A stretch of 64,000 nucleotides of DNA from positions 5,342 through 69,341 of the forward strand of contig CAYTCO010000003.1 of assembly GCA_964436385.1 (NCBI GenBank), read 5' to 3'. The translations under genes were made by a program, and so were the position numbers. The notes under the pieces were generated by a model that worked only from the letters and a program-made list of their open reading frames with translations, ran no database searches and was not told where the DNA came from. Positions 1 to 64,000 of the stretch are shown here, in pieces. Numbering within the stretch: position 1 is the stretch's first letter; each line of letters begins with the position of its first letter. Source of the DNA: an uncultured Gammaproteobacteria bacterium. Its GTDB lineage: Bacteria; Patescibacteriota; Microgenomatia; Levybacterales; GWA1-39-11.

Positions 1-1
1 G

Positions 2-835
2 GTCTGGGGTATAAATTTTGATGTTGCTGTTTTGACGAATATAACTAACGAGCACTTAGATTACCACAAAAGTTACGAAAATTACGTCGATACAAAGCTT
101 AAGCTATTTAAGAAATCCAAAATTGCAGTCTGCAATAGTAATGGTGTTTGGTTTGAGAAGGTAACACAAATTGTACCTATGGAAAAACTTTTTTCTTACT
201 CTTTGCATGGTGCCTCAGATTCTGATCTGACAGTTTTAAATTCCCCGTTTAAAATTAAAACTGCACTTATTGGCGATTTTAACTTAGAAAACATCTTAGC
301 AGCTAGTCTTGCCTGCATGAAGCTTGGGGTCGATAGCAAGACAATTGAGAGTGCAATTCAAAGCTTTGAAGCACCTATCGGTAGACAAGAAGTATTTTAT
401 GCAAAAAATAAGGCTCGTGTAATGGTAGATTTTGCTCATACCGCAAATTCTTTTGACGGTATATTGCCTGAGGTTAGAAAGACAACTAAAGGCAAAGTTA
501 TACACGTATTTGGAGCTGCAGGAGAAAGAGATCGCGGAAAAAGATCCGAGATGGGTAAAGTCGCCTCCTATTATGATGATCAAATAATCCTGACCGCTGA
601 AGATCCTAGGCGGGAGAGGGTTGCGGACATAAATAGTGAAATAATGAAGGGGATTTTAGATACTCAAAAAGTACATGAGATAGAGGATCGCGAAGAGGCT
701 ATACGTTACGCGATATCAATTGCACAACCGGATGACACAGTTATTATTACGGGCAAGGGGCACGAAAGATCTATGAACATGGGAAATGGAGAAGTGGATT
801 GGAGTGATCAAGCAGCAGTTAAAAGATATATATGA
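2..835 (+). CDS. Mur ligase family protein (MurE/MurF-type), C-terminal part; 5' end lies upstream of the window
   Basis: The frame is open from position 2. GINFDVAVLTNITNEHLDYH matches the Mur-ligase TNIxxDHLDxH motif, and VFGAAGERDRGKR...TAEDPRRE matches the MurE/MurF C-terminal domain. It sits at the head of a dcw cluster. Confidence 0.6.
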   Translation, partial: VWGINFDVAVLTNITNEHLDYHKSYENYVDTKLKLFKKSKIAVCNSNGVWFEKVTQIVPMEKLFSYSLHGASDSDLTVLNSPFKIKTALIGDFNLENILAASLACMKLGVDSKTIESAIQSFEAPIGRQEVFYAKNKARVMVDFAHTANSFDGILPEVRKTTKGKVIHVFGAAGERDRGKRSEMGKVASYYDDQIILTAEDPRRERVADINSEIMKGILDTQKVHEIEDREEAIRYAISIAQPDDTVIITGKGHERSMNMGNGEVDWSDQAAVKRYI

Positions 836-2301
836 GTTACAAGCCAATGATATTGCCTGAAGTAAGTAATGTTAAGAAAATCTTTTTCGTTGGCATTAAG
901 GGAGTGGGTGTTGCCCCTTTGGCGATAATTGCCAGCGAAGCGGGTCTTGAAGTAGCAGGGTCTGATGTAGAGGCTGAATTTATAACCGATAATTACTTGA
1001 GGAAGAAAGGAATTGAAATAAGTGTAAATTTTGAAATCGAGTCCGTATCAGGCTTTTTTAGCTCAACGGATAAAAAAAATTGCTTATTAGTCACAACAGG
1101 TGCACACAAGGGTTTTGATAATCCTCAGTCAGCGTGGGCAAAGGCTAACGGAATTCCAGTCGTATCTCAAGGACAGGCCTTATCATTATTTATGGAGGGA
1201 GACATATTTGACCGATCATTCAAAAGCATAGCTGTTGCAGCATCTCACGGTAAAACAACGATTGCTTCTCTTCTTGCAACGACTCTAAAGGGATATGGCA
1301 ATGACCCCACTTACGTTGTTGGGACAGGTGAGGTTTTCCCGCTTGGATCCCCTGGCCATTATGGTCAAGGTGAATATTTTGTAGCTGAGGCCGATGAATA
1401 CTCTTCAGAGCCTGTTTATGATAGGATTCCTAAATTTTTATACATCAACCCATTCCACGCAATTTTTAACAACATTGATTTTGATCATCCTGATCAGTTC
1501 GATTCCATTGACGATGTTAAAAAAGCATTTTTACAATTTGCACAAAATATAAAAAGCGGTGGAAAGCTCTTGGTAAATAATGATGACAAGTTTCTTGCTC
1601 AATTTAAGGATAAAATTGAAAAAGACATTAAAGTTATTACTTATGGTGAAAATGGGGAACCCAATTACAAAATAAATAAAATAGTGCCTATTGGTCTATC
1701 GAGTCGTTTTAATGTTCTTAAAAATGGCGTTGAATATGGTCATTTCGAGCTTTCAATCCCAGGTGCACATAACGCAAAAAATGCTTTGGCCGTTATTGCT
1801 CTTCTTTCCGAGCTTGGGTTTGAGCCTGAAAAGATCAGAATTTGCCTTAGGGAATTTAAAGGTACAAAAAGACGAAGTGAATTAGTTGGCGAAATGAATA
1901 ATGGCGCGATTGTTTTTGACGATTATGCCCATCATCCTCATGAAATAAAAACAACAATAAATTCAATTAAAGAGGCATATCCCGGAAAGAATCTTATATG
2001 CATTTTCCAACCCCATACTTTTTCAAGAACAAAAGCACTCTTGACTGATTTTTCCTCCTCTTTCGAGGAAGCCAAAAAGACAATCCTTCTTCCAATTTTT
2101 AGATCGGCAAGAGATACTGAGAAGGATACAATTTCTAAAGAAGAATACGAAGATGGTTTTAAGGGAAAAGACGTAATTTTTCTTGAAAATTTTTCTGATG
2201 TGGTAGAATACGTAGGGCAAAACTTCGCCTCAAAGGACAATATTATTGTTACTTTTGGAGCTGGAGATGTATACAAGATAGCGGAAAAATTAATCGTATG
2301 A
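832..2301 (+). CDS. murC: UDP-N-acetylmuramate--L-alanine ligase
   Basis: The N-terminus IFFVGIKGVGVAPLAIIASEAGLEVAGSD is the MurC Rossmann-like signature. The protein is 489 aa, carries a Mur ligase P-loop (AASHGKTT), has a 4-bp overlap with the upstream gene, and lies in a dcw context. Confidence 0.85.
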   Translation: MSYKPMILPEVSNVKKIFFVGIKGVGVAPLAIIASEAGLEVAGSDVEAEFITDNYLRKKGIEISVNFEIESVSGFFSSTDKKNCLLVTTGAHKGFDNPQSAWAKANGIPVVSQGQALSLFMEGDIFDRSFKSIAVAASHGKTTIASLLATTLKGYGNDPTYVVGTGEVFPLGSPGHYGQGEYFVAEADEYSSEPVYDRIPKFLYINPFHAIFNNIDFDHPDQFDSIDDVKKAFLQFAQNIKSGGKLLVNNDDKFLAQFKDKIEKDIKVITYGENGEPNYKINKIVPIGLSSRFNVLKNGVEYGHFELSIPGAHNAKNALAVIALLSELGFEPEKIRICLREFKGTKRRSELVGEMNNGAIVFDDYAHHPHEIKTTINSIKEAYPGKNLICIFQPHTFSRTKALLTDFSSSFEEAKKTILLPIFRSARDTEKDTISKEEYEDGFKGKDVIFLENFSDVVEYVGQNFASKDNIIVTFGAGDVYKIAEKLIV

Positions 2302-3626
2302 GTAGAAAATATATCATTTCAGGGGGCGCAATGTTAAACGGAACCATTAGAATATCCGGGTCTAAAAACGTGGTTACGAAGGCAGTGATCGCAGCCTGCT
2401 TAACTAATGAACCAGTTACGCTTAAAAATGTTTCTGAGATATCTGACAATCAGGCGCTTTTAGAAATAATTGAGTCAATTGGAGGAACTGTTGAGCGGGG
2501 AGATGGCCAGGTTACGATAACTGTAGGTGACATAACAAATCATGAACTGTCTCTAGAAGAGGGTGCAAGGGTAAGAACCTCATCGATGTTTTTAGCGCCA
2601 TTGCTTTTACGTGTTAAGAAGGCAATTGTTCCAAATCCGGAAGGTTGTAGATTGGGTGCCCGTTCTATAGAAAGACATATCGAGGGACTCGAGATGATGG
2701 GGGCAAAAATAGAGTACAGGTCGGAGGACGGTTATTACCATGCATCAACTGAGGGTTTAGTTGGTACAACTTATCGTTTTGACAAGAACACTCATACCGG
2801 TACAGAGACTCTTATCATGGCAGCAACCCTAGCAAAAGGCACTACAACTATTGAAAATGCCGCTGAAGAGCACGAGATTGATGATTTAATCAAGCTCTTA
2901 AATAGCATGGGAGCAAAGATTCAAAGAGTTGAAAATCGAAAAATTGTAATCGAAGGTGTTGAAAAATTACATGGTACGACGTATGAGATAGTTTCAGACG
3001 CAAATGAATTTGTGACTTTTGCAATACTCTCAGTTCTTTCCGGTGGAAATATCACACTAACAAATGCCCCCCTTGATAATGTCGGTATTTTCCTTGAAGA
3101 ACTTAAAAAATGCGGCGTTGATTTTGAAAAGAAAGATGATGGTATTAGGTTCTTTGCACCTGATGGGATAAAACCTTCTGACGTCGTAACTGCATGTGAG
3201 CCTGGATTTAAAACCGACTGGCAGGGTCCCTGGGCTATTCTTATGACGCAGGCAGAAGGTGTGTCGACAATACATGAATCAATTTATGAGAACAGATTTG
3301 GTTATGTACCGGAACTTAAGAAAATGGGTGCAAAGATAGAGTCTTACGATCCGCAAGTGGATAATCCTAAGGACTTTTACAATTTCAATTACGACCCAAA
3401 TTCTAGTTATAGGCAGGCAATAAGAATTACCGGCCCTCAAAAACTTCATAATGCAATCCTTAAGATAACTGACCTTAGGGCAGGTGCAACACTCGTAATA
3501 GGGGCATTGCTTGCAGATGGGGAAAGTGTACTATTTGGAATAGAGCATATTGAACGAGGTTATGAGAAACTATTACGTCGTCTTCAGGATGTTGGCGCTA
3601 AAATGGAAGAAGCAGAGGAGGATTAA
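2298..3626 (+). CDS. murA: UDP-N-acetylglucosamine 1-carboxyvinyltransferase
   Basis: GTIRISGSKNVVTKAVIAACLT matches the MurA/EPSP-synthase-fold N-terminus. The protein is 442 aa and overlaps murC by 4 bp. Confidence 0.85.
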   Translation: MSRKYIISGGAMLNGTIRISGSKNVVTKAVIAACLTNEPVTLKNVSEISDNQALLEIIESIGGTVERGDGQVTITVGDITNHELSLEEGARVRTSSMFLAPLLLRVKKAIVPNPEGCRLGARSIERHIEGLEMMGAKIEYRSEDGYYHASTEGLVGTTYRFDKNTHTGTETLIMAATLAKGTTTIENAAEEHEIDDLIKLLNSMGAKIQRVENRKIVIEGVEKLHGTTYEIVSDANEFVTFAILSVLSGGNITLTNAPLDNVGIFLEELKKCGVDFEKKDDGIRFFAPDGIKPSDVVTACEPGFKTDWQGPWAILMTQAEGVSTIHESIYENRFGYVPELKKMGAKIESYDPQVDNPKDFYNFNYDPNSSYRQAIRITGPQKLHNAILKITDLRAGATLVIGALLADGESVLFGIEHIERGYEKLLRRLQDVGAKMEEAEED

Positions 3627-3627
3627 T

Positions 3628-4362
3628 TTGAATAATGTAACTGCAATTATATTAGCAGCTGGTCGTGGTACGCGTATGCAGTCTACGGACACGAATAAGG
3701 TTGCAATGAAAGTTCATGGTGAGCCCTTACTCTCAAGGTCTATTCGAATATTAAGAAGTAGTGGGATTTCAAGTATCGTTGTGGTTGTTGGTTTTGCAAA
3801 GGATTCAGTCATTGCGCTTCTTGATCAAGATATTCTGGTTGCAGAACAAAAAGAGCAACTTGGTACAGGGCATGCTGTGTCATGTGCGATTCCATTCGTT
3901 CCCGACACGAGTCATCATTTGTTAATCATGAATGGTGACGACTCATACCTTTATACACCCGAAATATTTCAGTCTTTTTATGACACTCATGTATCTAGAG
4001 GGGCTAAAATAACTCTTATAACAATGGATTCAGATAATCCTACAGGTTTTGGAAGAATTGTTAGAGACAAAAATCAGGAAATTGTCGGAATTGTTGAGGA
4101 AAAGAACGCAACCGATGAGCAAAAAGAAATTCAAGAAATAAATCTCGGATGTTACATAATCGACAAGAAATATTTAGAAGAGAATATAAAAGACATAAAG
4201 AAAAACGTAGTATCGGGCGAATTTTATATAACAGACATAATAGATATAATTTCTCACCATCATGGAAAAATTGCCGGATACAAACTTACACACGGTAGGT
4301 GGCAGGGTGTGAATACAAGGGAAGATTTAGAGGAAGCAGAAAATATTCTATCCAATGAATAA
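3628..4362 (+). CDS. Sugar-1-phosphate nucleotidyltransferase (GlmU N-terminal uridyltransferase-like)
   Basis: A TTG start at 3628 lies 7 nt after a GGAGGA RBS and gives MNNVTAIILAAGRGTRM, the canonical nucleotidyltransferase G-rich loop. The ORF track extends to 3550 but would then overlap murA. The protein is about 245 aa. Confidence 0.6.
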   Translation: MNNVTAIILAAGRGTRMQSTDTNKVAMKVHGEPLLSRSIRILRSSGISSIVVVVGFAKDSVIALLDQDILVAEQKEQLGTGHAVSCAIPFVPDTSHHLLIMNGDDSYLYTPEIFQSFYDTHVSRGAKITLITMDSDNPTGFGRIVRDKNQEIVGIVEEKNATDEQKEIQEINLGCYIIDKKYLEENIKDIKKNVVSGEFYITDIIDIISHHHGKIAGYKLTHGRWQGVNTREDLEEAENILSNE

Positions 4363-4993
4363 CGACTTCAACTATAAGAATTTTTTTAGCACCCCTGGAA
4401 TTTTGGAGTCTTTTCTAAGCAATTACAATACTCCTTGGGAAGCTCTATTTGATCTTAAAACTTTCATTGGGGAATTCAAAAAAAATGCCCATAGCTTGGG
4501 CTTTTCCGAAATTAAAGAAGATGTATTTGTCGGTCGAAACGTTACGATTGATGATACTGCAAGGATAAAAGACCATGCTATTATCGGCCATAATTCAATA
4601 ATTGGGCACGCTGCCTTTATAAGGGGGGGAAATGTCATTTGCGACGACGTAAATGTTGGTCACGCAACAGAGGTAAAACACTCAATTATTCTCTCAGGTA
4701 CCGCGCTTGCTCATCTGAATTATGTTGGGGATAGTATTATCGGAAGCGGTTGCAATATTTCAGGAGGTGCAACTCTTGCAAACTGGAGATTTGATAGAAA
4801 GCCTGTCACTATTAGAAAAGGTGATGAAAGAATATCAACTGGAAATGAAAAATTCGGAGGAATTGTAGGGGACGGATGCTTTGTGGGCGTGAGTGCTGTT
4901 CTTAACCCTGGGACTGTTCTTGGAAAAGAGTGTCTTGTTTTTCCTCTTGTCTCCGTTTCGGGCACACATCCTGCTTCATCAAAAATTAAATAA
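4355..4993 (+). CDS. Left-handed beta-helix (hexapeptide-repeat) acetyltransferase (GlmU C-terminal domain-like)
   Basis: It contains tandem hexapeptide repeats (HAIIGHNSIIGHAAFIRGGNVICDDVNVGHATEV...IGSGCNISGGATL). It overlaps the preceding nucleotidyltransferase gene by 8 bp in a different frame. Confidence 0.6.
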   Translation: MNNDFNYKNFFSTPGILESFLSNYNTPWEALFDLKTFIGEFKKNAHSLGFSEIKEDVFVGRNVTIDDTARIKDHAIIGHNSIIGHAAFIRGGNVICDDVNVGHATEVKHSIILSGTALAHLNYVGDSIIGSGCNISGGATLANWRFDRKPVTIRKGDERISTGNEKFGGIVGDGCFVGVSAVLNPGTVLGKECLVFPLVSVSGTHPASSKIK

Positions 4994-5073
4994 TTGTTTG
5001 TTAGGCAAGTTTAGTTGTAAAATATAGTCTCGATGGGTTAAAATCCAACGTTGAACTGATAAACTAATTTTTT

Positions 5074-6081
5074 ATGGACAAAGTTTTTGGATTCGCGATT
5101 CTTTCACTTTTTATAACCTCAATTCTTATTGTTCCTTTTATAGACTTTCTCTATAAAATGAAACTTCAAAGGCAGAAGCAAAAGACGAGAGACATCTTTA
5201 ACAATAGAACTTATGTCTTTGATAAGCTTCACGAATGGAAAGTAGGAACTCCAATCGGAGGAGGAATTTTAATTATTTTTGTTGTTACAATCTTAACTCT
5301 TTGGGCATATGGTCTTTTTAGAGTTGACGTAAAGTTGTGGGAAATAAGCGTTCTTCTGTTTGCTTTTATAGGATTTGGGGCTCTTGGATTTTACGACGAT
5401 TTAAAAAAGATTTTAAATGCAGAAAGAACGGGTTTTTTCGGGTTAAGATTTTTGCACAAATTTGCTATTCAATGGGTTCTGGCTATAGTAATCGGTTGGG
5501 TACTTTTTATGAACGGTCATACTTTTGTTCATATTCCGGCCTTTGGAGTAGTATTTTTGGGTCCATTATATATCCTTTTTGCAGCATTTGTCATAGTGAG
5601 CTTTACAAACGCTTTCAATATCACAGATGGTCTTGATGGTCTTTCTTGTGGAGTTCTAATCATATGCTTGAGTGCTTTCTTGGTTATTTCAAGCGCTTTA
5701 CTAAATGAGTTTTTGGCTATCTTCATAGCCATTCTTCTTGGTGCTGTTGGTGCATTTCTTTACTTTAATATTTACAAGGCAAGGCTATGGCTTGGAGACG
5801 TTGGCTCACTTTCGTTAGGAGCGGTCCTTGCTGTTATTGGTCTTCTAACAGGAAAGGAGATTGCTGTGACAATTATTGGAGGGGTTTATGTAGTTGAGGT
5901 AGGTTCATCATTGATCCAAATACTTTCTAAAAAGTTCTTAAAAAGAAAGGCATTTCCTATTGCACCGCTGCATCTTTATTTCCTGAAAAAAGGTTGGGAA
6001 GAACCTAAAATAGTAATGAGAGGCTGGCTTATGGGATTCGCATTTGCACTTATTGGTCTCTACCTTGCATTTATCCAATAA
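5074..6081 (+). CDS. mraY: Phospho-N-acetylmuramoyl-pentapeptide transferase
   Basis: It has the NAFNITDGLDGL motif and about 10 TM segments in 335 aa. Confidence 0.85.
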   Translation: MDKVFGFAILSLFITSILIVPFIDFLYKMKLQRQKQKTRDIFNNRTYVFDKLHEWKVGTPIGGGILIIFVVTILTLWAYGLFRVDVKLWEISVLLFAFIGFGALGFYDDLKKILNAERTGFFGLRFLHKFAIQWVLAIVIGWVLFMNGHTFVHIPAFGVVFLGPLYILFAAFVIVSFTNAFNITDGLDGLSCGVLIICLSAFLVISSALLNEFLAIFIAILLGAVGAFLYFNIYKARLWLGDVGSLSLGAVLAVIGLLTGKEIAVTIIGGVYVVEVGSSLIQILSKKFLKRKAFPIAPLHLYFLKKGWEEPKIVMRGWLMGFAFALIGLYLAFIQ

Positions 6082-7221
6082 ATGAACAAGCTCGCCCTGT
6101 CCCTTCTTTGTGTCATCTTTATACTAACCACCCTTGGTTTGTTTATTCTCTATGAAAGTTCTTCATACACAGCTCAGTTGGAATTAAAAGACAAGTATTA
6201 TTTCATAAAAAATCAAAGTGTTTGGATATTTTTGGGAATTGCAGCTGCATTTTTTATGTCTAGATTTAAAGAATCTGTCCTTTACAATTTGTCATTGCCA
6301 TTACTTCTTGGGACGCTTGGACTACTAGTATTGGTTTTTTTCCCAGGAATAGGACTCGAATTGAATGGATCAAATAGATGGATCAACTTAGGTGTTTCGG
6401 TTTTTCAACCATCAGAGTTTCTTAAAATTTCACTTTCTTTGTATCTTGCATCGTGGTTGTCAGTAAAGGAAAAGGGAAGGCTTATGGCCTTTTTGATTTT
6501 GCTTGGAGTTGCAAGCGGACTCGTGCTATTACAGCCAGATCTTAAGACATCATTTATCATAGCTGCGACATCTTTTATCGTTTATTATGTATCGGGTGCA
6601 TCCATGAAAGAAGTTGCTCCGGTTCTTATTGTCGGTCTTATACTAATAATTCTTGTTGCAGGAGCCTCTCCCTATCGGTTAAAACGACTTACTGCGTTTC
6701 AGAATTTTGATGTTGAAAATCTAAGTACAACCTCATATCACACAAAGCAAATCGTGATAGGGCTTGGGAGTGGCGGGTTAACTGGTGTCGGTTTTGGAAA
6801 CTCTATTCAAAAATATAGTTATCTTCCGGAACATACGACAGACTCTATATTTGCTGTTTTTGCTGAGGAAGCAGGATATATTGGAAGCATAATATTAATT
6901 TCTCTATACATAGCGTTAAGTGCAATTGGTATTCTAATTGCGGTTAATGCAAAAACACAATTTGGTAAGTTATTGGCGTCAGGCATTACGGTTTTTCTTA
7001 CAATCCAGACTTTGATAAATTTAGCCTCACAAGCGATTGTGATTCCGCTTACAGGTGTGCCTTTGCCTTTTATTTCTTATGGTGGAAGCTCAATGCTTAT
7101 TAATTATGCAGCTATTGGTCTTTTGTTTAATATTGCACTTGATAAGCGACCAAGCCAAAGAAAAGGAAGCGCATTGGGTCGCATGAGGCAGAGAACGTTT
7201 GGGAGGTTACGGCGGTCATGA
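6082..7221 (+). CDS. ftsW: SEDS-family peptidoglycan glycosyltransferase (FtsW)
   Basis: It has the GVPLPFISYGGSS motif and is polytopic. It sits between mraY and murG. Confidence 0.7.
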   Translation: MNKLALSLLCVIFILTTLGLFILYESSSYTAQLELKDKYYFIKNQSVWIFLGIAAAFFMSRFKESVLYNLSLPLLLGTLGLLVLVFFPGIGLELNGSNRWINLGVSVFQPSEFLKISLSLYLASWLSVKEKGRLMAFLILLGVASGLVLLQPDLKTSFIIAATSFIVYYVSGASMKEVAPVLIVGLILIILVAGASPYRLKRLTAFQNFDVENLSTTSYHTKQIVIGLGSGGLTGVGFGNSIQKYSYLPEHTTDSIFAVFAEEAGYIGSIILISLYIALSAIGILIAVNAKTQFGKLLASGITVFLTIQTLINLASQAIVIPLTGVPLPFISYGGSSMLINYAAIGLLFNIALDKRPSQRKGSALGRMRQRTFGRLRRS

Positions 7222-8324
7222 AAATCATAATAACAGGCGGTCATTTTAGCCCCGCATACTCTATCATTCAAAAGCTCAAGACGGAGCACGAAATTCTTGT
7301 TATTGGTAGAAAGCACGCATTTGAGGGGGATGACAGTCAAACATACGAATATAAGCTGTGCCAAAAGCTAGATATTCCCTTTAGAATTCTGACAACAGGA
7401 CGCTTGCAAAGAAAGTTTTCTTCAAGAACTATACCTTCTTTTGCAAAGTTTCCGGCAGGAGTCTATCAGGCTTTGAGGATTTTAAAATCCGAAAAGCCTG
7501 ACGTTGTTGTAACTTTTGGAGGGTACGTTGGGCTTCCGGTTGCTATGGCTTCAAAAATTCTTGGAATTCCAGTTGTTTTGCATGAACAAACCCAAAAAGC
7601 AGGACTTTCTGCTCGCCTTATCTCAAAAGTGGCAGATGTAATACTAATATCATTTGAGTCTTCAAGGAATTATTTCAACAGTAAGAAGACGGTTCTAACT
7701 GGAAATCCGATAAGACCTGAATTTTTTGAAAAGAATTCTTCTATTAAGGTTAAAAAGCCTGCAATCTATATCACTGGGGGAAGCACCGGTTCACACTTCA
7801 TAAACGATGTTGTCTCAAAAATTAGACAAGATTTGACAAAGGACTTTCATGTATATCATCAAACAGGAAATGCCAAGGAGTTTGGTGATTTTGAAAAGCT
7901 TGTTAAGGTTGCTGACGACAAATATGAAGTCTCTGAGTTTTACTCTCCGCAGGATGTTTATACACTTCTTTCTGAATGTGACTTGGTAATTTCAAGATCT
8001 GGAATTAATACCATTACTGAACTTTTACTCTGCAATACTACGGCGCTTCTAATACCCCTTCCCTTTGGACAACAAAATGAGCAGAAGGATAATGCAAAGT
8101 TCTTCTCTCAACTTGGAATGGGTGAATATATGGACCAAGATGACGTATCTCCTTTGAGCCTACTTTTGAAAATCCGTGCTATGATAAAAGATAAAGACGT
8201 CTACAGAAAGAATGCAAAAAATGCAGAAAAGTACGTCATTTCTGATGCTTCTGAAAGAATTGTCGAGCAGATACTGATGTATGGAGGAAGAGGTAAAAAA
8301 GGAAACGAAAGTAAACCGCTTTAA
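7218..8324 (+). CDS. murG: Undecaprenyl-PP-MurNAc-pentapeptide-UDP-GlcNAc GlcNAc transferase
   Basis: The N-terminus MKIIITGGHFSPAYSI is the GT28 signature. The protein is 368 aa and has a 4-bp overlap with ftsW. Confidence 0.8.
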   Translation: MKIIITGGHFSPAYSIIQKLKTEHEILVIGRKHAFEGDDSQTYEYKLCQKLDIPFRILTTGRLQRKFSSRTIPSFAKFPAGVYQALRILKSEKPDVVVTFGGYVGLPVAMASKILGIPVVLHEQTQKAGLSARLISKVADVILISFESSRNYFNSKKTVLTGNPIRPEFFEKNSSIKVKKPAIYITGGSTGSHFINDVVSKIRQDLTKDFHVYHQTGNAKEFGDFEKLVKVADDKYEVSEFYSPQDVYTLLSECDLVISRSGINTITELLLCNTTALLIPLPFGQQNEQKDNAKFFSQLGMGEYMDQDDVSPLSLLLKIRAMIKDKDVYRKNAKNAEKYVISDASERIVEQILMYGGRGKKGNESKPL

Positions 8325-8793
8325 CAAGCGAGTGTCTTTGTTTCGAAGACGAAAAAAGCCAAAGATCAGAACAACGGTCAAAGCCCATACGCACAGAAAT
8401 TACACCCGTTTGATAATAAATATATCTTTAGTGTTGCTTGGAATATTTATACTTGTTGTTTTGTTATTTATACTAAGGCAAGTCGTTTTGCCTAATTTTG
8501 TAGGGCATGATGATGTTATTTTAAATCCCCAAGGTAGTGTTCCTCCTGACAATAATCAGGTAAAAAATATCATTCTAAATACCGGGCTTGTCGTTGATAA
8601 TGTAGAATTTGCTTCAAATTCGGCAGTCGTTACATTTACTCTAAATAAGGTGACGAGAGTAATGTTGTCACTTGAAAAAGACATTGCAGGGCAGATGGAT
8701 ATTGTTGAGGCTGTCGATCAGCAGATAATTGAAGATGGCAAACAAGCAATATATATAGATTTGAGGTACAATAAACCTGTTGTCAAATTTTAG
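8281..8793 (+). CDS. Single-pass membrane protein, possible FtsQ/DivIB-like division protein
   Basis: It has a basic N-terminus, one TM helix (LIINISLVLLGIFILVVLLFIL) and a roughly 100-aa extracytoplasmic domain. The call rests mainly on its position between murG and ftsA; no POTRA motif was recognised by eye. Confidence 0.3.
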   Translation: MEEEVKKETKVNRFNKRVSLFRRRKKPKIRTTVKAHTHRNYTRLIINISLVLLGIFILVVLLFILRQVVLPNFVGHDDVILNPQGSVPPDNNQVKNIILNTGLVVDNVEFASNSAVVTFTLNKVTRVMLSLEKDIAGQMDIVEAVDQQIIEDGKQAIYIDLRYNKPVVKF

Positions 8794-8848
8794 TTTCAGG
8801 TTTTGGCTAGACACCATAAACCTGTTGTCAAATTTTGACAACAGGTTT
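8768..8848. repeat. 24-bp direct repeat, the second copy embedded in a perfect palindrome (15-bp arms, 1-nt centre)
   Basis: ACAATAAACCTGTTGTCAAATTTTA at 8768-8792 (3' end of the ftsQ-like ORF) is repeated at 8813-8837. AAACCTGTTGTCAAA-T-TTTGACAACAGGTTT at 8818-8848 is a perfect inverted repeat. Confidence 0.55.
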
Positions 8849-8867
8849 CATCCCTTTGGGATGTAAA

Positions 8868-8938
8868 CCAGTCGTAAAGTTTTAAAAGTAACCATTAGGC
8901 TTTGTCCTATCGGCTATAAGCCACTGGTTAAGTTTTGA
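8868..8938. promoter_or_regulatory. Two copies of a roughly 18-bp motif CCAsTsGTwAAGTTTTrA upstream of ftsA
   Basis: CCAGTCGTAAAGTTTTAA at 8868-8885 and CCACTGGTTAAGTTTTGA at 8921-8938 lie in the 185-bp ftsQ-like/ftsA intergenic region. They are a candidate regulator-binding site pair. Confidence 0.3.
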
Positions 8939-8978
8939 TATTGTAAATTTATAACACTTTTACTAAACTAGTTTAAAT

Positions 8979-10280
8979 ATGAAGAATGTCGATGTTGTCG
9001 TGGGTATTGATATTGGGTCGTCAAAAGTAGCAACTCTTATAGCGCGCGCCGATGATGATGTAATAAATATCTTAGGTGTAAGCGAAGTCCCCTCAAAAGG
9101 AGTTAAAAAAGGCCAGATAGTAAATATTGAGGAAGCATCAGACGCTATTAACTCATCGTTAGATAGCGCAGAGCGAATGGCCGGTCATTCAATAGACCGT
9201 GTATTTGTCTCTGTATCTGGTGTTAACATTGAATCACAAAATTCAAAAGGAGTTGTTGCCGTAAGCCAGCCCGATGGTGAAATTTCAGAATACGACGTTG
9301 AAAGAGTTTTGGAAGCAGCAGGTGCAGTAAGTCTTCCCTCAACGAGAGAAATTATCCACGTTATTCCAAAGACTTTCACGGTCGATGGTGAGGGTGGAAT
9401 AAAGGATCCAGTTGGAATGTCGGGAGTAAGGCTTGAAGTTGACACTCACATAATTACAGCTAATTCCGCAGGTGTTAAGAATGTCGAAAAGATTCTCTCA
9501 TCTGAGGCAGGGGTTAATGTTCAAAGCCTTGTTTTTGCAGGTCTTGCCTCATCCTTATCAGTCCTTTCTGATACAGAAAAAGAGTTGGGGGTAGTTCTTG
9601 CTGATATTGGGGCAGGAGTTACAAATATTGCAATTTACGTAGATGGGTCCCTTTCTTATACAAGTGTTATTCCAATTGGCGCTCGTCACATTACAAATGA
9701 TTTGGCAATTGGACTTAAGATTTCACTTGAAAGCGCTGAGAAGATCAAGCTTTACCTTTCTAAGCACTACACAAGAAGAGTTAGAATTCCAAATAATGAA
9801 GAAAATAGAAAGAATAGACAAGAAGAAGATGAGCTAAATCTTGACGAACTTCATCTTCCAGAAGACGTTAAGAAGGTTTCTGCAAAGACTTTGGTTGAGG
9901 GAATAATAAAGCCTAGGCTAAACGAACTCTTTACAATGATTGCTTTGGAGATCAAAAAGAGTGGATTTGCAACCCAGACACCGGCAGGGCTTGTTATTAC
10001 AGGTGGTGGAGCAAAGACAGTAGGAGCTGAGGAAAGCGCAAAGAGAATGTTATCAATGACTGTTAGAGTAGGTACTCCTCAAAATATTGCAGGTCTTATT
10101 GATGACGTTGAGTCTCCAACTTTTGCAACAGCAGTTGGGTTACTTGAATACTCCAAGAGCTTTAGAGGTGAGGGTGTTTCTGGTCCCGGTCTTGCCGGTA
10201 TGCTCCCAGGATTTAAATTCGAAATTCCATCGGTTAATTCTCTCACTAAGCTTCTCAAAAAATTCCTGCCAAAGAAGTAG
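8979..10280 (+). CDS. ftsA: Cell division protein FtsA (actin-like ATPase)
   Basis: VVGIDIGSSKVATLIAR is the actin-fold phosphate-1 motif. The protein is 433 aa and sits immediately upstream of ftsZ. Confidence 0.85.
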   Translation: MKNVDVVVGIDIGSSKVATLIARADDDVINILGVSEVPSKGVKKGQIVNIEEASDAINSSLDSAERMAGHSIDRVFVSVSGVNIESQNSKGVVAVSQPDGEISEYDVERVLEAAGAVSLPSTREIIHVIPKTFTVDGEGGIKDPVGMSGVRLEVDTHIITANSAGVKNVEKILSSEAGVNVQSLVFAGLASSLSVLSDTEKELGVVLADIGAGVTNIAIYVDGSLSYTSVIPIGARHITNDLAIGLKISLESAEKIKLYLSKHYTRRVRIPNNEENRKNRQEEDELNLDELHLPEDVKKVSAKTLVEGIIKPRLNELFTMIALEIKKSGFATQTPAGLVITGGGAKTVGAEESAKRMLSMTVRVGTPQNIAGLIDDVESPTFATAVGLLEYSKSFRGEGVSGPGLAGMLPGFKFEIPSVNSLTKLLKKFLPKK

Positions 10281-10348
10281 AAAAAAATAGTTAAAATTAG
10301 TTGTTTGAAAAGTAATTTTAACTGTGTTAGTATTGGACTTATCTTCAT

Positions 10349-11515
10349 ATGTTAATTAAGCCTCAAACAGCAAGCTTCGCAAAAATAAGAGTCATGGGAA
10401 TAGGTGGAGGAGGCGGAAATGCTACCAATTCAATGATCCTAGATGGTCAAATTGAAGGGGTAGATTTTATAGCAGTCAACACGGATGCTCAAGCGCTTCT
10501 CAACTCTCAAGCACAATCAAAACTTCAGATAGGTGAAAATATTACTCGTGGACTTGGATCTGGTGGAAATCCTGATGTTGGTCGTGCAGCAGCTGAGGAG
10601 AGCGTTGAGAGAATAAAGCAGTACTTAGAGGGATCAGATATGGTTTTTCTAACCGCTGGAATGGGTGGAGGAACAGGAACCGGAGCCTCATCTGTTATTG
10701 CAAGAGTTGCAAAAGAGGTAGGTGCTCTAACCGTTGCTGTTGTTACAAAACCATTTAACTTTGAAGGAACACGAAGAATGGTTGCAGCGGAAGATGGAAT
10801 TGAGGAGTTGAAGGAATATGTAGACACACTTATTGTTGTACCAAATCAAAGAATTCTAGATAGTGTAGACAAAAAGTTATCACTTCTTGAGGCATTTAGA
10901 GTTGCGGATTCAGTCCTTGGACACGGTGTTAAGGGCATATCAGATCTTATTACACAAAGCGGATACGTTAATGTCGATTTTGCCGATGTTAAAGCCATAA
11001 TGAATGACGCAGGAACAGCTCTAATGGGACTTGGAGTTGGGGTTGGAGAGAACAGAGCACAAATCGCAGCAAGACAAGCTATTTCATCTCCTCTTCTTGA
11101 GGTGAGTATGGATGGGGCACGCGGAGTTTTATTTAATATTGCAGGTGGAGAAGATCTATCACTTCAAGAGGTTGAGGAAGCATCTAGAATTATTACCCAA
11201 GCAGCAGATCCGGATGCAAACATCATCTTTGGAGCAACTATAGACAAAGGCGCATTTGATTCTATAAGAATTACACTTATTGCAACAGGCTTTGATGAGT
11301 CAAGAAAAAGACTTCAGCAAATGGTCCAAAGTACGATGGAAGAACAGGGACAAGATTACGGAAACGCAAATATGCAGGACAATAACCCTCAACAGGATCC
11401 ATATGGAGGAGGAAACATCAGTAATCCAACATTTCAGGCTGAAGAACCATCCCGTCGGGATGACGACGAAGAATCAGTCTTTGATATCCCCGCATTTCTG
11501 AGACAGAAAAATTGA
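10349..11515 (+). CDS. ftsZ: Cell division GTPase FtsZ
   Basis: It has the tubulin signature [20 protein letters not shown], and an acidic C-terminal tail ending DIPAFLR. Confidence 0.9.
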
Positions 11516-11621
11516 CGTTTAGTTTTCATATTTCCTACATATTACCCCGTGATTAAGTGATTGACAAGAGTCCTAAACTATATCATCTTGGTTCATTTTT
11601 TGGTAGAATGAGGCAACATAA

Positions 11622-13334
11622 ATGCGATACCAAAAATTCACAGTAAATAATTTTAAAGCAATAAAAAATGCTGAAATTGACCTTACGCAAGAAGGTTTGG
11701 TGTTGCTACTTGGTCTTAACGAATCTGGAAAAACAAGCGTACTTCGAGCAATTGAGGCATTTGATTCATCTAATGACATTGAAGATGCTGATGCAAGGCT
11801 AAGATTTTATAAAGGGATTCGCAACAAGAAGGAAGTAGATTCAACAGCCTCTGTTACGGCACAGATTTTAATTGAAAAAAGCGACAAAGATAGCCTTGTT
11901 GTATTGCTTACGCCCCATATTACGCAAGGAATCAATCCGAAGGATTTACAAATTGATACTCTCCAGATTTGCCGTTTGTTCGAATATAAAAACGCTGAAT
12001 TTGTAAAAGACGACTATCAATTAATGGGAGGTTTAGAAAAGCAACTCACTCTTGCGAATAAGACAGTTGAGAGTAATTTATGTAAAGAAATACTAAAAAT
12101 TCTTCCTTCCATTCAGTATTTTGAGGATTTTAAAGACCAAATTCCCGATTTCATAAGCATAGAAGCTAGTACACAGTACTACGACCCCGATTGGGCTAGC
12201 ACTATCGAGGGAATGTTTTTTCATGCTGACCCGAAAATCACTGTTACTCAGTTTTCAAACCTCGTTGATAAAAATCCACGTCAAACCGTTCTCAATAAAG
12301 TTAATAAAGCCTTAAACAAACAATTTACTGAGAGGTGGAACAAAAAACTAAAGGGTACAAAATCTATTCATAAGGTTGAGCTTGTATATTTCCCAGAGAA
12401 AAAGCTATTTACTTTTGAAATTGTCGGGGCTGATGGCGTAACTGTATTCGCAATTGAGGAAAGAAGCAAAGGCGCATTGTGGTATTTAACATTTCTTCTT
12501 AAAACTGAATTTAGAAAAAGAAAATTGCGTGCCGAATCTGGTAAAACGCTGTATTTGATTGATGAGCCTGGCTCTAACCTTCATTCTTCAGCACAAACAA
12601 ATATGGTAGAGGATTTTAGAACACTCGCAAGTGATTCCAATGTAATCTATACAACCCATAGTCAATATCTTATTGATAAAGAAAATCTTTCAAATGTGTA
12701 CATAGTGCAGGCTGCAAAAGGAGTAGTAAAGGTAACAAAATACCAGCAATACTTACAAGGGAAGAATATTGAAACATCATATTACCAACCAATAATCGAT
12801 GCTCTAGAAATACAGCCATTTACGTTGGATGCTCCTTGGAAAAAAGTAGTGTTAGTTGAAGGAGTCTATGATTATTGCGGATTTAGATTTATGTTTGAGC
12901 AAGTTCTTAAAAAGAAACTTGATTTCGTTATTATGCCTGGTACAGGAGCGTCCACGCTTAAAACTCTCATATCGTTGCATGTTGGATGGGGAGCATCAAC
13001 CTTTGTTTTACTTGATAATGATGATGAGGGAAGAGCAAACAAAGCGAGTTATCAGGTTAAATTTCCGCATATTGAAAAATCAATGCACGTTTTGGATTTT
13101 ATAGGGGTGGCAGGAGATTGTGAGTTTGAACAGATTTTCACTGATAAAGAGCGTAAGGACTTGTCAGCATTGGCGGGCTTCTCAGGACCAGTTACAAAAA
13201 AAGTATTTCAACAAACTCTTGCGAGCATATCCACTTCTGCAACATTATCAAAAAAAGCTACAAAACTAATTTCTTCAGCAACAGAAAAAAGATTTAAGAC
13301 GATACTCTCCTTTATCGAAAAAACCCTCGCATAA
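11622..13334 (+). CDS. OLD-family ATP-dependent endonuclease (ABC-type ATPase + Toprim), class 1 (stand-alone)
   Basis: It has a Walker A (LLGLNESGKTS), Walker B/D-loop (LYLIDEPGSNLH), a C-terminal Toprim-like VVLVEGVYD and VLLDNDDEG, and is 570 aa. No UvrD-like partner gene is adjacent. Confidence 0.65.
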   Translation: MRYQKFTVNNFKAIKNAEIDLTQEGLVLLLGLNESGKTSVLRAIEAFDSSNDIEDADARLRFYKGIRNKKEVDSTASVTAQILIEKSDKDSLVVLLTPHITQGINPKDLQIDTLQICRLFEYKNAEFVKDDYQLMGGLEKQLTLANKTVESNLCKEILKILPSIQYFEDFKDQIPDFISIEASTQYYDPDWASTIEGMFFHADPKITVTQFSNLVDKNPRQTVLNKVNKALNKQFTERWNKKLKGTKSIHKVELVYFPEKKLFTFEIVGADGVTVFAIEERSKGALWYLTFLLKTEFRKRKLRAESGKTLYLIDEPGSNLHSSAQTNMVEDFRTLASDSNVIYTTHSQYLIDKENLSNVYIVQAAKGVVKVTKYQQYLQGKNIETSYYQPIIDALEIQPFTLDAPWKKVVLVEGVYDYCGFRFMFEQVLKKKLDFVIMPGTGASTLKTLISLHVGWGASTFVLLDNDDEGRANKASYQVKFPHIEKSMHVLDFIGVAGDCEFEQIFTDKERKDLSALAGFSGPVTKKVFQQTLASISTSATLSKKATKLISSATEKRFKTILSFIEKTLA

Positions 13335-13343
13335 ATATTACGC

Positions 13344-13380
13344 CATGTCGCATTTCCACTATTGTGCGACATGATTTTGA
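13344..13380 (+). terminator. Hairpin followed by ATTTT downstream of the OLD nuclease gene
   Basis: CATGTCGCA (13344-13352) pairs with TGCGACATG (13365-13373) across a 12-nt loop and is followed by ATTTTGA. It lies 10 bp after the stop codon. Confidence 0.4.
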
Positions 13381-13710
13381 GGCTGGAATATAGAGCTATT
13401 TTAGCGCCTGAGGCTGGACGTATTACTATAAGACATTTTTATAACTCCTTTTGATGGTTTTTCGTATCGTCTCTTCATGTGTGATTTACTGGCGGGCAGG
13501 CGGTACATGGTGGGTGTTTCGTTATTGGCACACTTTTGTTGGCAGTTATAACAAAGCACATCCCCAGCGTGGCCAAATGAGGGTTTAGGGTCCAGGGGTA
13601 GGCAGTTCAAGCCCGTGGTGCGTAGAAGATTTTTTAGAATAACCCCGAAGCTAGAATATACGGTATCTCCTTTCAGGCCAGCCGATTTTTTTTAGGAAAT
13701 TTCTTGTAAA

Positions 13711-13719
13711 TGCTATAAT
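13711..13719 (+). promoter_or_regulatory. Extended -10 element TGcTATAAT
   Basis: TGCTATAAT at 13711-13719 ends only 6 nt before the annotated GTG start at 13726. This implies either a leaderless or very short leader, or a different true start. Confidence 0.25.
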
Positions 13720-13725
13720 GCTCAT

Positions 13726-14091
13726 GTGTTTGGACAAGAGTTAATTAAAAAACTTCCCGAGGATATACAAAAACTTGGAGCAATCGGCACGGTTTCGTAC
13801 ATTGGTGCATTGCTTTGTATGGTTGCAGCTTTTTTAACTGATTTTAGTACAGGTAAGGGATGGGCACTTATTGTTGCAGGGGTTGCACTGCTTACACTAT
13901 CAGGAGCAATTTATCTTAAAGAAACACTTGCACGGACTGCAAACCGTAAAGAAGCACTTACTACATTGAGAGAGGTATACAACCGCCTTGCTGAACAAAG
14001 CACTAAAGGTACAAATGAGCAAACTGTGTCAATAACAATGACTATCGCCGAGCTTCCAAAACGAATATTAGAAGTGCTTCACAAATTATAA
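13726..14091 (+). CDS. Hypothetical membrane protein (2 predicted TM helices)
   Basis: It has a GTG start and hydrophobic stretches (IGTVSYIGALLCMVAAFL and WALIVAGVALLTLSGAIYL) followed by a charged C-terminal tail. No recognisable motif. Confidence 0.4.
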   Translation: MFGQELIKKLPEDIQKLGAIGTVSYIGALLCMVAAFLTDFSTGKGWALIVAGVALLTLSGAIYLKETLARTANRKEALTTLREVYNRLAEQSTKGTNEQTVSITMTIAELPKRILEVLHKL

Positions 14092-14120
14092 TAATTTTGC
14101 TTCTTACTGCAAATGACGGA

Positions 14121-14648
14121 CTACTTAAAAAATTGTTTGAAAAAATTAGCAATACCGTTATATATTGTAGAGAAAAAGTTACCTTGCTGTTGGGGCATGA
14201 TTTTCGGCTCATCATCATAATAATTTTCTTCGCTTGGTATAATTGAATTAGGCTTTAATGTAGGTTTGGGTTCTTCGGTGGGGGTATTTGTATAATAGGT
14301 GCGTTTGGGAGTAGATGCTGATGTAGGCGTAACAACAACCTCTTTAATAACTTCTATTACTTGAGGTACTGATGTGGGGGCTATTGGATTAGGCGCAGTA
14401 TTTTTGCTATCCCAATAACTTTTGCATCTTTGAGCATAATCATTCTTCAAAGATAAATATTTCTGATAGCAAGAATCAAGAATATCGTATGTACCACTAT
14501 ACGAGGTATAAACACAAGCTTTATTGCTCTCATATGGTGGTACGGGTGGTATTACGCACCCTTCTTGTGCCAAAATAGGTAGTGCAGAATTAGAAAATAA
14601 AAAGATGAATAAAAGTACAGTTATGACTTGCTTAATAAAATTTTTCAT
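14121..14648 (-). CDS. Secreted Cys-containing, Pro/Thr-rich protein of unknown function
   Basis: It has an N-terminal signal peptide (MKNFIKQVITVLLFIFLFSNSALPILAQEG), 4 Cys in the first 60 mature residues, and a PT-rich linker. Confidence 0.45.
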   Translation of the reverse strand: MKNFIKQVITVLLFIFLFSNSALPILAQEGCVIPPVPPYESNKACVYTSYSGTYDILDSCYQKYLSLKNDYAQRCKSYWDSKNTAPNPIAPTSVPQVIEVIKEVVVTPTSASTPKRTYYTNTPTEEPKPTLKPNSIIPSEENYYDDEPKIMPQQQGNFFSTIYNGIANFFKQFFK

Positions 14649-15294
14649 ACAACTTGCCTAGGTGTTTAGTAAAAAGTGCATACTCTTCTTCTGCCATCTT
14701 ACTGTTTTCGGTAATTCGCTCATTCAGTAATTCTATATCCTTGTTTAGTATCATAATTTCGTCAAGCATTTTTTCTGATTTTGCTGTTACATACCGTTCT
14801 TTCGAATATAGTTTATTTTTTTCTTCAAGCAGTTTTTGTTTTTCTTCATATTGTACCCATAATGGCTCGCTGTCTTCCCAGTATTCCCAATACGGGCTGG
14901 CATAAAACTTTTTATATGTACTTATGTAATCGTTCTTTTTTTCGTATTCAGTCCCCGCAGTGTAATTAAATGTCATTTCGATTAAAGACCTAGGAGGTTC
15001 CAATGCCTCAAGTTCGCTTATCTTTTCCTTTAAAGCTGCTTTTGCTTTTGTTACTGTATTTCTTTTCTCCAGGTTAATCAGTTTAATCGCATCATACCCC
15101 TCATCTTTTGTAAGGTTATAAAATTTTGCATTAAAATTACCGTTGGTTATAGGAAAAGTAATAATCACAAGGAATACGAATAAACCAATTACGAGTAAAG
15201 CTATCTTTATGAAAAGTCTATAGCTTTTTATTTTTTTGTATATTTTGGTAAAAAACTTAATCATATAACGACTGCTCATGCTTCCTATAACCAT
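14632..15294 (-). CDS. N-terminally membrane-anchored coiled-coil protein of unknown function
   Basis: It has one TM helix (LFIKIALLVIGLFVFLVIITFPI) followed by heptad-like E/K-rich sequence. It overlaps the downstream secreted-protein gene by 17 bp. Confidence 0.45.
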   Translation of the reverse strand: MVIGSMSSRYMIKFFTKIYKKIKSYRLFIKIALLVIGLFVFLVIITFPITNGNFNAKFYNLTKDEGYDAIKLINLEKRNTVTKAKAALKEKISELEALEPPRSLIEMTFNYTAGTEYEKKNDYISTYKKFYASPYWEYWEDSEPLWVQYEEKQKLLEEKNKLYSKERYVTAKSEKMLDEIMILNKDIELLNERITENSKMAEEEYALFTKHLGKLYEKFY

Positions 15295-15391
15295 ACTGTA
15301 TGCATTATCTCATAAATACGCAATACTAATGCGGTTTCGGTGTACGAATATCTAAAATACCATTGTGATAATTTGGTAAGAATATACGACT

Positions 15392-15574
15392 CTAGCTTCT
15401 ATTTTGGTCAATGATTTTTTTTGATTTCATTTCTTCTGCCTTTTGCTTTCCCCTATTTTTTGCCATCTCAAGTAACTTTAGTCTATCCTTTTCTTGAAGA
15501 GTTTTCATCATCTTCTCGTAAATTTGCTCAGCCGTCATTTTTCTTGGATTAAATATGCCAATCAGTTTTTTCAT
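15392..15574 (-). CDS. Small basic (Lys-rich) hypothetical protein
   Basis: The ORF is 60 aa, and its start overlaps the stop of the FtsK-gamma gene by 1 nt, suggesting translational coupling. Confidence 0.3.
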   Translation of the reverse strand: MKKLIGIFNPRKMTAEQIYEKMMKTLQEKDRLKLLEMAKNRGKQKAEEMKSKKIIDQNRS

Positions 15575-15786
15575 TAATTAAGGAATTTATGTTTTATAAC
15601 TTTTATCTTAGTAGACTCTCCCGTTTCGACATAACCCATTTCCTCTAATTTTTTGATTACTTTCTGTGCTCCTAGATAGCCTATTTGAAGCTTCCTTGAG
15701 ATAAATGGCCAAGAAATATAGTCCTCTTTAATAACTATTTCAACGGCACGGTCAATTTGAGTACCATTCTTTCCTTTTCTGCCCAT
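15574..15786 (-). CDS. Stand-alone FtsK/SpoIIIE gamma-domain (winged-helix) protein
   Basis: RAVEIVIKEDYISWPFISRKLQIGYLGAQKVIKKLEEMGYVE matches the FtsK gamma-domain pattern A.E.V...xxxS.S.LQR.LRIGYNRAARLID.LE..G.V. The protein is 70 aa. Confidence 0.55.
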   Translation of the reverse strand: MGRKGKNGTQIDRAVEIVIKEDYISWPFISRKLQIGYLGAQKVIKKLEEMGYVETGESTKIKVIKHKFLN

Positions 15787-15788
15787 AC

Positions 15789-16154
15789 TTAACGATTAGC
15801 CGACACTTCATCTATAATCTTCTTCATGTCTTGATTCATCGATTCAATTTGCAAGTCAGCGTTTTTTCTTTTCACATTGAATTCGTCTAGCTTCCGTGCC
15901 TCTTCTTCAAAATTGCATGTGCTGAGATGAGTAGCACACGCTGTTGCTGTATTGTAGGCTTCAGAGCACGATTCTGCGAGGTTCTGTGATGCTTCCATGC
16001 TACCAATAGCGTTCGATAGAATCCTTGCGGTCAGCTTCTCACTTGAACTTAATTCTGCCCTGGTGTAGATAAATACCACTAAAGCACCTATGAACAAGCA
16101 GGCCATTCCAATTAGTAGTTCTTTTTTAGACAGAATCTGAATTTTCTTTTTCAT
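15789..16154 (-). CDS. Hypothetical single-pass membrane protein with a Cys-containing soluble domain
   Basis: It has one TM helix (LLIGMACLFIGALVVFIY), then an approximately 85-aa domain containing CSEAYNTATACATHLSTC. Confidence 0.4.
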   Translation of the reverse strand: MKKKIQILSKKELLIGMACLFIGALVVFIYTRAELSSSEKLTARILSNAIGSMEASQNLAESCSEAYNTATACATHLSTCNFEEEARKLDEFNVKRKNADLQIESMNQDMKKIIDEVSANR

Positions 16155-16488
16155 GCTGTTTTATATGCCCATCAACCTCATCCGATATTCTTTTATCCTT
16201 CTCCCTTCTTTTTTTAGCATCATCCTCTAGGGCTGAATAATGCATCCTATCATATTTGTCATAAACCATTTCCTGACCAGCAAGAAAACCCGTAATTGAA
16301 AATATGATTATAACCGTAAAGACCGAGAAAAAATCCGACTTACCCAGTGCAAAATAAACGAAAACTAATCCCCCAAAAAACAGAACTCCAACTACAAATT
16401 TTGTGTGCTTATACCCTCTCATATTATAAATAAGCTCAAGAACATCATAACTCCGACTAACTTTTATTTCAATAGGAATTAAGGCCAA
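16126..16488 (-). CDS. Hypothetical membrane protein (2 TM) with a charged C-terminal tail
   Basis: It is the first gene of a minus-strand operon that diverges from the XRE gene. It has two hydrophobic helices followed by a K/E/D-rich tail. Confidence 0.4.
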   Translation of the reverse strand: MALIPIEIKVSRSYDVLELIYNMRGYKHTKFVVGVLFFGGLVFVYFALGKSDFFSVFTVIIIFSITGFLAGQEMVYDKYDRMHYSALEDDAKKRREKDKRISDEVDGHIKQHEKENSDSV

Positions 16489-16500
16489 ATGCTCGCTCTA

Positions 16501-16520
16501 GGCTAGTGGAGTCTCTAGCC
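16501..16520. promoter_or_regulatory. Short inverted repeat GGCTAG-N8-CTAGCC in the divergent promoter region
   Basis: It lies in the 53-bp gap between the minus-strand operon start (16488) and the XRE regulator start (16542). It is a candidate operator. Confidence 0.25.
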
Positions 16521-16541
16521 AATAGCTATCAAAATTAGGAC

Positions 16542-16760
16542 ATGGGTAAAACACCAAAGATTTACGAGAAGCTAGGAAGAAAGATTCAGAAGGCCAGAAA
16601 AGAAAAAGGTATAACCCAGGAGAGATTAGCCGAGCTTTCAGATATATCGAGAACTCATATGGGGCATATTGAGCAGGGAAGAAGACAACCTACTCTGGAT
16701 GTTATACAGAAAATTGCAAAAGCATTGAAAATGAAAGCAAACGAACTAATCCCCTTCTAA
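16542..16760 (+). CDS. XRE-family (Cro/CI-type) helix-turn-helix transcriptional regulator
   Basis: ITQERLAELSDISRTHMGHIEQGRRQPTLDVIQKIAKALKMKANEL is the classic HTH_3 pattern. The protein is 72 aa and is divergent from the membrane-protein operon. Confidence 0.8.
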   Translation: MGKTPKIYEKLGRKIQKARKEKGITQERLAELSDISRTHMGHIEQGRRQPTLDVIQKIAKALKMKANELIPF

Positions 16761-17116
16761 TACTATAAGTCTAGTAATTGTTAAGATAGTGTTAGGTGTG
16801 ATTTTAAGCTTTATTTATGCCTGATTACGCTTAAAAATAAATCAACTTTTCCTACGTATTATAAGTCATTTATCTATACCAACGGAGTGTTTTAAGGATG
16901 ATATTTTGAAATCGTCCTTGACAAATACAGTTTTAGTCGGATAGGGTAAATATTAATCCAGGTTGAGAACTGGCATTGTAAAGGGCTAAGTCTGACACGC
17001 AATGTTAAACAAAGATGGGTCAGAGGGAGTAAAGGTAAGAGTATATAGGTCAGCAAGCATACAATCTCACAGTGTGCAGAGATGAGGCACGGGGTTGTAC
17101 TTCAAGAGGGAGCAGA

Positions 17117-17166
17117 GGTCATATATGACCCAATGGCTTGGAGTTTTACAAACACTTACAAACACT
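17117..17166. repeat. 14-bp perfect palindrome GGTCATATATGACC followed by a tandem 2 x TACAAACACT
   Basis: The palindrome is at 17117-17130 and the tandem 10-mers at 17147-17156 and 17157-17166. They lie inside a 568-bp non-coding gap (16761-17328) next to the integrase gene. Confidence 0.4.
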
Positions 17167-17328
17167 CACGAAATAATGAGTCAATTTGCACTAACTCTAA
17201 TGGGGGGAAGGGGGGAGGTTTGCTCCGCAAACAAAGATAGAAAAAAAGCCATTTTTAATTCTATTAAAAAATGCTTAAGAAAGAAAAAAAGTAATAAAGT
17301 AATTTTAAACTTAAAGCTACTTAAAACT

Positions 17329-18396
17329 TTAAATAATAGGGAGAGTTGCGCTTTCAAGTGATTCTTCGGGAGCAAGTGATAATAAAATATTGTATGAATT
17401 ATTGTCTCCATTGATTTTAAAATTAAATCTACTATCTGCTCCAAACTTAAACTTATTTAAAAGCTCCATGAATTCATCTATTCTATCTTGTGGATTTTCA
17501 TACTTTCTTAGCAACGGATGTTTTCTGACTGCTTTTTGAAGTGTTGTATCTGCTAAATGTATATACGTTTCGTATGTTACCCGTATGTCTTTGTGTCCCA
17601 AGAGTTTTGCAACAATTGTTATATCAATTCCAGATTGAAGCAAGTGTGTTGCGAATGTGTGACGAAGAATGTGTGCATGTAGTCTCTCAAATTTACTTAT
17701 TCCAGCAAGTTTTCCTCTTAATCTAAGATTTTCATTAAATGTTCCTGGCAATATTTTATTTCCTGTGCTTCCAGTAAAGATAAGTTCCTCAGAATCTCTC
17801 TCTTGGATAAGCCCCCTTAGAGAATTTTTTAATTTATCGCCATCAAAGTAAACATTTCTATTATCTCCATTTTTAGTTTGCACCAAATAAGCTTTACCGT
17901 TTTCAATATCAAGCCTTTTTATTTGAAGTGAAGCAGCTTCATCAAACCTACAGCCAGTTATGGCCAAAAATTCAGTTAGAGTTAGATATTTGTCATCAAG
18001 GCTACTGTTATTCTTTCCATTCCTGTTTTTGTATTCCACTTTAGTGGACAATAAGCTTACTAGCTCGTCTTCTGAGAGAATCGTTATATCTGGATGTGTT
18101 TTGGGTAGATTCTTTGTGCCTTCAGTGAATCCGAACGGTAGTTTATGATATTTGCAATATTTATCTATCAATAGGAACACATTCCGATATGTGTTTACAG
18201 TGGAGTTACTACGCTTGAGCGTATACTTCTGCGCGTACAAGAAGTTAATAACGTTCTCGTTGGTCAACTCAAGATTATTTTCCTCAAGCCAAGCCGTTAT
18301 TATTCTAAAACGGTTACGATATGTACGGATTGTATTACCGACAATTCCTTGATTAATTGTCAGAAACTTTATGAACTCTTCTTCTTTGATTTTCAT
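17329..18396 (-). CDS. Tyrosine recombinase/integrase, Xer-like
   Basis: The C-terminal HILRHTFATHLLQSGIDITIVAKLLGHKDIRVTYETYIHL closely matches the XerC/XerD box II/III (R..H..LLGH...Y). The protein is 355 aa with an N-terminal SAM-like core-binding region. Confidence 0.85.
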   Translation of the reverse strand: MKIKEEEFIKFLTINQGIVGNTIRTYRNRFRIITAWLEENNLELTNENVINFLYAQKYTLKRSNSTVNTYRNVFLLIDKYCKYHKLPFGFTEGTKNLPKTHPDITILSEDELVSLLSTKVEYKNRNGKNNSSLDDKYLTLTEFLAITGCRFDEAASLQIKRLDIENGKAYLVQTKNGDNRNVYFDGDKLKNSLRGLIQERDSEELIFTGSTGNKILPGTFNENLRLRGKLAGISKFERLHAHILRHTFATHLLQSGIDITIVAKLLGHKDIRVTYETYIHLADTTLQKAVRKHPLLRKYENPQDRIDEFMELLNKFKFGADSRFNFKINGDNNSYNILLSLAPEESLESATLPII

Positions 18397-18801
18397 GCTT
18401 ACTGATTTGATTCAATAAGCAAGGGCTGAAAAATTTACAATTCTTTTTAAGTAGGGGAAGTATCTACAAGAGAATCGTAATTAACATAATTATATCAAAT
18501 TTGAGGCTAAAAATCAATCCCCAAAATATTTTATACTTGACTTGCCTCAAAAATTGCCCTGCTTTTTGAATGCAAATTGGAGAAGTAATTAATTTTTGAT
18601 GTATAATATTTGTGTATTTCTGAGTCGGAAAAGTAATTAGTATATGAGGCTAGTATCTTTCTTGGTTCATGAGTCCCCGCTTTTTTACGTCAGAAAAATT
18701 AAAAAGCCGAGGCTCGACCGAACGGGCGGCCCCGCAGTTCTACGACAAAAGAACTAAACATCTTGACAACTAGACTTAATTTGTTATAACATTGTTATAT
18801 T

Positions 18802-19017
18802 ATGGTACAGCAATTAATCTCTATAGGTAATTCTGTTGGGGTAATCATTCCAAAAAATGTGCTTAAAGAGAAGAATATAAAATTGGGTGATACGGTTGAA
18901 TTTGACATCAAGTCTGTTAAGCCAAAAACTACAGATGTAGATGTTCGTTTCATGAAGATGGTTGACGAGTTTGTTGAAGACCACAAAGATGTTCTTCAAA
19001 AACTCGCAACTCGATGA
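18802..19017 (+). CDS. AbrB/MazE/SpoVT-fold antitoxin (Phd-like partner of Doc)
   Basis: ISIGNSVGVIIPKNVLKEKNIKLGDTVEF is the swapped-hairpin AbrB-type motif. The protein is 71 aa and overlaps the Doc gene by 4 bp. A promoter-like TTGACA-N17-TATAAC lies upstream, around 18763. Confidence 0.65.
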   Translation: MVQQLISIGNSVGVIIPKNVLKEKNIKLGDTVEFDIKSVKPKTTDVDVRFMKMVDEFVEDHKDVLQKLATR

Positions 19018-19403
19018 AATACTTATCTACCCCTCAAGTTTTGGCGATTCACGATCAAATGGTAAAAAGATTTGGTGGCTCAATGGGCATTAGAGATTTA
19101 GACCTGATTGAATCTGCCGTTGAAAGACCAAAAACAACTTTTGATGGAGCTGATTTGTATTCCACAATCTTTACAAAGGCAGCTGTATTTATGCACTCTT
19201 TGTTGAAAAATCATGCGTTTGTTGACGGAAATAAGAGAACATCTTATGCTTCCTGTGGTATCTTCCTGAAACTAAATGGCTACGAGCTAGAAAATATGCA
19301 TAATGCAAGCTTGGAATTTACCATGAAGGTCGAAAATGATTCCATTAAGATTGGGGAAATCTCTGAATGGCTTGATAAACATTCAGTTAGACTACCTAAG
19401 TAG
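19014..19403 (+). CDS. Doc/Fic-family toxin (death-on-curing)
   Basis: It has the Fic/Doc motif HAFVDGNKRT (HxFx(D/E)GNKR). The protein is 129 aa. Confidence 0.75.
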   Translation: MKYLSTPQVLAIHDQMVKRFGGSMGIRDLDLIESAVERPKTTFDGADLYSTIFTKAAVFMHSLLKNHAFVDGNKRTSYASCGIFLKLNGYELENMHNASLEFTMKVENDSIKIGEISEWLDKHSVRLPK

Positions 19404-19466
19404 AGGCAGTCTTTACGCGTAGGAAAATTTGCTTGAAACTCAGGAGTATGTTTATTTCCTAGTAAT

Positions 19467-20234
19467 ATGAAATTGATGTCTTACAACATTTTGGATGGGG
19501 CGGTTAATACTTTGTCCCAGATTATTGATGTTGTAAATTCAGAAGCCCCTGATTATCTGACACTTAATGAAGCAAATACTTTTGCAAATGACAATAGTAA
19601 AATTCTTAAAGAATTTGCTCATGCCACTGGCTTTCCTTATTTTGAAATAGCACTTTCTGGTGAGATGGATTATAACGTTGCTGTTTTTTCAAAATACCCA
19701 TTCATTAAAATTGATAAACTTCAGCCCTTAGCAAGAGCATGCATTGTCGCCAAGATAGAGTCCCCAATTGGCATAATTTCTATTGCAAGTCTTCATTTAA
19801 CTCCGTATTCTGAAGACCTCAGACATCCTGAGATAGATAAAATCCTTGAGTTCCAAAAAAGTGAAGAAAATAGAATTTTGATGGGGGATATGAACTCACT
19901 TTCTAAAAATGACAATTATAATGTTGAGATTGTTAAGAATTTTAACGTTAAGCAGACTAAGAAATTCACAACCGATGGAGTTCTTCGATTTGACGCAATT
20001 GACAAGATCATGTCCGTAGGATACTTTGATTCTGCATTCGAGCTGGGTGAAAATCATGAAACCACAGTACCTACAAAATCAAACCAGGATCCGGCGCACA
20101 AATTCATGAGGCTTGATTATATTTTTGTATCAAAGCCATTAGTTAAAAAACTTAAGTCCTATGATGTTGTAAAAAATGGGCTAACAGATATTGCCTCCGA
20201 CCACTACCCAATAACTCTAAACCTCAATGCTTGA
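19467..20234 (+). CDS. Endonuclease/exonuclease/phosphatase (EEP) family protein
   Basis: The N-terminal MKLMSYNIL and C-terminal SDHYPITLNL are EEP signatures. Confidence 0.6.
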   Translation: MKLMSYNILDGAVNTLSQIIDVVNSEAPDYLTLNEANTFANDNSKILKEFAHATGFPYFEIALSGEMDYNVAVFSKYPFIKIDKLQPLARACIVAKIESPIGIISIASLHLTPYSEDLRHPEIDKILEFQKSEENRILMGDMNSLSKNDNYNVEIVKNFNVKQTKKFTTDGVLRFDAIDKIMSVGYFDSAFELGENHETTVPTKSNQDPAHKFMRLDYIFVSKPLVKKLKSYDVVKNGLTDIASDHYPITLNLNA

Positions 20235-20892
20235 ATTTAAAAACGTAAAAATCACGAAATCCAGTAGGAGGTCGATAGCCATCATGGTTCATCCCGATGC
20301 CACTGTTGAGGTAAGAGCTCCTAAATTTATTCCTGAATTTGCAATAAAAGCATTTATTAAAAGTAAGGAAGATTGGATAGAAAAGAGGGTAGAATTCGTC
20401 AGAAAAAATAAAGCTCTAAAAAAGCAATTTGTTAATGGAGAGCGGTTTCAATTATTAGGAAAAGACTACACTTTGCTTATTGGCAACTACACTGCGATTG
20501 AAATAAAAGATGGAAATATATTATTCCCTTTGGGTATGGTCTCTCACGGACGCGAAATGCTTGAGAAGTGGTATGTGCGTCAAGCAAAAGTAATTATAAA
20601 AAATTTAGTTGATGAATATTCAAAAAGCATGGGCACTTCATACAACGGGCTGACATTTTCTGATACTTCTTCAAAATGGGGATCTTGTACGCATGACAAT
20701 AGACTTCAATTCAATTGGAGACTCGTTATGACTCCACTTCTTGTTGTTAGATATGTCGTTATTCACGAGCTTGCACACACTTTTGAAAAAAATCACTCAG
20801 CGAAATTTTGGAATAAAGTCAGAAGCGTCAACCCGTCATACAAAGCTCAGATAAAATGGTTAAAATTGCATGGAGGAATGCTAAAATTCTAA
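20227..20892 (+). CDS. YgjP-like (DUF45/M48-related) zinc-dependent hydrolase
   Basis: It has the HELAHTFEKNHSAKFW motif (HExxH followed by NHS..FW). Confidence 0.6.
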   Translation: MLEFKNVKITKSSRRSIAIMVHPDATVEVRAPKFIPEFAIKAFIKSKEDWIEKRVEFVRKNKALKKQFVNGERFQLLGKDYTLLIGNYTAIEIKDGNILFPLGMVSHGREMLEKWYVRQAKVIIKNLVDEYSKSMGTSYNGLTFSDTSSKWGSCTHDNRLQFNWRLVMTPLLVVRYVVIHELAHTFEKNHSAKFWNKVRSVNPSYKAQIKWLKLHGGMLKF

Positions 20893-20894
20893 CT

Positions 20895-21368
20895 ATGGAT
20901 TCGAAAGTTAAAAAATCATTGGAGGAAAATGGAATCGAATATAAAGTTTTTGAATGTGATCCATCATTTGCTGACACGTATGCATTTTGCGAAAAGTACG
21001 GCTTCTCACTTTCTCAATCAGCAAACACAATTATAGTCGCGTCAAAAGGAGACGACACAAAGTATGCAGCATGCGTTGCTTTGGCAACGACAAAGCTAGA
21101 CGTTAACAAAAAAGTTTGTGAACTTTTAGGGGTCAAAAGAGCTTCATTTGCACCTTTCGAGGCAACACCAGAAATTACAGGCATGATGTTCGGTGGAGTA
21201 ACCACCTTTGGTCTTAAAATGCCTATATATGTTGACTCAAAAGTTATGAATGAGAAAGAAATTGTTATGGGTGGAGGCAACAGGTCAACAAAGGTATTGT
21301 TAAATCCTCAAGAATTGAAGAAGATTCCCGGTCTCGAAGTGGTCGAAGGTCTTGCAATCCCCAAGTAA
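20895..21368 (+). CDS. YbaK/ProX-type aminoacyl-tRNA deacylase domain protein
   Basis: The internal start MDSKVKKSLEENGIEYKVFE is chosen to avoid overlap with the upstream gene. The Gly-rich core (MMFGGVTTFGL...VMGGGNRSTKV) is typical of YbaK. Confidence 0.55.
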   Translation: MDSKVKKSLEENGIEYKVFECDPSFADTYAFCEKYGFSLSQSANTIIVASKGDDTKYAACVALATTKLDVNKKVCELLGVKRASFAPFEATPEITGMMFGGVTTFGLKMPIYVDSKVMNEKEIVMGGGNRSTKVLLNPQELKKIPGLEVVEGLAIPK

Positions 21369-21389
21369 AGTTCTCTATAATCCCATCAA

Positions 21390-22955
21390 GTGAACAAGAA
21401 TTTATTGACAGGAATTCTGCTCTTCCTTTTTTCAATTACCCTTAGCCTTTACAATTTAACAGCGTCTGGACGTTGGACTGATGAATTTTTCTACGTTAGT
21501 AAGGGGCATCACACAATTGAGCTTTTGAAAAAGGGCCTTGTAACTCACCCCTATTTTTTAGTTGAGGGCGCAGACCACCCATTAACTGCAGTATACGTAT
21601 ATGGTTTGGCCTCTTATCTTGATTTAACATACATAGATCACGCGCATATTGTTCCCGAAGTGGGACTTTATCAGCCTCACTTCGATTACGATTTGTTTTT
21701 TACAAGATTAATAGCCGTTGTTGTTTCTGCCCTCAGTGTGTTGTTAACCTATATCTTTTGCTTGAGGTTCTTCTCTTATTTTGTTGCCGTAGCATCCTCA
21801 AGTATTCTTATGACACTTCCACATTTCTTGGGATATTCCCAAAAAGTAAGTCTTGAGAGTTGGTGCGTGCTTACTTTTTCACTTGCCGTTGTATTTTGTT
21901 TTGAGTACTTAAGAAGCAAAAAATTAATATACGCAATATTAATAGGTATTTTTTCTGGAGTGACGTTAACGGTCAAGCAATCAAATATTTTAATTTTCCC
22001 ATTTCTAGTGCTTACCTTTTCCTACTACAAATATTTCTTGAAAGATAAAAATCTTTCTTATAAAAGCGTATTTGTCGTGGCATTAACAACGATTATCACA
22101 ATTTTTATTACTTATCCTATGCCATTTTTAAATCCCCAAACTTTCTGGCACACAACATATGACGCTTGGTTTGTTAATGGCGGTAAAATTCCAGAATTAA
22201 TTTTTGGAAAAATGATCGGTGCCCCCATTGTGTATTACTTTATTGCAATCTCTATAACAACGCCATTAATTATTTTGATTTTATTGCTTACAGGAGGATT
22301 TGAGATAATAAGAACTAAGAGAAAACCCCTTTATATAACTTTACTAATTTGGTTCGTCGTTCCATTTTTCATGATGTTTTTTGCTGCTCGCCAACACATG
22401 GTGAGATACATTATTCAGGTCTATGTCCCGATGGCTATAATTTCAGCGATAGGGCTTAAAGCTATTGCCCCTATTTTTATTAAAGACAAAAGATTCCATC
22501 TCTTAATTCTCGTTCCAGTAGTGGTTTATTCGATGGTTATTATTTTTCAAACAACTCCATATTATCTAACTTACTACAACGAGTTAATAGGGGGAACAAA
22601 GAGGGTATACAGTGAAAAACTTTTTTTGCTCGGTTGGTTTAGTGAGGGCTTAAAAAGCGTTTCAAATTATATTAAGAATAATGTTACGCCAGGAAGCAGG
22701 ATTGGATACGCAGTTAACGCAGGATTTGGTGCGGTTGATCAGATTCCGGGGTACACGCATCTAAGATATGACAAAAATTTAGAATATGATTATGTAGTTG
22801 TGACTGTATTTGATGTAACACGGGGAGGGTTTGATGAAAAAACTCTTCTTCCCAAATACAAAGCAGTTTATGAGGAGAAAGGAAATGGGCTTGTAGTTGC
22901 CAGAATTTATAAAAACAGATCAAAAGTTGGACCCGATACGAAGCTCCTTTATTAA
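21390..22955 (+). CDS. GT-C fold membrane glycosyltransferase (ArnT/PMT-like, GT39/GT83-like)
   Basis: It has about 12 TM helices and a DE-containing first extracytoplasmic loop (RWTDEFFYVSKGH). It is adjacent to a GT2 polyprenyl-phosphate-sugar-synthase-like gene. Confidence 0.5.
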   Translation: MNKNLLTGILLFLFSITLSLYNLTASGRWTDEFFYVSKGHHTIELLKKGLVTHPYFLVEGADHPLTAVYVYGLASYLDLTYIDHAHIVPEVGLYQPHFDYDLFFTRLIAVVVSALSVLLTYIFCLRFFSYFVAVASSSILMTLPHFLGYSQKVSLESWCVLTFSLAVVFCFEYLRSKKLIYAILIGIFSGVTLTVKQSNILIFPFLVLTFSYYKYFLKDKNLSYKSVFVVALTTIITIFITYPMPFLNPQTFWHTTYDAWFVNGGKIPELIFGKMIGAPIVYYFIAISITTPLIILILLLTGGFEIIRTKRKPLYITLLIWFVVPFFMMFFAARQHMVRYIIQVYVPMAIISAIGLKAIAPIFIKDKRFHLLILVPVVVYSMVIIFQTTPYYLTYYNELIGGTKRVYSEKLFLLGWFSEGLKSVSNYIKNNVTPGSRIGYAVNAGFGAVDQIPGYTHLRYDKNLEYDYVVVTVFDVTRGGFDEKTLLPKYKAVYEEKGNGLVVARIYKNRSKVGPDTKLLY

Positions 22956-23603
22956 TAGTTTTACAAATTTAATGCCGGTTGGAATTGAATTTGCAGTGCT
23001 CATGCCTCCTATCCTGTCTCCTTCCTTAGTTGGAATTTCATAAATTTTTCCACCAAGTTTTAGGGTTCTTATTGTCATTTGAAATTCTATTGCAAAACCC
23101 TCTTCATCAAGATGGAGCTTTTTAAAAAACTCTTTATTAATTATTCGATAGCCGTTAATAGTGTCGGTGACCTTCCCTCCCCAGAACATTCTCACCGCAA
23201 TTGAGAATGCTTCATTTGCCCATTTTCTAAATTTTAAAACCTTATCATCTTCCTCATTTCTTGAACCTTTCATGAATCGAGAGGCAATAACAAGATCGTG
23301 ATCTTTTATTTTTGGCAATAGTTTTGCTATATCCTTCGGATCTTCATTTCCATCAGGACTGAAAAATATAATAAATTCTCCCCTTGCCTTCTTTGCTGCT
23401 ATTTTAAAAGCGTTACCGCGTCCAGCAACGGTTTGACTTATCACAGGTATCTTATGTTTCTTTAAAAATTCGACAGTTCCGTCAGTTGATTTGTAGTCTA
23501 CTGCAAAAACTTCATCAACAAGTTTTAGGGGAATATTTTTAAGTACTTCTTTAACTCCAGAAATTTCGTTTCGGGTTAAGATGACAAGTGTTGTTCGTAC
23601 CAT
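22920..23603 (-). CDS. Family 2 glycosyltransferase (polyprenyl-phosphate sugar synthase-like, ArnC/DPM1-like)
   Basis: It has a GT2 N-terminus (LVILTRNE...AVDYKSTDGT) and DxD-like FFSPDGNED. The protein is 227 aa. Confidence 0.6.
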   Translation of the reverse strand: MVRTTLVILTRNEISGVKEVLKNIPLKLVDEVFAVDYKSTDGTVEFLKKHKIPVISQTVAGRGNAFKIAAKKARGEFIIFFSPDGNEDPKDIAKLLPKIKDHDLVIASRFMKGSRNEEDDKVLKFRKWANEAFSIAVRMFWGGKVTDTINGYRIINKEFFKKLHLDEEGFAIEFQMTIRTLKLGGKIYEIPTKEGDRIGGMSTANSIPTGIKFVKLLIKELRIGSNF

Positions 23604-24547
23604 TTTATAGTTTTTACAATCCCTTCACTGAGGGTTGTTGTTGCTTTAAATTTAATTTTTTTCGTAGCATATGATGTATCGCAATTCCTTCTTGGTTGAC
23701 CATCTGGTTTTTTTGTATCAAATTTTATTGGAACATTCTTGCCTGATTTTTCAAGAAGTATTTCAGCAAGCTTTTTGATTGTAACCTCTTCCTCAGAACC
23801 CAAATTAAGTGGGTCACAAACTGAATACTTTTCAGAAATTTCAAGAAGGCCTCGTGCTACATCCTCAACATATATAAAAGATCTTGTTTGCTTTCCGCTT
23901 CCCCAGACAACAAAAGGGTTCTCGCCACTATAAATCCTTTTTAGCATTGCCGGAATAACGTGGGAGGTTGAGGGATCAAAATTGTCTCTTGGGCCATACG
24001 TGTTGTAAGGCCTGCCGATTCCAACCTTCAAGCCGTACTCTTGGTTATAAAATCGTCCCATCAACTCAACTACTCGCTTTGCCCAACCATAGCCAAGATT
24101 TGTAGGCTCCGGATCATCAACAAATCCCTCGCTTTCACGAGTTGGGATTGTTGCGTGGCGCGGGTATACACATGCAGAGCTCGTTAAAAGCACACGTTCA
24201 ACTTTATTTTTGACTGCAGCTTCCAGGATATTTCTGGTAAGAATAACGTTTTCAGAAAACATTGTTGCTGGGTGTCCGATGTTATAGTCAATTCCTGCAA
24301 CTTTGGCAGCCAAATGCAAAATTACGTCTTGTTTTTTTGTTGCTTTAATAGCATTTTCGGGGATTGAAAGATCAGTTTTGAGAATTGAAACTTCCCTTAG
24401 GACCTTTGAGATATTTGTATTTTTAGTGCTCCTTGAGGTAACAGTAACTTTTGCTTCGTATTCAACAAGTTTTTCTGTAACAAAAGAACCCACAAAGCCC
24501 GTACCTCCAGTAACCAAAACTTTTTTACCTTTCCAAAATTTAGACAT
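23576..24547 (-). CDS. NAD-dependent nucleotide-sugar epimerase/dehydratase (SDR)
   Basis: It has the VLVTGGTGFVGS Rossmann motif and is 323 aa. Confidence 0.7.
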   Translation of the reverse strand: MSKFWKGKKVLVTGGTGFVGSFVTEKLVEYEAKVTVTSRSTKNTNISKVLREVSILKTDLSIPENAIKATKKQDVILHLAAKVAGIDYNIGHPATMFSENVILTRNILEAAVKNKVERVLLTSSACVYPRHATIPTRESEGFVDDPEPTNLGYGWAKRVVELMGRFYNQEYGLKVGIGRPYNTYGPRDNFDPSTSHVIPAMLKRIYSGENPFVVWGSGKQTRSFIYVEDVARGLLEISEKYSVCDPLNLGSEEEVTIKKLAEILLEKSGKNVPIKFDTKKPDGQPRRNCDTSYATKKIKFKATTTLSEGIVKTIKWYEQHLSS

Positions 24548-24566
24548 TCGAATAAAAAAGATTGTA

Positions 24567-25313
24567 TCACACCTTATTTAGACTTTTTCGACGGAGATCT
24601 TCGATTTCCTTTCCTGAGAGTTCCCTATATTCTCCAAGTTTTATTCCGGTAATATCCAATGTTCCAAGCTTTATCCTTTCAAGATCAAGTAAAGTTAAAT
24701 TGAGCGCATCACACATCCGTCTAATCTGCCTCTTTCTCCCTTCAAAAATTGTTAGCTCAACTATCGTGCCATCCTTCCTTCTTTGAAGAACGGTTGCTTT
24801 AGCTTTTGCGGTTACCCCATCATCCAACTCGACGCCATTTGTGAGACTTTCTAAATGATCATTGGTAACTTGGCCCTTAATTTTTAAGAGATAAGTCTTT
24901 GGTACATGGTAACGAGGATGAATAAGCATATTTGTTAGCTCGCCATCGTTTGTCAAAATTAATAATCCATGAGTATCTCGATCCAGTCTTCCTATTGGAA
25001 ATATACGTTCGTCGGTTTTAATAAGTGAGACTACATTCCTTCTGTTGAATTCATCCGATGATGTCGAAACAATCCCTTTTGGCTTGTTAAGTAGAAAATA
25101 AACCTTCTTGGGTTTAATTAGTTTTTTTCCATTTATAGTTATTGAGGCATTTTTTGGAATTCTTTGCCCATGCTCTTTTATCCGTACGTCATTTGCCATG
25201 ACAGCATTTGAGCTAACAAATTTTTCTATACTTCTTCTTGAGGCAATCCCAAGAGAAGAAAGTAGCTTATCTGCCCTAATGGTTTCTTTATTAGCCTGTG
25301 ATTTTTGATGCAT
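24567..25313 (-). CDS. rRNA pseudouridine synthase, RsuA/RluB family
   Basis: It has an S4 domain (IRADKLLSSLGIASRR) and the catalytic GRLDRDTHGLLILTNDGEL. The start was chosen at the internal Met (MHQKSQ...). Confidence 0.7.
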   Translation of the reverse strand: MHQKSQANKETIRADKLLSSLGIASRRSIEKFVSSNAVMANDVRIKEHGQRIPKNASITINGKKLIKPKKVYFLLNKPKGIVSTSSDEFNRRNVVSLIKTDERIFPIGRLDRDTHGLLILTNDGELTNMLIHPRYHVPKTYLLKIKGQVTNDHLESLTNGVELDDGVTAKAKATVLQRRKDGTIVELTIFEGRKRQIRRMCDALNLTLLDLERIKLGTLDITGIKLGEYRELSGKEIEDLRRKSLNKV

Positions 25314-26376
25314 AAGGGATTTTGTGAACAATGTACGCAATACTAAAAGATAATAGCGTAATAACTGCAAAGAACATAGGATCAAACCAAACTTGTTTCA
25401 AAGAGTCGTGAGGAATTTGGGGTCTTACAAATAAATTCCAAAAATAATCCAATATCAAAACGTGAATAAAAAATACAAAAAAAGATAGTTTTGAGAATTT
25501 TATAAAAAATAATTCAAGTCCCCTTTTCCTCTCAAAGAAATACACACCAGCTATAGATAGTAAAAGAGTGTAGACGTAATTGAGTGGTCCATGCTGGTTG
25601 TAGATAAAGGTTGTGGTTTTTCGTAGAGTTGTTAACTCGATAACGTGAAAGAATATGATTCCAAGAAGTACTAAAGTAACAGTTGAAATAAGAAATAGAT
25701 ATTTTTTTGCATATTCTAAAATCATCTCCTTGTAATGACTAGCTGTCATTCCTGTTACAAACATTGCAAAAACAAGAATAGCAATTCTTAATGTCTGATT
25801 AATTTCAAGTGGTTTTATGTAATAGTCGATTGCAAGAAGAATAATCTGGATAACCCATATTAGTGCAATTACCCAAAGTTTTTTTAGAAAGTTAAGTGTT
25901 CTGTGAAGCAGTGGAAAAGTGAAGTAAAAGATAACAAGGGTTGGAATGAAATAAAGGTGATAAGATGCTTTTCCATTGATGAATATATTGAGAAATTCAT
26001 AAGAAAATATTTTTTTTATATCCATGCTGTTTCCTAGTAAAAAGTAGAGGAGGCTCCAGAATAAAAATGGTGTTGCCACTCTTGATATTCTTTTCTTAAA
26101 GTATGTTGTGTAGGGGACCTCTCGGTTGTTTAGTTCCAAAACAAAACCTGATATAAGAAAAAACATTGGTACTGCAAAGCGTGCCATTTGATTCAAAAAT
26201 AGCGAAAATGCGCCATCAACAACATTGTGATCCAAGTTAGCAAGTGTTTTTGTAGTTGTATGTATTAATATGACCGCCAATATAGAAAACACTCTCAGTG
26301 CGTCAATGGGATAGAAATAAGTACTTTTTTTTGTGTGATCCATTAGAAACCCGCTTGCTTGCGAAAAGTTAGCCAT
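25291..26376 (-). CDS. Acyltransferase-3 family membrane O-acyltransferase
   Basis: The N-terminus YPIDALRVFSILAVILIHTT and about 10 TM helices are typical of the OatA/acyl_transf_3 family. Confidence 0.6.
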   Translation of the reverse strand: MANFSQASGFLMDHTKKSTYFYPIDALRVFSILAVILIHTTTKTLANLDHNVVDGAFSLFLNQMARFAVPMFFLISGFVLELNNREVPYTTYFKKRISRVATPFLFWSLLYFLLGNSMDIKKIFSYEFLNIFINGKASYHLYFIPTLVIFYFTFPLLHRTLNFLKKLWVIALIWVIQIILLAIDYYIKPLEINQTLRIAILVFAMFVTGMTASHYKEMILEYAKKYLFLISTVTLVLLGIIFFHVIELTTLRKTTTFIYNQHGPLNYVYTLLLSIAGVYFFERKRGLELFFIKFSKLSFFVFFIHVLILDYFWNLFVRPQIPHDSLKQVWFDPMFFAVITLLSFSIAYIVHKIPYASKITG

Positions 26377-26717
26377 AATTTTCCCCAGAAAGAAGCTTTT
26401 TCGATTTGCCTTGAAAGAAAACGGTTCTTTTCGCGGTTCTTGAGATACTTCTCTCTTTTGTAAAAATCCTCAGTCCCTTGCAATGGAGGATCCATCCAAG
26501 CTGAGACCACAACCCATTCACCAATGTCATTTTTTTTACCTACAACTGTCACTCTATGATTTCCAAAGTTTTTAATAAATTCTGTTGTGTGCTTTTCTTT
26601 TCCTGGGTTGTTATCATCTGGTTGTTTAACTGCTTGCCATACCCAGTCACCCGTAATTCCTCGTTGTTTCATGCGTTCTATTGCGTGATTTGTAAAAACA
26701 ACGTCGTTTATTCTCAT
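26343..26717 (-). CDS. DUF4258-like small protein
   Basis: The N-terminal MRINDVVFTNHAIERMKQRGIT resembles the DUF4258 family. The C-terminal extension overlaps the acyltransferase gene start. Confidence 0.35.
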   Translation of the reverse strand: MRINDVVFTNHAIERMKQRGITGDWVWQAVKQPDDNNPGKEKHTTEFIKNFGNHRVTVVGKKNDIGEWVVVSAWMDPPLQGTEDFYKREKYLKNREKNRFLSRQIEKASFWGKLWLTFRKQAGF

Positions 26718-26754
26718 AACTAAATTATACCATTTTGGTATACAATATAATTCT

Positions 26755-27615
26755 ATGGTGGGTGATAAATACTCTGCTACTTGGGTTTCTCATACTTCAA
26801 TTTCAGACTTTCTAAAATGTCCCAGGGCTTATTTTCTAAAGCATGTTTATAAAGATCCGGTAAGCAACAAAAAAATAAAACTTATGTCTCCGCCATTAGC
26901 TCTTGGACAAGCAGTCCACGAGGTTATAGAGGGCCTTTCGATATTGCCGGTTGATAAACGCTTTCAAACGCCTCTAGTAAAACTTTTTGAAAATTCTTGG
27001 AAAAAAGTTAGCGGTAAATCAGGCGGATTTATAAATGCGGATACAGAGGCCCGATATAGAACGAGAGGAGAAGAGATGCTAAAAAGGGTAACTGATCACC
27101 CCGGACCTATAAAGAATCAAGCCGTCAAGATAAAAATGGATTTGCCAAACTATTGGTTATCAGAAGATGAAAACATTATTCTTTGCGGAAAAATAGATTG
27201 GCTAGAGTATCTACCATCAACCGACAGCGTTCACATCATAGATTTCAAAACGGGGAGAGGAGACGAAGAGTCGGAATCTCTTCAGCTGCCTATATATTTG
27301 CTGCTTGTTGAGAATTGTCAGAAAAGAAAAGTTGAGAAGGCAAGCTATTGGTATTTAGAGCGAAATGACGATCTGAGTGATTGCCCTCTTCCAAAAAGTG
27401 AAGAGGCATACAAAAAAGTACTTGATGTTGCAAGAAAAGTAAAGCTTGCAAGAACTCTAAAGAAATTTGCGTGTCCGACAAACGGATGCCGCAACTGCAA
27501 ACCTTACGAAGCCGTAGTAAGAGGTGAGGCTGAGAAAGTCGGACAAGACGAATATGGGACCGAGATCTACGTTTCTAAGGGTGATCAGGAAGAAGACTCC
27601 AGCATAATTTTATAG
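26755..27615 (+). CDS. Cas4/AddB-like PD-(D/E)XK nuclease with 4-Cys (Fe-S) cluster, stand-alone
   Basis: It has N-terminal FLKCPRAYF, the IIDFKTG motif, and C-terminal CPTNGCRNC, giving the 1+3 Cys arrangement of Cas4/AddB nuclease domains. No cas genes or array are nearby. Confidence 0.55.
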   Translation: MVGDKYSATWVSHTSISDFLKCPRAYFLKHVYKDPVSNKKIKLMSPPLALGQAVHEVIEGLSILPVDKRFQTPLVKLFENSWKKVSGKSGGFINADTEARYRTRGEEMLKRVTDHPGPIKNQAVKIKMDLPNYWLSEDENIILCGKIDWLEYLPSTDSVHIIDFKTGRGDEESESLQLPIYLLLVENCQKRKVEKASYWYLERNDDLSDCPLPKSEEAYKKVLDVARKVKLARTLKKFACPTNGCRNCKPYEAVVRGEAEKVGQDEYGTEIYVSKGDQEEDSSIIL

Positions 27616-27887
27616 AAATGTTTGACAAGAAATTTCGTAAGCTATAAAGTATATATATGAAGAAGAAAGCGAAAAGCAAAAAAACGGCAAGAAGAACTAC
27701 TTCAAATACTAAGCTTTTGTTTTTAAGTCTTATACTTCTTTTTATAGTTTTTGAAGCACTTTACATAGTTAAAGGTCAAATATCACCACAAGCACCTCAA
27801 GTTGCAGGTGTAAGTACTCAAAAATAAACCGCATATCCCTCAGTCAGCCTTGATCTAATACTTTCTTTGAGCTAAAATTGAACTCGT

Positions 27888-30692
27888 ATGTTAAAGCCAG
27901 TAAATTCCTCAATTTCTTTTTCCCAAATGGAGGATAGCGTTACCAAGTATTGGAAAGAAAACAATATTTTTGAAAAATCCATTAAGAGTCGACCGGAGGA
28001 TAGGAAGTGGACATTTCTTGACGGACCCCCATTCGTTACGGGTATGCCTCACTATGGCTCTCTTTTGTCTTCACTTCCCAAGGATCTTTTCGGAAGATAC
28101 TACACGATGAAAGGTTATAGGGTTAGGCGAGTTTGGGGATGGGATGGCCACGGATTACCAATCGAGAACAAGGTTGAGGGTAAATTGAAGGTTAAGAAAA
28201 AAAGAGATATCGAAGAAATTGTAGGAGTTAAGACTTTTATAGATGAATGTAAAAAATACGTCGAAGAGGTGTCAGGGGAGTGGGAGTGGTATATAGACAA
28301 GATTGGTAGATGGGTAGACTTCGAAAACGCCTACAAAACTTGGGATACACCCTATATGGAGTCTGTGATGTGGGTATTTGCACAAATGTATAAGGGTGGA
28401 CATATTTATAAGGGGCTTCGCGTTTCTCTTTATTGTCCTCATTGTTCAACCCCTATCTCAAATTTTGAAGTAGCAATGGATGCAGATAACTATAAAATGA
28501 TTTCTGATTATGCGACCACCTATAAATATGCTCTTGAAGGTGAAGAGAATACTTACTTTTTGGCGTGGTCAACAACACCATGGAATAAGCTTGTTACTCC
28601 AGCATTGGCTGTAAACCCTAAGCTTACTTACGTAAAAGTGAAGCAGGGTGATGAATTTTACATATTGGCCAAGGATACAACAAAAACCTTGAATGGTGAC
28701 TTTGAAATAATAGACACAATGCTAGGCGAAAAGCTCAACGGAATAAAATTTGTACCTCACTATGATTTTTACAAAATTGATGAAGATAAAAAGGCTTTTG
28801 AGATAGTCCTTGGAGATTTTGTAACAGCAGATGAAGGTACCGGAATTGTAACAATTGCTGTATATGGCGAGGAGGACTTAATGGTTATGGAAAAAGAGGG
28901 TATACACTTGGCTTTTCTGGTCGATGATGAGGGGATAATAGATCAGTCAGTACCTAACTTTGGAGGAATGTTTTATTATGACGCCAATAAGGCAGTAAAT
29001 GAAGACCTGACCTCACGTAATCTTGTGTACAAAGATGAAATGGTCCCTCACAACGTCCCCCACTGTTGGAGATGTGCGACTAGGCTTTTTTATAATCCTC
29101 AAAACGCATGGTATGTAAATATAAAAAATCTGAAGGAAAAACTCGCAAAAACAAACGAGAAAGTTAATTGGTTCCCAAATCACTTTAAGAATGGAAGGTT
29201 TTTGAAGAGTCTTGAGAATGCACCGGATTGGAATATCTCAAGAAGCAGATACTGGGGAAGTCCTGTTCCCGTATGGGAATGTGAATGCGGTGAACGTTAC
29301 GTTCCTGAATCGATCAAAGAATTAGAACAGTTATCAGGTGTAACTATAACTGACTTACATAAGCCTGAAATAGACAATGTTACGATAAAGTGCAAAAAAT
29401 GTGATCAGACAGCATATAGAGTACAAGAAGTACTCGACAGCTGGATTGAGGCTGGAAGTGCGTCTTTTGCCGAGAGGCATTATCCATTTAACACAGACGA
29501 AAAGCTAGAAGACTTTTTCCCACCAGATTTCATTGCTGAATATACTGGACAAATAAGAGCCTGGTTTTACGTCCTTCACGTAATTGGAGGGGCTCTATTT
29601 GATTCACCAGCATTCAAAAATGTAGTCGTTGAAGGTGTTATCTTGGGTACTGATGGACGCAAGATGAGTAAGAATTATGGTAATTTCCCTGACCCCAAAA
29701 AACTTATTGAAGAATTTGGTGGGGATGCCTTGAGAATGTATCTTTTAGGTTCACCTGTTATGAATGGAGAGGATATTAGGATCTCTGAGGTTGATTATAG
29801 GGATCAAGTAAGAGGTACACTTTTAATACTTTGGAATATCTATAACTTCTTTGTCACTTACGCAATTGCAGATAACTGGTCATCTTTTGACTCCAAGCTC
29901 TCAACTCCTAACTCCCAAAATGTTTTGGACCGTTGGATTATTTCCAAGATAAATCGCTTAGTAGGTGGGGTTACGGAAGATCTAGATGCGTACAACACTG
30001 TCGGCGCAATAAATAAAGCAAAAAGATTCGTTGACGAGTTTTCAACTTGGTATATTCGACGTTCACGCGACAGGGTTGGCGCGAGCGTGACTGATGAAAC
30101 TGACAGAGATAGTTTTTACAGTACTACTAACTTTGTTTTGATAACTCTTTGCAAAACAATTGCGCCAATAGCCCCATTTATATCAGAGGAAATTTTTAGA
30201 AATTTAACGAATCTTGAATCTGTTCATTTGGAATTGTGGCCTGAAGCAGATGGAGAGCTTGATGACGACCTTGAGCTTGAAATGTCGCTTGCTCAATCTC
30301 TATCAACTGTCATTAATTCATTTAGGAAGGACAACTCGATAAAGGTGAAGATTCCAATTAAAAAACTTTCATACTCAGGTAAAAAATTATCTGAAGACGT
30401 TTTGAATATTGTTAAGCAGGAAACAAATATAGAAGATCTCCAATTTGAAGCTGAAAAATCCGAGTACAGTGTTTCTGGTGATACCTCGGAGGCAAATCAA
30501 AATATTGAGGCAGGCCATGCACGAGACATAATACGAAATATACAGAAGAGACGAAAAGAGCTTGGTACAACAATGACCCAAATGGTAAAGGTCAGTCTTC
30601 CCTCTTGGCCCGAAGAATACGAGGAAGAAATAAAGAAAAAAGCCCTCATTTCTGAGCTTGTAAAAAGTGACAATTTTGAGGTGACAATTTAA
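27888..30692 (+). CDS. ileS: Isoleucyl-tRNA synthetase (eukaryote/archaeal-like type 2)
   Basis: It is a class I aaRS with PHYGS (HIGH-like), WDGHGLP, KMSKN, and the CWRC zinc knuckle. It is 934 aa and lacks the bacterial type-1 C-terminal Zn domain. Confidence 0.8.
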   Translation: MLKPVNSSISFSQMEDSVTKYWKENNIFEKSIKSRPEDRKWTFLDGPPFVTGMPHYGSLLSSLPKDLFGRYYTMKGYRVRRVWGWDGHGLPIENKVEGKLKVKKKRDIEEIVGVKTFIDECKKYVEEVSGEWEWYIDKIGRWVDFENAYKTWDTPYMESVMWVFAQMYKGGHIYKGLRVSLYCPHCSTPISNFEVAMDADNYKMISDYATTYKYALEGEENTYFLAWSTTPWNKLVTPALAVNPKLTYVKVKQGDEFYILAKDTTKTLNGDFEIIDTMLGEKLNGIKFVPHYDFYKIDEDKKAFEIVLGDFVTADEGTGIVTIAVYGEEDLMVMEKEGIHLAFLVDDEGIIDQSVPNFGGMFYYDANKAVNEDLTSRNLVYKDEMVPHNVPHCWRCATRLFYNPQNAWYVNIKNLKEKLAKTNEKVNWFPNHFKNGRFLKSLENAPDWNISRSRYWGSPVPVWECECGERYVPESIKELEQLSGVTITDLHKPEIDNVTIKCKKCDQTAYRVQEVLDSWIEAGSASFAERHYPFNTDEKLEDFFPPDFIAEYTGQIRAWFYVLHVIGGALFDSPAFKNVVVEGVILGTDGRKMSKNYGNFPDPKKLIEEFGGDALRMYLLGSPVMNGEDIRISEVDYRDQVRGTLLILWNIYNFFVTYAIADNWSSFDSKLSTPNSQNVLDRWIISKINRLVGGVTEDLDAYNTVGAINKAKRFVDEFSTWYIRRSRDRVGASVTDETDRDSFYSTTNFVLITLCKTIAPIAPFISEEIFRNLTNLESVHLELWPEADGELDDDLELEMSLAQSLSTVINSFRKDNSIKVKIPIKKLSYSGKKLSEDVLNIVKQETNIEDLQFEAEKSEYSVSGDTSEANQNIEAGHARDIIRNIQKRRKELGTTMTQMVKVSLPSWPEEYEEEIKKKALISELVKSDNFEVTI

Positions 30693-30695
30693 GTC

Positions 30696-31778
30696 ATGAA
30701 TCGTTTCTCAATTCATAGAGTAGATTTTTCTCTACTTATTCCTGCTGTTTTGCTAGTTGCAATAAGCTTATCTGCTCTTTTTTCGATTGATATTTTATAT
30801 TTTAGACAGCAATCTTTCTTTCTAGTTGCCGGAATATTTCTTTACTTTTTATTTTTGAACATAGATTATAAGTTTTTTGCTCTTTACCCCAAATATATTT
30901 ACGCATTTATAATAGCTGGATTTTTATTGGTTTTGACTTTTGGAACGGTTGTTAATGGGTCTAAGAGTTGGCTTGACATTTTCGGAGTAAGGATACAGGT
31001 AGAGGAACTTTTGAAGCCATTTTTTATTATAGTGATCGCTCATTTTTTAGCTTTCTCAAAATTTCCACTAATTCTGAAGTATCCGCTAGCAATACTTCTG
31101 ACTGTTCCTATTTTCTTTTTAATCATGAGACAGCCTGATACAGGTACTGCACTTATGTATTTAGCTTCATTTGCCGGTATGCTTTTGATGTATGGTTTTC
31201 CAATCTACTATTACGTTTTGTCCTTAGTTGCCGCGATATTGCCTATGCCAGTCATATTTAGCATGCTAAAACCCTACCAAAAAGAACGTCTTACAACTCT
31301 TTTCAACCTCACGGCTGATCCGTCCGGTTCATCATACAACGCCATCCAATCGCTTATTTCGATTGGAAGCGGAGGGTTTTTTGGAAAAGGTTTGGGTGAG
31401 GGGACTCAGTCGGTGTTAAGATTTCTTCCTGAACGTCAAACAGATTTTATTTTTGCCTCAATTTCTGAAGGACTGGGCTTTTTGGGCGGGGCAAGCATTA
31501 TTTGTCTTCTATTTTACCTTCTTTTTAGAATTTATAGGATTGCTTCAAGACTTACTGACCCCTATGCCTACTTGATTGTTATAGGTGTTTTTTTCCTCCT
31601 GCTTACACAAACAGTAACAAACATTGGAATGAATATGGGAATAATGCCAATTATTGGTGTTACACTGCCCTTAGTTTCATATGGAGGAAGCTCTCTTATA
31701 ACAAGTTTTATTCTACTAGGAATCGTTTCCTCAATCGGATATGAGAATAAAAAGCTACAAACGCTAGAAATTACCTAA
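30696..31778 (+). CDS. rodA: SEDS-family protein (RodA-like)
   Basis: It has the GVTLPLVSYGGSSL motif and is polytopic. It is the second SEDS paralog in the window, outside the dcw cluster. Confidence 0.6.
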   Translation: MNRFSIHRVDFSLLIPAVLLVAISLSALFSIDILYFRQQSFFLVAGIFLYFLFLNIDYKFFALYPKYIYAFIIAGFLLVLTFGTVVNGSKSWLDIFGVRIQVEELLKPFFIIVIAHFLAFSKFPLILKYPLAILLTVPIFFLIMRQPDTGTALMYLASFAGMLLMYGFPIYYYVLSLVAAILPMPVIFSMLKPYQKERLTTLFNLTADPSGSSYNAIQSLISIGSGGFFGKGLGEGTQSVLRFLPERQTDFIFASISEGLGFLGGASIICLLFYLLFRIYRIASRLTDPYAYLIVIGVFFLLLTQTVTNIGMNMGIMPIIGVTLPLVSYGGSSLITSFILLGIVSSIGYENKKLQTLEIT

Positions 31779-31803
31779 GATTTTTGGTACAATACTTTCC
31801 ATT

Positions 31804-32118
31804 ATGAATTTTGCAGTAATTAAAGCTTCCGGCAAACAGTACAAGGTAACTCCTGGTCTTGTCTTGGAGGTAGACAAAATTGAGGGTGATAGCGGAGCAG
31901 CTCTTACCTTTGAAGAGGTGCTTTTGAGCTCAGATGGAAGCAGTGTGTCAGTCGGTGCCCCATACGTTAAGGGTGCAGTTGTTACAGCAAAAATTGTTTC
32001 TCAAACGCAAGGAGAAAAAGTAAGAGTGGCTAAGTTTAAGGCAAAAGCAAAATACAGAAGAGCAACTGGATTTAGATCAAAGCTTACAAAAATCGAGATA
32101 TTAAATATTAAATTGTAA
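31804..32118 (+). CDS. rplU: 50S ribosomal protein L21
   Basis: MNFAVIKASGKQYKV is the L21 N-terminus. The protein is 104 aa and sits upstream of L27. Confidence 0.85.
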   Translation: MNFAVIKASGKQYKVTPGLVLEVDKIEGDSGAALTFEEVLLSSDGSSVSVGAPYVKGAVVTAKIVSQTQGEKVRVAKFKAKAKYRRATGFRSKLTKIEILNIKL

Positions 32119-32128
32119 ATATTAATTT

Positions 32129-32374
32129 ATGGCACATACAAAGTCGGCCGGTTCGGTCAAAGGAAACAAAGATTCAATTTCAAAGAGACTAGGAGTTAAG
32201 GTTTATGGTGGCCAAAAGGTTATAAACGGCAATATAATTGTTCGTCAAAAAGGAACCAATTTTCATCCTGGAATAGGAGTAAGTATGGGAAAGGATTTTA
32301 CCATTTATGCTATATCTGACGGGACTGTCCAGTTTAAAATTGCCCGTGGAAAAAGAGTCATAGAAGTAGTATAG
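32129..32374 (+). CDS. rpmA: 50S ribosomal protein L27
   Basis: [21 protein letters not shown] is the L27 signature. The protein is 81 aa. Confidence 0.9.
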
Positions 32375-32420
32375 TATTGACTTAATATGGATAAGCAAAG
32401 CTTGTTCATAAACTTTATTT

Positions 32421-33245
32421 ATGGATGACAAAATGACAATGTCTATTGTCGAACTGGATCTATCACTCCTGCAGCCAAACCCACTTCAGCCAAGAGGACT
32501 TATATCACCTGAATCACTTACTGACCTTGTTAACTCAATCCGAGAGCAGGGAATTTTAGAGCCTATCGTTGTAGCCGAAACACCAGCTGGGTTTCAAATT
32601 ATTGCAGGTGAAAGACGCTGGAGGGCTGCTAAGATTCTTGGCCTCATTAGAGTTCCAGTAGTAGTTAAAAAAACGACTCCTCAACAGATGCTTGAGATGT
32701 CAATCGTTGAGAACGTTCAAAGAGAAGATCTTAACCCAATTGAGCGTGCTCAGGCTTACAAGAGACTCATTGACGAGTTCAATCTTTCCGTAACAGAGGT
32801 TGCTAAAAGAGTAGGTAAATCACTTCCTTATATTTCAAACACTATTAGGCTTTTGACTTTGCCTGATGCAATAAAAGATGCACTTGCTGCCGGGGTTATT
32901 ACCGAAGGTCACGTAAGACCGCTTATATCTATTGGTGATCCCAGGCTTATGCTTGCTGCTTTCAAAAAAATATTGGTTGAGGGTATTTCTGTTCGCGGTG
33001 CTGAAGACGTTGCCAGGCAGGTAAAAGCTGAAATTCAAAAGAAAGAGCCTCAAAAGAAGAGCGACAAAATTTACATACCAGAACAGGATGAGATGGCAAA
33101 AACGCTAAGTGAAAGACACGGTTGGAATGTTAAGTTTGATCAATCAAGGGCATTGGGCAAAATTGTTATTACAATTAAGGGTTCTGAAGACAGAACAGGC
33201 GAAGAATTAAAGAAAATCTACAATAGGCTTCTTGAAATCGCTTAG
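32421..33245 (+). CDS. parB: Chromosome partitioning protein ParB (Spo0J)
   Basis: It has the ParB box GFQIIAGERRWRAAKILGL and an HTH, and is 274 aa. Confidence 0.8.
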   Translation: MDDKMTMSIVELDLSLLQPNPLQPRGLISPESLTDLVNSIREQGILEPIVVAETPAGFQIIAGERRWRAAKILGLIRVPVVVKKTTPQQMLEMSIVENVQREDLNPIERAQAYKRLIDEFNLSVTEVAKRVGKSLPYISNTIRLLTLPDAIKDALAAGVITEGHVRPLISIGDPRLMLAAFKKILVEGISVRGAEDVARQVKAEIQKKEPQKKSDKIYIPEQDEMAKTLSERHGWNVKFDQSRALGKIVITIKGSEDRTGEELKKIYNRLLEIA

Positions 33246-33287
33246 AGTACCCCTAATACGCCGTTATAACGGCCCAAATTGCGTTTT

Positions 33288-33851
33288 TTACTCCAAAGTT
33301 GTGTGTTTGACCACCCTCATCTTATTAGGAGGCCAATAAACGAAAAATGATTTACCTATAATTTCCTGCTTTGTAACAAATCCCCATTCACGAGAATCCG
33401 AACTAAACTCGCGGTTATCACCCATAGTAAAATATTGACCTTCAGGAACGACAACTTCATCACCCTCACCCAAGAAGGAGCCCCCATTGGTTCTGACAGT
33501 CGGCTCCAAGAAGGATAATTGATCTAATAGATGACCATTAAGAGCAACTTTTCCGTCAGTAACTTTTACGCGATCACCAGGAAGGCCTATTATTCTTTTT
33601 ATATAATCCTTCTCCTTGTCAGGGGGAGCATGAAAAACTACAATATCTCCTCGATTTAAGTCTTCAAATCTTAAGGATACTAAATTTGTTAAAACATATT
33701 CTCCATTTGCAAAAGTAGGATCCATAGAATGACCATTTACTTGGTAAGGTCGGAACAAGAAGGCATATATAACAACGAATATTGCACCGGCTATGACGAG
33801 CGTTTGTATTAGATCAAAAAGTATGTAGTATATCTTTCTAAGAATTTCCAT
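33288..33851 (-). CDS. lepB: Signal peptidase I (S26)
   Basis: It has the box B catalytic Ser (NGHSMDPTF), box E GDNREFSSDSREWGFV, and an N-terminal TM anchor. Confidence 0.8.
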   Translation of the reverse strand: MEILRKIYYILFDLIQTLVIAGAIFVVIYAFLFRPYQVNGHSMDPTFANGEYVLTNLVSLRFEDLNRGDIVVFHAPPDKEKDYIKRIIGLPGDRVKVTDGKVALNGHLLDQLSFLEPTVRTNGGSFLGEGDEVVVPEGQYFTMGDNREFSSDSREWGFVTKQEIIGKSFFVYWPPNKMRVVKHTTLE

Positions 33852-34078
33852 AAAGCGTTAACTTGGCGCCCCTAATTTATAATTTTGGCTTGTATAGTAG
33901 TTAATGTCAATCAAAGAGTTAATTTTCTGTTACAATACAAAAAATTAATGGTTCAAAAAACGCATTTTAGCAATCAGTATCGTTAAGTGCTAAAATGAAC
34001 CTGAATTTAATTTAGCCCGTCAAATCAATCCAAAGTGAAATATTGTTAATATATAAAACTAATATTTAATATATCAAA

Positions 34079-35104
34079 TTGAAACAGAAGCTTAGAATAA
34101 CATTTCTTACTAGATTATATCATCCGCACGTAGGTGGTGTCGAGAAGCACTTGGAAGTGTTATCTAAAATGCTTGTAAAAAGAGGGTACATAATAACCAT
34201 CATAACGGAGAAATATGACAACAAGCTTAAATCCTTAGAAACCTATGACGGTATAATGGTATACAGGGTTCCTGTTTCAAAAAATGTCTTTTTTAAAAAG
34301 TTTTTTGTATGGGTATGGATCTGTAAGAATTTAAGTCTTATTTATAACTCTGATGTTGTTCATGTCCATGACATATTCTATTGGATTTTGCCATTTCGCC
34401 TTCTTCTGATTCATAAGAAGATTTATACAACCTTTCATGGTTACGAAGGTTTTCCTGTATCTTGGCGGTGGGTTCTGCAAAGGAAAGTCATAGAAAAGCT
34501 TTCTAATGGAACAATTTGCATCGGCGATTTCATGAAAAAGTGGTATTTAGCTGCTCCAACCTATATTAGCTATGGTGGAGTGAAGCTAGCAAGAGAAATT
34601 AAAGCAAAAAATGACAGGAGTGCAGTTTTTTTTGGAAGACTTGACGATCAAACCGGAATCCTGGAATATATTTCAGCTTATAAGAAAATAAAACAAAAAT
34701 TCCCAAATTTTTCTCTTACTGTTGTTGGAGAGGGCAAATATGTGAAAAAAATACCAAAAGATGTAAGAATCTTGAAATTTACCAAAAATGTAGAAAAATA
34801 CATCTCTGAAAATAGAATAGTTTTTGTTTCTAGGTATTTATCAATGCTTGAAGCTTTAATTCAAAAGAGGGAGATAGTAGCAGTCTATGACAATCCGGTT
34901 AAGAAGGATTACCTTTTAATGTCTCCTTTTGCTAAGTTTGTGCACATCTCAAAAAATGCGACTGAAGTAGAAGCGCATGTCGTTAGGATTTTATCAGAAG
35001 GCGAAAACAAAAAACAAATAGAAGAGGGTTATTTATGGGCAAGAAAAAACACTTGGGAAAATGTTTTGAACACTTATTTCCGTCTTTGGGGAATTAATAA
35101 GTAG
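34079..35104 (+). CDS. Family 4 (GT-B) glycosyltransferase
   Basis: The N-terminus ITFLTRLYHPHVGGVEKHL is GT4-like. The protein is 341 aa. Confidence 0.5.
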   Translation: MKQKLRITFLTRLYHPHVGGVEKHLEVLSKMLVKRGYIITIITEKYDNKLKSLETYDGIMVYRVPVSKNVFFKKFFVWVWICKNLSLIYNSDVVHVHDIFYWILPFRLLLIHKKIYTTFHGYEGFPVSWRWVLQRKVIEKLSNGTICIGDFMKKWYLAAPTYISYGGVKLAREIKAKNDRSAVFFGRLDDQTGILEYISAYKKIKQKFPNFSLTVVGEGKYVKKIPKDVRILKFTKNVEKYISENRIVFVSRYLSMLEALIQKREIVAVYDNPVKKDYLLMSPFAKFVHISKNATEVEAHVVRILSEGENKKQIEEGYLWARKNTWENVLNTYFRLWGINK

Positions 35105-36759
35105 AAAAGTAGAAGAAGTATTCCGACTAGACTTAGTGTATTTCCCAGTTTGACAGACAGTGTATCTTCATATTTCAAAATCACATTATACTCTCCCTTT
35201 TTTAAATAAAATTGGATATGGTTAGATTTTGTTGAATCGATCCATCTAATTAGATGATCTTGTTCATTAACATACAGTTTCCAACCTGGAAAATAGTAAG
35301 TATTCTCGACGAATGATGAGTCGGAAAAAGCGGTTACCCTATACTTATGAAGGATAGGAGTTCTTTCTATTTTGCTAACAGTCGAATTTCCTGAGCGAAC
35401 TGTTATGGGAGAATCAGGAATTGTTTTTTCCCAAAGATTTTTTTCATTTCTATCCTTAGGAGTTGCAGGCTGCAGCCCTTCGCCTTCATGCGTTGAGTAT
35501 GGCAACCTTGATAGTAAATTCTCATCAGTGATATCTGTTAGCATGGCTCTTGTGCCCCAATTTAGTATTGTTGTAAGCATAGCTAAAAAAATCAGAATAT
35601 AGATAATCCATTCACGTTTGATGTACGAAGAACTAATTGCTCCTATAATTGCAACGATAAAAGACATAGGAAGCATAAGTCTGTAGGAAAATTGAAAACT
35701 GGTCATGAATGGCACGGCCTTCCAAATTGGCAAACTTACTGGAAAAAGCAATGCAAAAAGAATAAAAAATATTGTAAAGGACATGATTATCCTCTTTTTG
35801 TCGACTCTTTTAAGTTTTCCTTTAATAAGTAGCCAGCCAGTAAAAAAAAGTAATCCGATTTGAACAAATCCTATTGGGTATGAAAGCTGCCCAATAGGGC
35901 CCTGGTACAAAAAACCGCCTCTCCATGGAGAAATTAAAAAAAGCATAATGCTCTCAAACGAAACTTCAGATGCCTTGCTTTGAATTGTGTGTGTTATCCC
36001 CTCAACAACAGGGAGCCAAAAAAAGGAACTTAAGAGAAGTCCAATAGAAAGTCCACCAAAAGAAACAAGGAAATTTTTTTGCTTTCTTTTTAAGAAAAAC
36101 GGGAAAGCAAAAAGAAAGGGGGTTGTTATAACTGAAATTGCCTGATGAGAAAGAAGAAGTCCTGCATAAGAAAGACTAATTAAGACAACGTTTCTTCTTA
36201 GTAATCCTAGTAAAACTAAAGGCAGGATTGAAAATGCAAACAGCTCACCTAAAGCTACTCTAAAATGCATATCGACAAGGTGATAGGGGGCGAACAAATA
36301 CAAAATACTGCCAAGAAGTGAAGGCGTTTGTTTTAAAAAATGCCTAAGTAACAGATGCATGCTTAATCCAGATAAAATAAAGATTCCAGCAATGACAATT
36401 TTTTCACTTGCTATGAAGCTAAAGCCTAACAATTTAAATAATGCGATAGAGTAATAGGGAAGCGGATAAGTAAAAAGAAACAAAGGGTACCCGTAGTTAG
36501 CATTAAGAAGAGAAGCCCAATGAACCGGGAAAATTCCAAAAGTTAACGAATGCCACAAGTCCATCGACTTTGAAATATTAATAGCAAAGTCCCCACTTTG
36601 ATGAACACCTTGCCTTAAAAGAGAAACAAGGGGAAGGAGTGAAGCAAGGATAAGAAAATATAATTGAAAGTTTTTCTTTTTTCTAAAAATAAGAAGAAAC
36701 ATTGCAAAAACAATAAAAGCAAATAAGCTTATTGATACGGTCCAATACGTTGTTGTCAT
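35074..36759 (-). CDS. Polytopic membrane protein, possible GT-C glycosyltransferase/polymerase
   Basis: It has about 13 TM helices followed by a roughly 150-aa C-terminal soluble domain. No diagnostic motif, so the call rests on context only. Confidence 0.3.
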   Translation of the reverse strand: MTTTYWTVSISLFAFIVFAMFLLIFRKKKNFQLYFLILASLLPLVSLLRQGVHQSGDFAINISKSMDLWHSLTFGIFPVHWASLLNANYGYPLFLFTYPLPYYSIALFKLLGFSFIASEKIVIAGIFILSGLSMHLLLRHFLKQTPSLLGSILYLFAPYHLVDMHFRVALGELFAFSILPLVLLGLLRRNVVLISLSYAGLLLSHQAISVITTPFLFAFPFFLKRKQKNFLVSFGGLSIGLLLSSFFWLPVVEGITHTIQSKASEVSFESIMLFLISPWRGGFLYQGPIGQLSYPIGFVQIGLLFFTGWLLIKGKLKRVDKKRIIMSFTIFFILFALLFPVSLPIWKAVPFMTSFQFSYRLMLPMSFIVAIIGAISSSYIKREWIIYILIFLAMLTTILNWGTRAMLTDITDENLLSRLPYSTHEGEGLQPATPKDRNEKNLWEKTIPDSPITVRSGNSTVSKIERTPILHKYRVTAFSDSSFVENTYYFPGWKLYVNEQDHLIRWIDSTKSNHIQFYLKKGEYNVILKYEDTLSVKLGNTLSLVGILLLLFYLLIPQRRK

Positions 36760-36794
36760 AGAGGTATTGTACTAGCTCTGCTAAAATAAACAAA

Positions 36795-37697
36795 ATGAAA
36801 AAAGCATTTGTCGCAACAGTGTTAAATGAGCAGGATCAAGCAAAACTATTCATAGAATCTCTTCTATCACAATCAGTTAAGCCAGATGAAATAGTTATTG
36901 TAGATGCTGGTTCAAATGATGACACAGTGAGCATCATCAATAACTTATTTGAAAAGCAAAGAAATAAAAAGTATAGAGTCCTTACAAAACGAGGCAACAG
37001 ATCTATCGGTAGAAATTGCGGAATAAAAAATGCAAATTCCGAAGTGATAGCTGTTTCCGATTTTGGTTGTGTACTCGATAAGAATTGGTTTGAGAAAATT
37101 ACTAAGCCATTGCAAAATACTAAAAACGATGTTGTTGCAGGGTATTACAGACCCCTTACGTCAAATGTATTTGAAAAGTCACTGTCTACCTATACGTGTT
37201 TTCCAGAAGACAAAATAACAAAGGACTTTCTGCCATCTTCTAGGTCAATTTCATTTAGGAAGGAGGTTTGGAAAAAAGTTGGTGGATATCCTGAGAGATT
37301 AAATACCTGCGAAGATTTAGTCTTTGCAGTAAATTTAAAAAAAGCAGGTTTTAACTTTGTTGTTGAAAAGAAAGCGATCGTTCTCTGGTCTCAAAAGAAA
37401 AATATCAATGAAGCATTCTGGCAACTATATGGATACGCTTTGGGAGATGGTCAGGCTAGGCATATTAGATCTCAAACTCCATTGCTTTATGCTAGATACT
37501 TATTTGCCTTAGTCTTATTAATCATGGGTTATATAAATTTATTATTTATACTCTTCTTCTTGTATTTATTGTGGGCCATTATTAAAAATTATAAGTATGT
37601 AAGAGAAATTCAGGCATTAATATTCCTACCCTTACTTCAATTGATCGCCGACATTGCAGTTTTGTTGGGTACAACCATTGGTCTACTAAGAAGATAA
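36795..37697 (+). CDS. Family 2 glycosyltransferase with C-terminal TM segments
   Basis: It has a GT2 N-terminus (VATVLNEQD...IVIVDAGSNDDT) and two C-terminal TM helices. Confidence 0.6.
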   Translation: MKKAFVATVLNEQDQAKLFIESLLSQSVKPDEIVIVDAGSNDDTVSIINNLFEKQRNKKYRVLTKRGNRSIGRNCGIKNANSEVIAVSDFGCVLDKNWFEKITKPLQNTKNDVVAGYYRPLTSNVFEKSLSTYTCFPEDKITKDFLPSSRSISFRKEVWKKVGGYPERLNTCEDLVFAVNLKKAGFNFVVEKKAIVLWSQKKNINEAFWQLYGYALGDGQARHIRSQTPLLYARYLFALVLLIMGYINLLFILFFLYLLWAIIKNYKYVREIQALIFLPLLQLIADIAVLLGTTIGLLRR

Positions 37698-39161
37698 TTC
37701 TCCCTTTTTCACAGTCTTCTTTACAAGTTTTAGAATAAGCATGAAAGCATCCGGGGAAATAGCAACCACAAGTAATGTATAGGTTGCTGTCACAATCAAA
37801 AGTTTTAAAACAAAGAATACGAAGCTGCTTGGCATGAATACATTTACGAAGTGGGAGATTAAAAATGTAACTCCAAAGATGATTAAATTTTTAACTGTAA
37901 TTCCAAGAAAGTTAACGTATACTTTTTCTTTATGACAAATAAATATGTATGTCACAAAAAGTAAAAGATTGCTGATAAAAAATCCGATTGAAATGCCTGT
38001 AAAACCGTATTTAAGAAGTAATAAATAAGAAATTATTATTTCAATAATTGTTATTGTTGTTCCGAAGAATAATAGTTGTTTTATTTTCCCAATTGCAAGA
38101 AGAGCTTGACCTAGCAAGCCAACACCATTAAGAAAGAAGATGCTTCCCACATACCAATACAATGCGGGTAGAGCAGGAAGCCATTTGTCGTTAAGAAAAA
38201 AATGTATAAAGTCGCGACCAAAGATTATCGTAATTGGAATAATTAAAGTTGCGGTTACGCTTATCAGCTTAAAAGCTTGTTCAAGCGAAGTTTTAATATT
38301 AGGTTTATTGTCCTGGAGTCTTGAGAATGACGAAAATGAAACACGTCCTAGATTATCAATAAATACTCTTGGTAACGATGAGATATTAAAACTCCAATCT
38401 AATAGACCAGTGTCACTAAAGGGAAGTCTTGTGCCCCCAATGACTGGAATTACAGCACTTCGAAATATAGTCAGAAAGAATCCTAATTGAAAAAACTTTC
38501 CAATATCTAGAAAATCCCTTATGCTCTTCAAATTGAAAGTTAATCTGGGTAACCAAGGTTTAAAAGAAAACGTAACTAGAGTTTCGGCAATAGTCATTGC
38601 TACAACTGCCCAAATAAAACTCCAGATATTAAATCCAAATGAGGCTAGCAGAATTGCAACGAAGTAGTAAGAGACCATTCCAGATAGATCAATTATTGCT
38701 ATATCGCGGTACCTGAGGTTTCGTTCAAGAACCGCACTAATTATTGTTTGAAGTGGTTTTATGAGAAGCGTTAGAGATAGAATTCTAAGCATTAAGATTT
38801 CCGCTTGCCCAAATTGATGATAAACCAAGTGAATAAATTGGGAAGATATATTGAGAACTACAATTGCTAAAAGCGTGAGGATCAATTTAGTGAAGAATAT
38901 TGTCGATAATTGTAGTTGGGTTGGTTCTTTCTTTCTTTGAATTATTGTAAGACTAAGTCCTATATCTGTGAATATCTCAATTGTCGAAAGCAAAAAAGAA
39001 AGAATCGCAAAGACTCCAAAAGACGCGGGTGACAGTAATTTAACCAGAAGTAATTGACCAGAAATTGCAATCACTTTCATTCCCATCTCTCTTGTTATTA
39101 GCTGTATGGTTCCATGGATGGTCTTCTCTTTAATTTCTTTTATTTTCCGCTTAGATTTCAT
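37686..39161 (-). CDS. MOP/Wzx-like oligosaccharide flippase
   Basis: It has about 12-14 TM helices and the polysaccharide biosynthesis protein architecture. It lies in the glycan locus. Confidence 0.5.
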   Translation of the reverse strand: MKSKRKIKEIKEKTIHGTIQLITREMGMKVIAISGQLLLVKLLSPASFGVFAILSFLLSTIEIFTDIGLSLTIIQRKKEPTQLQLSTIFFTKLILTLLAIVVLNISSQFIHLVYHQFGQAEILMLRILSLTLLIKPLQTIISAVLERNLRYRDIAIIDLSGMVSYYFVAILLASFGFNIWSFIWAVVAMTIAETLVTFSFKPWLPRLTFNLKSIRDFLDIGKFFQLGFFLTIFRSAVIPVIGGTRLPFSDTGLLDWSFNISSLPRVFIDNLGRVSFSSFSRLQDNKPNIKTSLEQAFKLISVTATLIIPITIIFGRDFIHFFLNDKWLPALPALYWYVGSIFFLNGVGLLGQALLAIGKIKQLLFFGTTITIIEIIISYLLLLKYGFTGISIGFFISNLLLFVTYIFICHKEKVYVNFLGITVKNLIIFGVTFLISHFVNVFMPSSFVFFVLKLLIVTATYTLLVVAISPDAFMLILKLVKKTVKKGELSS

Positions 39162-39184
39162 GCATTGGAAGGCAAGTGAGGGCT

Positions 39185-39832
39185 CTATTTTTTAAAAGGT
39201 ACTGAATTGTTTTTACTGTCGTTTTTAGTTTCTTTGGACTTTATTTGTGCCATGCAAGCTGTAAGAATGTGGCCTACCATTAAATGAATATCTTCAATTG
39301 GGCCATAATGATTTGATTGAATTATCAAATCGATGTCTACTAATTTTGACAATTTGCCTCCAGTTTTAAATCCAGTTAACCCAACGGTTACGGCACCAAC
39401 TTTACGAGCATATTTTACTGCTTTTAAAACATTGGAACTGTTTCCGCTTCCGGATATTAAGATCACAACATCGTTTTCTTCAAGTAAGTTCTGAAGTTGT
39501 TGAATGAATATTGAGTCATAGCCAACATCGTTTGCGTAAGCAGAAATAAGAGCAGTGTTGTCAGTTAGTGAAATAACTCTTATTCGTTTTTCTTTCTGAT
39601 TGTACATCCTGCTTAGGGTACCTTTACCGAGGTCACACGCAATATGAGATGCTATGCTTGCGCTTCCACCATTGCCAAGAATATATATTCGTTTGTTCTC
39701 CCTGTAGGCTTTATTTATAGCTTCAACTATTAAAGCAATTTTTCCTTTATCAAGTTGTTTTATCGCAAGCTTTACTTCCTTAATGTAGGAATCTACAAAA
39801 CTTCGGGTAATTTCATGAGTTGTATTTTTCAT
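39185..39832 (-). CDS. gmhA: Sedoheptulose-7-phosphate isomerase (SIS domain)
   Basis: ILGNGGSASIASHIACDL is the SIS/GmhA motif. The protein is 215 aa. Confidence 0.7.
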   Translation of the reverse strand: MKNTTHEITRSFVDSYIKEVKLAIKQLDKGKIALIVEAINKAYRENKRIYILGNGGSASIASHIACDLGKGTLSRMYNQKEKRIRVISLTDNTALISAYANDVGYDSIFIQQLQNLLEENDVVILISGSGNSSNVLKAVKYARKVGAVTVGLTGFKTGGKLSKLVDIDLIIQSNHYGPIEDIHLMVGHILTACMAQIKSKETKNDSKNNSVPFKK

Positions 39833-39834
39833 AT

Positions 39835-40818
39835 TTAGTCACTTACGAAAATAATTTTACTTCCTTGATTTTCGAAAGAAAATTCTATTGGTGTTAGCTT
39901 TGGCAAAGATTTTATAATACTAGCATGTTTTTTTTGATCAGCATAGAAAAGTAGGAAGCCACCACCGCCAGCGCCTAGCAATTTTCCACCTTCAGCACCA
40001 TTTTTGATAGCAGTATCGTACCACCTATTAATTTGATTGGAGCTTATGCTTTTGGCGAGTGACTTTTTTAGTTTCCAATTTTCATCCAGAAGTTTTCCAA
40101 AATTCTTTAGCTTGTTGTTCTGAAGAGCAAGTGTCATTTCTTGCGCAAGTTTAACCATCTTATCCATGCTTGCTCTTTTTTCAGTTGAGCTTTTAATATT
40201 AGAGATTTGCTCAGTAAGTATTGTATTTGAGGAGCGGGTTTTGCCTGTATATAGTAGGAGTAAATTTTTTTGCAATTTATTTTTGGTGAGATTGCTGCAA
40301 ATGATAGGAATATTTCCAACTTTTCCACTGGGGTAAAAAACGAAATTTTGCATTCCGCCAAAAGCAGCTATATATTGATCCTGTTTTCCAATTCTTTTTT
40401 TTAATGTTTCAATTTCTATCCTACATGCCTCTTGGGCTAACCGCTCTGCTGAGACATGCTTTCCAACATACGCATAGAACGCATTTAATAAGCCAACTAT
40501 ATAGCTGCTTGATGATCCAAGTCCTGTTCCCTCAGATGGGATGTCTGAAATTGAAGTTATTTCTATGCCACCTTTTATACCAACGGTTTTCAGACACTCC
40601 TTTATGTACTCATGTTTAAGCTTGGATACGGTTGAAACAATTTCTGTTTGTGAGTAGCTTGCTCGTATTTTGTTGTCAAATTTTTTATTAACAGCAATAT
40701 ATATATACTTATCTATTGCAGTCGAAAGAACGGCACCAGGAGAGTTTTTGTAATAGTCGTATATATCACTACCACCTCCGACAAAACTAATCCTTAAAGG
40801 TGTTCGTGAGATTATCAT
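39835..40818 (-). CDS. hddA: D-glycero-alpha-D-manno-heptose 7-phosphate kinase (GHMP kinase)
   Basis: The GHMP N-terminus PLRISFVGGGSDI and GTGLGSSSS are present. It is adjacent to gmhA and hddC. Confidence 0.65.
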   Translation of the reverse strand: MIISRTPLRISFVGGGSDIYDYYKNSPGAVLSTAIDKYIYIAVNKKFDNKIRASYSQTEIVSTVSKLKHEYIKECLKTVGIKGGIEITSISDIPSEGTGLGSSSSYIVGLLNAFYAYVGKHVSAERLAQEACRIEIETLKKRIGKQDQYIAAFGGMQNFVFYPSGKVGNIPIICSNLTKNKLQKNLLLLYTGKTRSSNTILTEQISNIKSSTEKRASMDKMVKLAQEMTLALQNNKLKNFGKLLDENWKLKKSLAKSISSNQINRWYDTAIKNGAEGGKLLGAGGGGFLLFYADQKKHASIIKSLPKLTPIEFSFENQGSKIIFVSD

Positions 40819-41516
40819 TTTTCAAATAGTTCTTTAGCTTTTCTAAGTCTTTCTGGAGTGCCTATATCCATAATAAATTCTTTCGTATTATAACAGAAAA
40901 TATTTTTCTTACTCCTTAAGACAAATGGCAAAAGATCATGCGCAAAATCAAATGGTGTTGGCAATACAAGATACTTTTTAATGCTAGGACTTATAAGATA
41001 TAGAGCTGCTAAATTGTGAGGATCTTTTGGAATATTCGTATGAGGCTTTCTAAGTATTTGTGTAAGTTTAAAATTTTTGTCAAATAAAACAAGGTCACTG
41101 TCTTCTGGATGTTTTGAAAGATGAATTGCTGCAGTAACCATAGAATTATTTTTCAAATGATATTTATGCATTTTTTTAAAATTCACATTTGTTATTACAT
41201 CACCATAAAGTAGTAGTGTATCTTCAGTAATAAATTTTTGTATTGGCACTAAGGCTCCGCCTGTGCCGATTAGCTTTTCCTCAAGCGAATATGAAATTTT
41301 CATTCCAATTTTTTTACCATCACCGAAGTGTTTGATTATTACATCTGCAAGATAATGCACAGTTATGCAAACTTCGGTTATGCCGTTTTTCTTAAGATTT
41401 TCAAGAAGCACCTGAAGAAGTGGTTTTTCATTGATTAACACCATTGGTTTGGGTATTACTTTTGAAACTTCAGGAAGTCTTGTACCTTTTCCTCCACAAT
41501 TTATTATCGCTCTCAT
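40815..41516 (-). CDS. hddC: D-glycero-alpha-D-manno-heptose 1-phosphate guanylyltransferase-like nucleotidyltransferase
   Basis: It has MRAIINCGGKGTRL. The protein is 233 aa and overlaps its neighbours by 4 bp. Confidence 0.6.
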   Translation of the reverse strand: MRAIINCGGKGTRLPEVSKVIPKPMVLINEKPLLQVLLENLKKNGITEVCITVHYLADVIIKHFGDGKKIGMKISYSLEEKLIGTGGALVPIQKFITEDTLLLYGDVITNVNFKKMHKYHLKNNSMVTAAIHLSKHPEDSDLVLFDKNFKLTQILRKPHTNIPKDPHNLAALYLISPSIKKYLVLPTPFDFAHDLLPFVLRSKKNIFCYNTKEFIMDIGTPERLRKAKELFEK

Positions 41517-42100
41517 ATTAATTCAATTAAATCATTTACCCCATTAATAAACTTTTCCTCGATAAAATCTGGCGACAATTTATTTTTGTCTACGTAATTT
41601 TTCTTAGAAAACAAGACAGTTCTTGCATTTATTTTTCTGCCAAATTCAACATCTCTAAAAGAATCTCCCATAACGCCTAAAATTTTCGTAATTGCGTAAT
41701 CCTTTTGAGATTCAAGAAACATAGAAATCCCTGGTTTTCGACAAGAGCACAAAATGGAATATTTTTTATTGGAACCTTCTGGGTGATGAGGGCATGAATA
41801 AATACCATCAATATAGGCTTTCTTTTGAGCAAGTTTTTCGACAAGAAAAGAATTTGTTTTTTTTATGTTTTGGATGGACGCGTAGCTATGCGCTACTATA
41901 GGTTGATTAGTAACAATAACAACTGCTATTTTTAGTCTATTAAGCTTTGCAATGCCACGCGCTACTGTCGGAAGTATTTGTAGTTGATCGGATGTGTGAG
42001 GGTATCCAACGTCCTTATTTATCGTTCCATCACGGTCTAAGTACACAATGGCTTGATAGTTCTTAAGATTTCTAAATATCTGTTTTACTCCCTCAAACAT
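41513..42100 (-). CDS. gmhB: D,D-heptose 1,7-bisphosphate phosphatase (HAD family)
   Basis: It has the HAD motif I YLDRDGTIN and Zn-binding Cys (CPHHPEG...CSCRKP) typical of GmhB. Confidence 0.7.
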   Translation of the reverse strand: MFEGVKQIFRNLKNYQAIVYLDRDGTINKDVGYPHTSDQLQILPTVARGIAKLNRLKIAVVIVTNQPIVAHSYASIQNIKKTNSFLVEKLAQKKAYIDGIYSCPHHPEGSNKKYSILCSCRKPGISMFLESQKDYAITKILGVMGDSFRDVEFGRKINARTVLFSKKNYVDKNKLSPDFIEEKFINGVNDLIELI

Positions 42101-42105
42101 GATTT

Positions 42106-42819
42106 CTATTTTTTAACAATTATTTCTACTGAACCTACAGCTACGTCTGTGGAATATTTTCTTGCAAATTCCTCTACCCATTTTACATTTAATGCAAAGC
42201 TGGGTTTTTTATTGAAGCCAATGACTCCCAGATTAAGTGCTAGATGTTCATCTCTAAATGAGTAATTAAATATTAAAAAGTGATCAAATCCAGCTTTTGT
42301 TACCATTTCAGACAAGGAGTCCTCATCGAATAATGATTTGTGAAGTTGTTCTTGCCACCAGCCGTCTGCTTGCTCAGGATTGCCGTGAGTGTATCTGTAT
42401 GCCTCATTTACATCAAACTTTTTATAAAGTATTCCAGGTGTTCTCTTTAGATATGAATCGGCAACTATTCTAAAGTCAGGCATTCCTAGGTAAATGAGTA
42501 TTCCGTTCGGTTTAAGAGTTCTTTTAGCATCGGTAAGATGTGGAATTCTCTGATCTTTATACAAATGTTCAAAAAATGCATTGCTAAAAACCGTTTGAAA
42601 ACTCTTGTTTGGAAAAATCGTAAGTTTTGTTGAGTTTTGAGCAATATCGGTTGCTTTTGTTGCTCTTACATCCAGGTTAATAAAATTAGTAAGTCTTATG
42701 TCACCACATCCAACATGTAGTCCTGAGTTGCTTTTGATAAGAGATTCTAGCCTAAAATTCTTATTTATTAAGCAACGTACGTTTGAAAATACTTCCTCAA
42801 GCAGTCTTCTGGTTCTCAT
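42106..42819 (-). CDS. Class I SAM-dependent methyltransferase
   Basis: It has the motif I LHVGCGD. The protein is 237 aa. Confidence 0.5.
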   Translation of the reverse strand: MRTRRLLEEVFSNVRCLINKNFRLESLIKSNSGLHVGCGDIRLTNFINLDVRATKATDIAQNSTKLTIFPNKSFQTVFSNAFFEHLYKDQRIPHLTDAKRTLKPNGILIYLGMPDFRIVADSYLKRTPGILYKKFDVNEAYRYTHGNPEQADGWWQEQLHKSLFDEDSLSEMVTKAGFDHFLIFNYSFRDEHLALNLGVIGFNKKPSFALNVKWVEEFARKYSTDVAVGSVEIIVKK

Positions 42820-43727
42820 ATTTTTCGGGCGTAAATTTCTACCATTGATCCTTTATTAAATATATTCAATAAAGGGTGAAGATATTGGCAAAGAGTATCC
42901 TCAAAAAACTTATTCTTGATAGACTTTTCGGTTTTCTTGTTTTGATTTTGATTTTTTGTATTTATTTTGTGGGTTACTTTCCTTAACTCTGATTTTGGCT
43001 CTCTTAACGCTCTATATATGCCTCCAAAATCCATAGGGTAGCCGTATGTTGTAGTTCTAATTACTTTAAAGCCTGCTTTTTCTAATAAAACTTCAAGCGT
43101 TTTTGGCGAAAAATAAAGAATGTGTTCTGGGGGTATTAAGTAGTTGAATCTCTCTTTTAAAACTATCGAAAGCCAGCTCTCAATGTTGGGAGTAGAAACA
43201 CAGAGAATCCCGTCCTTCTTAAGAAGTTTATTAATTTTTTCAAGAACCAAATATGGATCAACAAGATGTTCTATGACTTGTTGTAGAGAAATAACGTCAT
43301 AAGTCTCCGAAGTCTTATGCTTTAGAATGTCCTTTTGTTCAGCAGGTAGTTTTAGTTTTTTTGAAGCATAAACTATTGGGCTTTTTGCTGTATCAATTCC
43401 TTTAACATTCCACTTTTGCTTTCTTGCTTCGTCAATAAAAAAGCCCGCACCACAACCAACGTCTAAGATACTACCTTTTTTAATGCCCATTGCGTTCAGA
43501 TTTGAAAGACTTCGCCTAGCATCTATTCGAAGCAGTTTTTCAAAAACAAATCCATCTGAAAATTTAAACTTCTTGTAAAAGATGTCGAGCTCTTTTTTCC
43601 CAGGGAGTGGAGCAATAAAAACAAATGAACAATTCAAGCACTTAACAATTGAGTAATTGTTAATTGCATACAATTTCTTAAACCGTTTCTTGCTGCATAT
43701 TATGCAATTTGGAATTTTTACTGTCAT
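42816..43727 (-). CDS. Class I SAM-dependent methyltransferase with N-terminal Zn-ribbon
   Basis: It has CIICSKK...CLNC followed by ILDVGCGAGFF. Confidence 0.6.
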   Translation of the reverse strand: MTVKIPNCIICSKKRFKKLYAINNYSIVKCLNCSFVFIAPLPGKKELDIFYKKFKFSDGFVFEKLLRIDARRSLSNLNAMGIKKGSILDVGCGAGFFIDEARKQKWNVKGIDTAKSPIVYASKKLKLPAEQKDILKHKTSETYDVISLQQVIEHLVDPYLVLEKINKLLKKDGILCVSTPNIESWLSIVLKERFNYLIPPEHILYFSPKTLEVLLEKAGFKVIRTTTYGYPMDFGGIYRALREPKSELRKVTHKINTKNQNQNKKTEKSIKNKFFEDTLCQYLHPLLNIFNKGSMVEIYARKI

Positions 43728-44587
43728 TTGTATAATTTTCTAAGCTGCCTGTATTTTACTCTTAGGAAGTGTTTGATGTTAAGAAGCTTAATGTATTGAT
43801 TCTTAAACTTTTGCTTGTCAGACTCATTCACAAACATGTGTCTGTATTTGCTTAAGTTTTCTTGTAGGTAGACAGGCAGAGATTTAATATCTGCGAAATC
43901 AAATTTGTCTCCGTGATTTAAGAAATCCCTTTTTTGAATAATTGCAATCATAATTTTTTCTTTCGTATTGTATTTGTCGTTATTAAATTCTTGATGAGAT
44001 CCTGTTGCCATTTTTTCTCTAATTTTCTTAATCCCACCCATATACGAAAAATGCCAGCCGCCGTTTTTTATATTTACAGAATTTGGGCTATGTCTTATCA
44101 CATAAGCATCTTGGTATGTCAAAAAATCTTTGTAAGTTAGCATTTTAGGACCATACCAGATGCGATTTGTACTTGCAAAATTTAGAAAATAATAAAAGAA
44201 AGTTTGCTCGAAAACCTTTAGTTTTCCTGGTCTGTTTTTATATTTAAGTATTTGCTCTGGATTTGGTATTTCGTCCAAATTTGAGATAAGAATGGTGTCG
44301 TTTCCTTGGGCCTTGGAAAGGCCTCTTGTGGCGGCAGCCATTAGAAAATGCTCGATTATCCAAGGGTGTGAAACGTTTGGACTGTCGCGGACAACAACAT
44401 GAATAATCTTATCTCTGAATTTTATATACCTTTTTGCGTTAATCTTGTAGTAGAGTGGTTTCTTAAGATTTGTATAAGTTCTGTCGCTTTCAATTAATAC
44501 GAATTTATCTACCACTTTATCCAAAACGTTGAGACGTATTTCTAACAAGTCCAACTCATTATAAAAAGTAAAACAATCGTAAACCAT
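43724..44587 (-). CDS. GT17-like (bisecting GlcNAc transferase family) glycosyltransferase
   Basis: The N-terminus MVYDCFTFYNELDLLEIRLNVLDKVVDKFVLIESDRTY matches the Glyco_transf_17 signature (F.F.NELDLLEIRL...VD.FV.IES). Confidence 0.5.
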   Translation of the reverse strand: MVYDCFTFYNELDLLEIRLNVLDKVVDKFVLIESDRTYTNLKKPLYYKINAKRYIKFRDKIIHVVVRDSPNVSHPWIIEHFLMAAATRGLSKAQGNDTILISNLDEIPNPEQILKYKNRPGKLKVFEQTFFYYFLNFASTNRIWYGPKMLTYKDFLTYQDAYVIRHSPNSVNIKNGGWHFSYMGGIKKIREKMATGSHQEFNNDKYNTKEKIMIAIIQKRDFLNHGDKFDFADIKSLPVYLQENLSKYRHMFVNESDKQKFKNQYIKLLNIKHFLRVKYRQLRKLYK

Positions 44588-44605
44588 ATTTTTTTTTACA
44601 GCTAT

Positions 44606-45559
44606 TTAAGAGATCAAATCCAATACAGTTTTTTCAACAGCTGCCCTAGATGAATACTTGGCTTTCCAGCCTGTCGATTTTAAATTTGATGTGTTTAGTC
44701 TTATAACTGGAACATCACCAGGCCAGCCAAATTTACTTTTGGCTCTTTCAATTCTAACTTTCTTAAGTCCCATTAGCTTTATAACTGAATTTGCAATCGA
44801 GTTAACTGAAATAAATGAATCTGACGAAACGTTATAAATTTCAATTCCTTTTTTGTTAGTTTTAGTAACAAGCATGATGGCTTTTAAAAGATCTGTTACG
44901 TAAACGTAAGATTTGCTTTGTAGTCCATCTCCAAGTATCTGTAAATTCGACGGATCTGTTTTTAATTTGTTTATAAAATCAAAAATAACTCCATGAGTTG
45001 CTCTAGGACCGATTATATTTGCAGGTCTAAGTATCCATGATCGAAAGTTAAAAAGATTAGAATACGCACAAATTAAGCCTTCTGCTGACAATTTAGTTGC
45101 ACCATACATTGATTGAGGAAGCAATGGGCCATAGTTTTCAGATATTAACTTTTGGCCTACATCGCCATAAACACCGCTCCCGGAGAGAAAAACTATGTTT
45201 TTTACACCCCTATCTTTCATTACTTCTAAAAGGTTAAAAGTTGAAATAGTTGTATTGTCTATGTCAATTTGAGGATTAGAAAAGCCCTTTGATACATCAG
45301 CATTTGCAGCTAGGTGAAAAACTACATCTGTTTCCTTTGGCAAAGATTTAGAAAGCAGTTTTTTATTCAACAAATCACCTTTTATAAATTTAAAATTCTT
45401 GCTTTTTATACATCCAGATAGAAAATGCTTTTTCCCTGTAGATAAGTTGTCAAAGACTGTAACCTTTCTTTTTTCCTGCACTAGGACATCCGCTAAATGG
45501 CTCCCTATAAAACCAGCCCCTCCAGTTATAAATATAGTCTTGAAGTTTTTATTTAGCAT
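44606..45559 (-). CDS. NAD-dependent nucleotide-sugar epimerase/dehydratase/reductase (SDR)
   Basis: It has IFITGGAGFIGSHL and a YxxxK-type core. Confidence 0.7.
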   Translation of the reverse strand: MLNKNFKTIFITGGAGFIGSHLADVLVQEKRKVTVFDNLSTGKKHFLSGCIKSKNFKFIKGDLLNKKLLSKSLPKETDVVFHLAANADVSKGFSNPQIDIDNTTISTFNLLEVMKDRGVKNIVFLSGSGVYGDVGQKLISENYGPLLPQSMYGATKLSAEGLICAYSNLFNFRSWILRPANIIGPRATHGVIFDFINKLKTDPSNLQILGDGLQSKSYVYVTDLLKAIMLVTKTNKKGIEIYNVSSDSFISVNSIANSVIKLMGLKKVRIERAKSKFGWPGDVPVIRLNTSNLKSTGWKAKYSSRAAVEKTVLDLIS

Positions 45560-45624
45560 TTAGATTAGGGGCAGAAATTTGTCGATTAATTATAGCATGA
45601 GAAATTTCATACAAATTAAAGTAT

Positions 45625-46668
45625 GTGATATTATATCCTGACCTTATGAGAACCTTAATTACCGGTGGAGCTGGCTTCATTGGAAGCCACGTAGCGAATT
45701 ATTTAGTAGAAAATACAAAGCACAAGGTGTATGTGGTTGACGACCTTTCTGGTGGTTTTTTGCATAATCTTCCTAATGGGGTTGTTTTTCAAAAACTTGA
45801 TCTTCGCGACAGAAACCAAACCGAAAAATTTATAAATAAAGTAAAACCTCATATTATTTATCATCTCGCGGCAGATGCAACTGAGGGTAGAAGTCAATTT
45901 ACTCCTATTTCAGCAACTGAAAGAAACCAGCTTGCGTATATGTATCTTCTTATTCCAGCTATAAAGAATGGACTAAAAAAAATGATTTTAACGAGTTCAA
46001 TGAGTGTATATGGAAGTCAAAAGGCTCCATTCTCAGAGGATATGAAAAGGCTACCTGATGACATATATGGTATCTCAAAAGCAGCAATGGAGCAGACTAC
46101 CGAGGTATTATCAAAAGTTTATGGATTTGATTATGTAATAATAAGGCCGCACAACGTATACGGTCCAAAACAAAATCTCACAGACCCTTATAGAAATGTA
46201 ATTGGTATTTTTATTAACTGCCTGTTAAATAACAAGAATTACTACATCTATGGAAATGGGAAACAAAAAAGAGCATTCACTTATATAGATGATTGTGCAC
46301 CCTATATTGCAAGAAGTGCATTTGAAAAAAAATGCATTAACCAGATTATTAATCTCGGTCCTTCTCAGGCGTATACAATCAACGAAGTTTCAAAACTTGT
46401 TCTTAAAAATTTCTTTGAGAAAGAGATTCCTGCCAAATTAAAACCGAAATACTTAGATTTAAGACCTCAAGAAGTAGTGGAGGCATTTTGTACAATTGAT
46501 AAGGCAAAAAAGCTATTGGGATATGAAACGAGTTATAGTCTTTCGCAAGGGGTAGAAGAAATGGTTAAGTGGGCAAAAGAACTAGGACCTCAGAAATTCA
46601 AATATTTAGACAACCTAGAACTTGAGAGTAATAAGCTGCCCATAACATGGAAGAGGAAGCTTATTTAG
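45625..46668 (+). CDS. NAD-dependent nucleotide-sugar 4,6-dehydratase/epimerase (SDR)
   Basis: It has LITGGAGFIGSHV. The protein is 347 aa. Confidence 0.7.
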   Translation: MILYPDLMRTLITGGAGFIGSHVANYLVENTKHKVYVVDDLSGGFLHNLPNGVVFQKLDLRDRNQTEKFINKVKPHIIYHLAADATEGRSQFTPISATERNQLAYMYLLIPAIKNGLKKMILTSSMSVYGSQKAPFSEDMKRLPDDIYGISKAAMEQTTEVLSKVYGFDYVIIRPHNVYGPKQNLTDPYRNVIGIFINCLLNNKNYYIYGNGKQKRAFTYIDDCAPYIARSAFEKKCINQIINLGPSQAYTINEVSKLVLKNFFEKEIPAKLKPKYLDLRPQEVVEAFCTIDKAKKLLGYETSYSLSQGVEEMVKWAKELGPQKFKYLDNLELESNKLPITWKRKLI

Positions 46669-46669
46669 T

Positions 46670-47563
46670 ATGCGAGAGAATATATACTGCATTGTCCTTA
46701 ATTGGAACGGCAAACATTTCCTAAAAAATTGTCTTGAATCAATACTTTCCTCTGATTACAAAAATATAGGGATTGTTCTTGTTGATAATGCATCAACAGA
46801 CGGTTCCGTAGCTTTTGTTGAGAAGAATTATAAAAGAGTAAAAATAATCGCAAACAAATCCAATTTAGGATGGACAGGGGGAAACAATAAAGGCGTTAAG
46901 TATGCCTTGAAGCAAAAAGCTGATGCAATATTTGTTTTAAATAACGACACAGTTATAACAAAAAACTGTATAAGCCAATTGTCTAAAATACTTTTTTCAA
47001 AGGAATCGATTGGAATCGTTGGCCCTAAAATATATTTGCTTGATGAAAAAGGAAAAAAAACCAAAACAATTTCTTTTGCAGGTGGTAGATTTACCAAAAA
47101 CAGATACTTTGGTGTTCATGTAGGAAATAATAAGAAAGATACGGGTAAGTTTGAAAAAGTGAAGGAATCTGAATATATAACCGGAGCAGCAATTCTTATA
47201 AAAAGGAAAGTATTTGAAAAAATTGGATTCTTTGATGACAAGTACTTTATTTATTATGATGAATCAGATTTTTGCTTGAGAGCAAGAAAAACTGGATTTT
47301 CTATTTACATTCAACCAAAGGCTGTGGCTTATCATGCATTTTCTGGAACTGTTGAAGTTAATTCTCCATTCCAGAAGTATTACACAACAAGAAACCACTA
47401 TCTCTTTGTGGAAAGAAATGCACCTATGAGAGTTAAGTTGAGGGAGTGGTTGAGGACCCCAAAGACTGCTTATGAGTTTATTAAAAAAGACTTCGACAGA
47501 TATTCACTTCTCGGGATTCGCGATTATTATTTGAGAAACTTTGGAAAAAGGAGGTATTGGTAA
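46670..47563 (+). CDS. Family 2 glycosyltransferase
   Basis: It has the GT2 pattern (CIVLNWNG...VLVDNASTDGS) and a DxD region. Confidence 0.65.
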   Translation: MRENIYCIVLNWNGKHFLKNCLESILSSDYKNIGIVLVDNASTDGSVAFVEKNYKRVKIIANKSNLGWTGGNNKGVKYALKQKADAIFVLNNDTVITKNCISQLSKILFSKESIGIVGPKIYLLDEKGKKTKTISFAGGRFTKNRYFGVHVGNNKKDTGKFEKVKESEYITGAAILIKRKVFEKIGFFDDKYFIYYDESDFCLRARKTGFSIYIQPKAVAYHAFSGTVEVNSPFQKYYTTRNHYLFVERNAPMRVKLREWLRTPKTAYEFIKKDFDRYSLLGIRDYYLRNFGKRRYW

Positions 47564-48666
47564 TGAAAATTGCCGTATTTCACGAATTGCATAATGGTGG
47601 AGCAAAAAGAGCAGTAACTGAAATCGGAAGACATCTCAAAGAGACTGATGTGGTCGATCTTTATGTCTCTGGCCAAAAACCAGATAAGGAGGAAAAAGCA
47701 TCGTTTAGAAGAGTTTACAGTTTCCCTTTTGCGTCAAAAGTATGGAGACGGGGAGACTGGATTGCAAAACTTTATAAAGATACTTACGAGTATGTAAAGC
47801 TTTTGAATCATCACAAAAAAATTGCCGAGAAACTCAATAAGGGAAATTACGATTTAGTGTTCATACATCCTTCGCAGTTTACTCAAGCTCCTTTTATTTT
47901 GCTGTTCGTAAAAGCAACAAGGATATATTACTGCCAGGAACCATTAAGAATAGTTTATGACAAAGCATTAAATGATTTATCCCATATCCATGGTGCAAGA
48001 AAGGCTTATGAGTTAGCAGCAAGAACAATTAGACGAGTTATTGATAGGGTGAATTTAAGTCGAGCAGATTACATATTTTGCAATTCAGAATTTTCAAAAG
48101 ATTCAATAAATAGGGCATACGGAGTTAAGGCTAGGGTAAAATATTTAGGAGTTGACCATAAATTTTTCAAACCTAGCAAAGCAGCAAAAAAGGTAGATGT
48201 TCTTTACTTTGGATCACACGAAAGAATTGAGATGTACGAATTGTTCAAAAATGCAATTAAGGGATTGCCGAAAAGAATTAAGATACATGAGCATTTTCCC
48301 GGGCACAATTGGGTTTCTGACGAGTCACTTCGCAAAATGTATCAGGAATCAAAATTGGTCATTACACTGCATAAGAATGAGCCATTTGGGCTTATCCCGA
48401 TTGAGGCTGCTTCGTGTGGAACAATTACAATTGCCCTTGATAGCGGAGGCCATAAAGAGTCAATAATTGATGGAAAAACTGGTTACTTGATAGGGCAAGA
48501 TCAACATGCCTTATCTAATAAATTAATGTCAGTTTTGGCAAATGATTCGAGAAGAAAACTTATGGAAAGCCAGGCAAGAGCAAATGTAGCTGAGCGGTGG
48601 ACATGGGAAGTAAGTGTCAAAAACATTCGTAAAGAATTATTAAAAATTCATGAAAAAAAGAATTAA
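47557..48666 (+). CDS. Family 4 glycosyltransferase
   Basis: It has the GT4 C-terminal motif EPFGLIPIEAASCGTITIA. Confidence 0.65.
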   Translation: MVMKIAVFHELHNGGAKRAVTEIGRHLKETDVVDLYVSGQKPDKEEKASFRRVYSFPFASKVWRRGDWIAKLYKDTYEYVKLLNHHKKIAEKLNKGNYDLVFIHPSQFTQAPFILLFVKATRIYYCQEPLRIVYDKALNDLSHIHGARKAYELAARTIRRVIDRVNLSRADYIFCNSEFSKDSINRAYGVKARVKYLGVDHKFFKPSKAAKKVDVLYFGSHERIEMYELFKNAIKGLPKRIKIHEHFPGHNWVSDESLRKMYQESKLVITLHKNEPFGLIPIEAASCGTITIALDSGGHKESIIDGKTGYLIGQDQHALSNKLMSVLANDSRRKLMESQARANVAERWTWEVSVKNIRKELLKIHEKKN

Positions 48667-50851
48667 GCTATCCATAATTTATGTTTATTTCAATACTCCA
48701 AAGGAGATTGTAGATTCTATCGCCTCATTAAAAGAAGCAACATCCATAAATAATTTTGAAGTAATTGTTGTTAATAATAACTCCCCAAAAAATCTTCCAA
48801 AAATGCCCCATTTAAAAAAGATAAAAGTAATTAAGAGCAAAAGAAATTTGGGATTTGGGGCAGGTTGCAACTTAGGAGCAAAGAAAGCCTCAGGTAAATA
48901 TTTGTTATTCATAAATCCAGACACTATATTTAAAAAAAGCTCGATAGATATTCTTTTAAAAAAAATTTCTTCAAACAAGAATATAGGAGTTGTAGGACCA
49001 AAAATGGTCTCAGAAGCCGGAAAGACTCTGCCCACTACAAGCACATTCATAAGCCCATTTAATGCCTTATTTAAGTTTTCTTTCCTTGGAAAATTTTTAA
49101 CTAAAAACGTAGTTACAAAAGGACAAACCGATGTTTTAAGTGGAGCGTGTCTTCTTATAAAGAAAAACGTTTTCGAAGAGGTAGAAGGCTTTGATGAGAA
49201 TTTCTTTATGTATTTTGAAGAACAAGATTTATGTAAGAGAATTGCTGATCTTGGATACAAAATTGTTTATGAGCCCAAATCTCAAATCACTCATTTTATC
49301 GGTAGAAGCTTAAGTAATAAAAAAACTATAGAGGAATACTTCCGAACTAGTAGATATAAATACTCGAAGAAACACTTCGGAAACAAGAAAGCAGCCATTA
49401 TTGAATTCATCTTAAGAAATCTGAGCATAACAAATGTTGCCATTTTTGTAATTTTCTGTTTGTCACTTTTTCTAAATACATTCCGTATGTCTGAGTTAAT
49501 GCTTCTGATTGGGGACAGCGCTCGTGACTTTATTGCTGGGCAAGCAATGATTGAAACCGGCAAGATTCCACTGGTTGGAATTCCTTCATCTGTTACATGG
49601 CTTCATCAAGGCCCAATTTCAGTTTGGCTTATTGGACTTTCGTTTTTATTCTCAAACACAAACCCTGTCGCTCCAGGTTATTTATTTGGCTTCCTAGGTG
49701 CTATAAGTACTGCTTTAGTTTATCTTCTTGGAAAAACGTATTTCAACAAGAGAGTAGGTGTACTGTCTGCTTTGCTTTTTGCCACAGCACCAATGATTAC
49801 AGTAAATAGCAGAATGCCCTATCACACTTCACTGATTCCGCTTTTTACGCTTATTTTCTTTCTGGTCTTGCATAAATCTATTAGTAAAACGAAATTACTT
49901 CCGTTGATGTTCTTTTTTCTCGGTATTCTGCTTCAGGTAGAACTATCAAACATTGTTGTATTTGGATTGGTTTTTATCACATTACGTATTTTGAAAATTC
50001 ATGCCTCTAGATTAGAAATTGTTAAATCAATTATTGGATTTATAACTGGAATCTCTCCCTTCATTTTGTATGATCTAACTCGCGGTTTTTCGTATTCTTT
50101 ATTCCCCCTATGGATTCTTAACCGTTTGCGTCTTTTTGCTGGTATCGGAACTGACAATGCTCCAACTTCATCAGGTTTGCCAAATGCAATTAATACTTTT
50201 TATCATCAGATTTCGGCTTCAATTTTTCCGAACATTCCTTACTTTGGACTGGTTATTTTTATGGTCTCACTAATTATTTTGGCATGGTTTACTTATTCCA
50301 AAAGAAGCAAAGGCAATCTATTACTATTACTTTGGATTACTGTTCCATCTATTGCGTTTTTATTGCATGCGTCACCAGGAACGGCTTACTTTGCACTGTT
50401 GTATCCTGCCATTTCATTAACCTTTGGTTTCTTTTTAGATAAACTAACATCAAAAACACAATTGTCATATCTTTTTATCGCGGCTATAGTTGCATCTAAC
50501 GTATTTTTATTGATTAAGAATGATTTTTACGTAACTAGCAAAAATGGACCACATCTTATGCCTCCTTCTGGTTATTCTTTTGGAAATACGTGGGTTTTTG
50601 TTAATGAAACATCACATGCGATTGTCGGAAACGCGGCCGGAAAAGAATTTAAAATAACACCACTAGGTTTTCTTAATGAGTACAAAACCAGTATGGATCC
50701 ATATAAATTTCTTATAACAAGAGCGGGAGGAAAATTAAACGATAAAGCTAAAATCAACTATTTAATTACTGTTGAGGGCATAACAAAGGACAAATCTAAA
50801 ATTATATACTCAAATTTTCAAGACCAAGTTGAAAGGTATGAATCTAAATAA
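48650..50851 (+). CDS. Fusion protein: N-terminal GT2 glycosyltransferase + C-terminal polytopic GT-C-like domain
   Basis: Residues 1-250 form a GT2 (IIYVYFNTPKE...VVNNNSP, DxD). Residues about 260-733 contain more than 10 TM helices. Total length is 733 aa. Confidence 0.5.
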   Translation: MKKRIKLSIIYVYFNTPKEIVDSIASLKEATSINNFEVIVVNNNSPKNLPKMPHLKKIKVIKSKRNLGFGAGCNLGAKKASGKYLLFINPDTIFKKSSIDILLKKISSNKNIGVVGPKMVSEAGKTLPTTSTFISPFNALFKFSFLGKFLTKNVVTKGQTDVLSGACLLIKKNVFEEVEGFDENFFMYFEEQDLCKRIADLGYKIVYEPKSQITHFIGRSLSNKKTIEEYFRTSRYKYSKKHFGNKKAAIIEFILRNLSITNVAIFVIFCLSLFLNTFRMSELMLLIGDSARDFIAGQAMIETGKIPLVGIPSSVTWLHQGPISVWLIGLSFLFSNTNPVAPGYLFGFLGAISTALVYLLGKTYFNKRVGVLSALLFATAPMITVNSRMPYHTSLIPLFTLIFFLVLHKSISKTKLLPLMFFFLGILLQVELSNIVVFGLVFITLRILKIHASRLEIVKSIIGFITGISPFILYDLTRGFSYSLFPLWILNRLRLFAGIGTDNAPTSSGLPNAINTFYHQISASIFPNIPYFGLVIFMVSLIILAWFTYSKRSKGNLLLLLWITVPSIAFLLHASPGTAYFALLYPAISLTFGFFLDKLTSKTQLSYLFIAAIVASNVFLLIKNDFYVTSKNGPHLMPPSGYSFGNTWVFVNETSHAIVGNAAGKEFKITPLGFLNEYKTSMDPYKFLITRAGGKLNDKAKINYLITVEGITKDKSKIIYSNFQDQVERYESK

Positions 50852-52646
50852 ATTTCTTATAGCAACCTTTGTTACATTCGGATTTATTTCCTCGCTAGTC
50901 CTATTGGCTACATCAAAAGCATCCCATTTTCTTCCTGGACTAACACTTAATGCTATTTTTCTTTGCTCAATTTTTTATAAATCCAAGAATAATCTTAAGA
51001 AAATTAGGCTTACGAAACCAAGCTTAGGCAGTCTGTTTAAAAAAACTAATACAATAATTCGTTCAAATTTCTTAGTTTTTCTGCTCATAAGTATTTATGT
51101 CTCTCTTGGTATGGTTTCATTAACTTGGGGTTCGCCAAACATTAGTCATCCGTTTCCTTACCATATGGATGAATGGCACCAACTCCAATCTCTAAGGTCT
51201 TTGTATGAGAATGGATCAAATAACGTTGATGGAGCAGCTTATGGAACATTTTTGAATTATATTTTAGCTGGTTTTTATGTAGCTTTTTTTACGCTTCTAG
51301 GCATTATTAACCCACAGGCTATTTCAAGTTCTGTAGACAATCTTTCTTCGCAGACTCTAATTTTTGGAATACTGAGAATGAGTGTATTGCTTTATGGAAT
51401 TGGCGCATTAACTATTTTTAGTTATATCTGCAAAAAATATTTTAGTGTTGATAACAGGATTGGAGTTTTTTTGTTTATTTCAGTTCCGGTTTTTCTAATA
51501 ATAAGTAATTATTTTAAGTATGACATTACATTAATATTCTTTATCTTGTTAGCATTTTTGTTTACCTTAAGATTTGGAGAAAAACCAAATATGGAGAGCT
51601 ATATTCTTATGTGCATAAGCTGCACAGCTTCATTTTCAATCAAAATGAGCTCAATTGCACTTCTTCCTTTGCCATTTATAGCCCTGGCCTTATATATTTC
51701 AGATAACAAGGAGAGAATAAGATACGTTCTCATAGGACTTGGTGTAATAGCCGCGACTACAGTTACTGTTGGAATGCCAGACATTTTTTCAAAGATCACT
51801 GAATACAAACTTCTTTTGTCATCAAACACTGATAGCATTTACAAATTCAATGAACTCTATAAATTAAAAGAACCATTTGCTTTATATGCTGTACTTCGCA
51901 TGTTCCCAACGCTTTTTGGGTACGGGTTATTCATTTTATCGATAGTTTCTATCCCGGCAGTTCTGATACTATCTATAAAAAATAGTAAATTAAGAAAAAA
52001 AATTGTTATTCTTGTAGCAATTCTTGTCCTTTTTGCAATAACTCTCTTGCAATTAAAGTGGCATATGGGTGGGAATAGGTCTTTGGTATTAGTTCCGTTT
52101 CTTATAATTTCATCTCTTTTATTTCTTAAACATTTTGTAAAAAACAAATCGATATACCTACTGCTAACAGTTTTTTTGGTTGTAATGCAAACTGTCCAGA
52201 TCATCGGTTTTTTGCAAATCAAATTTGACAAGCCAATTCAAGAAAGAGCCTCGACAGTTATTAACTCTAAGATAGGGAGAGGAAGCACAATTGGCTTGGA
52301 GAACATTCCAATATATCAACTGCTACCTGATTTAATTGTTAAAGAATTCTACTTCAATCAATATAAAATGGGAGACAAAAATAAATATAAATACAAAATA
52401 ATCACTGAAAACGATGAATCTTTCCCACGTTATGTTATTTTAAGCAATGCATATATAGCACAAAATCACTTTAACTTTTCCTCCAAAGAGAATATTGCCA
52501 AGAAACTCCATAATCTTGGTTATGGTAAATTTTTTGAAGTTAAAACAAATCTACACATATTTTCTTTGTTCGGAGACGAATTTGACTACTATTTCTCTGG
52601 ACTACTGGCTATGCCATATGATATAACGGTTTATGAAAAAAAATAA
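50829..52646 (+). CDS. GT-C fold membrane glycosyltransferase (PMT/ArnT-like)
   Basis: It is polytopic and the first loop contains HPFPYHMDEWHQ (DE motif). It is 605 aa. Confidence 0.45.
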   Translation: MKGMNLNKFLIATFVTFGFISSLVLLATSKASHFLPGLTLNAIFLCSIFYKSKNNLKKIRLTKPSLGSLFKKTNTIIRSNFLVFLLISIYVSLGMVSLTWGSPNISHPFPYHMDEWHQLQSLRSLYENGSNNVDGAAYGTFLNYILAGFYVAFFTLLGIINPQAISSSVDNLSSQTLIFGILRMSVLLYGIGALTIFSYICKKYFSVDNRIGVFLFISVPVFLIISNYFKYDITLIFFILLAFLFTLRFGEKPNMESYILMCISCTASFSIKMSSIALLPLPFIALALYISDNKERIRYVLIGLGVIAATTVTVGMPDIFSKITEYKLLLSSNTDSIYKFNELYKLKEPFALYAVLRMFPTLFGYGLFILSIVSIPAVLILSIKNSKLRKKIVILVAILVLFAITLLQLKWHMGGNRSLVLVPFLIISSLLFLKHFVKNKSIYLLLTVFLVVMQTVQIIGFLQIKFDKPIQERASTVINSKIGRGSTIGLENIPIYQLLPDLIVKEFYFNQYKMGDKNKYKYKIITENDESFPRYVILSNAYIAQNHFNFSSKENIAKKLHNLGYGKFFEVKTNLHIFSLFGDEFDYYFSGLLAMPYDITVYEKK

Positions 52647-53694
52647 GACTCAGAATAATCTTAATTTAAAAGGCAAAAGCGTACTTATAACGGGTGGGAC
52701 TGGCTCATTTGGCAACTCAGTAACTAAAAGACTTCTTGAACTCAATCCTCGGCAGATTATCATTTTCAGCAGGGACGAAAAAAAACAGTATGACATGAGA
52801 AATAAGTTTGATGATAACTCAAGGCTTCGATTTGTTATTGGGGATGTGAGGGATAGAAGTAGTATCGACAAAGTCATGAAGGGAGTAAATTATGTTTTTC
52901 ATGCTGCTGCGTTAAAGCAGGTTCCTACGTGTGAATTTTTTCCCCTTGAAGCTATTAGAACCAATGCTATTGGTGCAGAAAATGTTATTAGAAGTGCAAT
53001 TGAAAACAAGGTTGAATCTGTTGTGGTTTTAAGCACGGATAAAGCGGTTTATCCGATTAACGTAATCGGTATGACCAAGGCTCTAATGGAAAAAATAATG
53101 ATTTCGGAGGCAAAGAATTTGATATCAGCAAAATCTAAAACTTTGCTTTGTGGAGTTAGATACGGAAACGTGCTTTACACAAGGGGATCTGTAATTCCAT
53201 ATTTTATCGGGTTGATAAAGCAGAACAAGAAACTTCCAGTTACACAATTTCAGATGACAAGATTTCTTCTTCCTCTTGACGATGCTGTCGGACTTGTACT
53301 TTTTGCGCTTTCGAAAGGTAAAAGTGGGAGTATGTATATTAAAAAATCTCCTGCTTGCACGCTGGAGGTGTTGGCTCAAGCTTTGTGTGAGTTATTTAAT
53401 CATGAAAAAGGATACTACGAAGTAGGTATAAGAGCTGGTGAAAAGACTCACGAAACATTGGTTGCACAAGAAGAATCAGTTAGAGCAAAGGATTTAGGAG
53501 ATTATTATCAGATTCCTCCTGAAAGCCAAGGGCTAGACTATGGAAGATATTTTTCCAGAGGCGTAAAGCCGGGGAAACAGATTGCTCCTTACACTTCCGA
53601 GAACACAAAAAGGTTAAATGTTGTGCAGGTAAAGAAAATATTACTATCAATACCTCAAGTTCAGAAAGAACTTAAGGCTATCTCAAAAAAGTAG
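52633..53694 (+). CDS. UDP-GlcNAc 4,6-dehydratase (CapD/CapE/PseB/FlaA1-like)
   Basis: It has KSVLITGGTGSFGNSV and ...TKALMEK..., the typical CapD-like short form of about 350 aa. Confidence 0.7.
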   Translation: MKKNKTQNNLNLKGKSVLITGGTGSFGNSVTKRLLELNPRQIIIFSRDEKKQYDMRNKFDDNSRLRFVIGDVRDRSSIDKVMKGVNYVFHAAALKQVPTCEFFPLEAIRTNAIGAENVIRSAIENKVESVVVLSTDKAVYPINVIGMTKALMEKIMISEAKNLISAKSKTLLCGVRYGNVLYTRGSVIPYFIGLIKQNKKLPVTQFQMTRFLLPLDDAVGLVLFALSKGKSGSMYIKKSPACTLEVLAQALCELFNHEKGYYEVGIRAGEKTHETLVAQEESVRAKDLGDYYQIPPESQGLDYGRYFSRGVKPGKQIAPYTSENTKRLNVVQVKKILLSIPQVQKELKAISKK

Positions 53695-54409
53695 CCATCA
53701 TCGCGTACTTAAAGTAATCATAGAAAACTTTCGGTTTGTAGGAAAAATGAGAAGCAGAATTTTTTCTTGATGTAAGAGTGTAGGGAATTTGACTAAAAGT
53801 TGATCCATTTTTCTTTAAGATATACATTTCTTCAAGAATTATTGAAAAGTTATTCTCCTTAAACTTCATGCCCCTTAGTTTTGATGTTTTTGCCATTCGA
53901 AAACCATTAGTGCAATCAGTTATTCCTACATTAAAAAACGCACTAGCAACGAAATTGCCGATACTTGAGACAACTCTTCTGTATTCAGGAACATTAACTA
54001 CTTTTGAACCCTTCATGTAGCGGCTTGCCTTAACTACATCAAAACCCTTTTTAGATTCCTCGATAAATTTATGTATGTATTTAGGGTCATTTGTTAGATC
54101 TGAATCCATAGTCAGGCAGTATTCAAAATTTAAACGGATTGCTTCTCGGATTCCAGTTTGAATAGCGCCACCGTAACCTTTGTTTGTTTTGTGATGTACA
54201 ACTTTTAAATATTTTTTTTCTTTCGTTCTCCACCTCTCAAGGATGTTATATGTTTTGTCACGGCTTCCGTCGTTAATCGCAATTAGCACAATTCTATCTT
54301 TTTCTTTTTTTATAAAACTTAGAACTTTTCCAATGCATTTATCTGCGACTTTTTCTTCGTTATACATTGGAATAATTACTGCGAGGAAATTCTTAGATTT
54401 TAATACCAT
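53678..54409 (-). CDS. Family 2 glycosyltransferase (polyprenyl-phosphate sugar synthase-like)
   Basis: It has a GT2 N-terminus (AVIIPMYNEEK...AINDGSRDKT) and is 243 aa. Confidence 0.6.
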   Translation of the reverse strand: MVLKSKNFLAVIIPMYNEEKVADKCIGKVLSFIKKEKDRIVLIAINDGSRDKTYNILERWRTKEKKYLKVVHHKTNKGYGGAIQTGIREAIRLNFEYCLTMDSDLTNDPKYIHKFIEESKKGFDVVKASRYMKGSKVVNVPEYRRVVSSIGNFVASAFFNVGITDCTNGFRMAKTSKLRGMKFKENNFSIILEEMYILKKNGSTFSQIPYTLTSRKNSASHFSYKPKVFYDYFKYAMMATFLR

Positions 54410-55583
54410 CTTCCATAAACGAACGTTTTAAGGGCAAGTGGCTATTTTCTGGCAGGTGTCCTTGTACTCTGTCTTCTCTTAGTCTTTTTGCTATATCTTG
54501 TGCAATTGCTTTTGATGCTCCTTTTTCTCCAAAGGGTTGTTTCCATTTCTTGCCTGAAATTTTTTCCAACTTTTTGAATATTAATTCGGGGGGATACTTG
54601 TTTGGCAAACTTGAATCAAACTTAATGCAGCCACCAGTGTCATACACTTGAGGCCGTTCTGTTGCCTTTCTCATATTTATGCATGGGACCTGCAAGACGC
54701 AAGCCTCTTCATTTAAAGTTCCAGAGTCGGTAATTACTCCCTTGGCATTTTTCATAAGGATTAGTATTTCTTCATATCCAATTGGATCGACCATTATCAC
54801 ATTTTTAGGCAATTTAAATTTTTTGTCTTTAATTACTTTCTGAGTTCTATAACTTGCGGGAAAATAAATTTTATACGGGCTTTTTGAGAGTAAATTAAGA
54901 ATTGCCTTAAAAGAAGAGTCAAAGTGAACATTTTCTCTTCTGTGACAGGTCATAAGTAGGTAATTATTTCTTTCAATCCCTCGTGCTTCGAAAAACTTAT
55001 CAGTGGCCATCTTTGTAAGTTTTTTTTCTTGTGAAAAATAATAGGTGTCTAGCAGGTCTATTACTGGATGTCCTGTAACAACTATATTTTTGGGATTTAA
55101 GCCTTCTTTTATACCCCTTTCCTTATACTCTTGAGCATATGTATATATAACATCGCTCATGTGATCGGCTAAAGTCCGATACTTTTCCTCAGGCATCCTC
55201 CAGTCATAAGAGTGCCAACAACCTTCGATGTGAAAAATAGGGATGTTAAGCTGAAGGGCTGCTATGCACCCGATAGCTGTATTGGTGTCTCCGAGAAATG
55301 CTACCGCATCCGGTTTTATGTCTTCCAAAACAGGATAAAGTTTTGCAATAAGTTTTGATACAACCTGTGCGTCGTTTTCTCCCCTGCATTTAAGATCAAT
55401 GTCAGGGTTTCTAACTCCTAGTTCTCTGAAAAATATTCCCTTTAAATTATCAGAATAATTTTGACCAGACCATATAAATATAGTTTCTATGTCGCGTTCA
55501 CGCTCAAGATGTTTGAGTATGAGTGCCGCACGAATAAGGTCGGGTCGAAGTCCAAGAACGAACGCAATTTTCTTTTTTTTCAT
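54393..55583 (-). CDS. UDP-N-acetylglucosamine 2-epimerase family protein (WecB/CapG/NeuC-like)
   Basis: The internal start MKKKKIAFVLGLRPDLIRAA gives a 4-bp overlap with the downstream gene. The HIEG-like HIEGC motif is present. Confidence 0.7.
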   Translation of the reverse strand: MKKKKIAFVLGLRPDLIRAALILKHLERERDIETIFIWSGQNYSDNLKGIFFRELGVRNPDIDLKCRGENDAQVVSKLIAKLYPVLEDIKPDAVAFLGDTNTAIGCIAALQLNIPIFHIEGCWHSYDWRMPEEKYRTLADHMSDVIYTYAQEYKERGIKEGLNPKNIVVTGHPVIDLLDTYYFSQEKKLTKMATDKFFEARGIERNNYLLMTCHRRENVHFDSSFKAILNLLSKSPYKIYFPASYRTQKVIKDKKFKLPKNVIMVDPIGYEEILILMKNAKGVITDSGTLNEEACVLQVPCINMRKATERPQVYDTGGCIKFDSSLPNKYPPELIFKKLEKISGKKWKQPFGEKGASKAIAQDIAKRLREDRVQGHLPENSHLPLKRSFMEDGIKI

Positions 55584-56428
55584 GATTTTTGAAATAGTAC
55601 TAATTGATCTAATGCAGACCGAATATCGCAAGTATACTTATTCATGTATTTCTTGTCAAAGACAGAGATTAGTTTTCGAACAACTTGTTCTCTCTTTTTT
55701 TTCTTAGCAATCTTTGCACTTACAATTCCTACCTTTCTAGCCTCATTTAAGATTTCATAGTGAGAAACGTTTCTAATTGGTGAAAAATTCATTAGCTGAC
55801 CATAGACTCTAAGATTATTTTCCCAGTCGGTTATTAATTCTTCGCAAAATTTGGCAAACTGTAGTGTTGTGCATCCAGACCAATTTTGATTTGTGTACCC
55901 ATCAATCTCCGCGTCATTTGTATTTTTAGACCTATCCAGAAGGCTATAGACTCGGTTAGGGGAAAGGCCGATGATTGATGTTCTTATATTAATAGTGTTT
56001 TTAGTGTTTGGTTCACCAAGTAATTTTGATGCTGCATAGGGAGTTTGAGGTGAAACTTTTGAATACTCATTTGCTTTAAGGTTTTGATCTGAATACACAA
56101 CGTCTGTAGATACATGTATAAGGCCTATTTTTAAATCAGAAAGGATACTGGCAAGTTGTTGGGGAAAGAGAGAGTTTGTCCTAATCAAGGTTTCTATGGC
56201 TGCATCCTTTCTTGTCTCACCTATGCAGTTTATAACTATGTTAACTTTGTTTGCATTCTTTAAAATGTTTCGAATTGATTCAATGTTACTTACATCGAAT
56301 TTAAAAAAACCCCTTTTTTTTCTGGATGTTCCCAACACATCAAATGAATCAATAGCCGAAAGGTAAGAATATACTGTATTTCCAACGAGTCCATCTATGC
56401 CTAGAATAAGTACTTTTACTTTTTTCAT
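55580..56428 (-). CDS. NAD(P)-dependent sugar reductase, RmlD-like
   Basis: It has a Rossmann N-terminus (KVLILGIDGLVGNTV) and VSTDVVYSD, similar to the dTDP-4-dehydrorhamnose reductase STDYVF. The protein is 282 aa. Confidence 0.4.
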   Translation of the reverse strand: MKKVKVLILGIDGLVGNTVYSYLSAIDSFDVLGTSRKKRGFFKFDVSNIESIRNILKNANKVNIVINCIGETRKDAAIETLIRTNSLFPQQLASILSDLKIGLIHVSTDVVYSDQNLKANEYSKVSPQTPYAASKLLGEPNTKNTINIRTSIIGLSPNRVYSLLDRSKNTNDAEIDGYTNQNWSGCTTLQFAKFCEELITDWENNLRVYGQLMNFSPIRNVSHYEILNEARKVGIVSAKIAKKKKREQVVRKLISVFDKKYMNKYTCDIRSALDQLVLFQKS

Positions 56429-57696
56429 GGAAGAGTTGTAACTTTTGGTAGAGGAATAATAAATTTCCCTCCGTTTTTAATATATGTGGAATTTTTCTTG
56501 ATAATCTCATCAGCAAAAGACCATGCAAAGAGTAACACATAATCTGCTCTTTTTTTTGTAAGCAAGGTTCCCGATTTTACTATTTGCAAACGATTTCCAG
56601 GAGTATAGCGTCCTTGTTTCAGCGGTGAATCGTCAATCACTGCATCTAACAATTTATTATCAATCTTTGAGTATCCCATGACTGTATTTCCTCGTCCAGA
56701 AGCACCGTATCCAACAATCCTCTTATTGTTAGACTTTAACTTTTCAAGAAGTTTAATAAGGCTTTGTTTTTGTTTTTTCATCTGCAAATTATAGGAAATA
56801 TAAGTTTCAATTTTGGAGAGTCCCAGTTTTTTTTCATTTTCTAGAATACTAAAAATATTCCTAGTTTTTTTTCTGGGACCGTTTTTATGCTGAATATAGA
56901 ATCTGTAAGAACCAGCATGCATTGGAATTTCTTTTATGTCAAATAATTCAAGGCCGTAAAGTTTTAAAATTTCTATCATGGAACGCGCTGAGTAGTAGTA
57001 CAGATGTTCATGGTAAATCATGTCGTATTGAAATTCATTAATAATTTTTGCAAGACTATGTACCTCAATAATGCAAATACCTTTTTTGCTCAAGAGTATT
57101 TTGATGCCTTTATAAACGTCTGAAATATTTTCAATGTGAGCCATGGTATTCGAGCTTGCAATTACATCAGCTTTGCCATATCTTTCTACTATTTTCTTTG
57201 ATACGTTTAAGTTGAAGTAATCACATAAAAGGGGGACTCCTTTCTTTTTTTTTGGTTCCACTATATTTCTGGCAGGATCAACTCCAAGAGCATTAACCTT
57301 AGATTTGACTAGGGCTTGGATCAGCACCCCATCATTTGATCCAATTTCTACCACGAATTTTGGTTTTAAGCTGCTTATTTCTGTGGCGAGAAGTTTGAAA
57401 TGATTTGAAAGAGTTTTTATCTTTGATGAGGAATAATAATACTTTTCAAATAGAGTTGAAGCATTTATAACCTCGATGGTTTGAAGCATAAAACATTTTT
57501 TACAAAAACCAAGACTTAGGGGATAATAAAGCTCATTCCTGCCAAGATTCTTTTTTTCGAGAAAACCACCAGCAAGAGGCATCGTTCCAAGGCTAATTAC
57601 CGGTTGTATTTTGGAGTTACAAAAACGACATGACTCAAATTTTTTGTATTCTCCAATGAGTTTATATTGTTTATTCAAAATTCGATTTAGGTTCAT
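56425..57696 (-). CDS. NDP-hexose C-methyltransferase family (TylCIII-like), SAM-dependent
   Basis: It has an N-terminal Zn-binding CRFCNS...CKKC, a methyltransferase core (VVEIGSNDG), and a C-terminal second Rossmann-like domain. It is 423 aa. Confidence 0.55.
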   Translation of the reverse strand: MNLNRILNKQYKLIGEYKKFESCRFCNSKIQPVISLGTMPLAGGFLEKKNLGRNELYYPLSLGFCKKCFMLQTIEVINASTLFEKYYYSSSKIKTLSNHFKLLATEISSLKPKFVVEIGSNDGVLIQALVKSKVNALGVDPARNIVEPKKKKGVPLLCDYFNLNVSKKIVERYGKADVIASSNTMAHIENISDVYKGIKILLSKKGICIIEVHSLAKIINEFQYDMIYHEHLYYYSARSMIEILKLYGLELFDIKEIPMHAGSYRFYIQHKNGPRKKTRNIFSILENEKKLGLSKIETYISYNLQMKKQKQSLIKLLEKLKSNNKRIVGYGASGRGNTVMGYSKIDNKLLDAVIDDSPLKQGRYTPGNRLQIVKSGTLLTKKRADYVLLFAWSFADEIIKKNSTYIKNGGKFIIPLPKVTTLP

Positions 57697-57728
57697 TTAA
57701 AGCCAAAAAGTATACTATAATATAGTAC

Positions 57729-58055
57729 ATGTTAGGTCTTAATACAATGATTGCTATTTCGTTTTTTGTCCTTCTGATGACTCCCGTCTTGCTATCTTGG
57801 TTTGGAAAAACAGATAAGGTTAGAGTAATAAAATACATGCTTGCAGTATTTCTTCTTGAAGTTCTAATATTATTTTCAGTAAGGCCGGTTAGAGATTATT
57901 TTGATGGCCCAGATATTGCAAGTAAAAAAATTGTTGGATATACCCAGTACTTCCAATATCCTATGTATTTTGATTACTTTTTCTTTATGTGTTTGGTTTT
58001 AGCCCCAATAGCAGTGACAGTGGCTTTGTTTTTTTTAAAAATCAATAAGAAATGA
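57729..58055 (+). CDS. Small membrane protein (3 TM), hypothetical
   Basis: It is hydrophobic and overlaps the next gene by 4 bp. Confidence 0.35.
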   Translation: MLGLNTMIAISFFVLLMTPVLLSWFGKTDKVRVIKYMLAVFLLEVLILFSVRPVRDYFDGPDIASKKIVGYTQYFQYPMYFDYFFFMCLVLAPIAVTVALFFLKINKK

Positions 58056-59911
58056 TCAAGTTTGTTCAGAACAACAAAGATTCAATCCTGCTTTTTTGTT
58101 TACTTTTTTTGCTTTTCTTTCTAACTGATATTGATACCTGCTCTAAAATTTTAAGTCAAAAATTTGATTCCCAAATGATTCTTACATGGCAATACTCATT
58201 GGCAAAAGGTTACTTTCCAATTATTGATCTTTTCTATCCCTACGGTTTCTTTCAGTATTTTAAAGATTCCAGCATTACTCTTAGTGCAATAGCAGTTTTA
58301 GTAAAAGCGCTTTTGTTTGTATTTTTTTATATCGCCTTTAAAGCGGTCTTTAAAAGTAGAATTTTGTCTTTTATTTCATTTTCTTCTCTATTTATTTTTG
58401 TAACGACGGTATCATCAATTTCAGTTTTTGGTCGTTACGGTTTACTTTTGGCTTTTTCTTTGGCAGTTGGACTGTTACTTTTCAAGGGTTATGGAATCAG
58501 CGGACCTTTTAATTTTGTTGTAGGCGCTCTTGTCGGACTAATCTTTTATGTTCTTCCCGATCAGGCGTTTCTTGCTGTGGGAGTTTATGTTGCAATCATA
58601 ATATCTAATTTTTCTTTAAATTTTATTAAATCAGTTTCTTATTCTTTCTTGGGACTATTAGTATTTGTAATACCTTTTTTTGCAACCTTAATATATACAG
58701 ATAACTTTTTTTTGTACATAAATTCGTTTACTACACTTAAAGACATTTCATCCTTTGCAAAAATTCCCTTTCCTCCCGGTATTTTTACAAACGATAACGT
58801 TTTCACTATTCTTACTTTAACTCTATCAATTTCGGTTTTGTCTTACAGGATACTTATTCTAAAAATTAAGAAAACAATACATGATATCGCCCTTTTTGCT
58901 TCAGTAGTCCCATTAATCCTATTAGAGCAAAAAAATGTTCTCAGGTCTATTGATACCCAGTTAACTTTTTATGCAATTGTTTTAACTTTCATTCTTCTTG
59001 CATATTTTTTTGAAAAGAAAAAAGGGCTCTTTCCCGTTATTTATTTGTGCATTGTCAGTGTTTTTCTTATCTTCTTTGCGGGATTTAAAGTGAATAGCGG
59101 AGATCAAAGGATAAGTAGCTTTAGTTTATGTGTCGACCAAAACTTAAGAATAGTAAATTACAAAACGCACGAGAAAGTTTTAAGTAAAGTTAAACAGCTT
59201 GGGGGAGGGCAAGTATTTAGTTACCCGCAGGATCCCGTTTTTTATGTTCTAAATGATCAAAAACCACCATACTTTTTGTCTATTTATGAAGCCTCAACAT
59301 TTGAAGGTCAAGAGCTAAGAAAAAGCTACATAAAAGAAACTAAAATTGAATATGTAATTATTAATATGGACATCAAATCAACTCAAGACAATGTCCCGGA
59401 TTTCGTAAGGGCTAAGAATGAGTTGTCTTTTATACTTAATAACTACGAACCCATTACAAGTGTAGAGAATTTTCTAATCCTAAAAAAATCTAATAATGCA
59501 GACGTTTTTAAAAAGCAGTATTCTTCGACGTTTGCAAAATCTTTACTCGATGTTGATCTTGAATTAGTCCCATATGCTGAAGCAAGAGATAAATCTAAAT
59601 ATTTAAGAAAGAAAATTTATAGTGTAGTAGGGCTAAAAGAGTTGAATGAAAAACTCTCAAGCAGTGGTTTAAGTACTGTCGGAAAACAAATGCTTGTTAA
59701 AACTTTAAAGAACGGAGAACTTATCCTGACTTTTGAAACAAATGATGGCAATACTACCATTGTTAGAATGCTTGATTGCAGCAAGGGCTGCTTGGTCAAC
59801 TTGAACGGTATACCTCTTTTCTACAGAAATCGTGTCATAAGAGATATTGCATCAAATTTGAATTTAAGCGAAGTCACTTTCTTTGAAGAAAAGAACTCAA
59901 TTTTTTGGTAA
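58052..59911 (+). CDS. Polytopic membrane protein with C-terminal soluble domain (possible glycan polymerase / GT-C)
   Basis: It has about 10 TM helices and then a roughly 250-aa soluble domain. No motif was recognised. Confidence 0.3.
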   Translation: MIKFVQNNKDSILLFCLLFLLFFLTDIDTCSKILSQKFDSQMILTWQYSLAKGYFPIIDLFYPYGFFQYFKDSSITLSAIAVLVKALLFVFFYIAFKAVFKSRILSFISFSSLFIFVTTVSSISVFGRYGLLLAFSLAVGLLLFKGYGISGPFNFVVGALVGLIFYVLPDQAFLAVGVYVAIIISNFSLNFIKSVSYSFLGLLVFVIPFFATLIYTDNFFLYINSFTTLKDISSFAKIPFPPGIFTNDNVFTILTLTLSISVLSYRILILKIKKTIHDIALFASVVPLILLEQKNVLRSIDTQLTFYAIVLTFILLAYFFEKKKGLFPVIYLCIVSVFLIFFAGFKVNSGDQRISSFSLCVDQNLRIVNYKTHEKVLSKVKQLGGGQVFSYPQDPVFYVLNDQKPPYFLSIYEASTFEGQELRKSYIKETKIEYVIINMDIKSTQDNVPDFVRAKNELSFILNNYEPITSVENFLILKKSNNADVFKKQYSSTFAKSLLDVDLELVPYAEARDKSKYLRKKIYSVVGLKELNEKLSSSGLSTVGKQMLVKTLKNGELILTFETNDGNTTIVRMLDCSKGCLVNLNGIPLFYRNRVIRDIASNLNLSEVTFFEEKNSIFW

Positions 59912-60772
59912 TTTTCGACCAACGACAATCATTTCCCCCACATAAAAGGGTAAAATTGCTTCCCTAAAACTTTTCGGCATGATAGAGTGGATAGGCTTTG
60001 CTATCTTTGCAAATTCAGGCCCGAAATTATTAAGCATGTGGTAGACATAAGAGACAGGTAGCTTTTTCACATGATTTTTACTGACCACAATCTCAAATCC
60101 ATTTTTTTCAAGTAAAAGTTCTAGGGATTCACGAGAAAAAAGATGTATGTGTTCAACTGGGGCAAATGGAGGCCAATATTTCTTAAGTAAATTCGCTGGA
60201 AGACTTGAAGAATTTGGAGTCTGAATAAGCATAAGACTTCCAGGCTTCATAAGTTTGGAGCATTTCTTAAGTAATTTAGTTGGATCCTTTACGTGTTCGA
60301 TGAGTCCCAATAGCGATACTATGTCAAAATTATCTCCAGGAATTTCATCTGTCATTATGTCCGAGCTAAAAACCCTTTTTGGAAGTCTTTTCTTGGCGAT
60401 CTCAACCGCTTCGTCTTGAAGCTCAAGACCGGTAACTTTGTAACCAAGTTTTTTTAGCATCACCAAGAAGGTGCCAGTAAAACATCCGATATCAAGAACA
60501 GACATATTTGAAGGTTTTTGATTTTGATCGGCAACGATATTTGTTAGGATTTTGATAAAGTCCTTATATACGTTTCTGTACTCTTTGTCATACTTTAGAA
60601 GAAGGGAATAGTTACCGTTGAGAAATTTACGTAAATAATGCGCTTTAATAACTTTATTTGTAGGTAAAGGCAACGTTGAGACAAGCTTGCAAGATGAGCA
60701 TCTATAGTAACTATATTTTCGATACGAAAAGTATTTTGTTTGTTTTTTCTGGCAAACGTTACAAATAACCAT
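59897..60772 (-). CDS. Class I SAM-dependent methyltransferase with N-terminal Zn-ribbon
   Basis: It has CNVCQKK...CSSCK followed by VLDIGCFTGTF. Confidence 0.6.
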   Translation of the reverse strand: MVICNVCQKKQTKYFSYRKYSYYRCSSCKLVSTLPLPTNKVIKAHYLRKFLNGNYSLLLKYDKEYRNVYKDFIKILTNIVADQNQKPSNMSVLDIGCFTGTFLVMLKKLGYKVTGLELQDEAVEIAKKRLPKRVFSSDIMTDEIPGDNFDIVSLLGLIEHVKDPTKLLKKCSKLMKPGSLMLIQTPNSSSLPANLLKKYWPPFAPVEHIHLFSRESLELLLEKNGFEIVVSKNHVKKLPVSYVYHMLNNFGPEFAKIAKPIHSIMPKSFREAILPFYVGEMIVVGRKLPKN

Positions 60773-60846
60773 GTTTTTAAGAAATAAATATTAACACGTC
60801 ATTGCTTAGCTTGTAAAGAAGAGCTAAAATGAAAACTATCTAAAAA

Positions 60847-61545
60847 ATGAGTAGTTATAAAGGTACAAAAACTCTTGAAGTCCTTGAGGGGGCGGACAAC
60901 TACAACGCTTGGATTGCTGCAATGTTAAGGCCTCATATAAAAAGTCCAATTCTTGAGGTGGGAGCTGGAACTGGCAACATATCAAGTTTTTTTACAAATC
61001 ATAAAGCTCTTACCCTTACAGATATTGACGAATCACTAGTAAAGTATTTGTCAGTGAAGTTTAAGAACAAGAGAAATGTTCATTCTGAGGTGTTTGATAT
61101 TTCAAAAAATCTATCAAAAGTAAAAAACCAATTCAAAACAGTATACTCCGTAAATGTCCTCGAACACATTAAAGATGACAATCTCGCCCTAATTAACATG
61201 AATAAACTTCTCGTAAAGGATGGTAGGGTTGTTGTTTTAGTTCCTGCTAAGAAAAACGCTTTTAAGTCTTTAGATAAGCACCTAGGCCACTACAGGCGCT
61301 ACGAAAAGAAAGAGCTTGCGTTAAAAATAAAAAAAGCTGGGTTTGAGGTTGAAAGTATTGAATATTTCAATGTTTTAGGACTTCTGAGCTGGATAGTAAG
61401 AGACTTTATAAGTGGCGGGCATCCTCATTTAAAGCCAGACCAAGTAAAATTATTTGATTTCTTTGTACCTGTGTTAAGGGCAGTTGAACCTGGCAAAGGT
61501 CTTCCTTTTGGAATCTCCTTAATTGCAGTTGGAAAAAAGTTATAA
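60847..61545 (+). CDS. Class I SAM-dependent methyltransferase
   Basis: It has ILEVGAGTGNIS. The protein is 232 aa. Confidence 0.6.
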   Translation: MSSYKGTKTLEVLEGADNYNAWIAAMLRPHIKSPILEVGAGTGNISSFFTNHKALTLTDIDESLVKYLSVKFKNKRNVHSEVFDISKNLSKVKNQFKTVYSVNVLEHIKDDNLALINMNKLLVKDGRVVVLVPAKKNAFKSLDKHLGHYRRYEKKELALKIKKAGFEVESIEYFNVLGLLSWIVRDFISGGHPHLKPDQVKLFDFFVPVLRAVEPGKGLPFGISLIAVGKKL

Positions 61546-61553
61546 TATTACAA

Positions 61554-62294
61554 ATGGAAGAAAAATTGTCCGTAATAGTTCTAACTCATAATGATGAATT
61601 AAGGATTGTTGACTGCCTCGAGAATCTGACTTTTGCTGATGAGCTAATAATAATTGACGATAACTCCGAAGACAGGACCGTTGAGCTCTGCAAACAGTTT
61701 ACAAGAAATATTCACGTAAGACCGTTAAACTCGAATTTTTCAAATCAAAGAAATTTTGCGCTTAACCAAGCAAAGTCAAAATGGGTTCTTTTTATTGATT
61801 CAGATGAGCTTGTAAGTCCGGATCTTGCAAAAGAAATTGGTAACGTTATCAAGAAAAAAGAATTTGCTGGATATTTTCTTAAAAGGTATGATTTTATGTG
61901 GGGTAAAAAACTCAAATATGGGGAAGTAGGAAGTGTGAGGTTTATGAGGCTTGCAAGAAAGGAAAGCGGTAAATGGTACGGTAAGGTACACGAAACCTGG
62001 CGGGTTGTCGGCAGAACTTCCGAGCTTAACAATAGCTTGAAACACGTACCGCACTCAACAGTCTTTGATTTTGTGAAGGATATAGATGAGTACTCATCTC
62101 TTCGTTCTGAAGAGCAACGGGAGAAGGGCAAGAAGGCTTCAGCTTTTCAAATCGTAGCCTATCCCACAGCTAAGTTCATTCAAAACTATATTTTTAGACG
62201 TGGATATAAAGACGGCGTTGCCGGTTTTGTTTATGCAATGCTTATGAGTTTTCACTCCTTTCTCGTACGTGGTAAATTATTTTTGGAAAAGTAG
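61554..62294 (+). CDS. Family 2 glycosyltransferase
   Basis: It has LSVIVLTHNDE...IIIDDNSEDRT and a DxD region. Confidence 0.65.
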   Translation: MEEKLSVIVLTHNDELRIVDCLENLTFADELIIIDDNSEDRTVELCKQFTRNIHVRPLNSNFSNQRNFALNQAKSKWVLFIDSDELVSPDLAKEIGNVIKKKEFAGYFLKRYDFMWGKKLKYGEVGSVRFMRLARKESGKWYGKVHETWRVVGRTSELNNSLKHVPHSTVFDFVKDIDEYSSLRSEEQREKGKKASAFQIVAYPTAKFIQNYIFRRGYKDGVAGFVYAMLMSFHSFLVRGKLFLEK

Positions 62295-62340
62295 TATCTG
62301 CCCCCCAAGTTATGAATAAAAAGGCAATATTTTTTCTAGC

Positions 62341-63939
62341 GTGGAGTTTTTTGGTGCTCGTATTGTATATCGCGCACTTACTTTGCAGGAGGGGGATATG
62401 CTTGCTTTCTTAGGTCTTACGATAGGGTTTTATTCTTACTCTATTTTAATTATTGGGCTATTTGGTTTTCTTAGTTTCTACCCGGTTCTTTTTCTGACAT
62501 TTTTGTTCGCCCTGCCAGTACTTTACAGATTGAAATTCTACTTCCCTAGATTGACAAAATTCCAGTCTTTACTTCTTTTAATTATTCTATTAACAGCACT
62601 TGTCAATTTGGTTGGGGCGTTGGGTCCTGAGATTGCTTTCGATGCTCTTTGGTATCACTTAACAATTCCAAGGGTCTTTTTGATGAATGAGTCGGTTTTC
62701 TTTATTGAAGGTGGACTTTTCTATTACTCCTTGATGCCAAAACTTACTGAAATGCTTTACACAGCAGCTCTTTTGCTTTCAGGTGAAATAACAGCAAAAC
62801 TAATTCATTTTTCTTTCGGTCTTCTTACCTGCGCTGCCCTTTACAAGTTAGCTCGTGAATTTGTTTCAAAAAATTGGGCTATTTTGGCAGTTATTGTGTT
62901 CTACTCCAATTTAGTTGTGGCATGGCTATCCATTACCTCATATGTTGATCTCTCACGTGCTTTTTTTGAGACATTGGCATTATTATTTATGGTTAGATCC
63001 CAAAGGAAGGAATCTGTTCGAGATCTATACTCAAGCGCTGTTTTTGTGGGGTTTGCCATTTGCTCAAAGCTGATTTCGGTTTTGTCTTTACCTATTTACG
63101 CCATCTTACTAATTAAGTACGATAAAAAACAATTATTCACATTTCTTACTTTAGCCACCATTACAGCGCTTCCATGGTTTTTAGTCTCACTTTTTTATAC
63201 TGGAAATCCGATATATCCTCTCTTTTCCATACATTCTCCAAAATTACTTCATATAGAAAATTTTGAGCTTGTTTCTATATTTAAAAACTTACTTCAAATA
63301 TTTCTCTTTGCACCCGATCCCTTGAGCCCAATTTATCTAATTATTGCACCGTTTGGGATTGCACTTCTAAAAGTTAAAAAGTTTAGGCTTGTAATCACTT
63401 ACTGCTTAGGATCAATTTTGCTTTGGTACATAGCAACCTTCAGTGGTTTATGGCACGCAACCGACCAAGCGGGTAGCGCGCGCTTTATGACTGCCTACTT
63501 GCCGGCATTAAGTGTTCTTGTGGTAGGTGCTATTAGCCTCACTAAATCAAAATACATTCAAAGGATATCTATCGGGGTAATAATTGTAATTTCTCTGATA
63601 ACTATTTGCTACAGGGGTATTGCAAATGCCAGATTTCTTCCTGTAATCTTGGGCGCCGAATCTAGGGAGGAGTTCCTTTTAGAAAATCTTAATTTTGATT
63701 TTGGCGATTTTTATGACGAAAATAAAAATATTCAAAACATTGTAGGAGACAAGAAAGTGCTTATTCAAGGAATACATAACCTTTACTACGTTGACTTCAA
63801 TTTCACACTTTCTGATTGGAAAGATAGTCATGAAGCGCTATATTTACTTATTCGGGAAGACCCAGCCTTGCCCTCAAACGAAAAAGCGAATTTTATTTAC
63901 TCAAATCAAAAAACTAATGTTAAACTGTACCGACTATGA
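62341..63939 (+). CDS. GT-C fold membrane glycosyltransferase (PMT_2/ArnT-like)
   Basis: It is polytopic over 532 aa, with Asp in the first loop (EIAFDALWYH). It follows a GT2 gene. Confidence 0.4.
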   Translation: MEFFGARIVYRALTLQEGDMLAFLGLTIGFYSYSILIIGLFGFLSFYPVLFLTFLFALPVLYRLKFYFPRLTKFQSLLLLIILLTALVNLVGALGPEIAFDALWYHLTIPRVFLMNESVFFIEGGLFYYSLMPKLTEMLYTAALLLSGEITAKLIHFSFGLLTCAALYKLAREFVSKNWAILAVIVFYSNLVVAWLSITSYVDLSRAFFETLALLFMVRSQRKESVRDLYSSAVFVGFAICSKLISVLSLPIYAILLIKYDKKQLFTFLTLATITALPWFLVSLFYTGNPIYPLFSIHSPKLLHIENFELVSIFKNLLQIFLFAPDPLSPIYLIIAPFGIALLKVKKFRLVITYCLGSILLWYIATFSGLWHATDQAGSARFMTAYLPALSVLVVGAISLTKSKYIQRISIGVIIVISLITICYRGIANARFLPVILGAESREEFLLENLNFDFGDFYDENKNIQNIVGDKKVLIQGIHNLYYVDFNFTLSDWKDSHEALYLLIREDPALPSNEKANFIYSNQKTNVKLYRL

Positions 63940-64000
63940 AAAGACTACTTGAGGCGCTAGTCCTCGCTCTTCTCGTTATTTATCCGACAGGAGTTTTTCT
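63936..64000 (+). CDS. Start of a membrane protein gene (3'-truncated by the window)
   Basis: An ATG overlaps the upstream stop (ATGA). The first 21 aa, MKRLLEALVLALLVIYPTGVF, are hydrophobic. Confidence 0.2.
   Translation, partial: MKRLLEALVLALLVIYPTGVF

Follow-up and report, generated by a model that had tools for sequence, protein, structure and literature searches.

A probable GDP-heptose operon with a GDP-sugar 4-epimerase relative in a Levybacteria-like CPR bacterium

Results

A tightly packed operon, probably for GDP-heptose synthesis

The locus described here lies in a 64,000-nucleotide stretch of DNA (the window) and is most likely a tightly packed operon of an uncultivated Levybacteria-like CPR bacterium that makes GDP-heptose. 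On balance, we favor the reading that nine minus-strand genes, extending from 45559 to 37686, constitute this operon and provide a cell-surface glycan with a modified heptose. The pathway would be a known one that occurs here in a new lineage and with a tailoring variant as yet uncharacterized.

The open reading frames matched exactly the coordinates given in an earlier note on this DNA. That note had described six genes (39835-44587) that all overlap their neighbors by 4 bp. Such overlaps (ATGA) were found at four of the five junctions (40815, 41513, 42816, and 43724), but the fifth (42100/42106) is a 5-bp gap. Overlaps of 4 bp are common within the window (9 of 47 same-strand junctions, four of the nine being in the heptose operon), and they are a sign of tight packing and nothing special. 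The transcription unit is larger than the operon that had been proposed, reaching from SDR1 (45559) through a Wzx-type flippase gene (37686-39161). Gaps at the added junctions are 18, 2, and 23 bp, and spacing across the whole operon ranges from -4 to 23 bp. A short intergenic region (45560-45645) separates the SDR1 operon from the divergent SDR2/GT operon; because a scan of this region yielded promoter sites no more numerous than in shuffled sequence, no promoter is claimed there. Two related loci, L088 and L089, showed the gene order of the window operon at 59-73% identity.

The core genes gmhA, hddA, hddC, and gmhB

The GHMP-kinase (alpha-anomer) route to GDP-D-glycero-D-manno-heptose is the best reading of the four core genes. 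For the kinase, isomerase, and phosphatase, the best curated-family matches were heptose enzymes, which were likewise closest to these three when solved structures were compared; all four core enzymes scored well below the NCBIfam equivalog cut-offs. The kinase gene (39835-40818, minus strand; Pfam GHMP kinase) encodes an HddA-type D-glycero-D-manno-heptose 7-phosphate kinase, scoring 170 bits with the NCBIfam HddA model and 100 bits with the next family, fucokinase. When compared with PDB entries, it matched WcbL (4usk, 139 bits; 3k85, 138 bits) and the C. jejuni enzyme 4n3o (132 bits) far better than fucokinase (70 bits), mevalonate kinase (48 bits), or galactokinase (39 bits). It thus groups with HddA/WcbL and not with the galacto- or mevalonate kinases. 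Moreover, scanning of all ORFs of at least 100 aa and a few shorter ones in the window revealed no PfkB/HldE-type kinase, no ADP-heptose epimerase, and no cupin epimerase. Together, these results support the alpha-anomer route of the earlier note over the HldE/ADP route. Homologues of the kinase in CPR genomes number in the thousands, the best 120 being 60-72% identical, and some are named heptose-7-P kinase by JGI.

The GmhA-like sedoheptulose-7-phosphate isomerase (39185-39832, minus strand; Pfam SIS_2/SIS domains) carries a GNGGSA motif. Its four best NCBIfam matches were all GmhA models (111, 103, 87, and 78 bits, each under its curated cut-off), followed by DiaA at 60 bits. The GmhB-like heptose-1,7-bisphosphate 7-phosphatase (41513-42100, minus strand; Pfam HAD-like, HAD-IIIA) contains a DRDGT motif and a CxH...CxC-RKP loop and was best matched by GmhB models (108.7 and 98.9 bits, under cut-off).

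The HddC-like heptose-1-phosphate guanylyltransferase (40815-41516, minus strand) is a single-domain protein of 233 aa (Pfam NTP_transferase, 96 bits). By sequence it is inseparable from mannose-1-P guanylyltransferases or the UDP-glucose pyrophosphorylase of the same clade: NCBIfam scores were 115.0 bits for HddC and 113.5 for mannose-1-P guanylyltransferase, 8x7s equaled Yersinia HddC (78 bits) in the PDB search, and profile scores were 161 for UDP-glucose pyrophosphorylase 8x7s, 152 for Yersinia HddC, and 143 for GMPPB. Its motif EEKLIGTGGA retains the guanine-binding Glu (Glu80 equivalent) of the EXXPLGTGGA motif (PMC6981941).

Related loci also joined these genes. HddC is fused to GmhB in L006/L007 and to an SDR1-like domain in protein P0289, which adjoins a gmhA fragment; about 18 loci have hddA flanking the HddC gene. 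Among 22 heptose loci, gmhA comes after hddA in 16. A fructose-6-P aldolase/transaldolase-like gene comes after gmhB in 8 of 22 related loci, an arrangement that fits a supply of sedoheptulose-7-P.

SDR1, a relative of GDP-sugar 4-epimerases

The first gene of the operon, SDR1 (44606-45559, minus strand), encodes an extended SDR. Its closest PDB entry was 8RDG (269 bits, 44% identity), the Pyrococcus GDP-sugar 4-epimerase PhGal4E_1, followed by 3EHE (234 bits) and 3ICP (200 bits). PhGal4E_1 epimerizes GDP-Glc, GDP-L-Fuc, and UDP-Glc; these archaeal relatives are promiscuous, and their natural substrate was outside the scope of that work (PMC12171764). SDR1 retains the Y, K, N174, H182, and GWxGDV Trp of PhGal4E_1, and SGSG, N181, H189, and the GW.GD motif (W279, D282) were invariant across 26 SDR1 homologues. 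At sugar-contacting positions it differs from the characterized epimerase (Gly for the usual catalytic Ser/Thr, P80 to Ala, R83 to Ser), so its chemistry could differ as well.

Among long SDR1-family loci, 17 of 41 contained hddA, typically in the one-strand order SDR-hddC-hddA-gmhA-gmhB. When these loci were grouped by motif, a grouping defined after the data were seen, hddA was a neighbor in 7 of the 10 long metagenomic loci of the SGSG type and in 0 of 15 of the archaeal STST type; in the other three SGSG loci, the available DNA contained no heptose genes. In a neighbor-joining tree, built without support values, the SGSG sequences formed one clade that included SDR1. Given the linkage of this clade to hddA and the HddC-SDR fusion, we propose that SDR1 epimerizes GDP-heptose; by homology, the position is probably C4.

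Methyltransferases, GT17, and flippase

Between SDR1 and gmhB lie a bacterial GT17-family glycosyltransferase gene (43724-44587; Pfam Glyco_transf_17, 94.9 bits, E 6.7e-27) and two SAM methyltransferase genes, MT-B (42816-43727; Methyltransf_23, 89.5 bits) and MT-A (42106-42819), all on the minus strand. The GT17 protein bears the conserved motifs D..E, DEIP, GGWHFS, and SHQE, and a PDB search returned no solved relative. Operon membership in this lineage only suggests that it may be linked to heptose; elsewhere, hddA was found beside GT17 homologues in 0 of 80 loci. MT-B has an N-terminal CxxC...CxxC segment and only generic PDB matches, and it directly follows GT17 also in L008, L088, and L089. 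MT-A is a divergent class-I enzyme (Methyltransf_11, weak, 26.5 bits, residues 59-109) with no relative in a PDB search and is replaced by a GDSL/SGNH gene in L088/L089. Its family comprises 1265 representative clusters, whose members are often fused to glycosyltransferases; in P0385, P0401, P0409, and P0415, an MT-A-homologous domain is joined to GT2. The last operon gene, following gmhA on the minus strand, encodes a Wzx-type MOP flippase (Pfam Polysacc_synt_3, 160 bits; NCBIfam MOP flippase and O-glycosylation Wzx models), and its position is the same in L088/L089. No initiating phosphoglycosyltransferase or polymerase was recognized in the surrounding cluster.

Discussion

Homology, motifs, synteny, and gene fusions point to four core steps, in which GmhA would isomerize sedoheptulose-7-P, HddA would phosphorylate C1 to give the alpha-1,7-bisphosphate, GmhB would take off the 7-phosphate, and HddC, as heptose-1-phosphate guanylyltransferase, would yield GDP-heptose. 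SDR1 would then act on GDP-heptose, most likely inverting C4 through a transient 4-keto intermediate to give the D-glycero-D-talo epimer; 6-deoxygenation is not part of the proposed pathway. From operon membership, we further infer that GT17 or a GT2/GT4 enzyme of the surrounding cluster could build the glycan, that MT-A and MT-B could O-methylate it, and that the Wzx flippase could export the lipid-linked product. MT-A probably acts on the glycan, and O-methylation of the heptose is plausible.

The earlier note had instead read two directly following SDRs as tailoring dehydratases; in that reading, they would be a DmhA/DmhB-like pair of 4,6-dehydratase and reductase, and the operon would make GDP-6-deoxy-heptose, possibly O-methylated. 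SDR1 is part of the unit, but SDR2 (45625-46668, plus strand), a GalE-like NDP-hexose 4-epimerase of the extended SDR type, heads a divergent GT2/GT4/GT2-PMT_2 operon, is absent from the syntenic L088/L089, and probably lies outside the heptose module. Gene callers start it at ATG 45646, giving 340 aa, the length also called in L001. Both SDRs match the broad Pfam families GDP_Man_Dehyd and Epimerase, and the nominal top NCBIfam model of SDR1 is dTDP-glucose 4,6-dehydratase (154.8 bits vs 151.7 for GalE, far under cut-off). Moreover, L004, another Levybacteria genome, does carry gmd-like and reductase-like genes inside its heptose cassette. The active-site wall of that GMD-like dehydratase, for which gmd is the best model, reads CTPEEYG, with the T..E pair, whereas those of SDR1 (SGSGVYG) and SDR2 (SSMSVYG) have neither Glu nor Asp at the acid/base positions. 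The NCBIfam gmd model gave the two SDRs only 43 and 28 bits, and their closest solved structures are 4-epimerases (8RDG for SDR1; for SDR2, 4zrm at 159 bits, ahead of 6dnt at 147 and 6zl6 at 117). Since neither SDR has the Thr/Glu (or Asp-Glu) dehydratase pair, 6-deoxyheptose is not predicted in the window; the dehydratase reading is largely refuted by these motifs and is very improbable.

Two further readings concern what SDR1 does. It might act on GDP-heptose but not as a C4 epimerase, being a Cj1427-like C4 dehydrogenase that releases a 4-keto sugar or an HldD-like C6 epimerase that yields GDP-L-glycero-D-manno-heptose. The Gly for the canonical Ser/Thr and the changed red-loop residues, invariant across the clade, suggest altered positioning of a larger sugar. 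Campylobacter uses such dehydrogenase-plus-reductase logic (PMC10680097), and a GDP-fucose-synthase/GDP-mannose-3,5-epimerase-like SDR at 23576-24547 could reduce a 4-keto product. That gene, however, belongs to another unit at a distance of 20 kb and scores poorly with Campylobacter heptose reductases (66-109 bits vs 162 for GDP-fucose synthase). Most linked loci have, besides the four core genes, SDR1 as their sole tailoring enzyme, which would leave a released 4-keto sugar without a partner, and SDR1 scores 80 bits with the ADP-heptose 6-epimerase model vs 152 with GalE; we consider this reading unlikely. Less probable still, the nucleotidyltransferase and SDR1 would serve a hexose, converting, for instance, GDP-mannose to GDP-talose or GDP-glucose to GDP-galactose; the nucleotidyltransferase would then have been misassigned to heptose, and the other three core enzymes would have some other role. 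The scoring ties of HddC, the substrates of PhGal4E_1, and a ManC-type gene near an HddC-SDR fusion protein in L091 would accord with this. Against it, the nucleotidyltransferase gene overlaps hddA and gmhB by 4 bp each and has the fusion and hddA neighbors noted above, and its product is a single-domain protein like Yersinia HddC, without the C-terminal beta-helix that ManC enzymes have. C4 epimerization of GDP-heptose is the reading we favor.

Comparison with known systems

Aneurinibacillus is among the organisms with GDP-heptose systems comparable to the window operon. In known systems, as in the window, a single operon encodes these four enzyme families (PMC6981941, PMC4691232, PMC10680097), with a GHMP kinase instead of HldE and the guanine-binding Glu in HddC. 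The window differs in its CPR host, in gene order and tailoring genes, and in four proteins too divergent for curated cut-offs. The DmhA/DmhB 6-deoxy-D-manno-heptose pathway of Yersinia, Burkholderia, and Campylobacter branches from the same GDP-heptose and has an apparently equivalent pair in L004, but the window lacks a GMD-type dehydratase. MGAT3 (GnT-III), the founding GT17 member, is classed as inverting with a GT-A fold (PMC4202792, PMC7185993), and bacterial members are uncharacterized (PMC4202792); the window protein is a clear family match but a soluble bacterial protein of 287 aa, whose donor need not be UDP-GlcNAc.

As proposed for SDR1, ADP-heptose 6-epimerase is an SDR that epimerizes a nucleotide-activated heptose and has its gene among heptose genes, but it belongs to a different SDR lineage and acts at C6 of ADP-beta-heptose. 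SDR1 shares Y-x3-K with the PhGal4E_1/archaeal subgroup (8RDG/8RDH, 3EHE, 3ICP/3AW9) and differs in its SGSG wall, in place of SSST/STST, and in its separate, heptose-linked clade. In C. jejuni, heptose tailoring employs the C4-dehydrogenase Cj1427, cupin C3/C5 epimerases, and GFS-like C4-reductases. In a Campylobacter heptose-tailoring study, the D-talo isomer is listed among those not observed in the 6-deoxy series, and a D-talo product is absent from those of its D-glycero-heptose syntheses that were considered here. For the window, we propose a single Gal4E-like enzyme, whereas Campylobacter needs two or three enzymes and an external keto acid as acceptor.

Organization of the probable heptose operon and its host

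The nine ORFs that an earlier note had named were all found, in the following positions and families. On the minus strand, Pfam assigned a SIS domain to gmhA (39185-39832), a GHMP kinase to hddA (39835-40818), an NTP_transferase to hddC (40815-41516), a HAD-like domain to gmhB (41513-42100), a weak Methyltransf_11 to the methyltransferase MT-A (42106-42819), a strong Methyltransf_23 to the methyltransferase MT-B (42816-43727), and Glyco_transf_17 (E 6.7e-27) to the GT17 gene (43724-44587). Two extended SDRs followed, SDR1 on the minus strand (44606-45559) and SDR2 on the plus strand (45625-46668). The transcription unit proved to be larger than had been noted, running from SDR1 (45559) to a Wzx-type flippase gene (ending at 37686); where its genes do not overlap, they are 18, 5, 2, and 23 bp apart. 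Six consecutive genes had been said to overlap by exactly 4 bp throughout; ATGA-type overlaps were present at four of the five junctions, and the remaining one (42100/42106) was a 5-bp gap. Because 4-bp overlaps occurred at 9 of the 47 same-strand junctions in the whole window, those of the heptose operon represent ordinary tight packing. SDR2 was transcribed divergently from the operon, and its start is probably the ATG at 45646. Promoter and terminator scans yielded no more sites than were found in shuffled sequence, and tRNA and Rfam searches gave no matches. When start-codon contexts were inspected (window 37686-48666), no recognisable Shine-Dalgarno was seen upstream of the heptose-operon genes. 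In contrast, AAAGGAGG was found upstream of the ATG at 47563, which suggests that this ATG, and not the TTG at 47557, is the start of the GT4 gene.

Two sequencing runs and the metagenome assembly GCA_020049755.1 contained identical copies of the locus. HddA was 60-72% identical to its best 120 homologues, those with names being assigned to Candidatus Levybacteria, Parcubacteria, or "Patescibacteria group", and the nearest GT17 locus in GTDB was that of a Levyibacteriota MAG. Elsewhere the window encodes a dcw cell-wall/division cluster, IleRS, ParB, and ribosomal protein L21. The window belongs to the chromosome of a CPR bacterium and has a G+C content of about 35%; no names for its proteins were found in public sources. 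Within the dcw cluster, GlmU was apparently split into a nucleotidyltransferase (3550-4362) and a left-handed beta-helix acetyltransferase (4355-4993). The segment immediately following ftsZ (11622-19403) is low in G+C (0.34-0.35). Besides four ORFs without a Pfam match, it contained genes for an OLD-family AAA/TOPRIM ATPase (11622-13334), a tyrosine integrase (17329-18396), and a Fic/DOC protein (19014-19403), and it has the look of an integrated mobile or defence island. In a related locus, L090, glycan genes directly follow ftsZ.

Core genes of the probable GDP-heptose route

The proposal of a GDP-heptose route built on a GHMP kinase was well supported. In comparisons with NCBIfam, HddA scored 170 bits with the HddA model, versus 100 with fucokinase, 85 with mevalonate kinase, and 59 with galactokinase. 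Among PDB entries, its scores were 139 bits with WcbL (4usk), 138 with a Bacteroides kinase (3k85), and 132 with the C. jejuni enzyme (4n3o), compared with 70, 48, and 39 bits for fucokinase, mevalonate kinase, and galactokinase, respectively. Grouping with galacto- or mevalonate kinases, which the earlier note had held would speak against the route, was not observed, as the HddA/WcbL scores lay far above theirs; PfkB/HldE was absent from every window ORF scanned. Judged by these scores, the anomer-determining kinase is clearly predicted to be of the GHMP-family HddA/WcbL type and not of the PfkB-type HldE/HldA.

The top four NCBIfam matches of GmhA were all GmhA models, and the top two matches of GmhB were both GmhB models. 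Moreover, the two sequences contained GNGGSA, DRDGT, and the CxH...CxC-RKP loop, which are hallmarks of GmhA and GmhB. None of the four core proteins reached its NCBIfam equivalog cut-off (GmhA, 111 of 209; HddA, 170 of 600; HddC, 115 of 300; GmhB, 109 of 178); with heptose models still as their top matches, they are divergent members of these families.

HddC scored 115.0 bits with the HddC model and 113.5 with mannose-1-P guanylyltransferase. A profile of 13 cassette nucleotidyltransferases scored 161 with 8x7s (UDP-glucose pyrophosphorylase), 152 with Yersinia HddC, and 143 with GMPPB, versus at most 95 with RmlA, glucose-1-P cytidylyltransferase, and other thymidylyl-/cytidylyltransferases. 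From these scores the HddC clade is clear but the sugar is not; the 13-sequence profile left HddC and GMPP tied. HddC is a small, single-domain nucleotidyltransferase of 233 aa with the motif EEKLIGTGGA, in which a Glu occupies the Glu80 position. In Yersinia HddC, the Glu of EXXPLGTGGA binds guanine N1/N2 (PMC6981941); relative to that motif, the window protein has Leu for Pro and Ile for Leu, and keeps the Glu. In close orthologues this motif is E[TA]K[PL]LGTGG. The gene shares 4-bp overlaps with both hddA and gmhB, and an HddC-GmhB fusion of 393 aa is encoded in another Patescibacteria contig (L006, 8823-10004). The guanine-binding Glu in a single-domain protein, the overlaps, and the fusion favour heptose and GTP as the substrates of HddC. 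In 8 of 22 heptose loci, the window not among them, a fructose-6-P aldolase/transaldolase-like gene (TIGR00875, 162 bits) lay directly beside gmhB (L099 [8354-9004], L103, L108, L116, L132, L139, L157, and L171), which is consistent with a dedicated supply of sedoheptulose-7-P. Taken together, the HddA-type kinase, the best GmhA and GmhB models, the guanine-binding Glu of HddC, and the lack of HldE in the ORFs scanned make it highly probable that the window operon encodes a GDP-heptose route.

SDR1 and the SGSG clade

The best solved relatives of SDR1 were the Pyrococcus GDP-sugar 4-epimerase PhGal4E_1 (8RDG/8RDH; 269 bits, 44% identity), Archaeoglobus 3EHE, and Pyrobaculum 3ICP/3AW9. The PhGal4E_1 report (PMC12171764) describes archaeal 4-epimerases of this subgroup as preferring GDP-sugars. 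Of the PhGal4E_1 residues, SDR1 keeps Y-x3-K, N174, H182, and the tryptophan of GWxGDV, which we infer to be the guanine-stacking residue of the same report. In SDR1 numbering, Y152/K156, N181, H189, and W279/D282 were invariant in 26 homologues. The sugar-facing positions differ: SSST of PhGal4E_1 is SGSG in SDR1, P80 is Ala, and R83 is Ser then Lys. With SGSG in place of SSST, a Gly stands where the catalytic Ser/Thr is usually found, three residues before the V of VYG. SGSG was likewise invariant in these 26 homologues, which were 51-84% identical and, where a source was named, came mostly from CPR bacteria. Orthology of SDR1 with the heptose-adjacent SDRs of two other loci (L004 and L006) was ruled out by identities of only 26-31%. 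The tailoring enzymes beside heptose genes vary between CPR lineages.

Metagenome contigs were scanned with an alignment of the SDR1 family, and the 80 loci returned were searched for the heptose genes of the window. hddA was present in 20 of the 80, and in 17 of the 41 loci of at least 6 kb; the commonest order was SDR-hddC-hddA-gmhA-gmhB on a single strand (L103, L105, L115, L116, L138, L150, and L161). When the long loci were divided by active-site wall, hddA accompanied 7 of 10 SGSG-type sequences but none of 15 of the STST type (hypergeometric p ~2.5e-4, for a grouping picked after the data were seen). In a rough neighbour-joining tree, the SGSG sequences, including that of the window, formed one clade; the three archaeal enzymes that have been characterised were placed outside this clade, among or next to STST/SSST sequences. 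Moreover, in the family member P0289 (L091, 339-1994; 551 aa), an HddC-like domain that shares 36% identity with the window HddC and carries the motif ENKPLGTSGA is fused to an SDR1-like domain; the P0289 gene directly follows a gmhA fragment, and genes for a C-methyltransferase, a ManC-type protein, and a Bac_transf protein are nearby. SGSG-clade loci were widespread (G+C 32 to 56%), with HddC-epimerase fusions among them. The linkage to hddA, the single clade, and the P0289 fusion constitute good genomic evidence that the SGSG clade acts on the product of HddC.

SDR1 is thus likely to be a GDP-heptose-modifying enzyme, and its 44% identity to PhGal4E_1 and linkage to a guanylyltransferase gene suggest a preference for GDP-sugars. 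Which reaction it would catalyse is a more evenly balanced matter. Homology to the archaeal 4-epimerases speaks for C4 epimerisation, at about even odds; release of a 4-keto product, in the manner of Cj1427, is possible, as is C6 epimerisation resembling that of HldD. A wider reading, in which C4 epimerisation by SDR1 is assumed, is offered tentatively and has less in its favour than against it: the SGSG clade might be an unrecognised family of single-enzyme GDP-heptose C4-epimerases, the operon might lead to a methylated talo-heptose surface glycan, and GT17 might have been recruited to act on or transfer manno/talo-configured heptose. Through the link between the SGSG clade and heptose genes, a group described until now just as "promiscuous" GDP-sugar epimerases gains a concrete candidate for its natural substrate, one that can be tested.

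Absence of dehydratase features in SDR1 and SDR2

4,6-Dehydratases carry Thr and Glu (GMD) or Asp-Glu (RmlB) just ahead of a conserved YG. The corresponding walls read SGSGVYG in SDR1 and SSMSVYG in SDR2, and the NCBIfam gmd model gave 43 and 28 bits for the two proteins. As a positive control, the gmd-like gene in the heptose cassette of L004, a Levybacteria locus, encodes the wall CTPEEYG, and its best NCBIfam model is gmd. Since SDR1 and SDR2 are without the dehydratase pair and L004 has it, 6-deoxyheptose may reasonably be predicted for L004 and not for the window. The term DEHYDRATASES in the heading of the earlier note would fit neither SDR, as neither is predicted to be a 4,6-dehydratase, and the 6-deoxyheptose annotation, attractive but wrong, is corrected here. 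Of that note, the coordinates hold and the GDP-heptose interpretation is well supported; its dehydratases, its 6-deoxy sugar, and its six-gene overlap as worded do not hold.

Among PDB entries, SDR2 matched UDP-hexose, UDP-HexNAc, and UDP-GlcA 4-epimerases (4zrm, 159 bits; 6dnt, 147; 6zl6, 117). It is the first gene of a divergent GT2/GT4/GT2-PMT_2 operon and is absent from the syntenic loci L088 and L089; for these reasons it was not counted in the heptose module.

GT17 and METHYLTRANSFERASES

GT17 matched Pfam PF04724 with 94.9 bits (cut-off 26) over profile positions 75-309 of 348. No solved relative was found for it, and bacterial GT17 members have been described as uncharacterised (PMC4202792). 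Such genes were widespread, occurring in Proteobacteria, Bacteroidota, Bdellovibrio, Verrucomicrobiota, and CPR (L009-L087, GTDB genomes), and in 13 of 80 loci a GT9 (heptosyltransferase-family) gene lay within 4 kb. hddA was found within 10 kb of GT17 in none of the 80 homologous GTDB loci, which spanned many phyla, and GT17 as a heptose-linked family was thereby ruled out. Recurrent neighbours in these loci were GT2 (35), GT4 (23), and GT9-family genes (13). The nearby GT9 genes hint that GT17 enzymes may often serve heptose-containing, LPS-core-like glycans, though never adjoining hddA. One homologue with 52% identity lay between ftsZ and a flippase gene, beside amino-sugar genes and without heptose genes.

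Outside the window, the order SDR1-GT17-MT-B-[x]-gmhB-hddC-hddA-gmhA-wzx was seen only in the close relatives L088 and L089, and in most other SDR1-family loci SDR1 directly adjoins hddC; GT17 and the methyltransferases thus appear to have been inserted into the heptose cassette in this lineage. This suggests that they may act on the heptose or its glycan. Were the joint reading of talo-heptose and GT17 true, it would offer a first way into the function of bacterial GT17. MT-B was a standard Methyltransf_23 enzyme with uninformative relatives, and MT-A was divergent (26.5 bits), its family comprising 1265 representative clusters; searches of PDB and NCBIfam returned generic methyltransferase matches only. 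A role in modifying glycans is supported by several proteins in which the MT-A domain is joined to GT2 domains. The MT-A slot of L088 and L089 (11749-13110 in both) encodes a 453-aa GDSL/SGNH protein, so that O-acylation and O-methylation may be alternative decorations. A second GDSL gene was present in the divergent operon of these syntenic clusters.

Heptose transfer and the surrounding glycan genes

A small GT2 of the AglJ/DPM1/PpgS-like, polyprenyl-phosphate glycosyltransferase type was found in 11 of 22 heptose loci, lying within the operon in L102, L107, L114, and L150; that of the window is at 53678-54409. The cluster also encodes several PMT_2/PTPS_related membrane proteins of GT-C-like type (35074-36759, 48650-52646, and 62341-63939) and a 733-aa GT2-PMT_2 fusion. 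Given these two groups of proteins, it is conceivable that a lipid-phosphate-heptose intermediate serves outside the membrane; because GT2 genes are so common, this is no more than a lead. Neither an initiating phosphoglycosyltransferase nor a Wzy was recognised among the genes of the cluster, and a 619-aa ORF (58052-59911) had no Pfam match. A second sugar pathway, at 52633-57696, comprised an FnlA-like UDP-GlcNAc 4,6-dehydratase/5-epimerase (401 bits), an RmlD-like reductase, a WecB-like 2-epimerase (200 bits), and an NDP-sugar C-methyltransferase (Methyltransf_13/14), which suggests a 6-deoxy-L-HexNAc, possibly C-methylated.

Comparison with known heptose pathways

CPR bacteria are uncultivated, and to our knowledge the chemistry of their cell envelopes is almost unknown. 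That the GDP-heptose cassette is conserved and abundant points to surface glycans that contain heptose in bacteria without lipopolysaccharide. The pathway is a known one, here carried by a new lineage and accompanied by a tailoring variant that is uncharacterised.

The DmhA/DmhB branch needs a GMD-family 4,6-dehydratase with Thr...Glu beside the heptose genes, and no GMD-type dehydratase was present in the window. The Campylobacter set of Cj1427, Cj1430, and Cj1428 (a C4 dehydrogenase, a cupin C3/C5 epimerase, and a GFS-like reductase) was likewise not found beside the heptose genes, and none of the window ORFs scanned was a dTDP_sugar_isom/cupin gene. The only GFS-like gene of the window (23576-24547) lies 20 kb from the heptose genes; it was rejected as a Campylobacter-type heptose reductase, scoring 162 bits with GDP-fucose synthase versus 66-109 with the Campylobacter heptose reductases. 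This third GDP-sugar-type SDR has an SSACVYP motif, scored 149 bits with GDP-mannose 3,5-epimerase, and neighbours a small GT2 gene (22920-23603) and a gene for a PMT_2 membrane protein (21390-22955). Campylobacter handles C4 with a dehydrogenase and separate reductases, and the D-talo isomer is listed among those not observed in the 6-deoxy series (PMC10680097). The SGSG clade, by comparison, suggests a one-enzyme route to C4-inverted heptoses, which would be useful for making rare nucleotide sugars.

Follow-up and report, generated by a model that had tools for sequence, protein, structure and literature searches.

A conserved GT2–GT-C fusion protein in a predicted polyprenyl-dependent glycosylation locus of a CPR bacterium

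What would a protein do that joins a cytoplasmic GT2 glycosyltransferase to a polytopic GT-C transferase in one chain, and does the first half make the sugar donor that the second half uses? One such protein is encoded in the 64,000-nucleotide stretch of DNA analyzed here (the window). An earlier note had described it together with three further GT2 and GT-C gene pairs, had called every one of the GT2s ArnC/DPM1-like, and had proposed that the fusion couples synthesis of a lipid-linked donor to its transfer outside the cell. All of the ORFs that it named exist at the coordinates it gave (Table 1). We favor another reading of the fusion, to which we assign a probability of roughly 60%: the cytoplasmic domain would lengthen a glycan carried on a lipid, whereas the GT-C domain would transfer a polyprenyl-linked sugar or glycan outside, with the donor supplied by separate DPMS-type GT2s.

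The fusion ORF and its homologs

The ORF is uninterrupted from its ATG start to its stop codon at 50849-50851. Pfam recognizes both halves of the product: GT2 (PF00535) matches residues 8-178 at 78.3 bits against a cutoff of 23.3, with related GT2-like models reaching residue 232, and PMT_2 (PF13231) matches residues 320-444 at 26.3-27.1 bits, which is marginal against its cutoff of 26.1. More than 100 full-length homologs (722-771 aa, 32-98% identity) contain both domains, and a 98% identical copy was found in two independent assemblies. The homologs and this copy exclude a missed stop codon, which the earlier note had raised as a possible source of the fusion, and its description of one protein fusing a GT2 and a GT-C stands; the fusion is a genuine, widely conserved protein and not an artefact. 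The named full-length homologs all belong to Patescibacteria (Levy-, Gottesman-, and Chisholmbacteria), and the host is a Microgenomatia-type CPR bacterium. The fusion family is uncharacterized.

The AF2 model of the full-length fusion has a pLDDT of 90.5 and a pTM of 0.87. Hydropathy, K+R counts, and the model indicate an N-in topology, with 44 K+R within the N-terminal 248 residues and TM1 leading to an outside loop that contains D289; a cytoplasmic GT2 and an extracytoplasmic GT-C catalytic loop, as the earlier note had supposed, are therefore predicted. In the linker between the GT-A domain and TM1, DSSP of the model assigns helices H224-243 and H245-257, and the stretch SRFxYFKK is conserved, as are S234, R235, K241, and G244. 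In this order of elements, a GT-A domain followed by two helices and a TM segment, the fusion superficially resembles GtrB and DPMS.

Table 1. Features of the fusion ORF and of other glycosylation genes in the window
Feature	Coordinates	Strand	Basis
GT2::GT-C fusion ORF, 733 aa	48650..50851	+	ORF list; Pfam; homologs; AF2 model
Cytoplasmic GT2 (GT-A) catalytic domain, residues 1-232, WbbL/rhamnosyltransferase-like subtype (predicted)	48650..49345	+	Pfam, NCBIfam, PDB profile
N89-P90-D91, DxD-equivalent metal/nucleotide-sugar motif	48914..48922	+	Alignment A1
E190-E191-Q-D193 (FEExDLC) acidic motif	49217..49228	+	A1; alignment with 46670
Helical linker from GT-A domain to TM1, residues ~224-257 (coordinates: part after residue 232)	49346..49420	+	DSSP, conservation
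Polytopic GT-C domain, residues ~258-626, ~12-13 TM helices	49421..50527	+	Hydropathy, DSSP, Foldseek, PMT_2
D289 codon, start of first extracytoplasmic loop	49514..49516	+	Invariance in A1, A2
C-terminal extracytoplasmic alpha/beta domain, residues ~627-733	50528..50848	+	Models; after last TM helix
GT4 (GT-B) glycosyltransferase, conserved upstream partner	47557..48666	+	Pfam; synteny
Stand-alone rhamnosyltransferase-type GT2, paralog of fused GT2	46670..47563	+	TIGR01556, 98 bits; fusion GT2 profile
Second GT-C (PMT_2), translationally coupled downstream	50829..52646	+	Pfam, 30.5 bits; first-loop motif HMDEWH
Wzx/MOP-family flippase	37686..39161	-	Pfam Polysacc_synt_3; NCBIfam MOP flippase, TuaB, O-glycosylation flippase
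DPMS/GtrB/ArnC-type stand-alone GT2	53678..54409	-	PDB, NCBIfam
DPMS/AglJ-type GT2, convergent with 21390 GT-C	22920..23603	-	NCBIfam, PDB
GT-C-like polytopic protein, first-loop motif WTDEFF	21390..22955	+	PMT_2, 21.3 bits, below cutoff
Small GT2, GmaR/SunS-like	61554..62294	+	PDB
GT-C (PMT_2) paired with 61554 GT2, first-loop motif AFDALW	62341..63939	+	Pfam, 33.4 bits

Subtype of the cytoplasmic GT2 domain

The top Foldseek matches of the fusion are all GT-A enzymes. In alignment A1, which comprises 42 sequences of the fusion family, N89 and D91 are invariant, P90 is kept in at least 90%, and E190, E191, and D193 are invariant as well. The acidic motif FEExDLC aligns to YDESDFC of the rhamnosyltransferase-type GT2 at 46670, and GT2s with hydroxyl acceptors typically carry such an acidic motif. 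The best NCBIfam matches of the domain are MftF, rhamnosyltransferase TIGR01556, and PgaC; AglG, the glucosyl-dolichyl-phosphate glucuronosyltransferase and an elongating enzyme, also matches it (E = 2e-6). At 59.1 bits over residues 30-221, the TIGR01556 match lies below the curated cutoff of 200.55, and the MftF-type model TIGR03965 gives 64 bits against a cutoff of 280. Judged from sequence, the domain is related to the TIGR01556 subfamily and is not a certified rhamnosyltransferase.

The coupling proposed in the earlier note casts the fused GT2 as an ArnC/DPM1/GtrB-like synthase that loads polyprenyl phosphate, so that the attached GT-C uses this donor outside. Pairing of a GT2 with a GT-C is a hallmark of three-component glycosylation systems, the topology with a cytoplasmic GT2 and D289 outside fits, the elements after the GT-A domain (two helices, then a TM helix) match those of GtrB and DPMS, and DPMS (5mlz) still aligns with the N-terminal half of the fused GT2 at 54 bits. 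However, the PDB profile search aligned DPMS (5mlz), GtrB (5ekp), and ArnC over profile positions 3-113 only, so that the nucleotide-binding half is shared and the acceptor half is unaligned, whereas chondroitin synthase K4CP (2z86) matched over positions 5-226, with K4CP and ppGalNAc-Ts aligned across positions 5-228. The window's own DPMS-type GT2s at 53678 and 22920, used as controls, aligned full length to 5mlz (~200-227 residues), as expected for this type. Conversely, the family GT2 profile scored 146 bits over the full length of the neighboring GT2 at 46670, but 28-31 bits with the window's DPMS-type GT2s, where the match was confined to the N-terminal half. ArnC (PRK10714), PpgS, AglJ, Dol-P-hexose transferase, and PgfS are absent among the fusion's 13 NCBIfam matches, and the linker helices share homology with the C-terminal end of the 46670 protein, a soluble GT2 without a TM helix. 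We consider donor synthesis by the fused domain improbable.

These alignments place the fused GT2 in a WbbL/MftF/chondroitin-synthase-like group and not in the ArnC/DPM1-like one. It looks like a glycan-extending enzyme rather than a lipid-sugar donor synthase, and such a subtype predicts the acceptor class statistically only. WbbL-type rhamnosyltransferases, GlfT1, and MftF-like GT2s (TIGR01556, TIGR03965) use hydroxyl groups of lipid-linked or small-molecule acceptors; the fused GT2 is homologous to them over the whole domain and has the xPD and ExD motifs and the C-terminal helical region in common with them. Unlike these enzymes, it falls far below the equivalog and subfamily cutoffs and is covalently joined to a GT-C.

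Fold and conserved residues of the membrane domain

The membrane half, modeled by AF2 with a pLDDT of 93 and a pTM of 0.92, has ArnT as its top Foldseek match (5f15, E = 1.4e-6; 5ezm, TM scores of 0.57 and 0.53), followed by AglB, PglB, STT3, ALG12, ALG9, AftB, and Pmt4 with E values of 1e-6 to 1e-3. Among the 50 Foldseek matches listed there is no Wzy or WaaL chain, and the unrelated transporters and receptors listed after rank 36 have TM scores of ~0.1. Neither the fusion nor the tested family members match Wzy_C in Pfam, and PMT_2 matches all 26 of the family members tested (best E = 1.1e-10). The modeled membrane half is a GT-C fold of the ArnT/PMT/OST-like kind, as the earlier note had recognized, and not a Wzy polymerase or a transporter; structural conclusions for the fusion are drawn from AF2 models and from Foldseek matches with TM scores of ~0.5-0.6. 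Judged from this fold, the GT-C domain would use a polyprenyl-phosphate-linked donor.

D289, the putative catalytic residue, is invariant in the 45 sequences of alignments A1 and A2, and an acidic residue, D or E, occupies its position in each of 26 divergent sequences, split and stand-alone forms included. Acidic first-loop motifs of the kind pointed out in the earlier note are present in the fusion (IGD289SARD) and in the other three GT-C candidates of the window. In the outside loops, the motif PLVGIPSSxxWLHQGP is invariant or near-invariant, and RMPYHT occurs in ~90% of fused forms. By sequence the relationship to known enzymes is distant: a membrane-domain profile found no solved GT-C in the PDB at E <= 10, the fusion has no NCBIfam ArnT match and so falls outside the ArnT family proper (GT83), the WWD of the OST motif WWDxG occurs in 0 of 42 members, and STT3 (PF02516) matches neither the fusion nor the tested family members.

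The fusion resembles ArnT and the other PMT_2 GT-C-A enzymes (PMTs, PglB/AglB/STT3, ALG9/12, and AftB) in its fold, its N-in topology, its PMT_2 match, its long first outside loop with a conserved acidic residue, and its C-terminal outside domain. It differs from them in having no sequence match to solved GT-Cs, in lacking WWDxG, and in carrying an N-terminal cytoplasmic Leloir glycosyltransferase. CPR bacteria, to our knowledge, have no lipid A, so the acceptor must differ from that of ArnT.

The marginal PMT_2 score of the window protein and the failure of sequence searches to detect solved GT-Cs would suit a catalytically dead GT-C domain that merely holds the GT2 at the membrane. Conservation of the acidic residue in all 26 sequences and of the two outside-loop motifs speaks against such an anchor, as does the abundance of stand-alone GT-C versions, and we regard the idea as very improbable. 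Equally little credence goes to a processive polymerase like PgaC, BcsA, or HAS whose polytopic domain would be an export channel. This idea draws on the NCBIfam PgaC match (53.8 bits, residues 6-212), on the architecture of a GT2 joined to many TM helices, and on a conserved [ST]R[FY]x[YF] ~40 residues past the acidic motif, where synthases have QxxRW. QxxRW itself, the motif of processive synthases, is found in 0 of 42 members, and the TM region folds as a GT-C, with its invariant residues in loops outside the membrane and a further domain outside at the C-terminus; moreover, the GT2 is dispensable or swapped for a GT4 in relatives, and a Wzx flippase is conserved.

Locus context and a proposed pathway

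Synteny was counted in 26 related loci at a distance of 10 kb. The GT4 gene overlaps the start of the fusion by 17 nt, and its ortholog lies directly upstream in 16 of the 26 loci and within 10 kb in 20; the junction between the fusion and the second GT-C (50829) is an overlap of 23 nt. Wzx is likewise within 10 kb in 20/26, whereas a DPMS-type GT2 is so placed in only 11 and is adjacent to the fusion in none. The near-constant partners of the GT-C module are the Wzx flippase and the upstream GT4.

The fused GT2 is a less constant companion. In one relative (P0086), the same GT-C module is fused to an ortholog of the upstream GT4, the GT4 half sharing 51% identity with the window's GT4; in the P0114 locus the module stands alone in the gene order Wzx-GT4-GT-C, where no GT2 separates GT4 from the GT-C; and in three loci (L038, L045, and L047) the module is split from its GT2, the genes being adjacent. 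Among the best 150 cluster representatives, an extension the size of a GT2 is present in 52 and one the size of a GT4 in 2, and 76 are free. A DPMS-type GT2 fused to a recognized GT-C domain was never seen among the related loci examined, and other GT-C fusions in relatives likewise carry non-DPMS glycosyltransferases. This modularity, too, argues against coupling of donor synthesis to transfer within the fusion.

The GT2 at 53678-54409 is a likely polyprenyl-phosphate sugar synthase. In the PDB search it aligned to DPMS 5mlz over residues 8-234 (E = 9.5e-21) and then to GtrB and ArnC; its NCBIfam matches are PgfS, PpgS, ArnC, AglJ, and Dol-P-hexose transferase; and it is embedded among FnlA-like, 2-epimerase, and reductase genes. 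The GT-C domain of the fusion could conceivably transfer single sugars from the product of this enzyme (probably 6-deoxy-L-HexNAc), the fused GT2 being a separate cytoplasmic step and the fusion serving only co-regulation or co-localization. ArnT, the best structural match, is a monosaccharide-donor enzyme, and in the window, L005, and the P0086 locus the GT-C module shares synteny with a DPMS-type GT2 and its FnlA-like, 2-epimerase, and reductase neighbors. Yet a DPMS-type GT2 is far less regular a neighbor than Wzx and GT4, the 50829-type GT-C is at least an equal candidate user, adjoining a DPMS-type GT2 in L004 and L027, and the OST and ALG matches are nearly as strong as ArnT. We hold this alternative to be unlikely.

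On the reading that we prefer, the fusion would be a bifunctional membrane glycosyltransferase in a Wzx-dependent surface-glycan assembly line. Its GT2 domain would use a nucleotide sugar to lengthen a polyprenyl-linked glycan, a hypothetical lipid-linked acceptor, by one residue at a hydroxyl. It would do so together with the GT4 to which it is translationally coupled and with its GT2 paralog at 46670. After Wzx had flipped the glycan, the GT-C domain would act outside through D289 in its first outside loop. It would take a sugar or short glycan off a donor linked to polyprenyl phosphate, which may be the GT4/GT2 product used en bloc or a monosaccharide donor from a DPMS-type GT2, and attach it to an extracytoplasmic acceptor (a wall polymer, lipoglycan, or protein). 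The polyprenyl-phosphate sugars would be made not by the fused domain but by separate DPMS-type GT2s, for example that at 53678-54409; these enzymes may double as primers of the lipid-linked glycan, as in the lactococcal PSP and archaeal Agl pathways. The fusion would then physically link two steps of one pathway, elongation in the cytoplasm and transfer by the membrane enzyme.

Several known systems share parts of this scheme. Archaeal Agl N-glycosylation (AglJ, AglG/I/E, AglR, AglB, AglD/AglS) primes on a lipid monophosphate, elongates with GT2s, flips the glycan, and transfers it with a GT-C; the window likewise has an AglJ-like GT2 (22920, 95.6 bits) and an AglG-like match of the fused GT2, but the host is bacterial, all scores are below equivalog cutoffs, and there is no STT3-type OST motif. 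In Ppm1 of Mycobacterium tuberculosis, a DPMS-type polyprenyl-P-mannose synthase GT2 is fused to an Lnt-like membrane domain. Ppm1 is a precedent for such a join: in a pathway that depends on GT-Cs, a cytoplasmic GT2 and a polytopic domain form one chain. The fusion differs in that its GT2 is not DPMS-type and its membrane domain is a GT-C rather than Lnt-like. The precedent for the order of steps is lactococcal PSP synthesis, in which priming is of the DPMS type, elongation takes place in the cytoplasm, a Wzx flippase follows, and a GT-C carries out the transfer (PMC10821137). The glycan cluster of the window and 6 annotated related loci contain no WecA/WbaP-type primer, and the PSP logic of C55-P priming, elongation, flipping, and GT-C transfer fits. 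Like PSP (WpsA/B, WpsC-F, WpsG, WpsH, WpsJ; PMC10821137) and the GtrA/B/C, CsbB-YfhO, and GacI/J/K/L systems, the locus has DPMS-type GT2(s), elongating glycosyltransferases, Wzx, and several GT-Cs. All components are separate proteins in PSP and in the three- and four-component systems, whereas here an elongating GT2 or GT4 is fused to the GT-C and the DPMS-type synthase is separate.

With several GT-Cs, two DPMS-type GT2s, and unusual-sugar pathways (an NDP-heptose set and an FnlA-like set), the locus is fairly described as one of polyprenyl-dependent extracytoplasmic glycosylation, in keeping with the earlier note. Its pairs fared unevenly. The ArnC/DPM1-like label suits the GT2s at 53678 and 22920, both of which align to 5mlz over the full domain, and does not suit those of the fusion and of 61554; the GT-C label is borne out by PMT_2 for the fusion, 50829, and 62341, but 21390 stays below the PMT_2 cutoff and matches the fusion's GT-C profile with an hhalign probability of 47%. 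The 22920 protein has AglJ, Dol-P-hexose transferase, and PpgS as NCBIfam matches and DPMS 5mlz (residues 3-202) as its sole PDB match. The 61554 protein matches GmaR (22ao, E = 9.5e-14) and then SunS, with no DPMS match in the PDB search. Its adjacency to 62341 is conserved in relatives, but the GT2 of this pair is not DPM1-like. Orthologs of 21390 adjoin fusions in relatives, and in 16 of the 26 related loci the gene immediately downstream of the fusion is the 61554 ortholog.

Reading frame and membrane half of the fusion

The fusion gene forms an ATG-started, uninterrupted frame of 733 aa within a same-strand gene run (45625-53694) whose junctions measure +1, -7, -17, -23, and -14 nt, and from this spacing we infer a translationally coupled operon. 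An assembly artifact or a missed stop codon is ruled out, as the same protein occurs as a 98%-identical copy with identical neighbors in two independent assemblies; of the 317 relatives found by database search, more than 100 are full-length, two-domain proteins of 722-771 aa with identities down to 32%. Pfam places GT2 at residues 8-178 (78 bits), with GT2-like related models reaching residue 232, and PMT_2 at residues 320-444 (26.3 bits versus a cutoff of 26.1); all 26 family members scanned match PMT_2 (best E 1.1e-10). Named sources of the relatives are Candidatus Levybacteria, Parcubacteria, and Patescibacteria. Among GTDB species representatives, full-length matches occurred only in Levyi-, Gottesman-, and Chisholmbacteria, Microgenomates, and generically labeled Patescibacteria bins, apart from TPA bins titled "uncultured Gammaproteobacteria," a title in conflict with every specifically named relative and therefore not used for taxonomy; in Cyanobacteria, Chloroflexota, and other phyla the match was confined to the GT2 part. 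The remaining window genes, a dcw cluster (Mur ligases, MurA, MraY, FtsW, MurG, FtsA, FtsZ) with ParB and signal peptidase, look consistent with a peptidoglycan-bearing CPR bacterium; scanning the window for tRNAs and Rfam families gave no matches.

The full-length fusion was modeled by AF2 with a pLDDT of 90.5 and a pTM of 0.87, and residues 245-733 alone were modeled better (pLDDT 93, pTM 0.92). In a Foldseek comparison of the membrane half with the PDB, ArnT ranked first (5f15, E 1.4e-6; 5ezm, TM 0.57/0.53), followed by AglB, PglB, STT3, ALG12 (TM 0.60/0.61), ALG9, AftB, and Pmt4. No Wzy or WaaL chain appeared among the PDB matches listed, and the transporters and receptors listed beyond rank 36 had TM scores of about 0.1. 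The fold search thus rules out a transporter or Wzy polymerase as the C-terminal domain, and on the predicted structure the membrane half is a GT-C, as the earlier note had proposed. The predicted topology fits the canonical GT-C layout: residues 1-248 carry 44 K+R, and TM1 (about 260-277) is followed by a 60-residue loop with 2 K+R and helices typical of a GT-C first loop. At the start of this loop, D289 is invariant in 45 sequences, and its position is D or E in 26/26 sequences of a wider sampling, split and stand-alone forms among them; further conserved positions are PLVGIPSSxxWLHQGP, RMPYHT, and E431. By sequence comparison this GT-C family is very divergent: a membrane-domain profile search found no solved structure at E <=10. 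A motif search of 42 members found no WWDxG, and for lack of the WWD motif we rejected OST identity for the GT-C half. A processive synthase was likewise rejected for the fusion, as none of the 42 has a QxxRW motif.

Subtype of the cytoplasmic half

The earlier note had described the fused GT2 and three GT2s near GT-C genes as ArnC/DPM1-like, which would make them polyprenyl-phosphate-sugar synthases (DPMS type). This holds for two of the four, the GT2s starting at 53678 and 22920. In NCBIfam, the 53678 GT2 matches ArnC, PpgS, AglJ, Dol-P-hexose transferase, and PgfS, and the 22920 GT2 matches AglJ, Dol-P-hexose transferase, and PpgS. For the fused GT2 there was no NCBIfam match to ArnC, PpgS, AglJ, Dol-P-hexose transferase, or PgfS; its top-scoring models are MftF, rhamnosyltransferase TIGR01556, TIGR04283, and PgaC, with a further match to AglG, which extends a Dol-P-linked sugar. 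Against the PDB, the fused-GT2 family profile aligned over the whole domain (positions 5-228) to chondroitin synthase K4CP (E 4e-21) and to ppGalNAc-transferases, and its alignment to DPMS 5mlz, GtrB 5ekp, and ArnC was limited to positions 3-113. As positive controls, the 53678 GT2 aligned to 5mlz over residues 8-234 (E 9.5e-21), with GtrB and ArnC next, and the 22920 GT2 had 5mlz as its sole PDB match (residues 3-202).

Within the window, the fusion GT2 HMM scored 146 bits against the nearby 46670 GT2, over profile positions 1-250 of 255, and 28-31 bits, over the N-terminal half only, against the two DPMS-type GT2s. The 46670 GT2 is of rhamnosyltransferase type (TIGR01556, 98 bits). Its alignment with the fusion HMM takes in both helices that connect the GT-A domain to TM1, so these helices trace back to a TM-less WbbL-like ancestor and do not represent a GtrB-type lipid-phosphate module. 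E190, E191, and D193 (FEExDLC) are invariant, with YDESDFC as the counterpart in the 46670 GT2; in inverting GT2 enzymes, an acidic motif of this kind provides the base for hydroxyl acceptors. Four independent sequence-based comparisons agree that the fused GT2 is not ArnC/DPM1-like. The fourth GT2, starting at 61554, resembled GmaR and SunS, which glycosylate proteins or peptides, and gave no DPMS match in the PDB comparison. The correction matters for annotation, because a donor-synthase label on the fused domain would mis-assign the pathway logic.

Modularity and synteny in relatives

We compared 26 related loci containing full-length or split forms. An orthologue of the GT4 gene at 47557 lies directly upstream in 16/26 and within 10 kb in 20/26, and a Wzx flippase is found no more than 10 kb away in 20/26. 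A GmaR-like GT2 directly follows the fusion in 16/26, usually with 21390-type or 62341-type GT-Cs next. A DPMS-type GT2 occurs within 10 kb in 11/26 and is adjacent to the fusion in none. Three loci (L038, L045, L047) encode GT2 and GT-C as distinct neighboring genes, from which we infer that the fusion came from a neighboring pair.

The GT-C module is also found with other partners. In P0086 (859 aa), the GT4 orthologue (51% identity) is joined directly to the GT-C module (47% identity), in a locus that encodes Wzx, the GT4::GT-C, a GT-C, an FnlA-like protein, a 243-aa GT2 beside 2-epimerase and RmlD-like genes, and a C-methyltransferase and is otherwise nearly syntenic with the window. P0114 carries the module alone; its gene neighborhood reads Wzx-GT4-GT-C-YfhO, without any GT2 separating GT4 from GT-C. 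An exhaustive profile search returned 407 clusters at an E of 1e-30 or better; among the best 150 of the 407 representatives, the N-terminal extension was GT2-sized in 52 and GT4-sized in 2, and 76 were free, so that about a third of these top-scoring representatives have the module covalently joined to a cytoplasmic glycosyltransferase. Because the module occurs stand-alone or GT4-fused, it does not need the fused GT2, and this speaks against a donor-synthase role for that domain; the proposal that the fusion couples donor synthesis to transfer is not borne out.

Comparable fusions involve other GT-C types: a PgaC/EpsD-like GT2 is fused to a 50829-type GT-C in two loci (L021:1840-4422; L027:1578-4157), and a GT4 is fused to a 21390-type GT-C in another (L016:7330-9990). 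A DPMS-type GT2 directly follows the PgaC/EpsD-like GT2::GT-C in L027 and an 872-aa protein in L004; elsewhere in relatives, DPMS-type GT2s are free, methyltransferase-fused (L024:14212-15834), or C-terminally extended (L010). Two proteins of about 1100 aa (P0111, P0115) combine a GT2 with two tandem GT-C modules. The 61554/62341-type GT2/GT-C adjacency is the most conserved of its kind in this lineage, and in relatives of a "GDQGWFY" subfamily this pair immediately follows the fusion.

In hhalign, the fusion GT-C profile was linked weakly to the other polytopic proteins of the window (21390, 47%; 62341, 20%; 50829, 1%; 58052, 0.2%), and 21390, 62341, and 50829 are assigned as putative GT-Cs from Pfam PMT_2 and motifs. 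The 58052 protein, polytopic and ending in a soluble domain of about 270 aa, had no Pfam or NCBIfam match and no detectable relation to the fusion profile in hhalign. Its orthologues are kept near Wzx and GT-C genes in five loci (L005, L011, L021, L025, L028), and it may be a polymerase, a ligase, or another divergent GT-C.

Glycan locus and proposed pathway

The glycan locus extends from about 34 to 64 kb and encodes several methyltransferases, a MOP/Wzx flippase (37686), GT4, GT2, and GT17 enzymes, SDR epimerase/dehydratases, and at least five GT-C-type membrane proteins. Much of this small genome region (about 30 kb) is given over to a glycan pathway with unusual sugars. The NDP-heptose set and the adjoining genes (see the table) suggest a glycan containing a modified (deoxy or methylated) heptose; the GT17 family is known mainly from eukaryotic GnT-III. 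The FnlA-like, 2-epimerase, and RmlD-like genes bracket the 53678 DPMS-type GT2, an arrangement that recurs in L005 and the P0086 locus, and for this reason polyprenyl phosphate may be loaded with a 2-acetamido-2,6-dideoxy-L-hexose. We know of no description of such a donor. No WecA/WbaP-type primer was found among the glycan-cluster ORFs of 150 aa or more scanned or in six Pfam-annotated related loci, and MraY, part of the dcw cluster, is the window's sole PF00953 protein.

Features of the window, with genes named by start position
Feature	Coordinates	Strand	Remarks
FtsW/RodA (SEDS) paralogues	6082-7221; 30696-31778		
Low-ORF region	11622-19400		
OLD-family nuclease (AAA_15 + TOPRIM)	11622-13334		after dcw cluster
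Pro/Thr/Ser-rich protein	14121-14648	-	175 aa
Tyrosine integrase	17329-18396		after dcw cluster
22920 GT2	22920-23603		DPMS type
SIS isomerase, GHMP kinase, NTP-transferase, 195-aa phosphatase-like protein	39185-42100	-	NDP-heptose set; GmhA/HddA/HddC/GmhB-like
Two methyltransferases, GT17, two SDR epimerase/dehydratases	42106-46668		adjoin NDP-heptose set
GT17-family glycosyltransferase	43724-44587		
46670 GT2	46670-47563		
GT2::GT-C fusion	48650-50851	+	
FnlA-like 4,6-dehydratase/5-epimerase, WecB-type 2-epimerase, RmlD-like reductase	within 52633-56428		FnlA model 401 bits; flank 53678 GT2
53678 GT2	53678-54409		DPMS type
58052 membrane protein	58052-59911	+	619 aa
61554 GT2	61554-62294		GmaR/SunS-like
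61554 GT2 + 62341-type GT-C	61554-63939		adjacent pair

The closest mechanistic precedent for the locus is lactococcal PSP synthesis, whose glycan is started on C55-P by a DPMS-type GT2, extended on this lipid by cytoplasmic GTs, exported by a Wzx-type flippase, and polymerized and transferred by GT-C enzymes (PMC10821137). By analogy, the GT4, the 46670 GT2, and the fused GT2 domain would lengthen a polyprenyl-linked glycan in the cytoplasm, Wzx would flip it, and the fused GT-C domain (through D289) or the downstream 50829 GT-C would move a polyprenyl-linked sugar or glycan onto an outside acceptor; the stand-alone DPMS-type GT2s would provide polyprenyl-P-sugars as primer and/or decoration donors. 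The analysis shows domain identities, topology, and conservation; substrate classes, step order, and the purpose of the fusion are proposals that build on these. We lean towards en bloc use of the GT4/GT2 product by the GT-C domain rather than use of a monosaccharide donor, because Wzx and GT4 are the constant partners of the GT-C module.

More broadly, Microgenomatia-type CPR bacteria might repeatedly have fused elongating Leloir GTs (two GT2 subtypes and GT4) to highly divergent GT-Cs, giving single-polypeptide enzymes that build inside and transfer outside, in a compact transmembrane line with Wzx for which DPMS-type GT2s, rather than a WecA/WbaP phosphoglycosyl transferase, would do the priming on polyprenyl monophosphate. 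We give this reading a chance of roughly one in five. Such monophosphate-lipid priming would resemble archaeal and eukaryotic dolichol pathways as well as lactococcal PSP. If true, the fusion would channel a finished lipid-linked glycan straight to its own transferase; if both halves share one lipid-linked intermediate, it would be a natural case of glycan synthesis and transfer coupled across the membrane and a tractable single-protein reconstitution target.

The superfamilies of both domains are already known, as are the broad principles of polyprenyl-dependent extracytoplasmic glycosylation. The literature searched gave nothing relevant on natural GT2::GT-C fusions or CPR GT-C biology. Three elements appear undescribed in the searchable literature: a large CPR-restricted GT-C lineage that sequence comparison links to no solved structure, the repeated covalent joining of this lineage to elongating Leloir GTs rather than donor synthases, and the conserved Wzx-GT4-GT-C core. 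CPR bacteria (Patescibacteria) are ultrasmall, mostly uncultured episymbionts whose surface chemistry, to our knowledge almost unknown, presumably mediates host attachment.

A search of the window for Ser/Thr/Pro-rich acceptor proteins, as suggested in the earlier note, turned up one weak candidate without a link to the glycan locus. This protein (14121) has a clear signal peptide, a Pro/Thr/Ser-rich segment (…TAPNPIAPTSVPQ…TPTSASTPKRTYYTNTPTEEPKPTLKP…), and no Pfam match and could, from its composition, be the kind of secreted protein open to O-glycosylation. The stretch at 11622-19400 with the OLD-family nuclease and the tyrosine integrase has few long ORFs and slightly lower GC and is probably a small mobile or defense island. 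Of the two FtsW/RodA paralogues, one lies in the dcw cluster and the other beside an isoleucyl-tRNA-synthetase-like gene.
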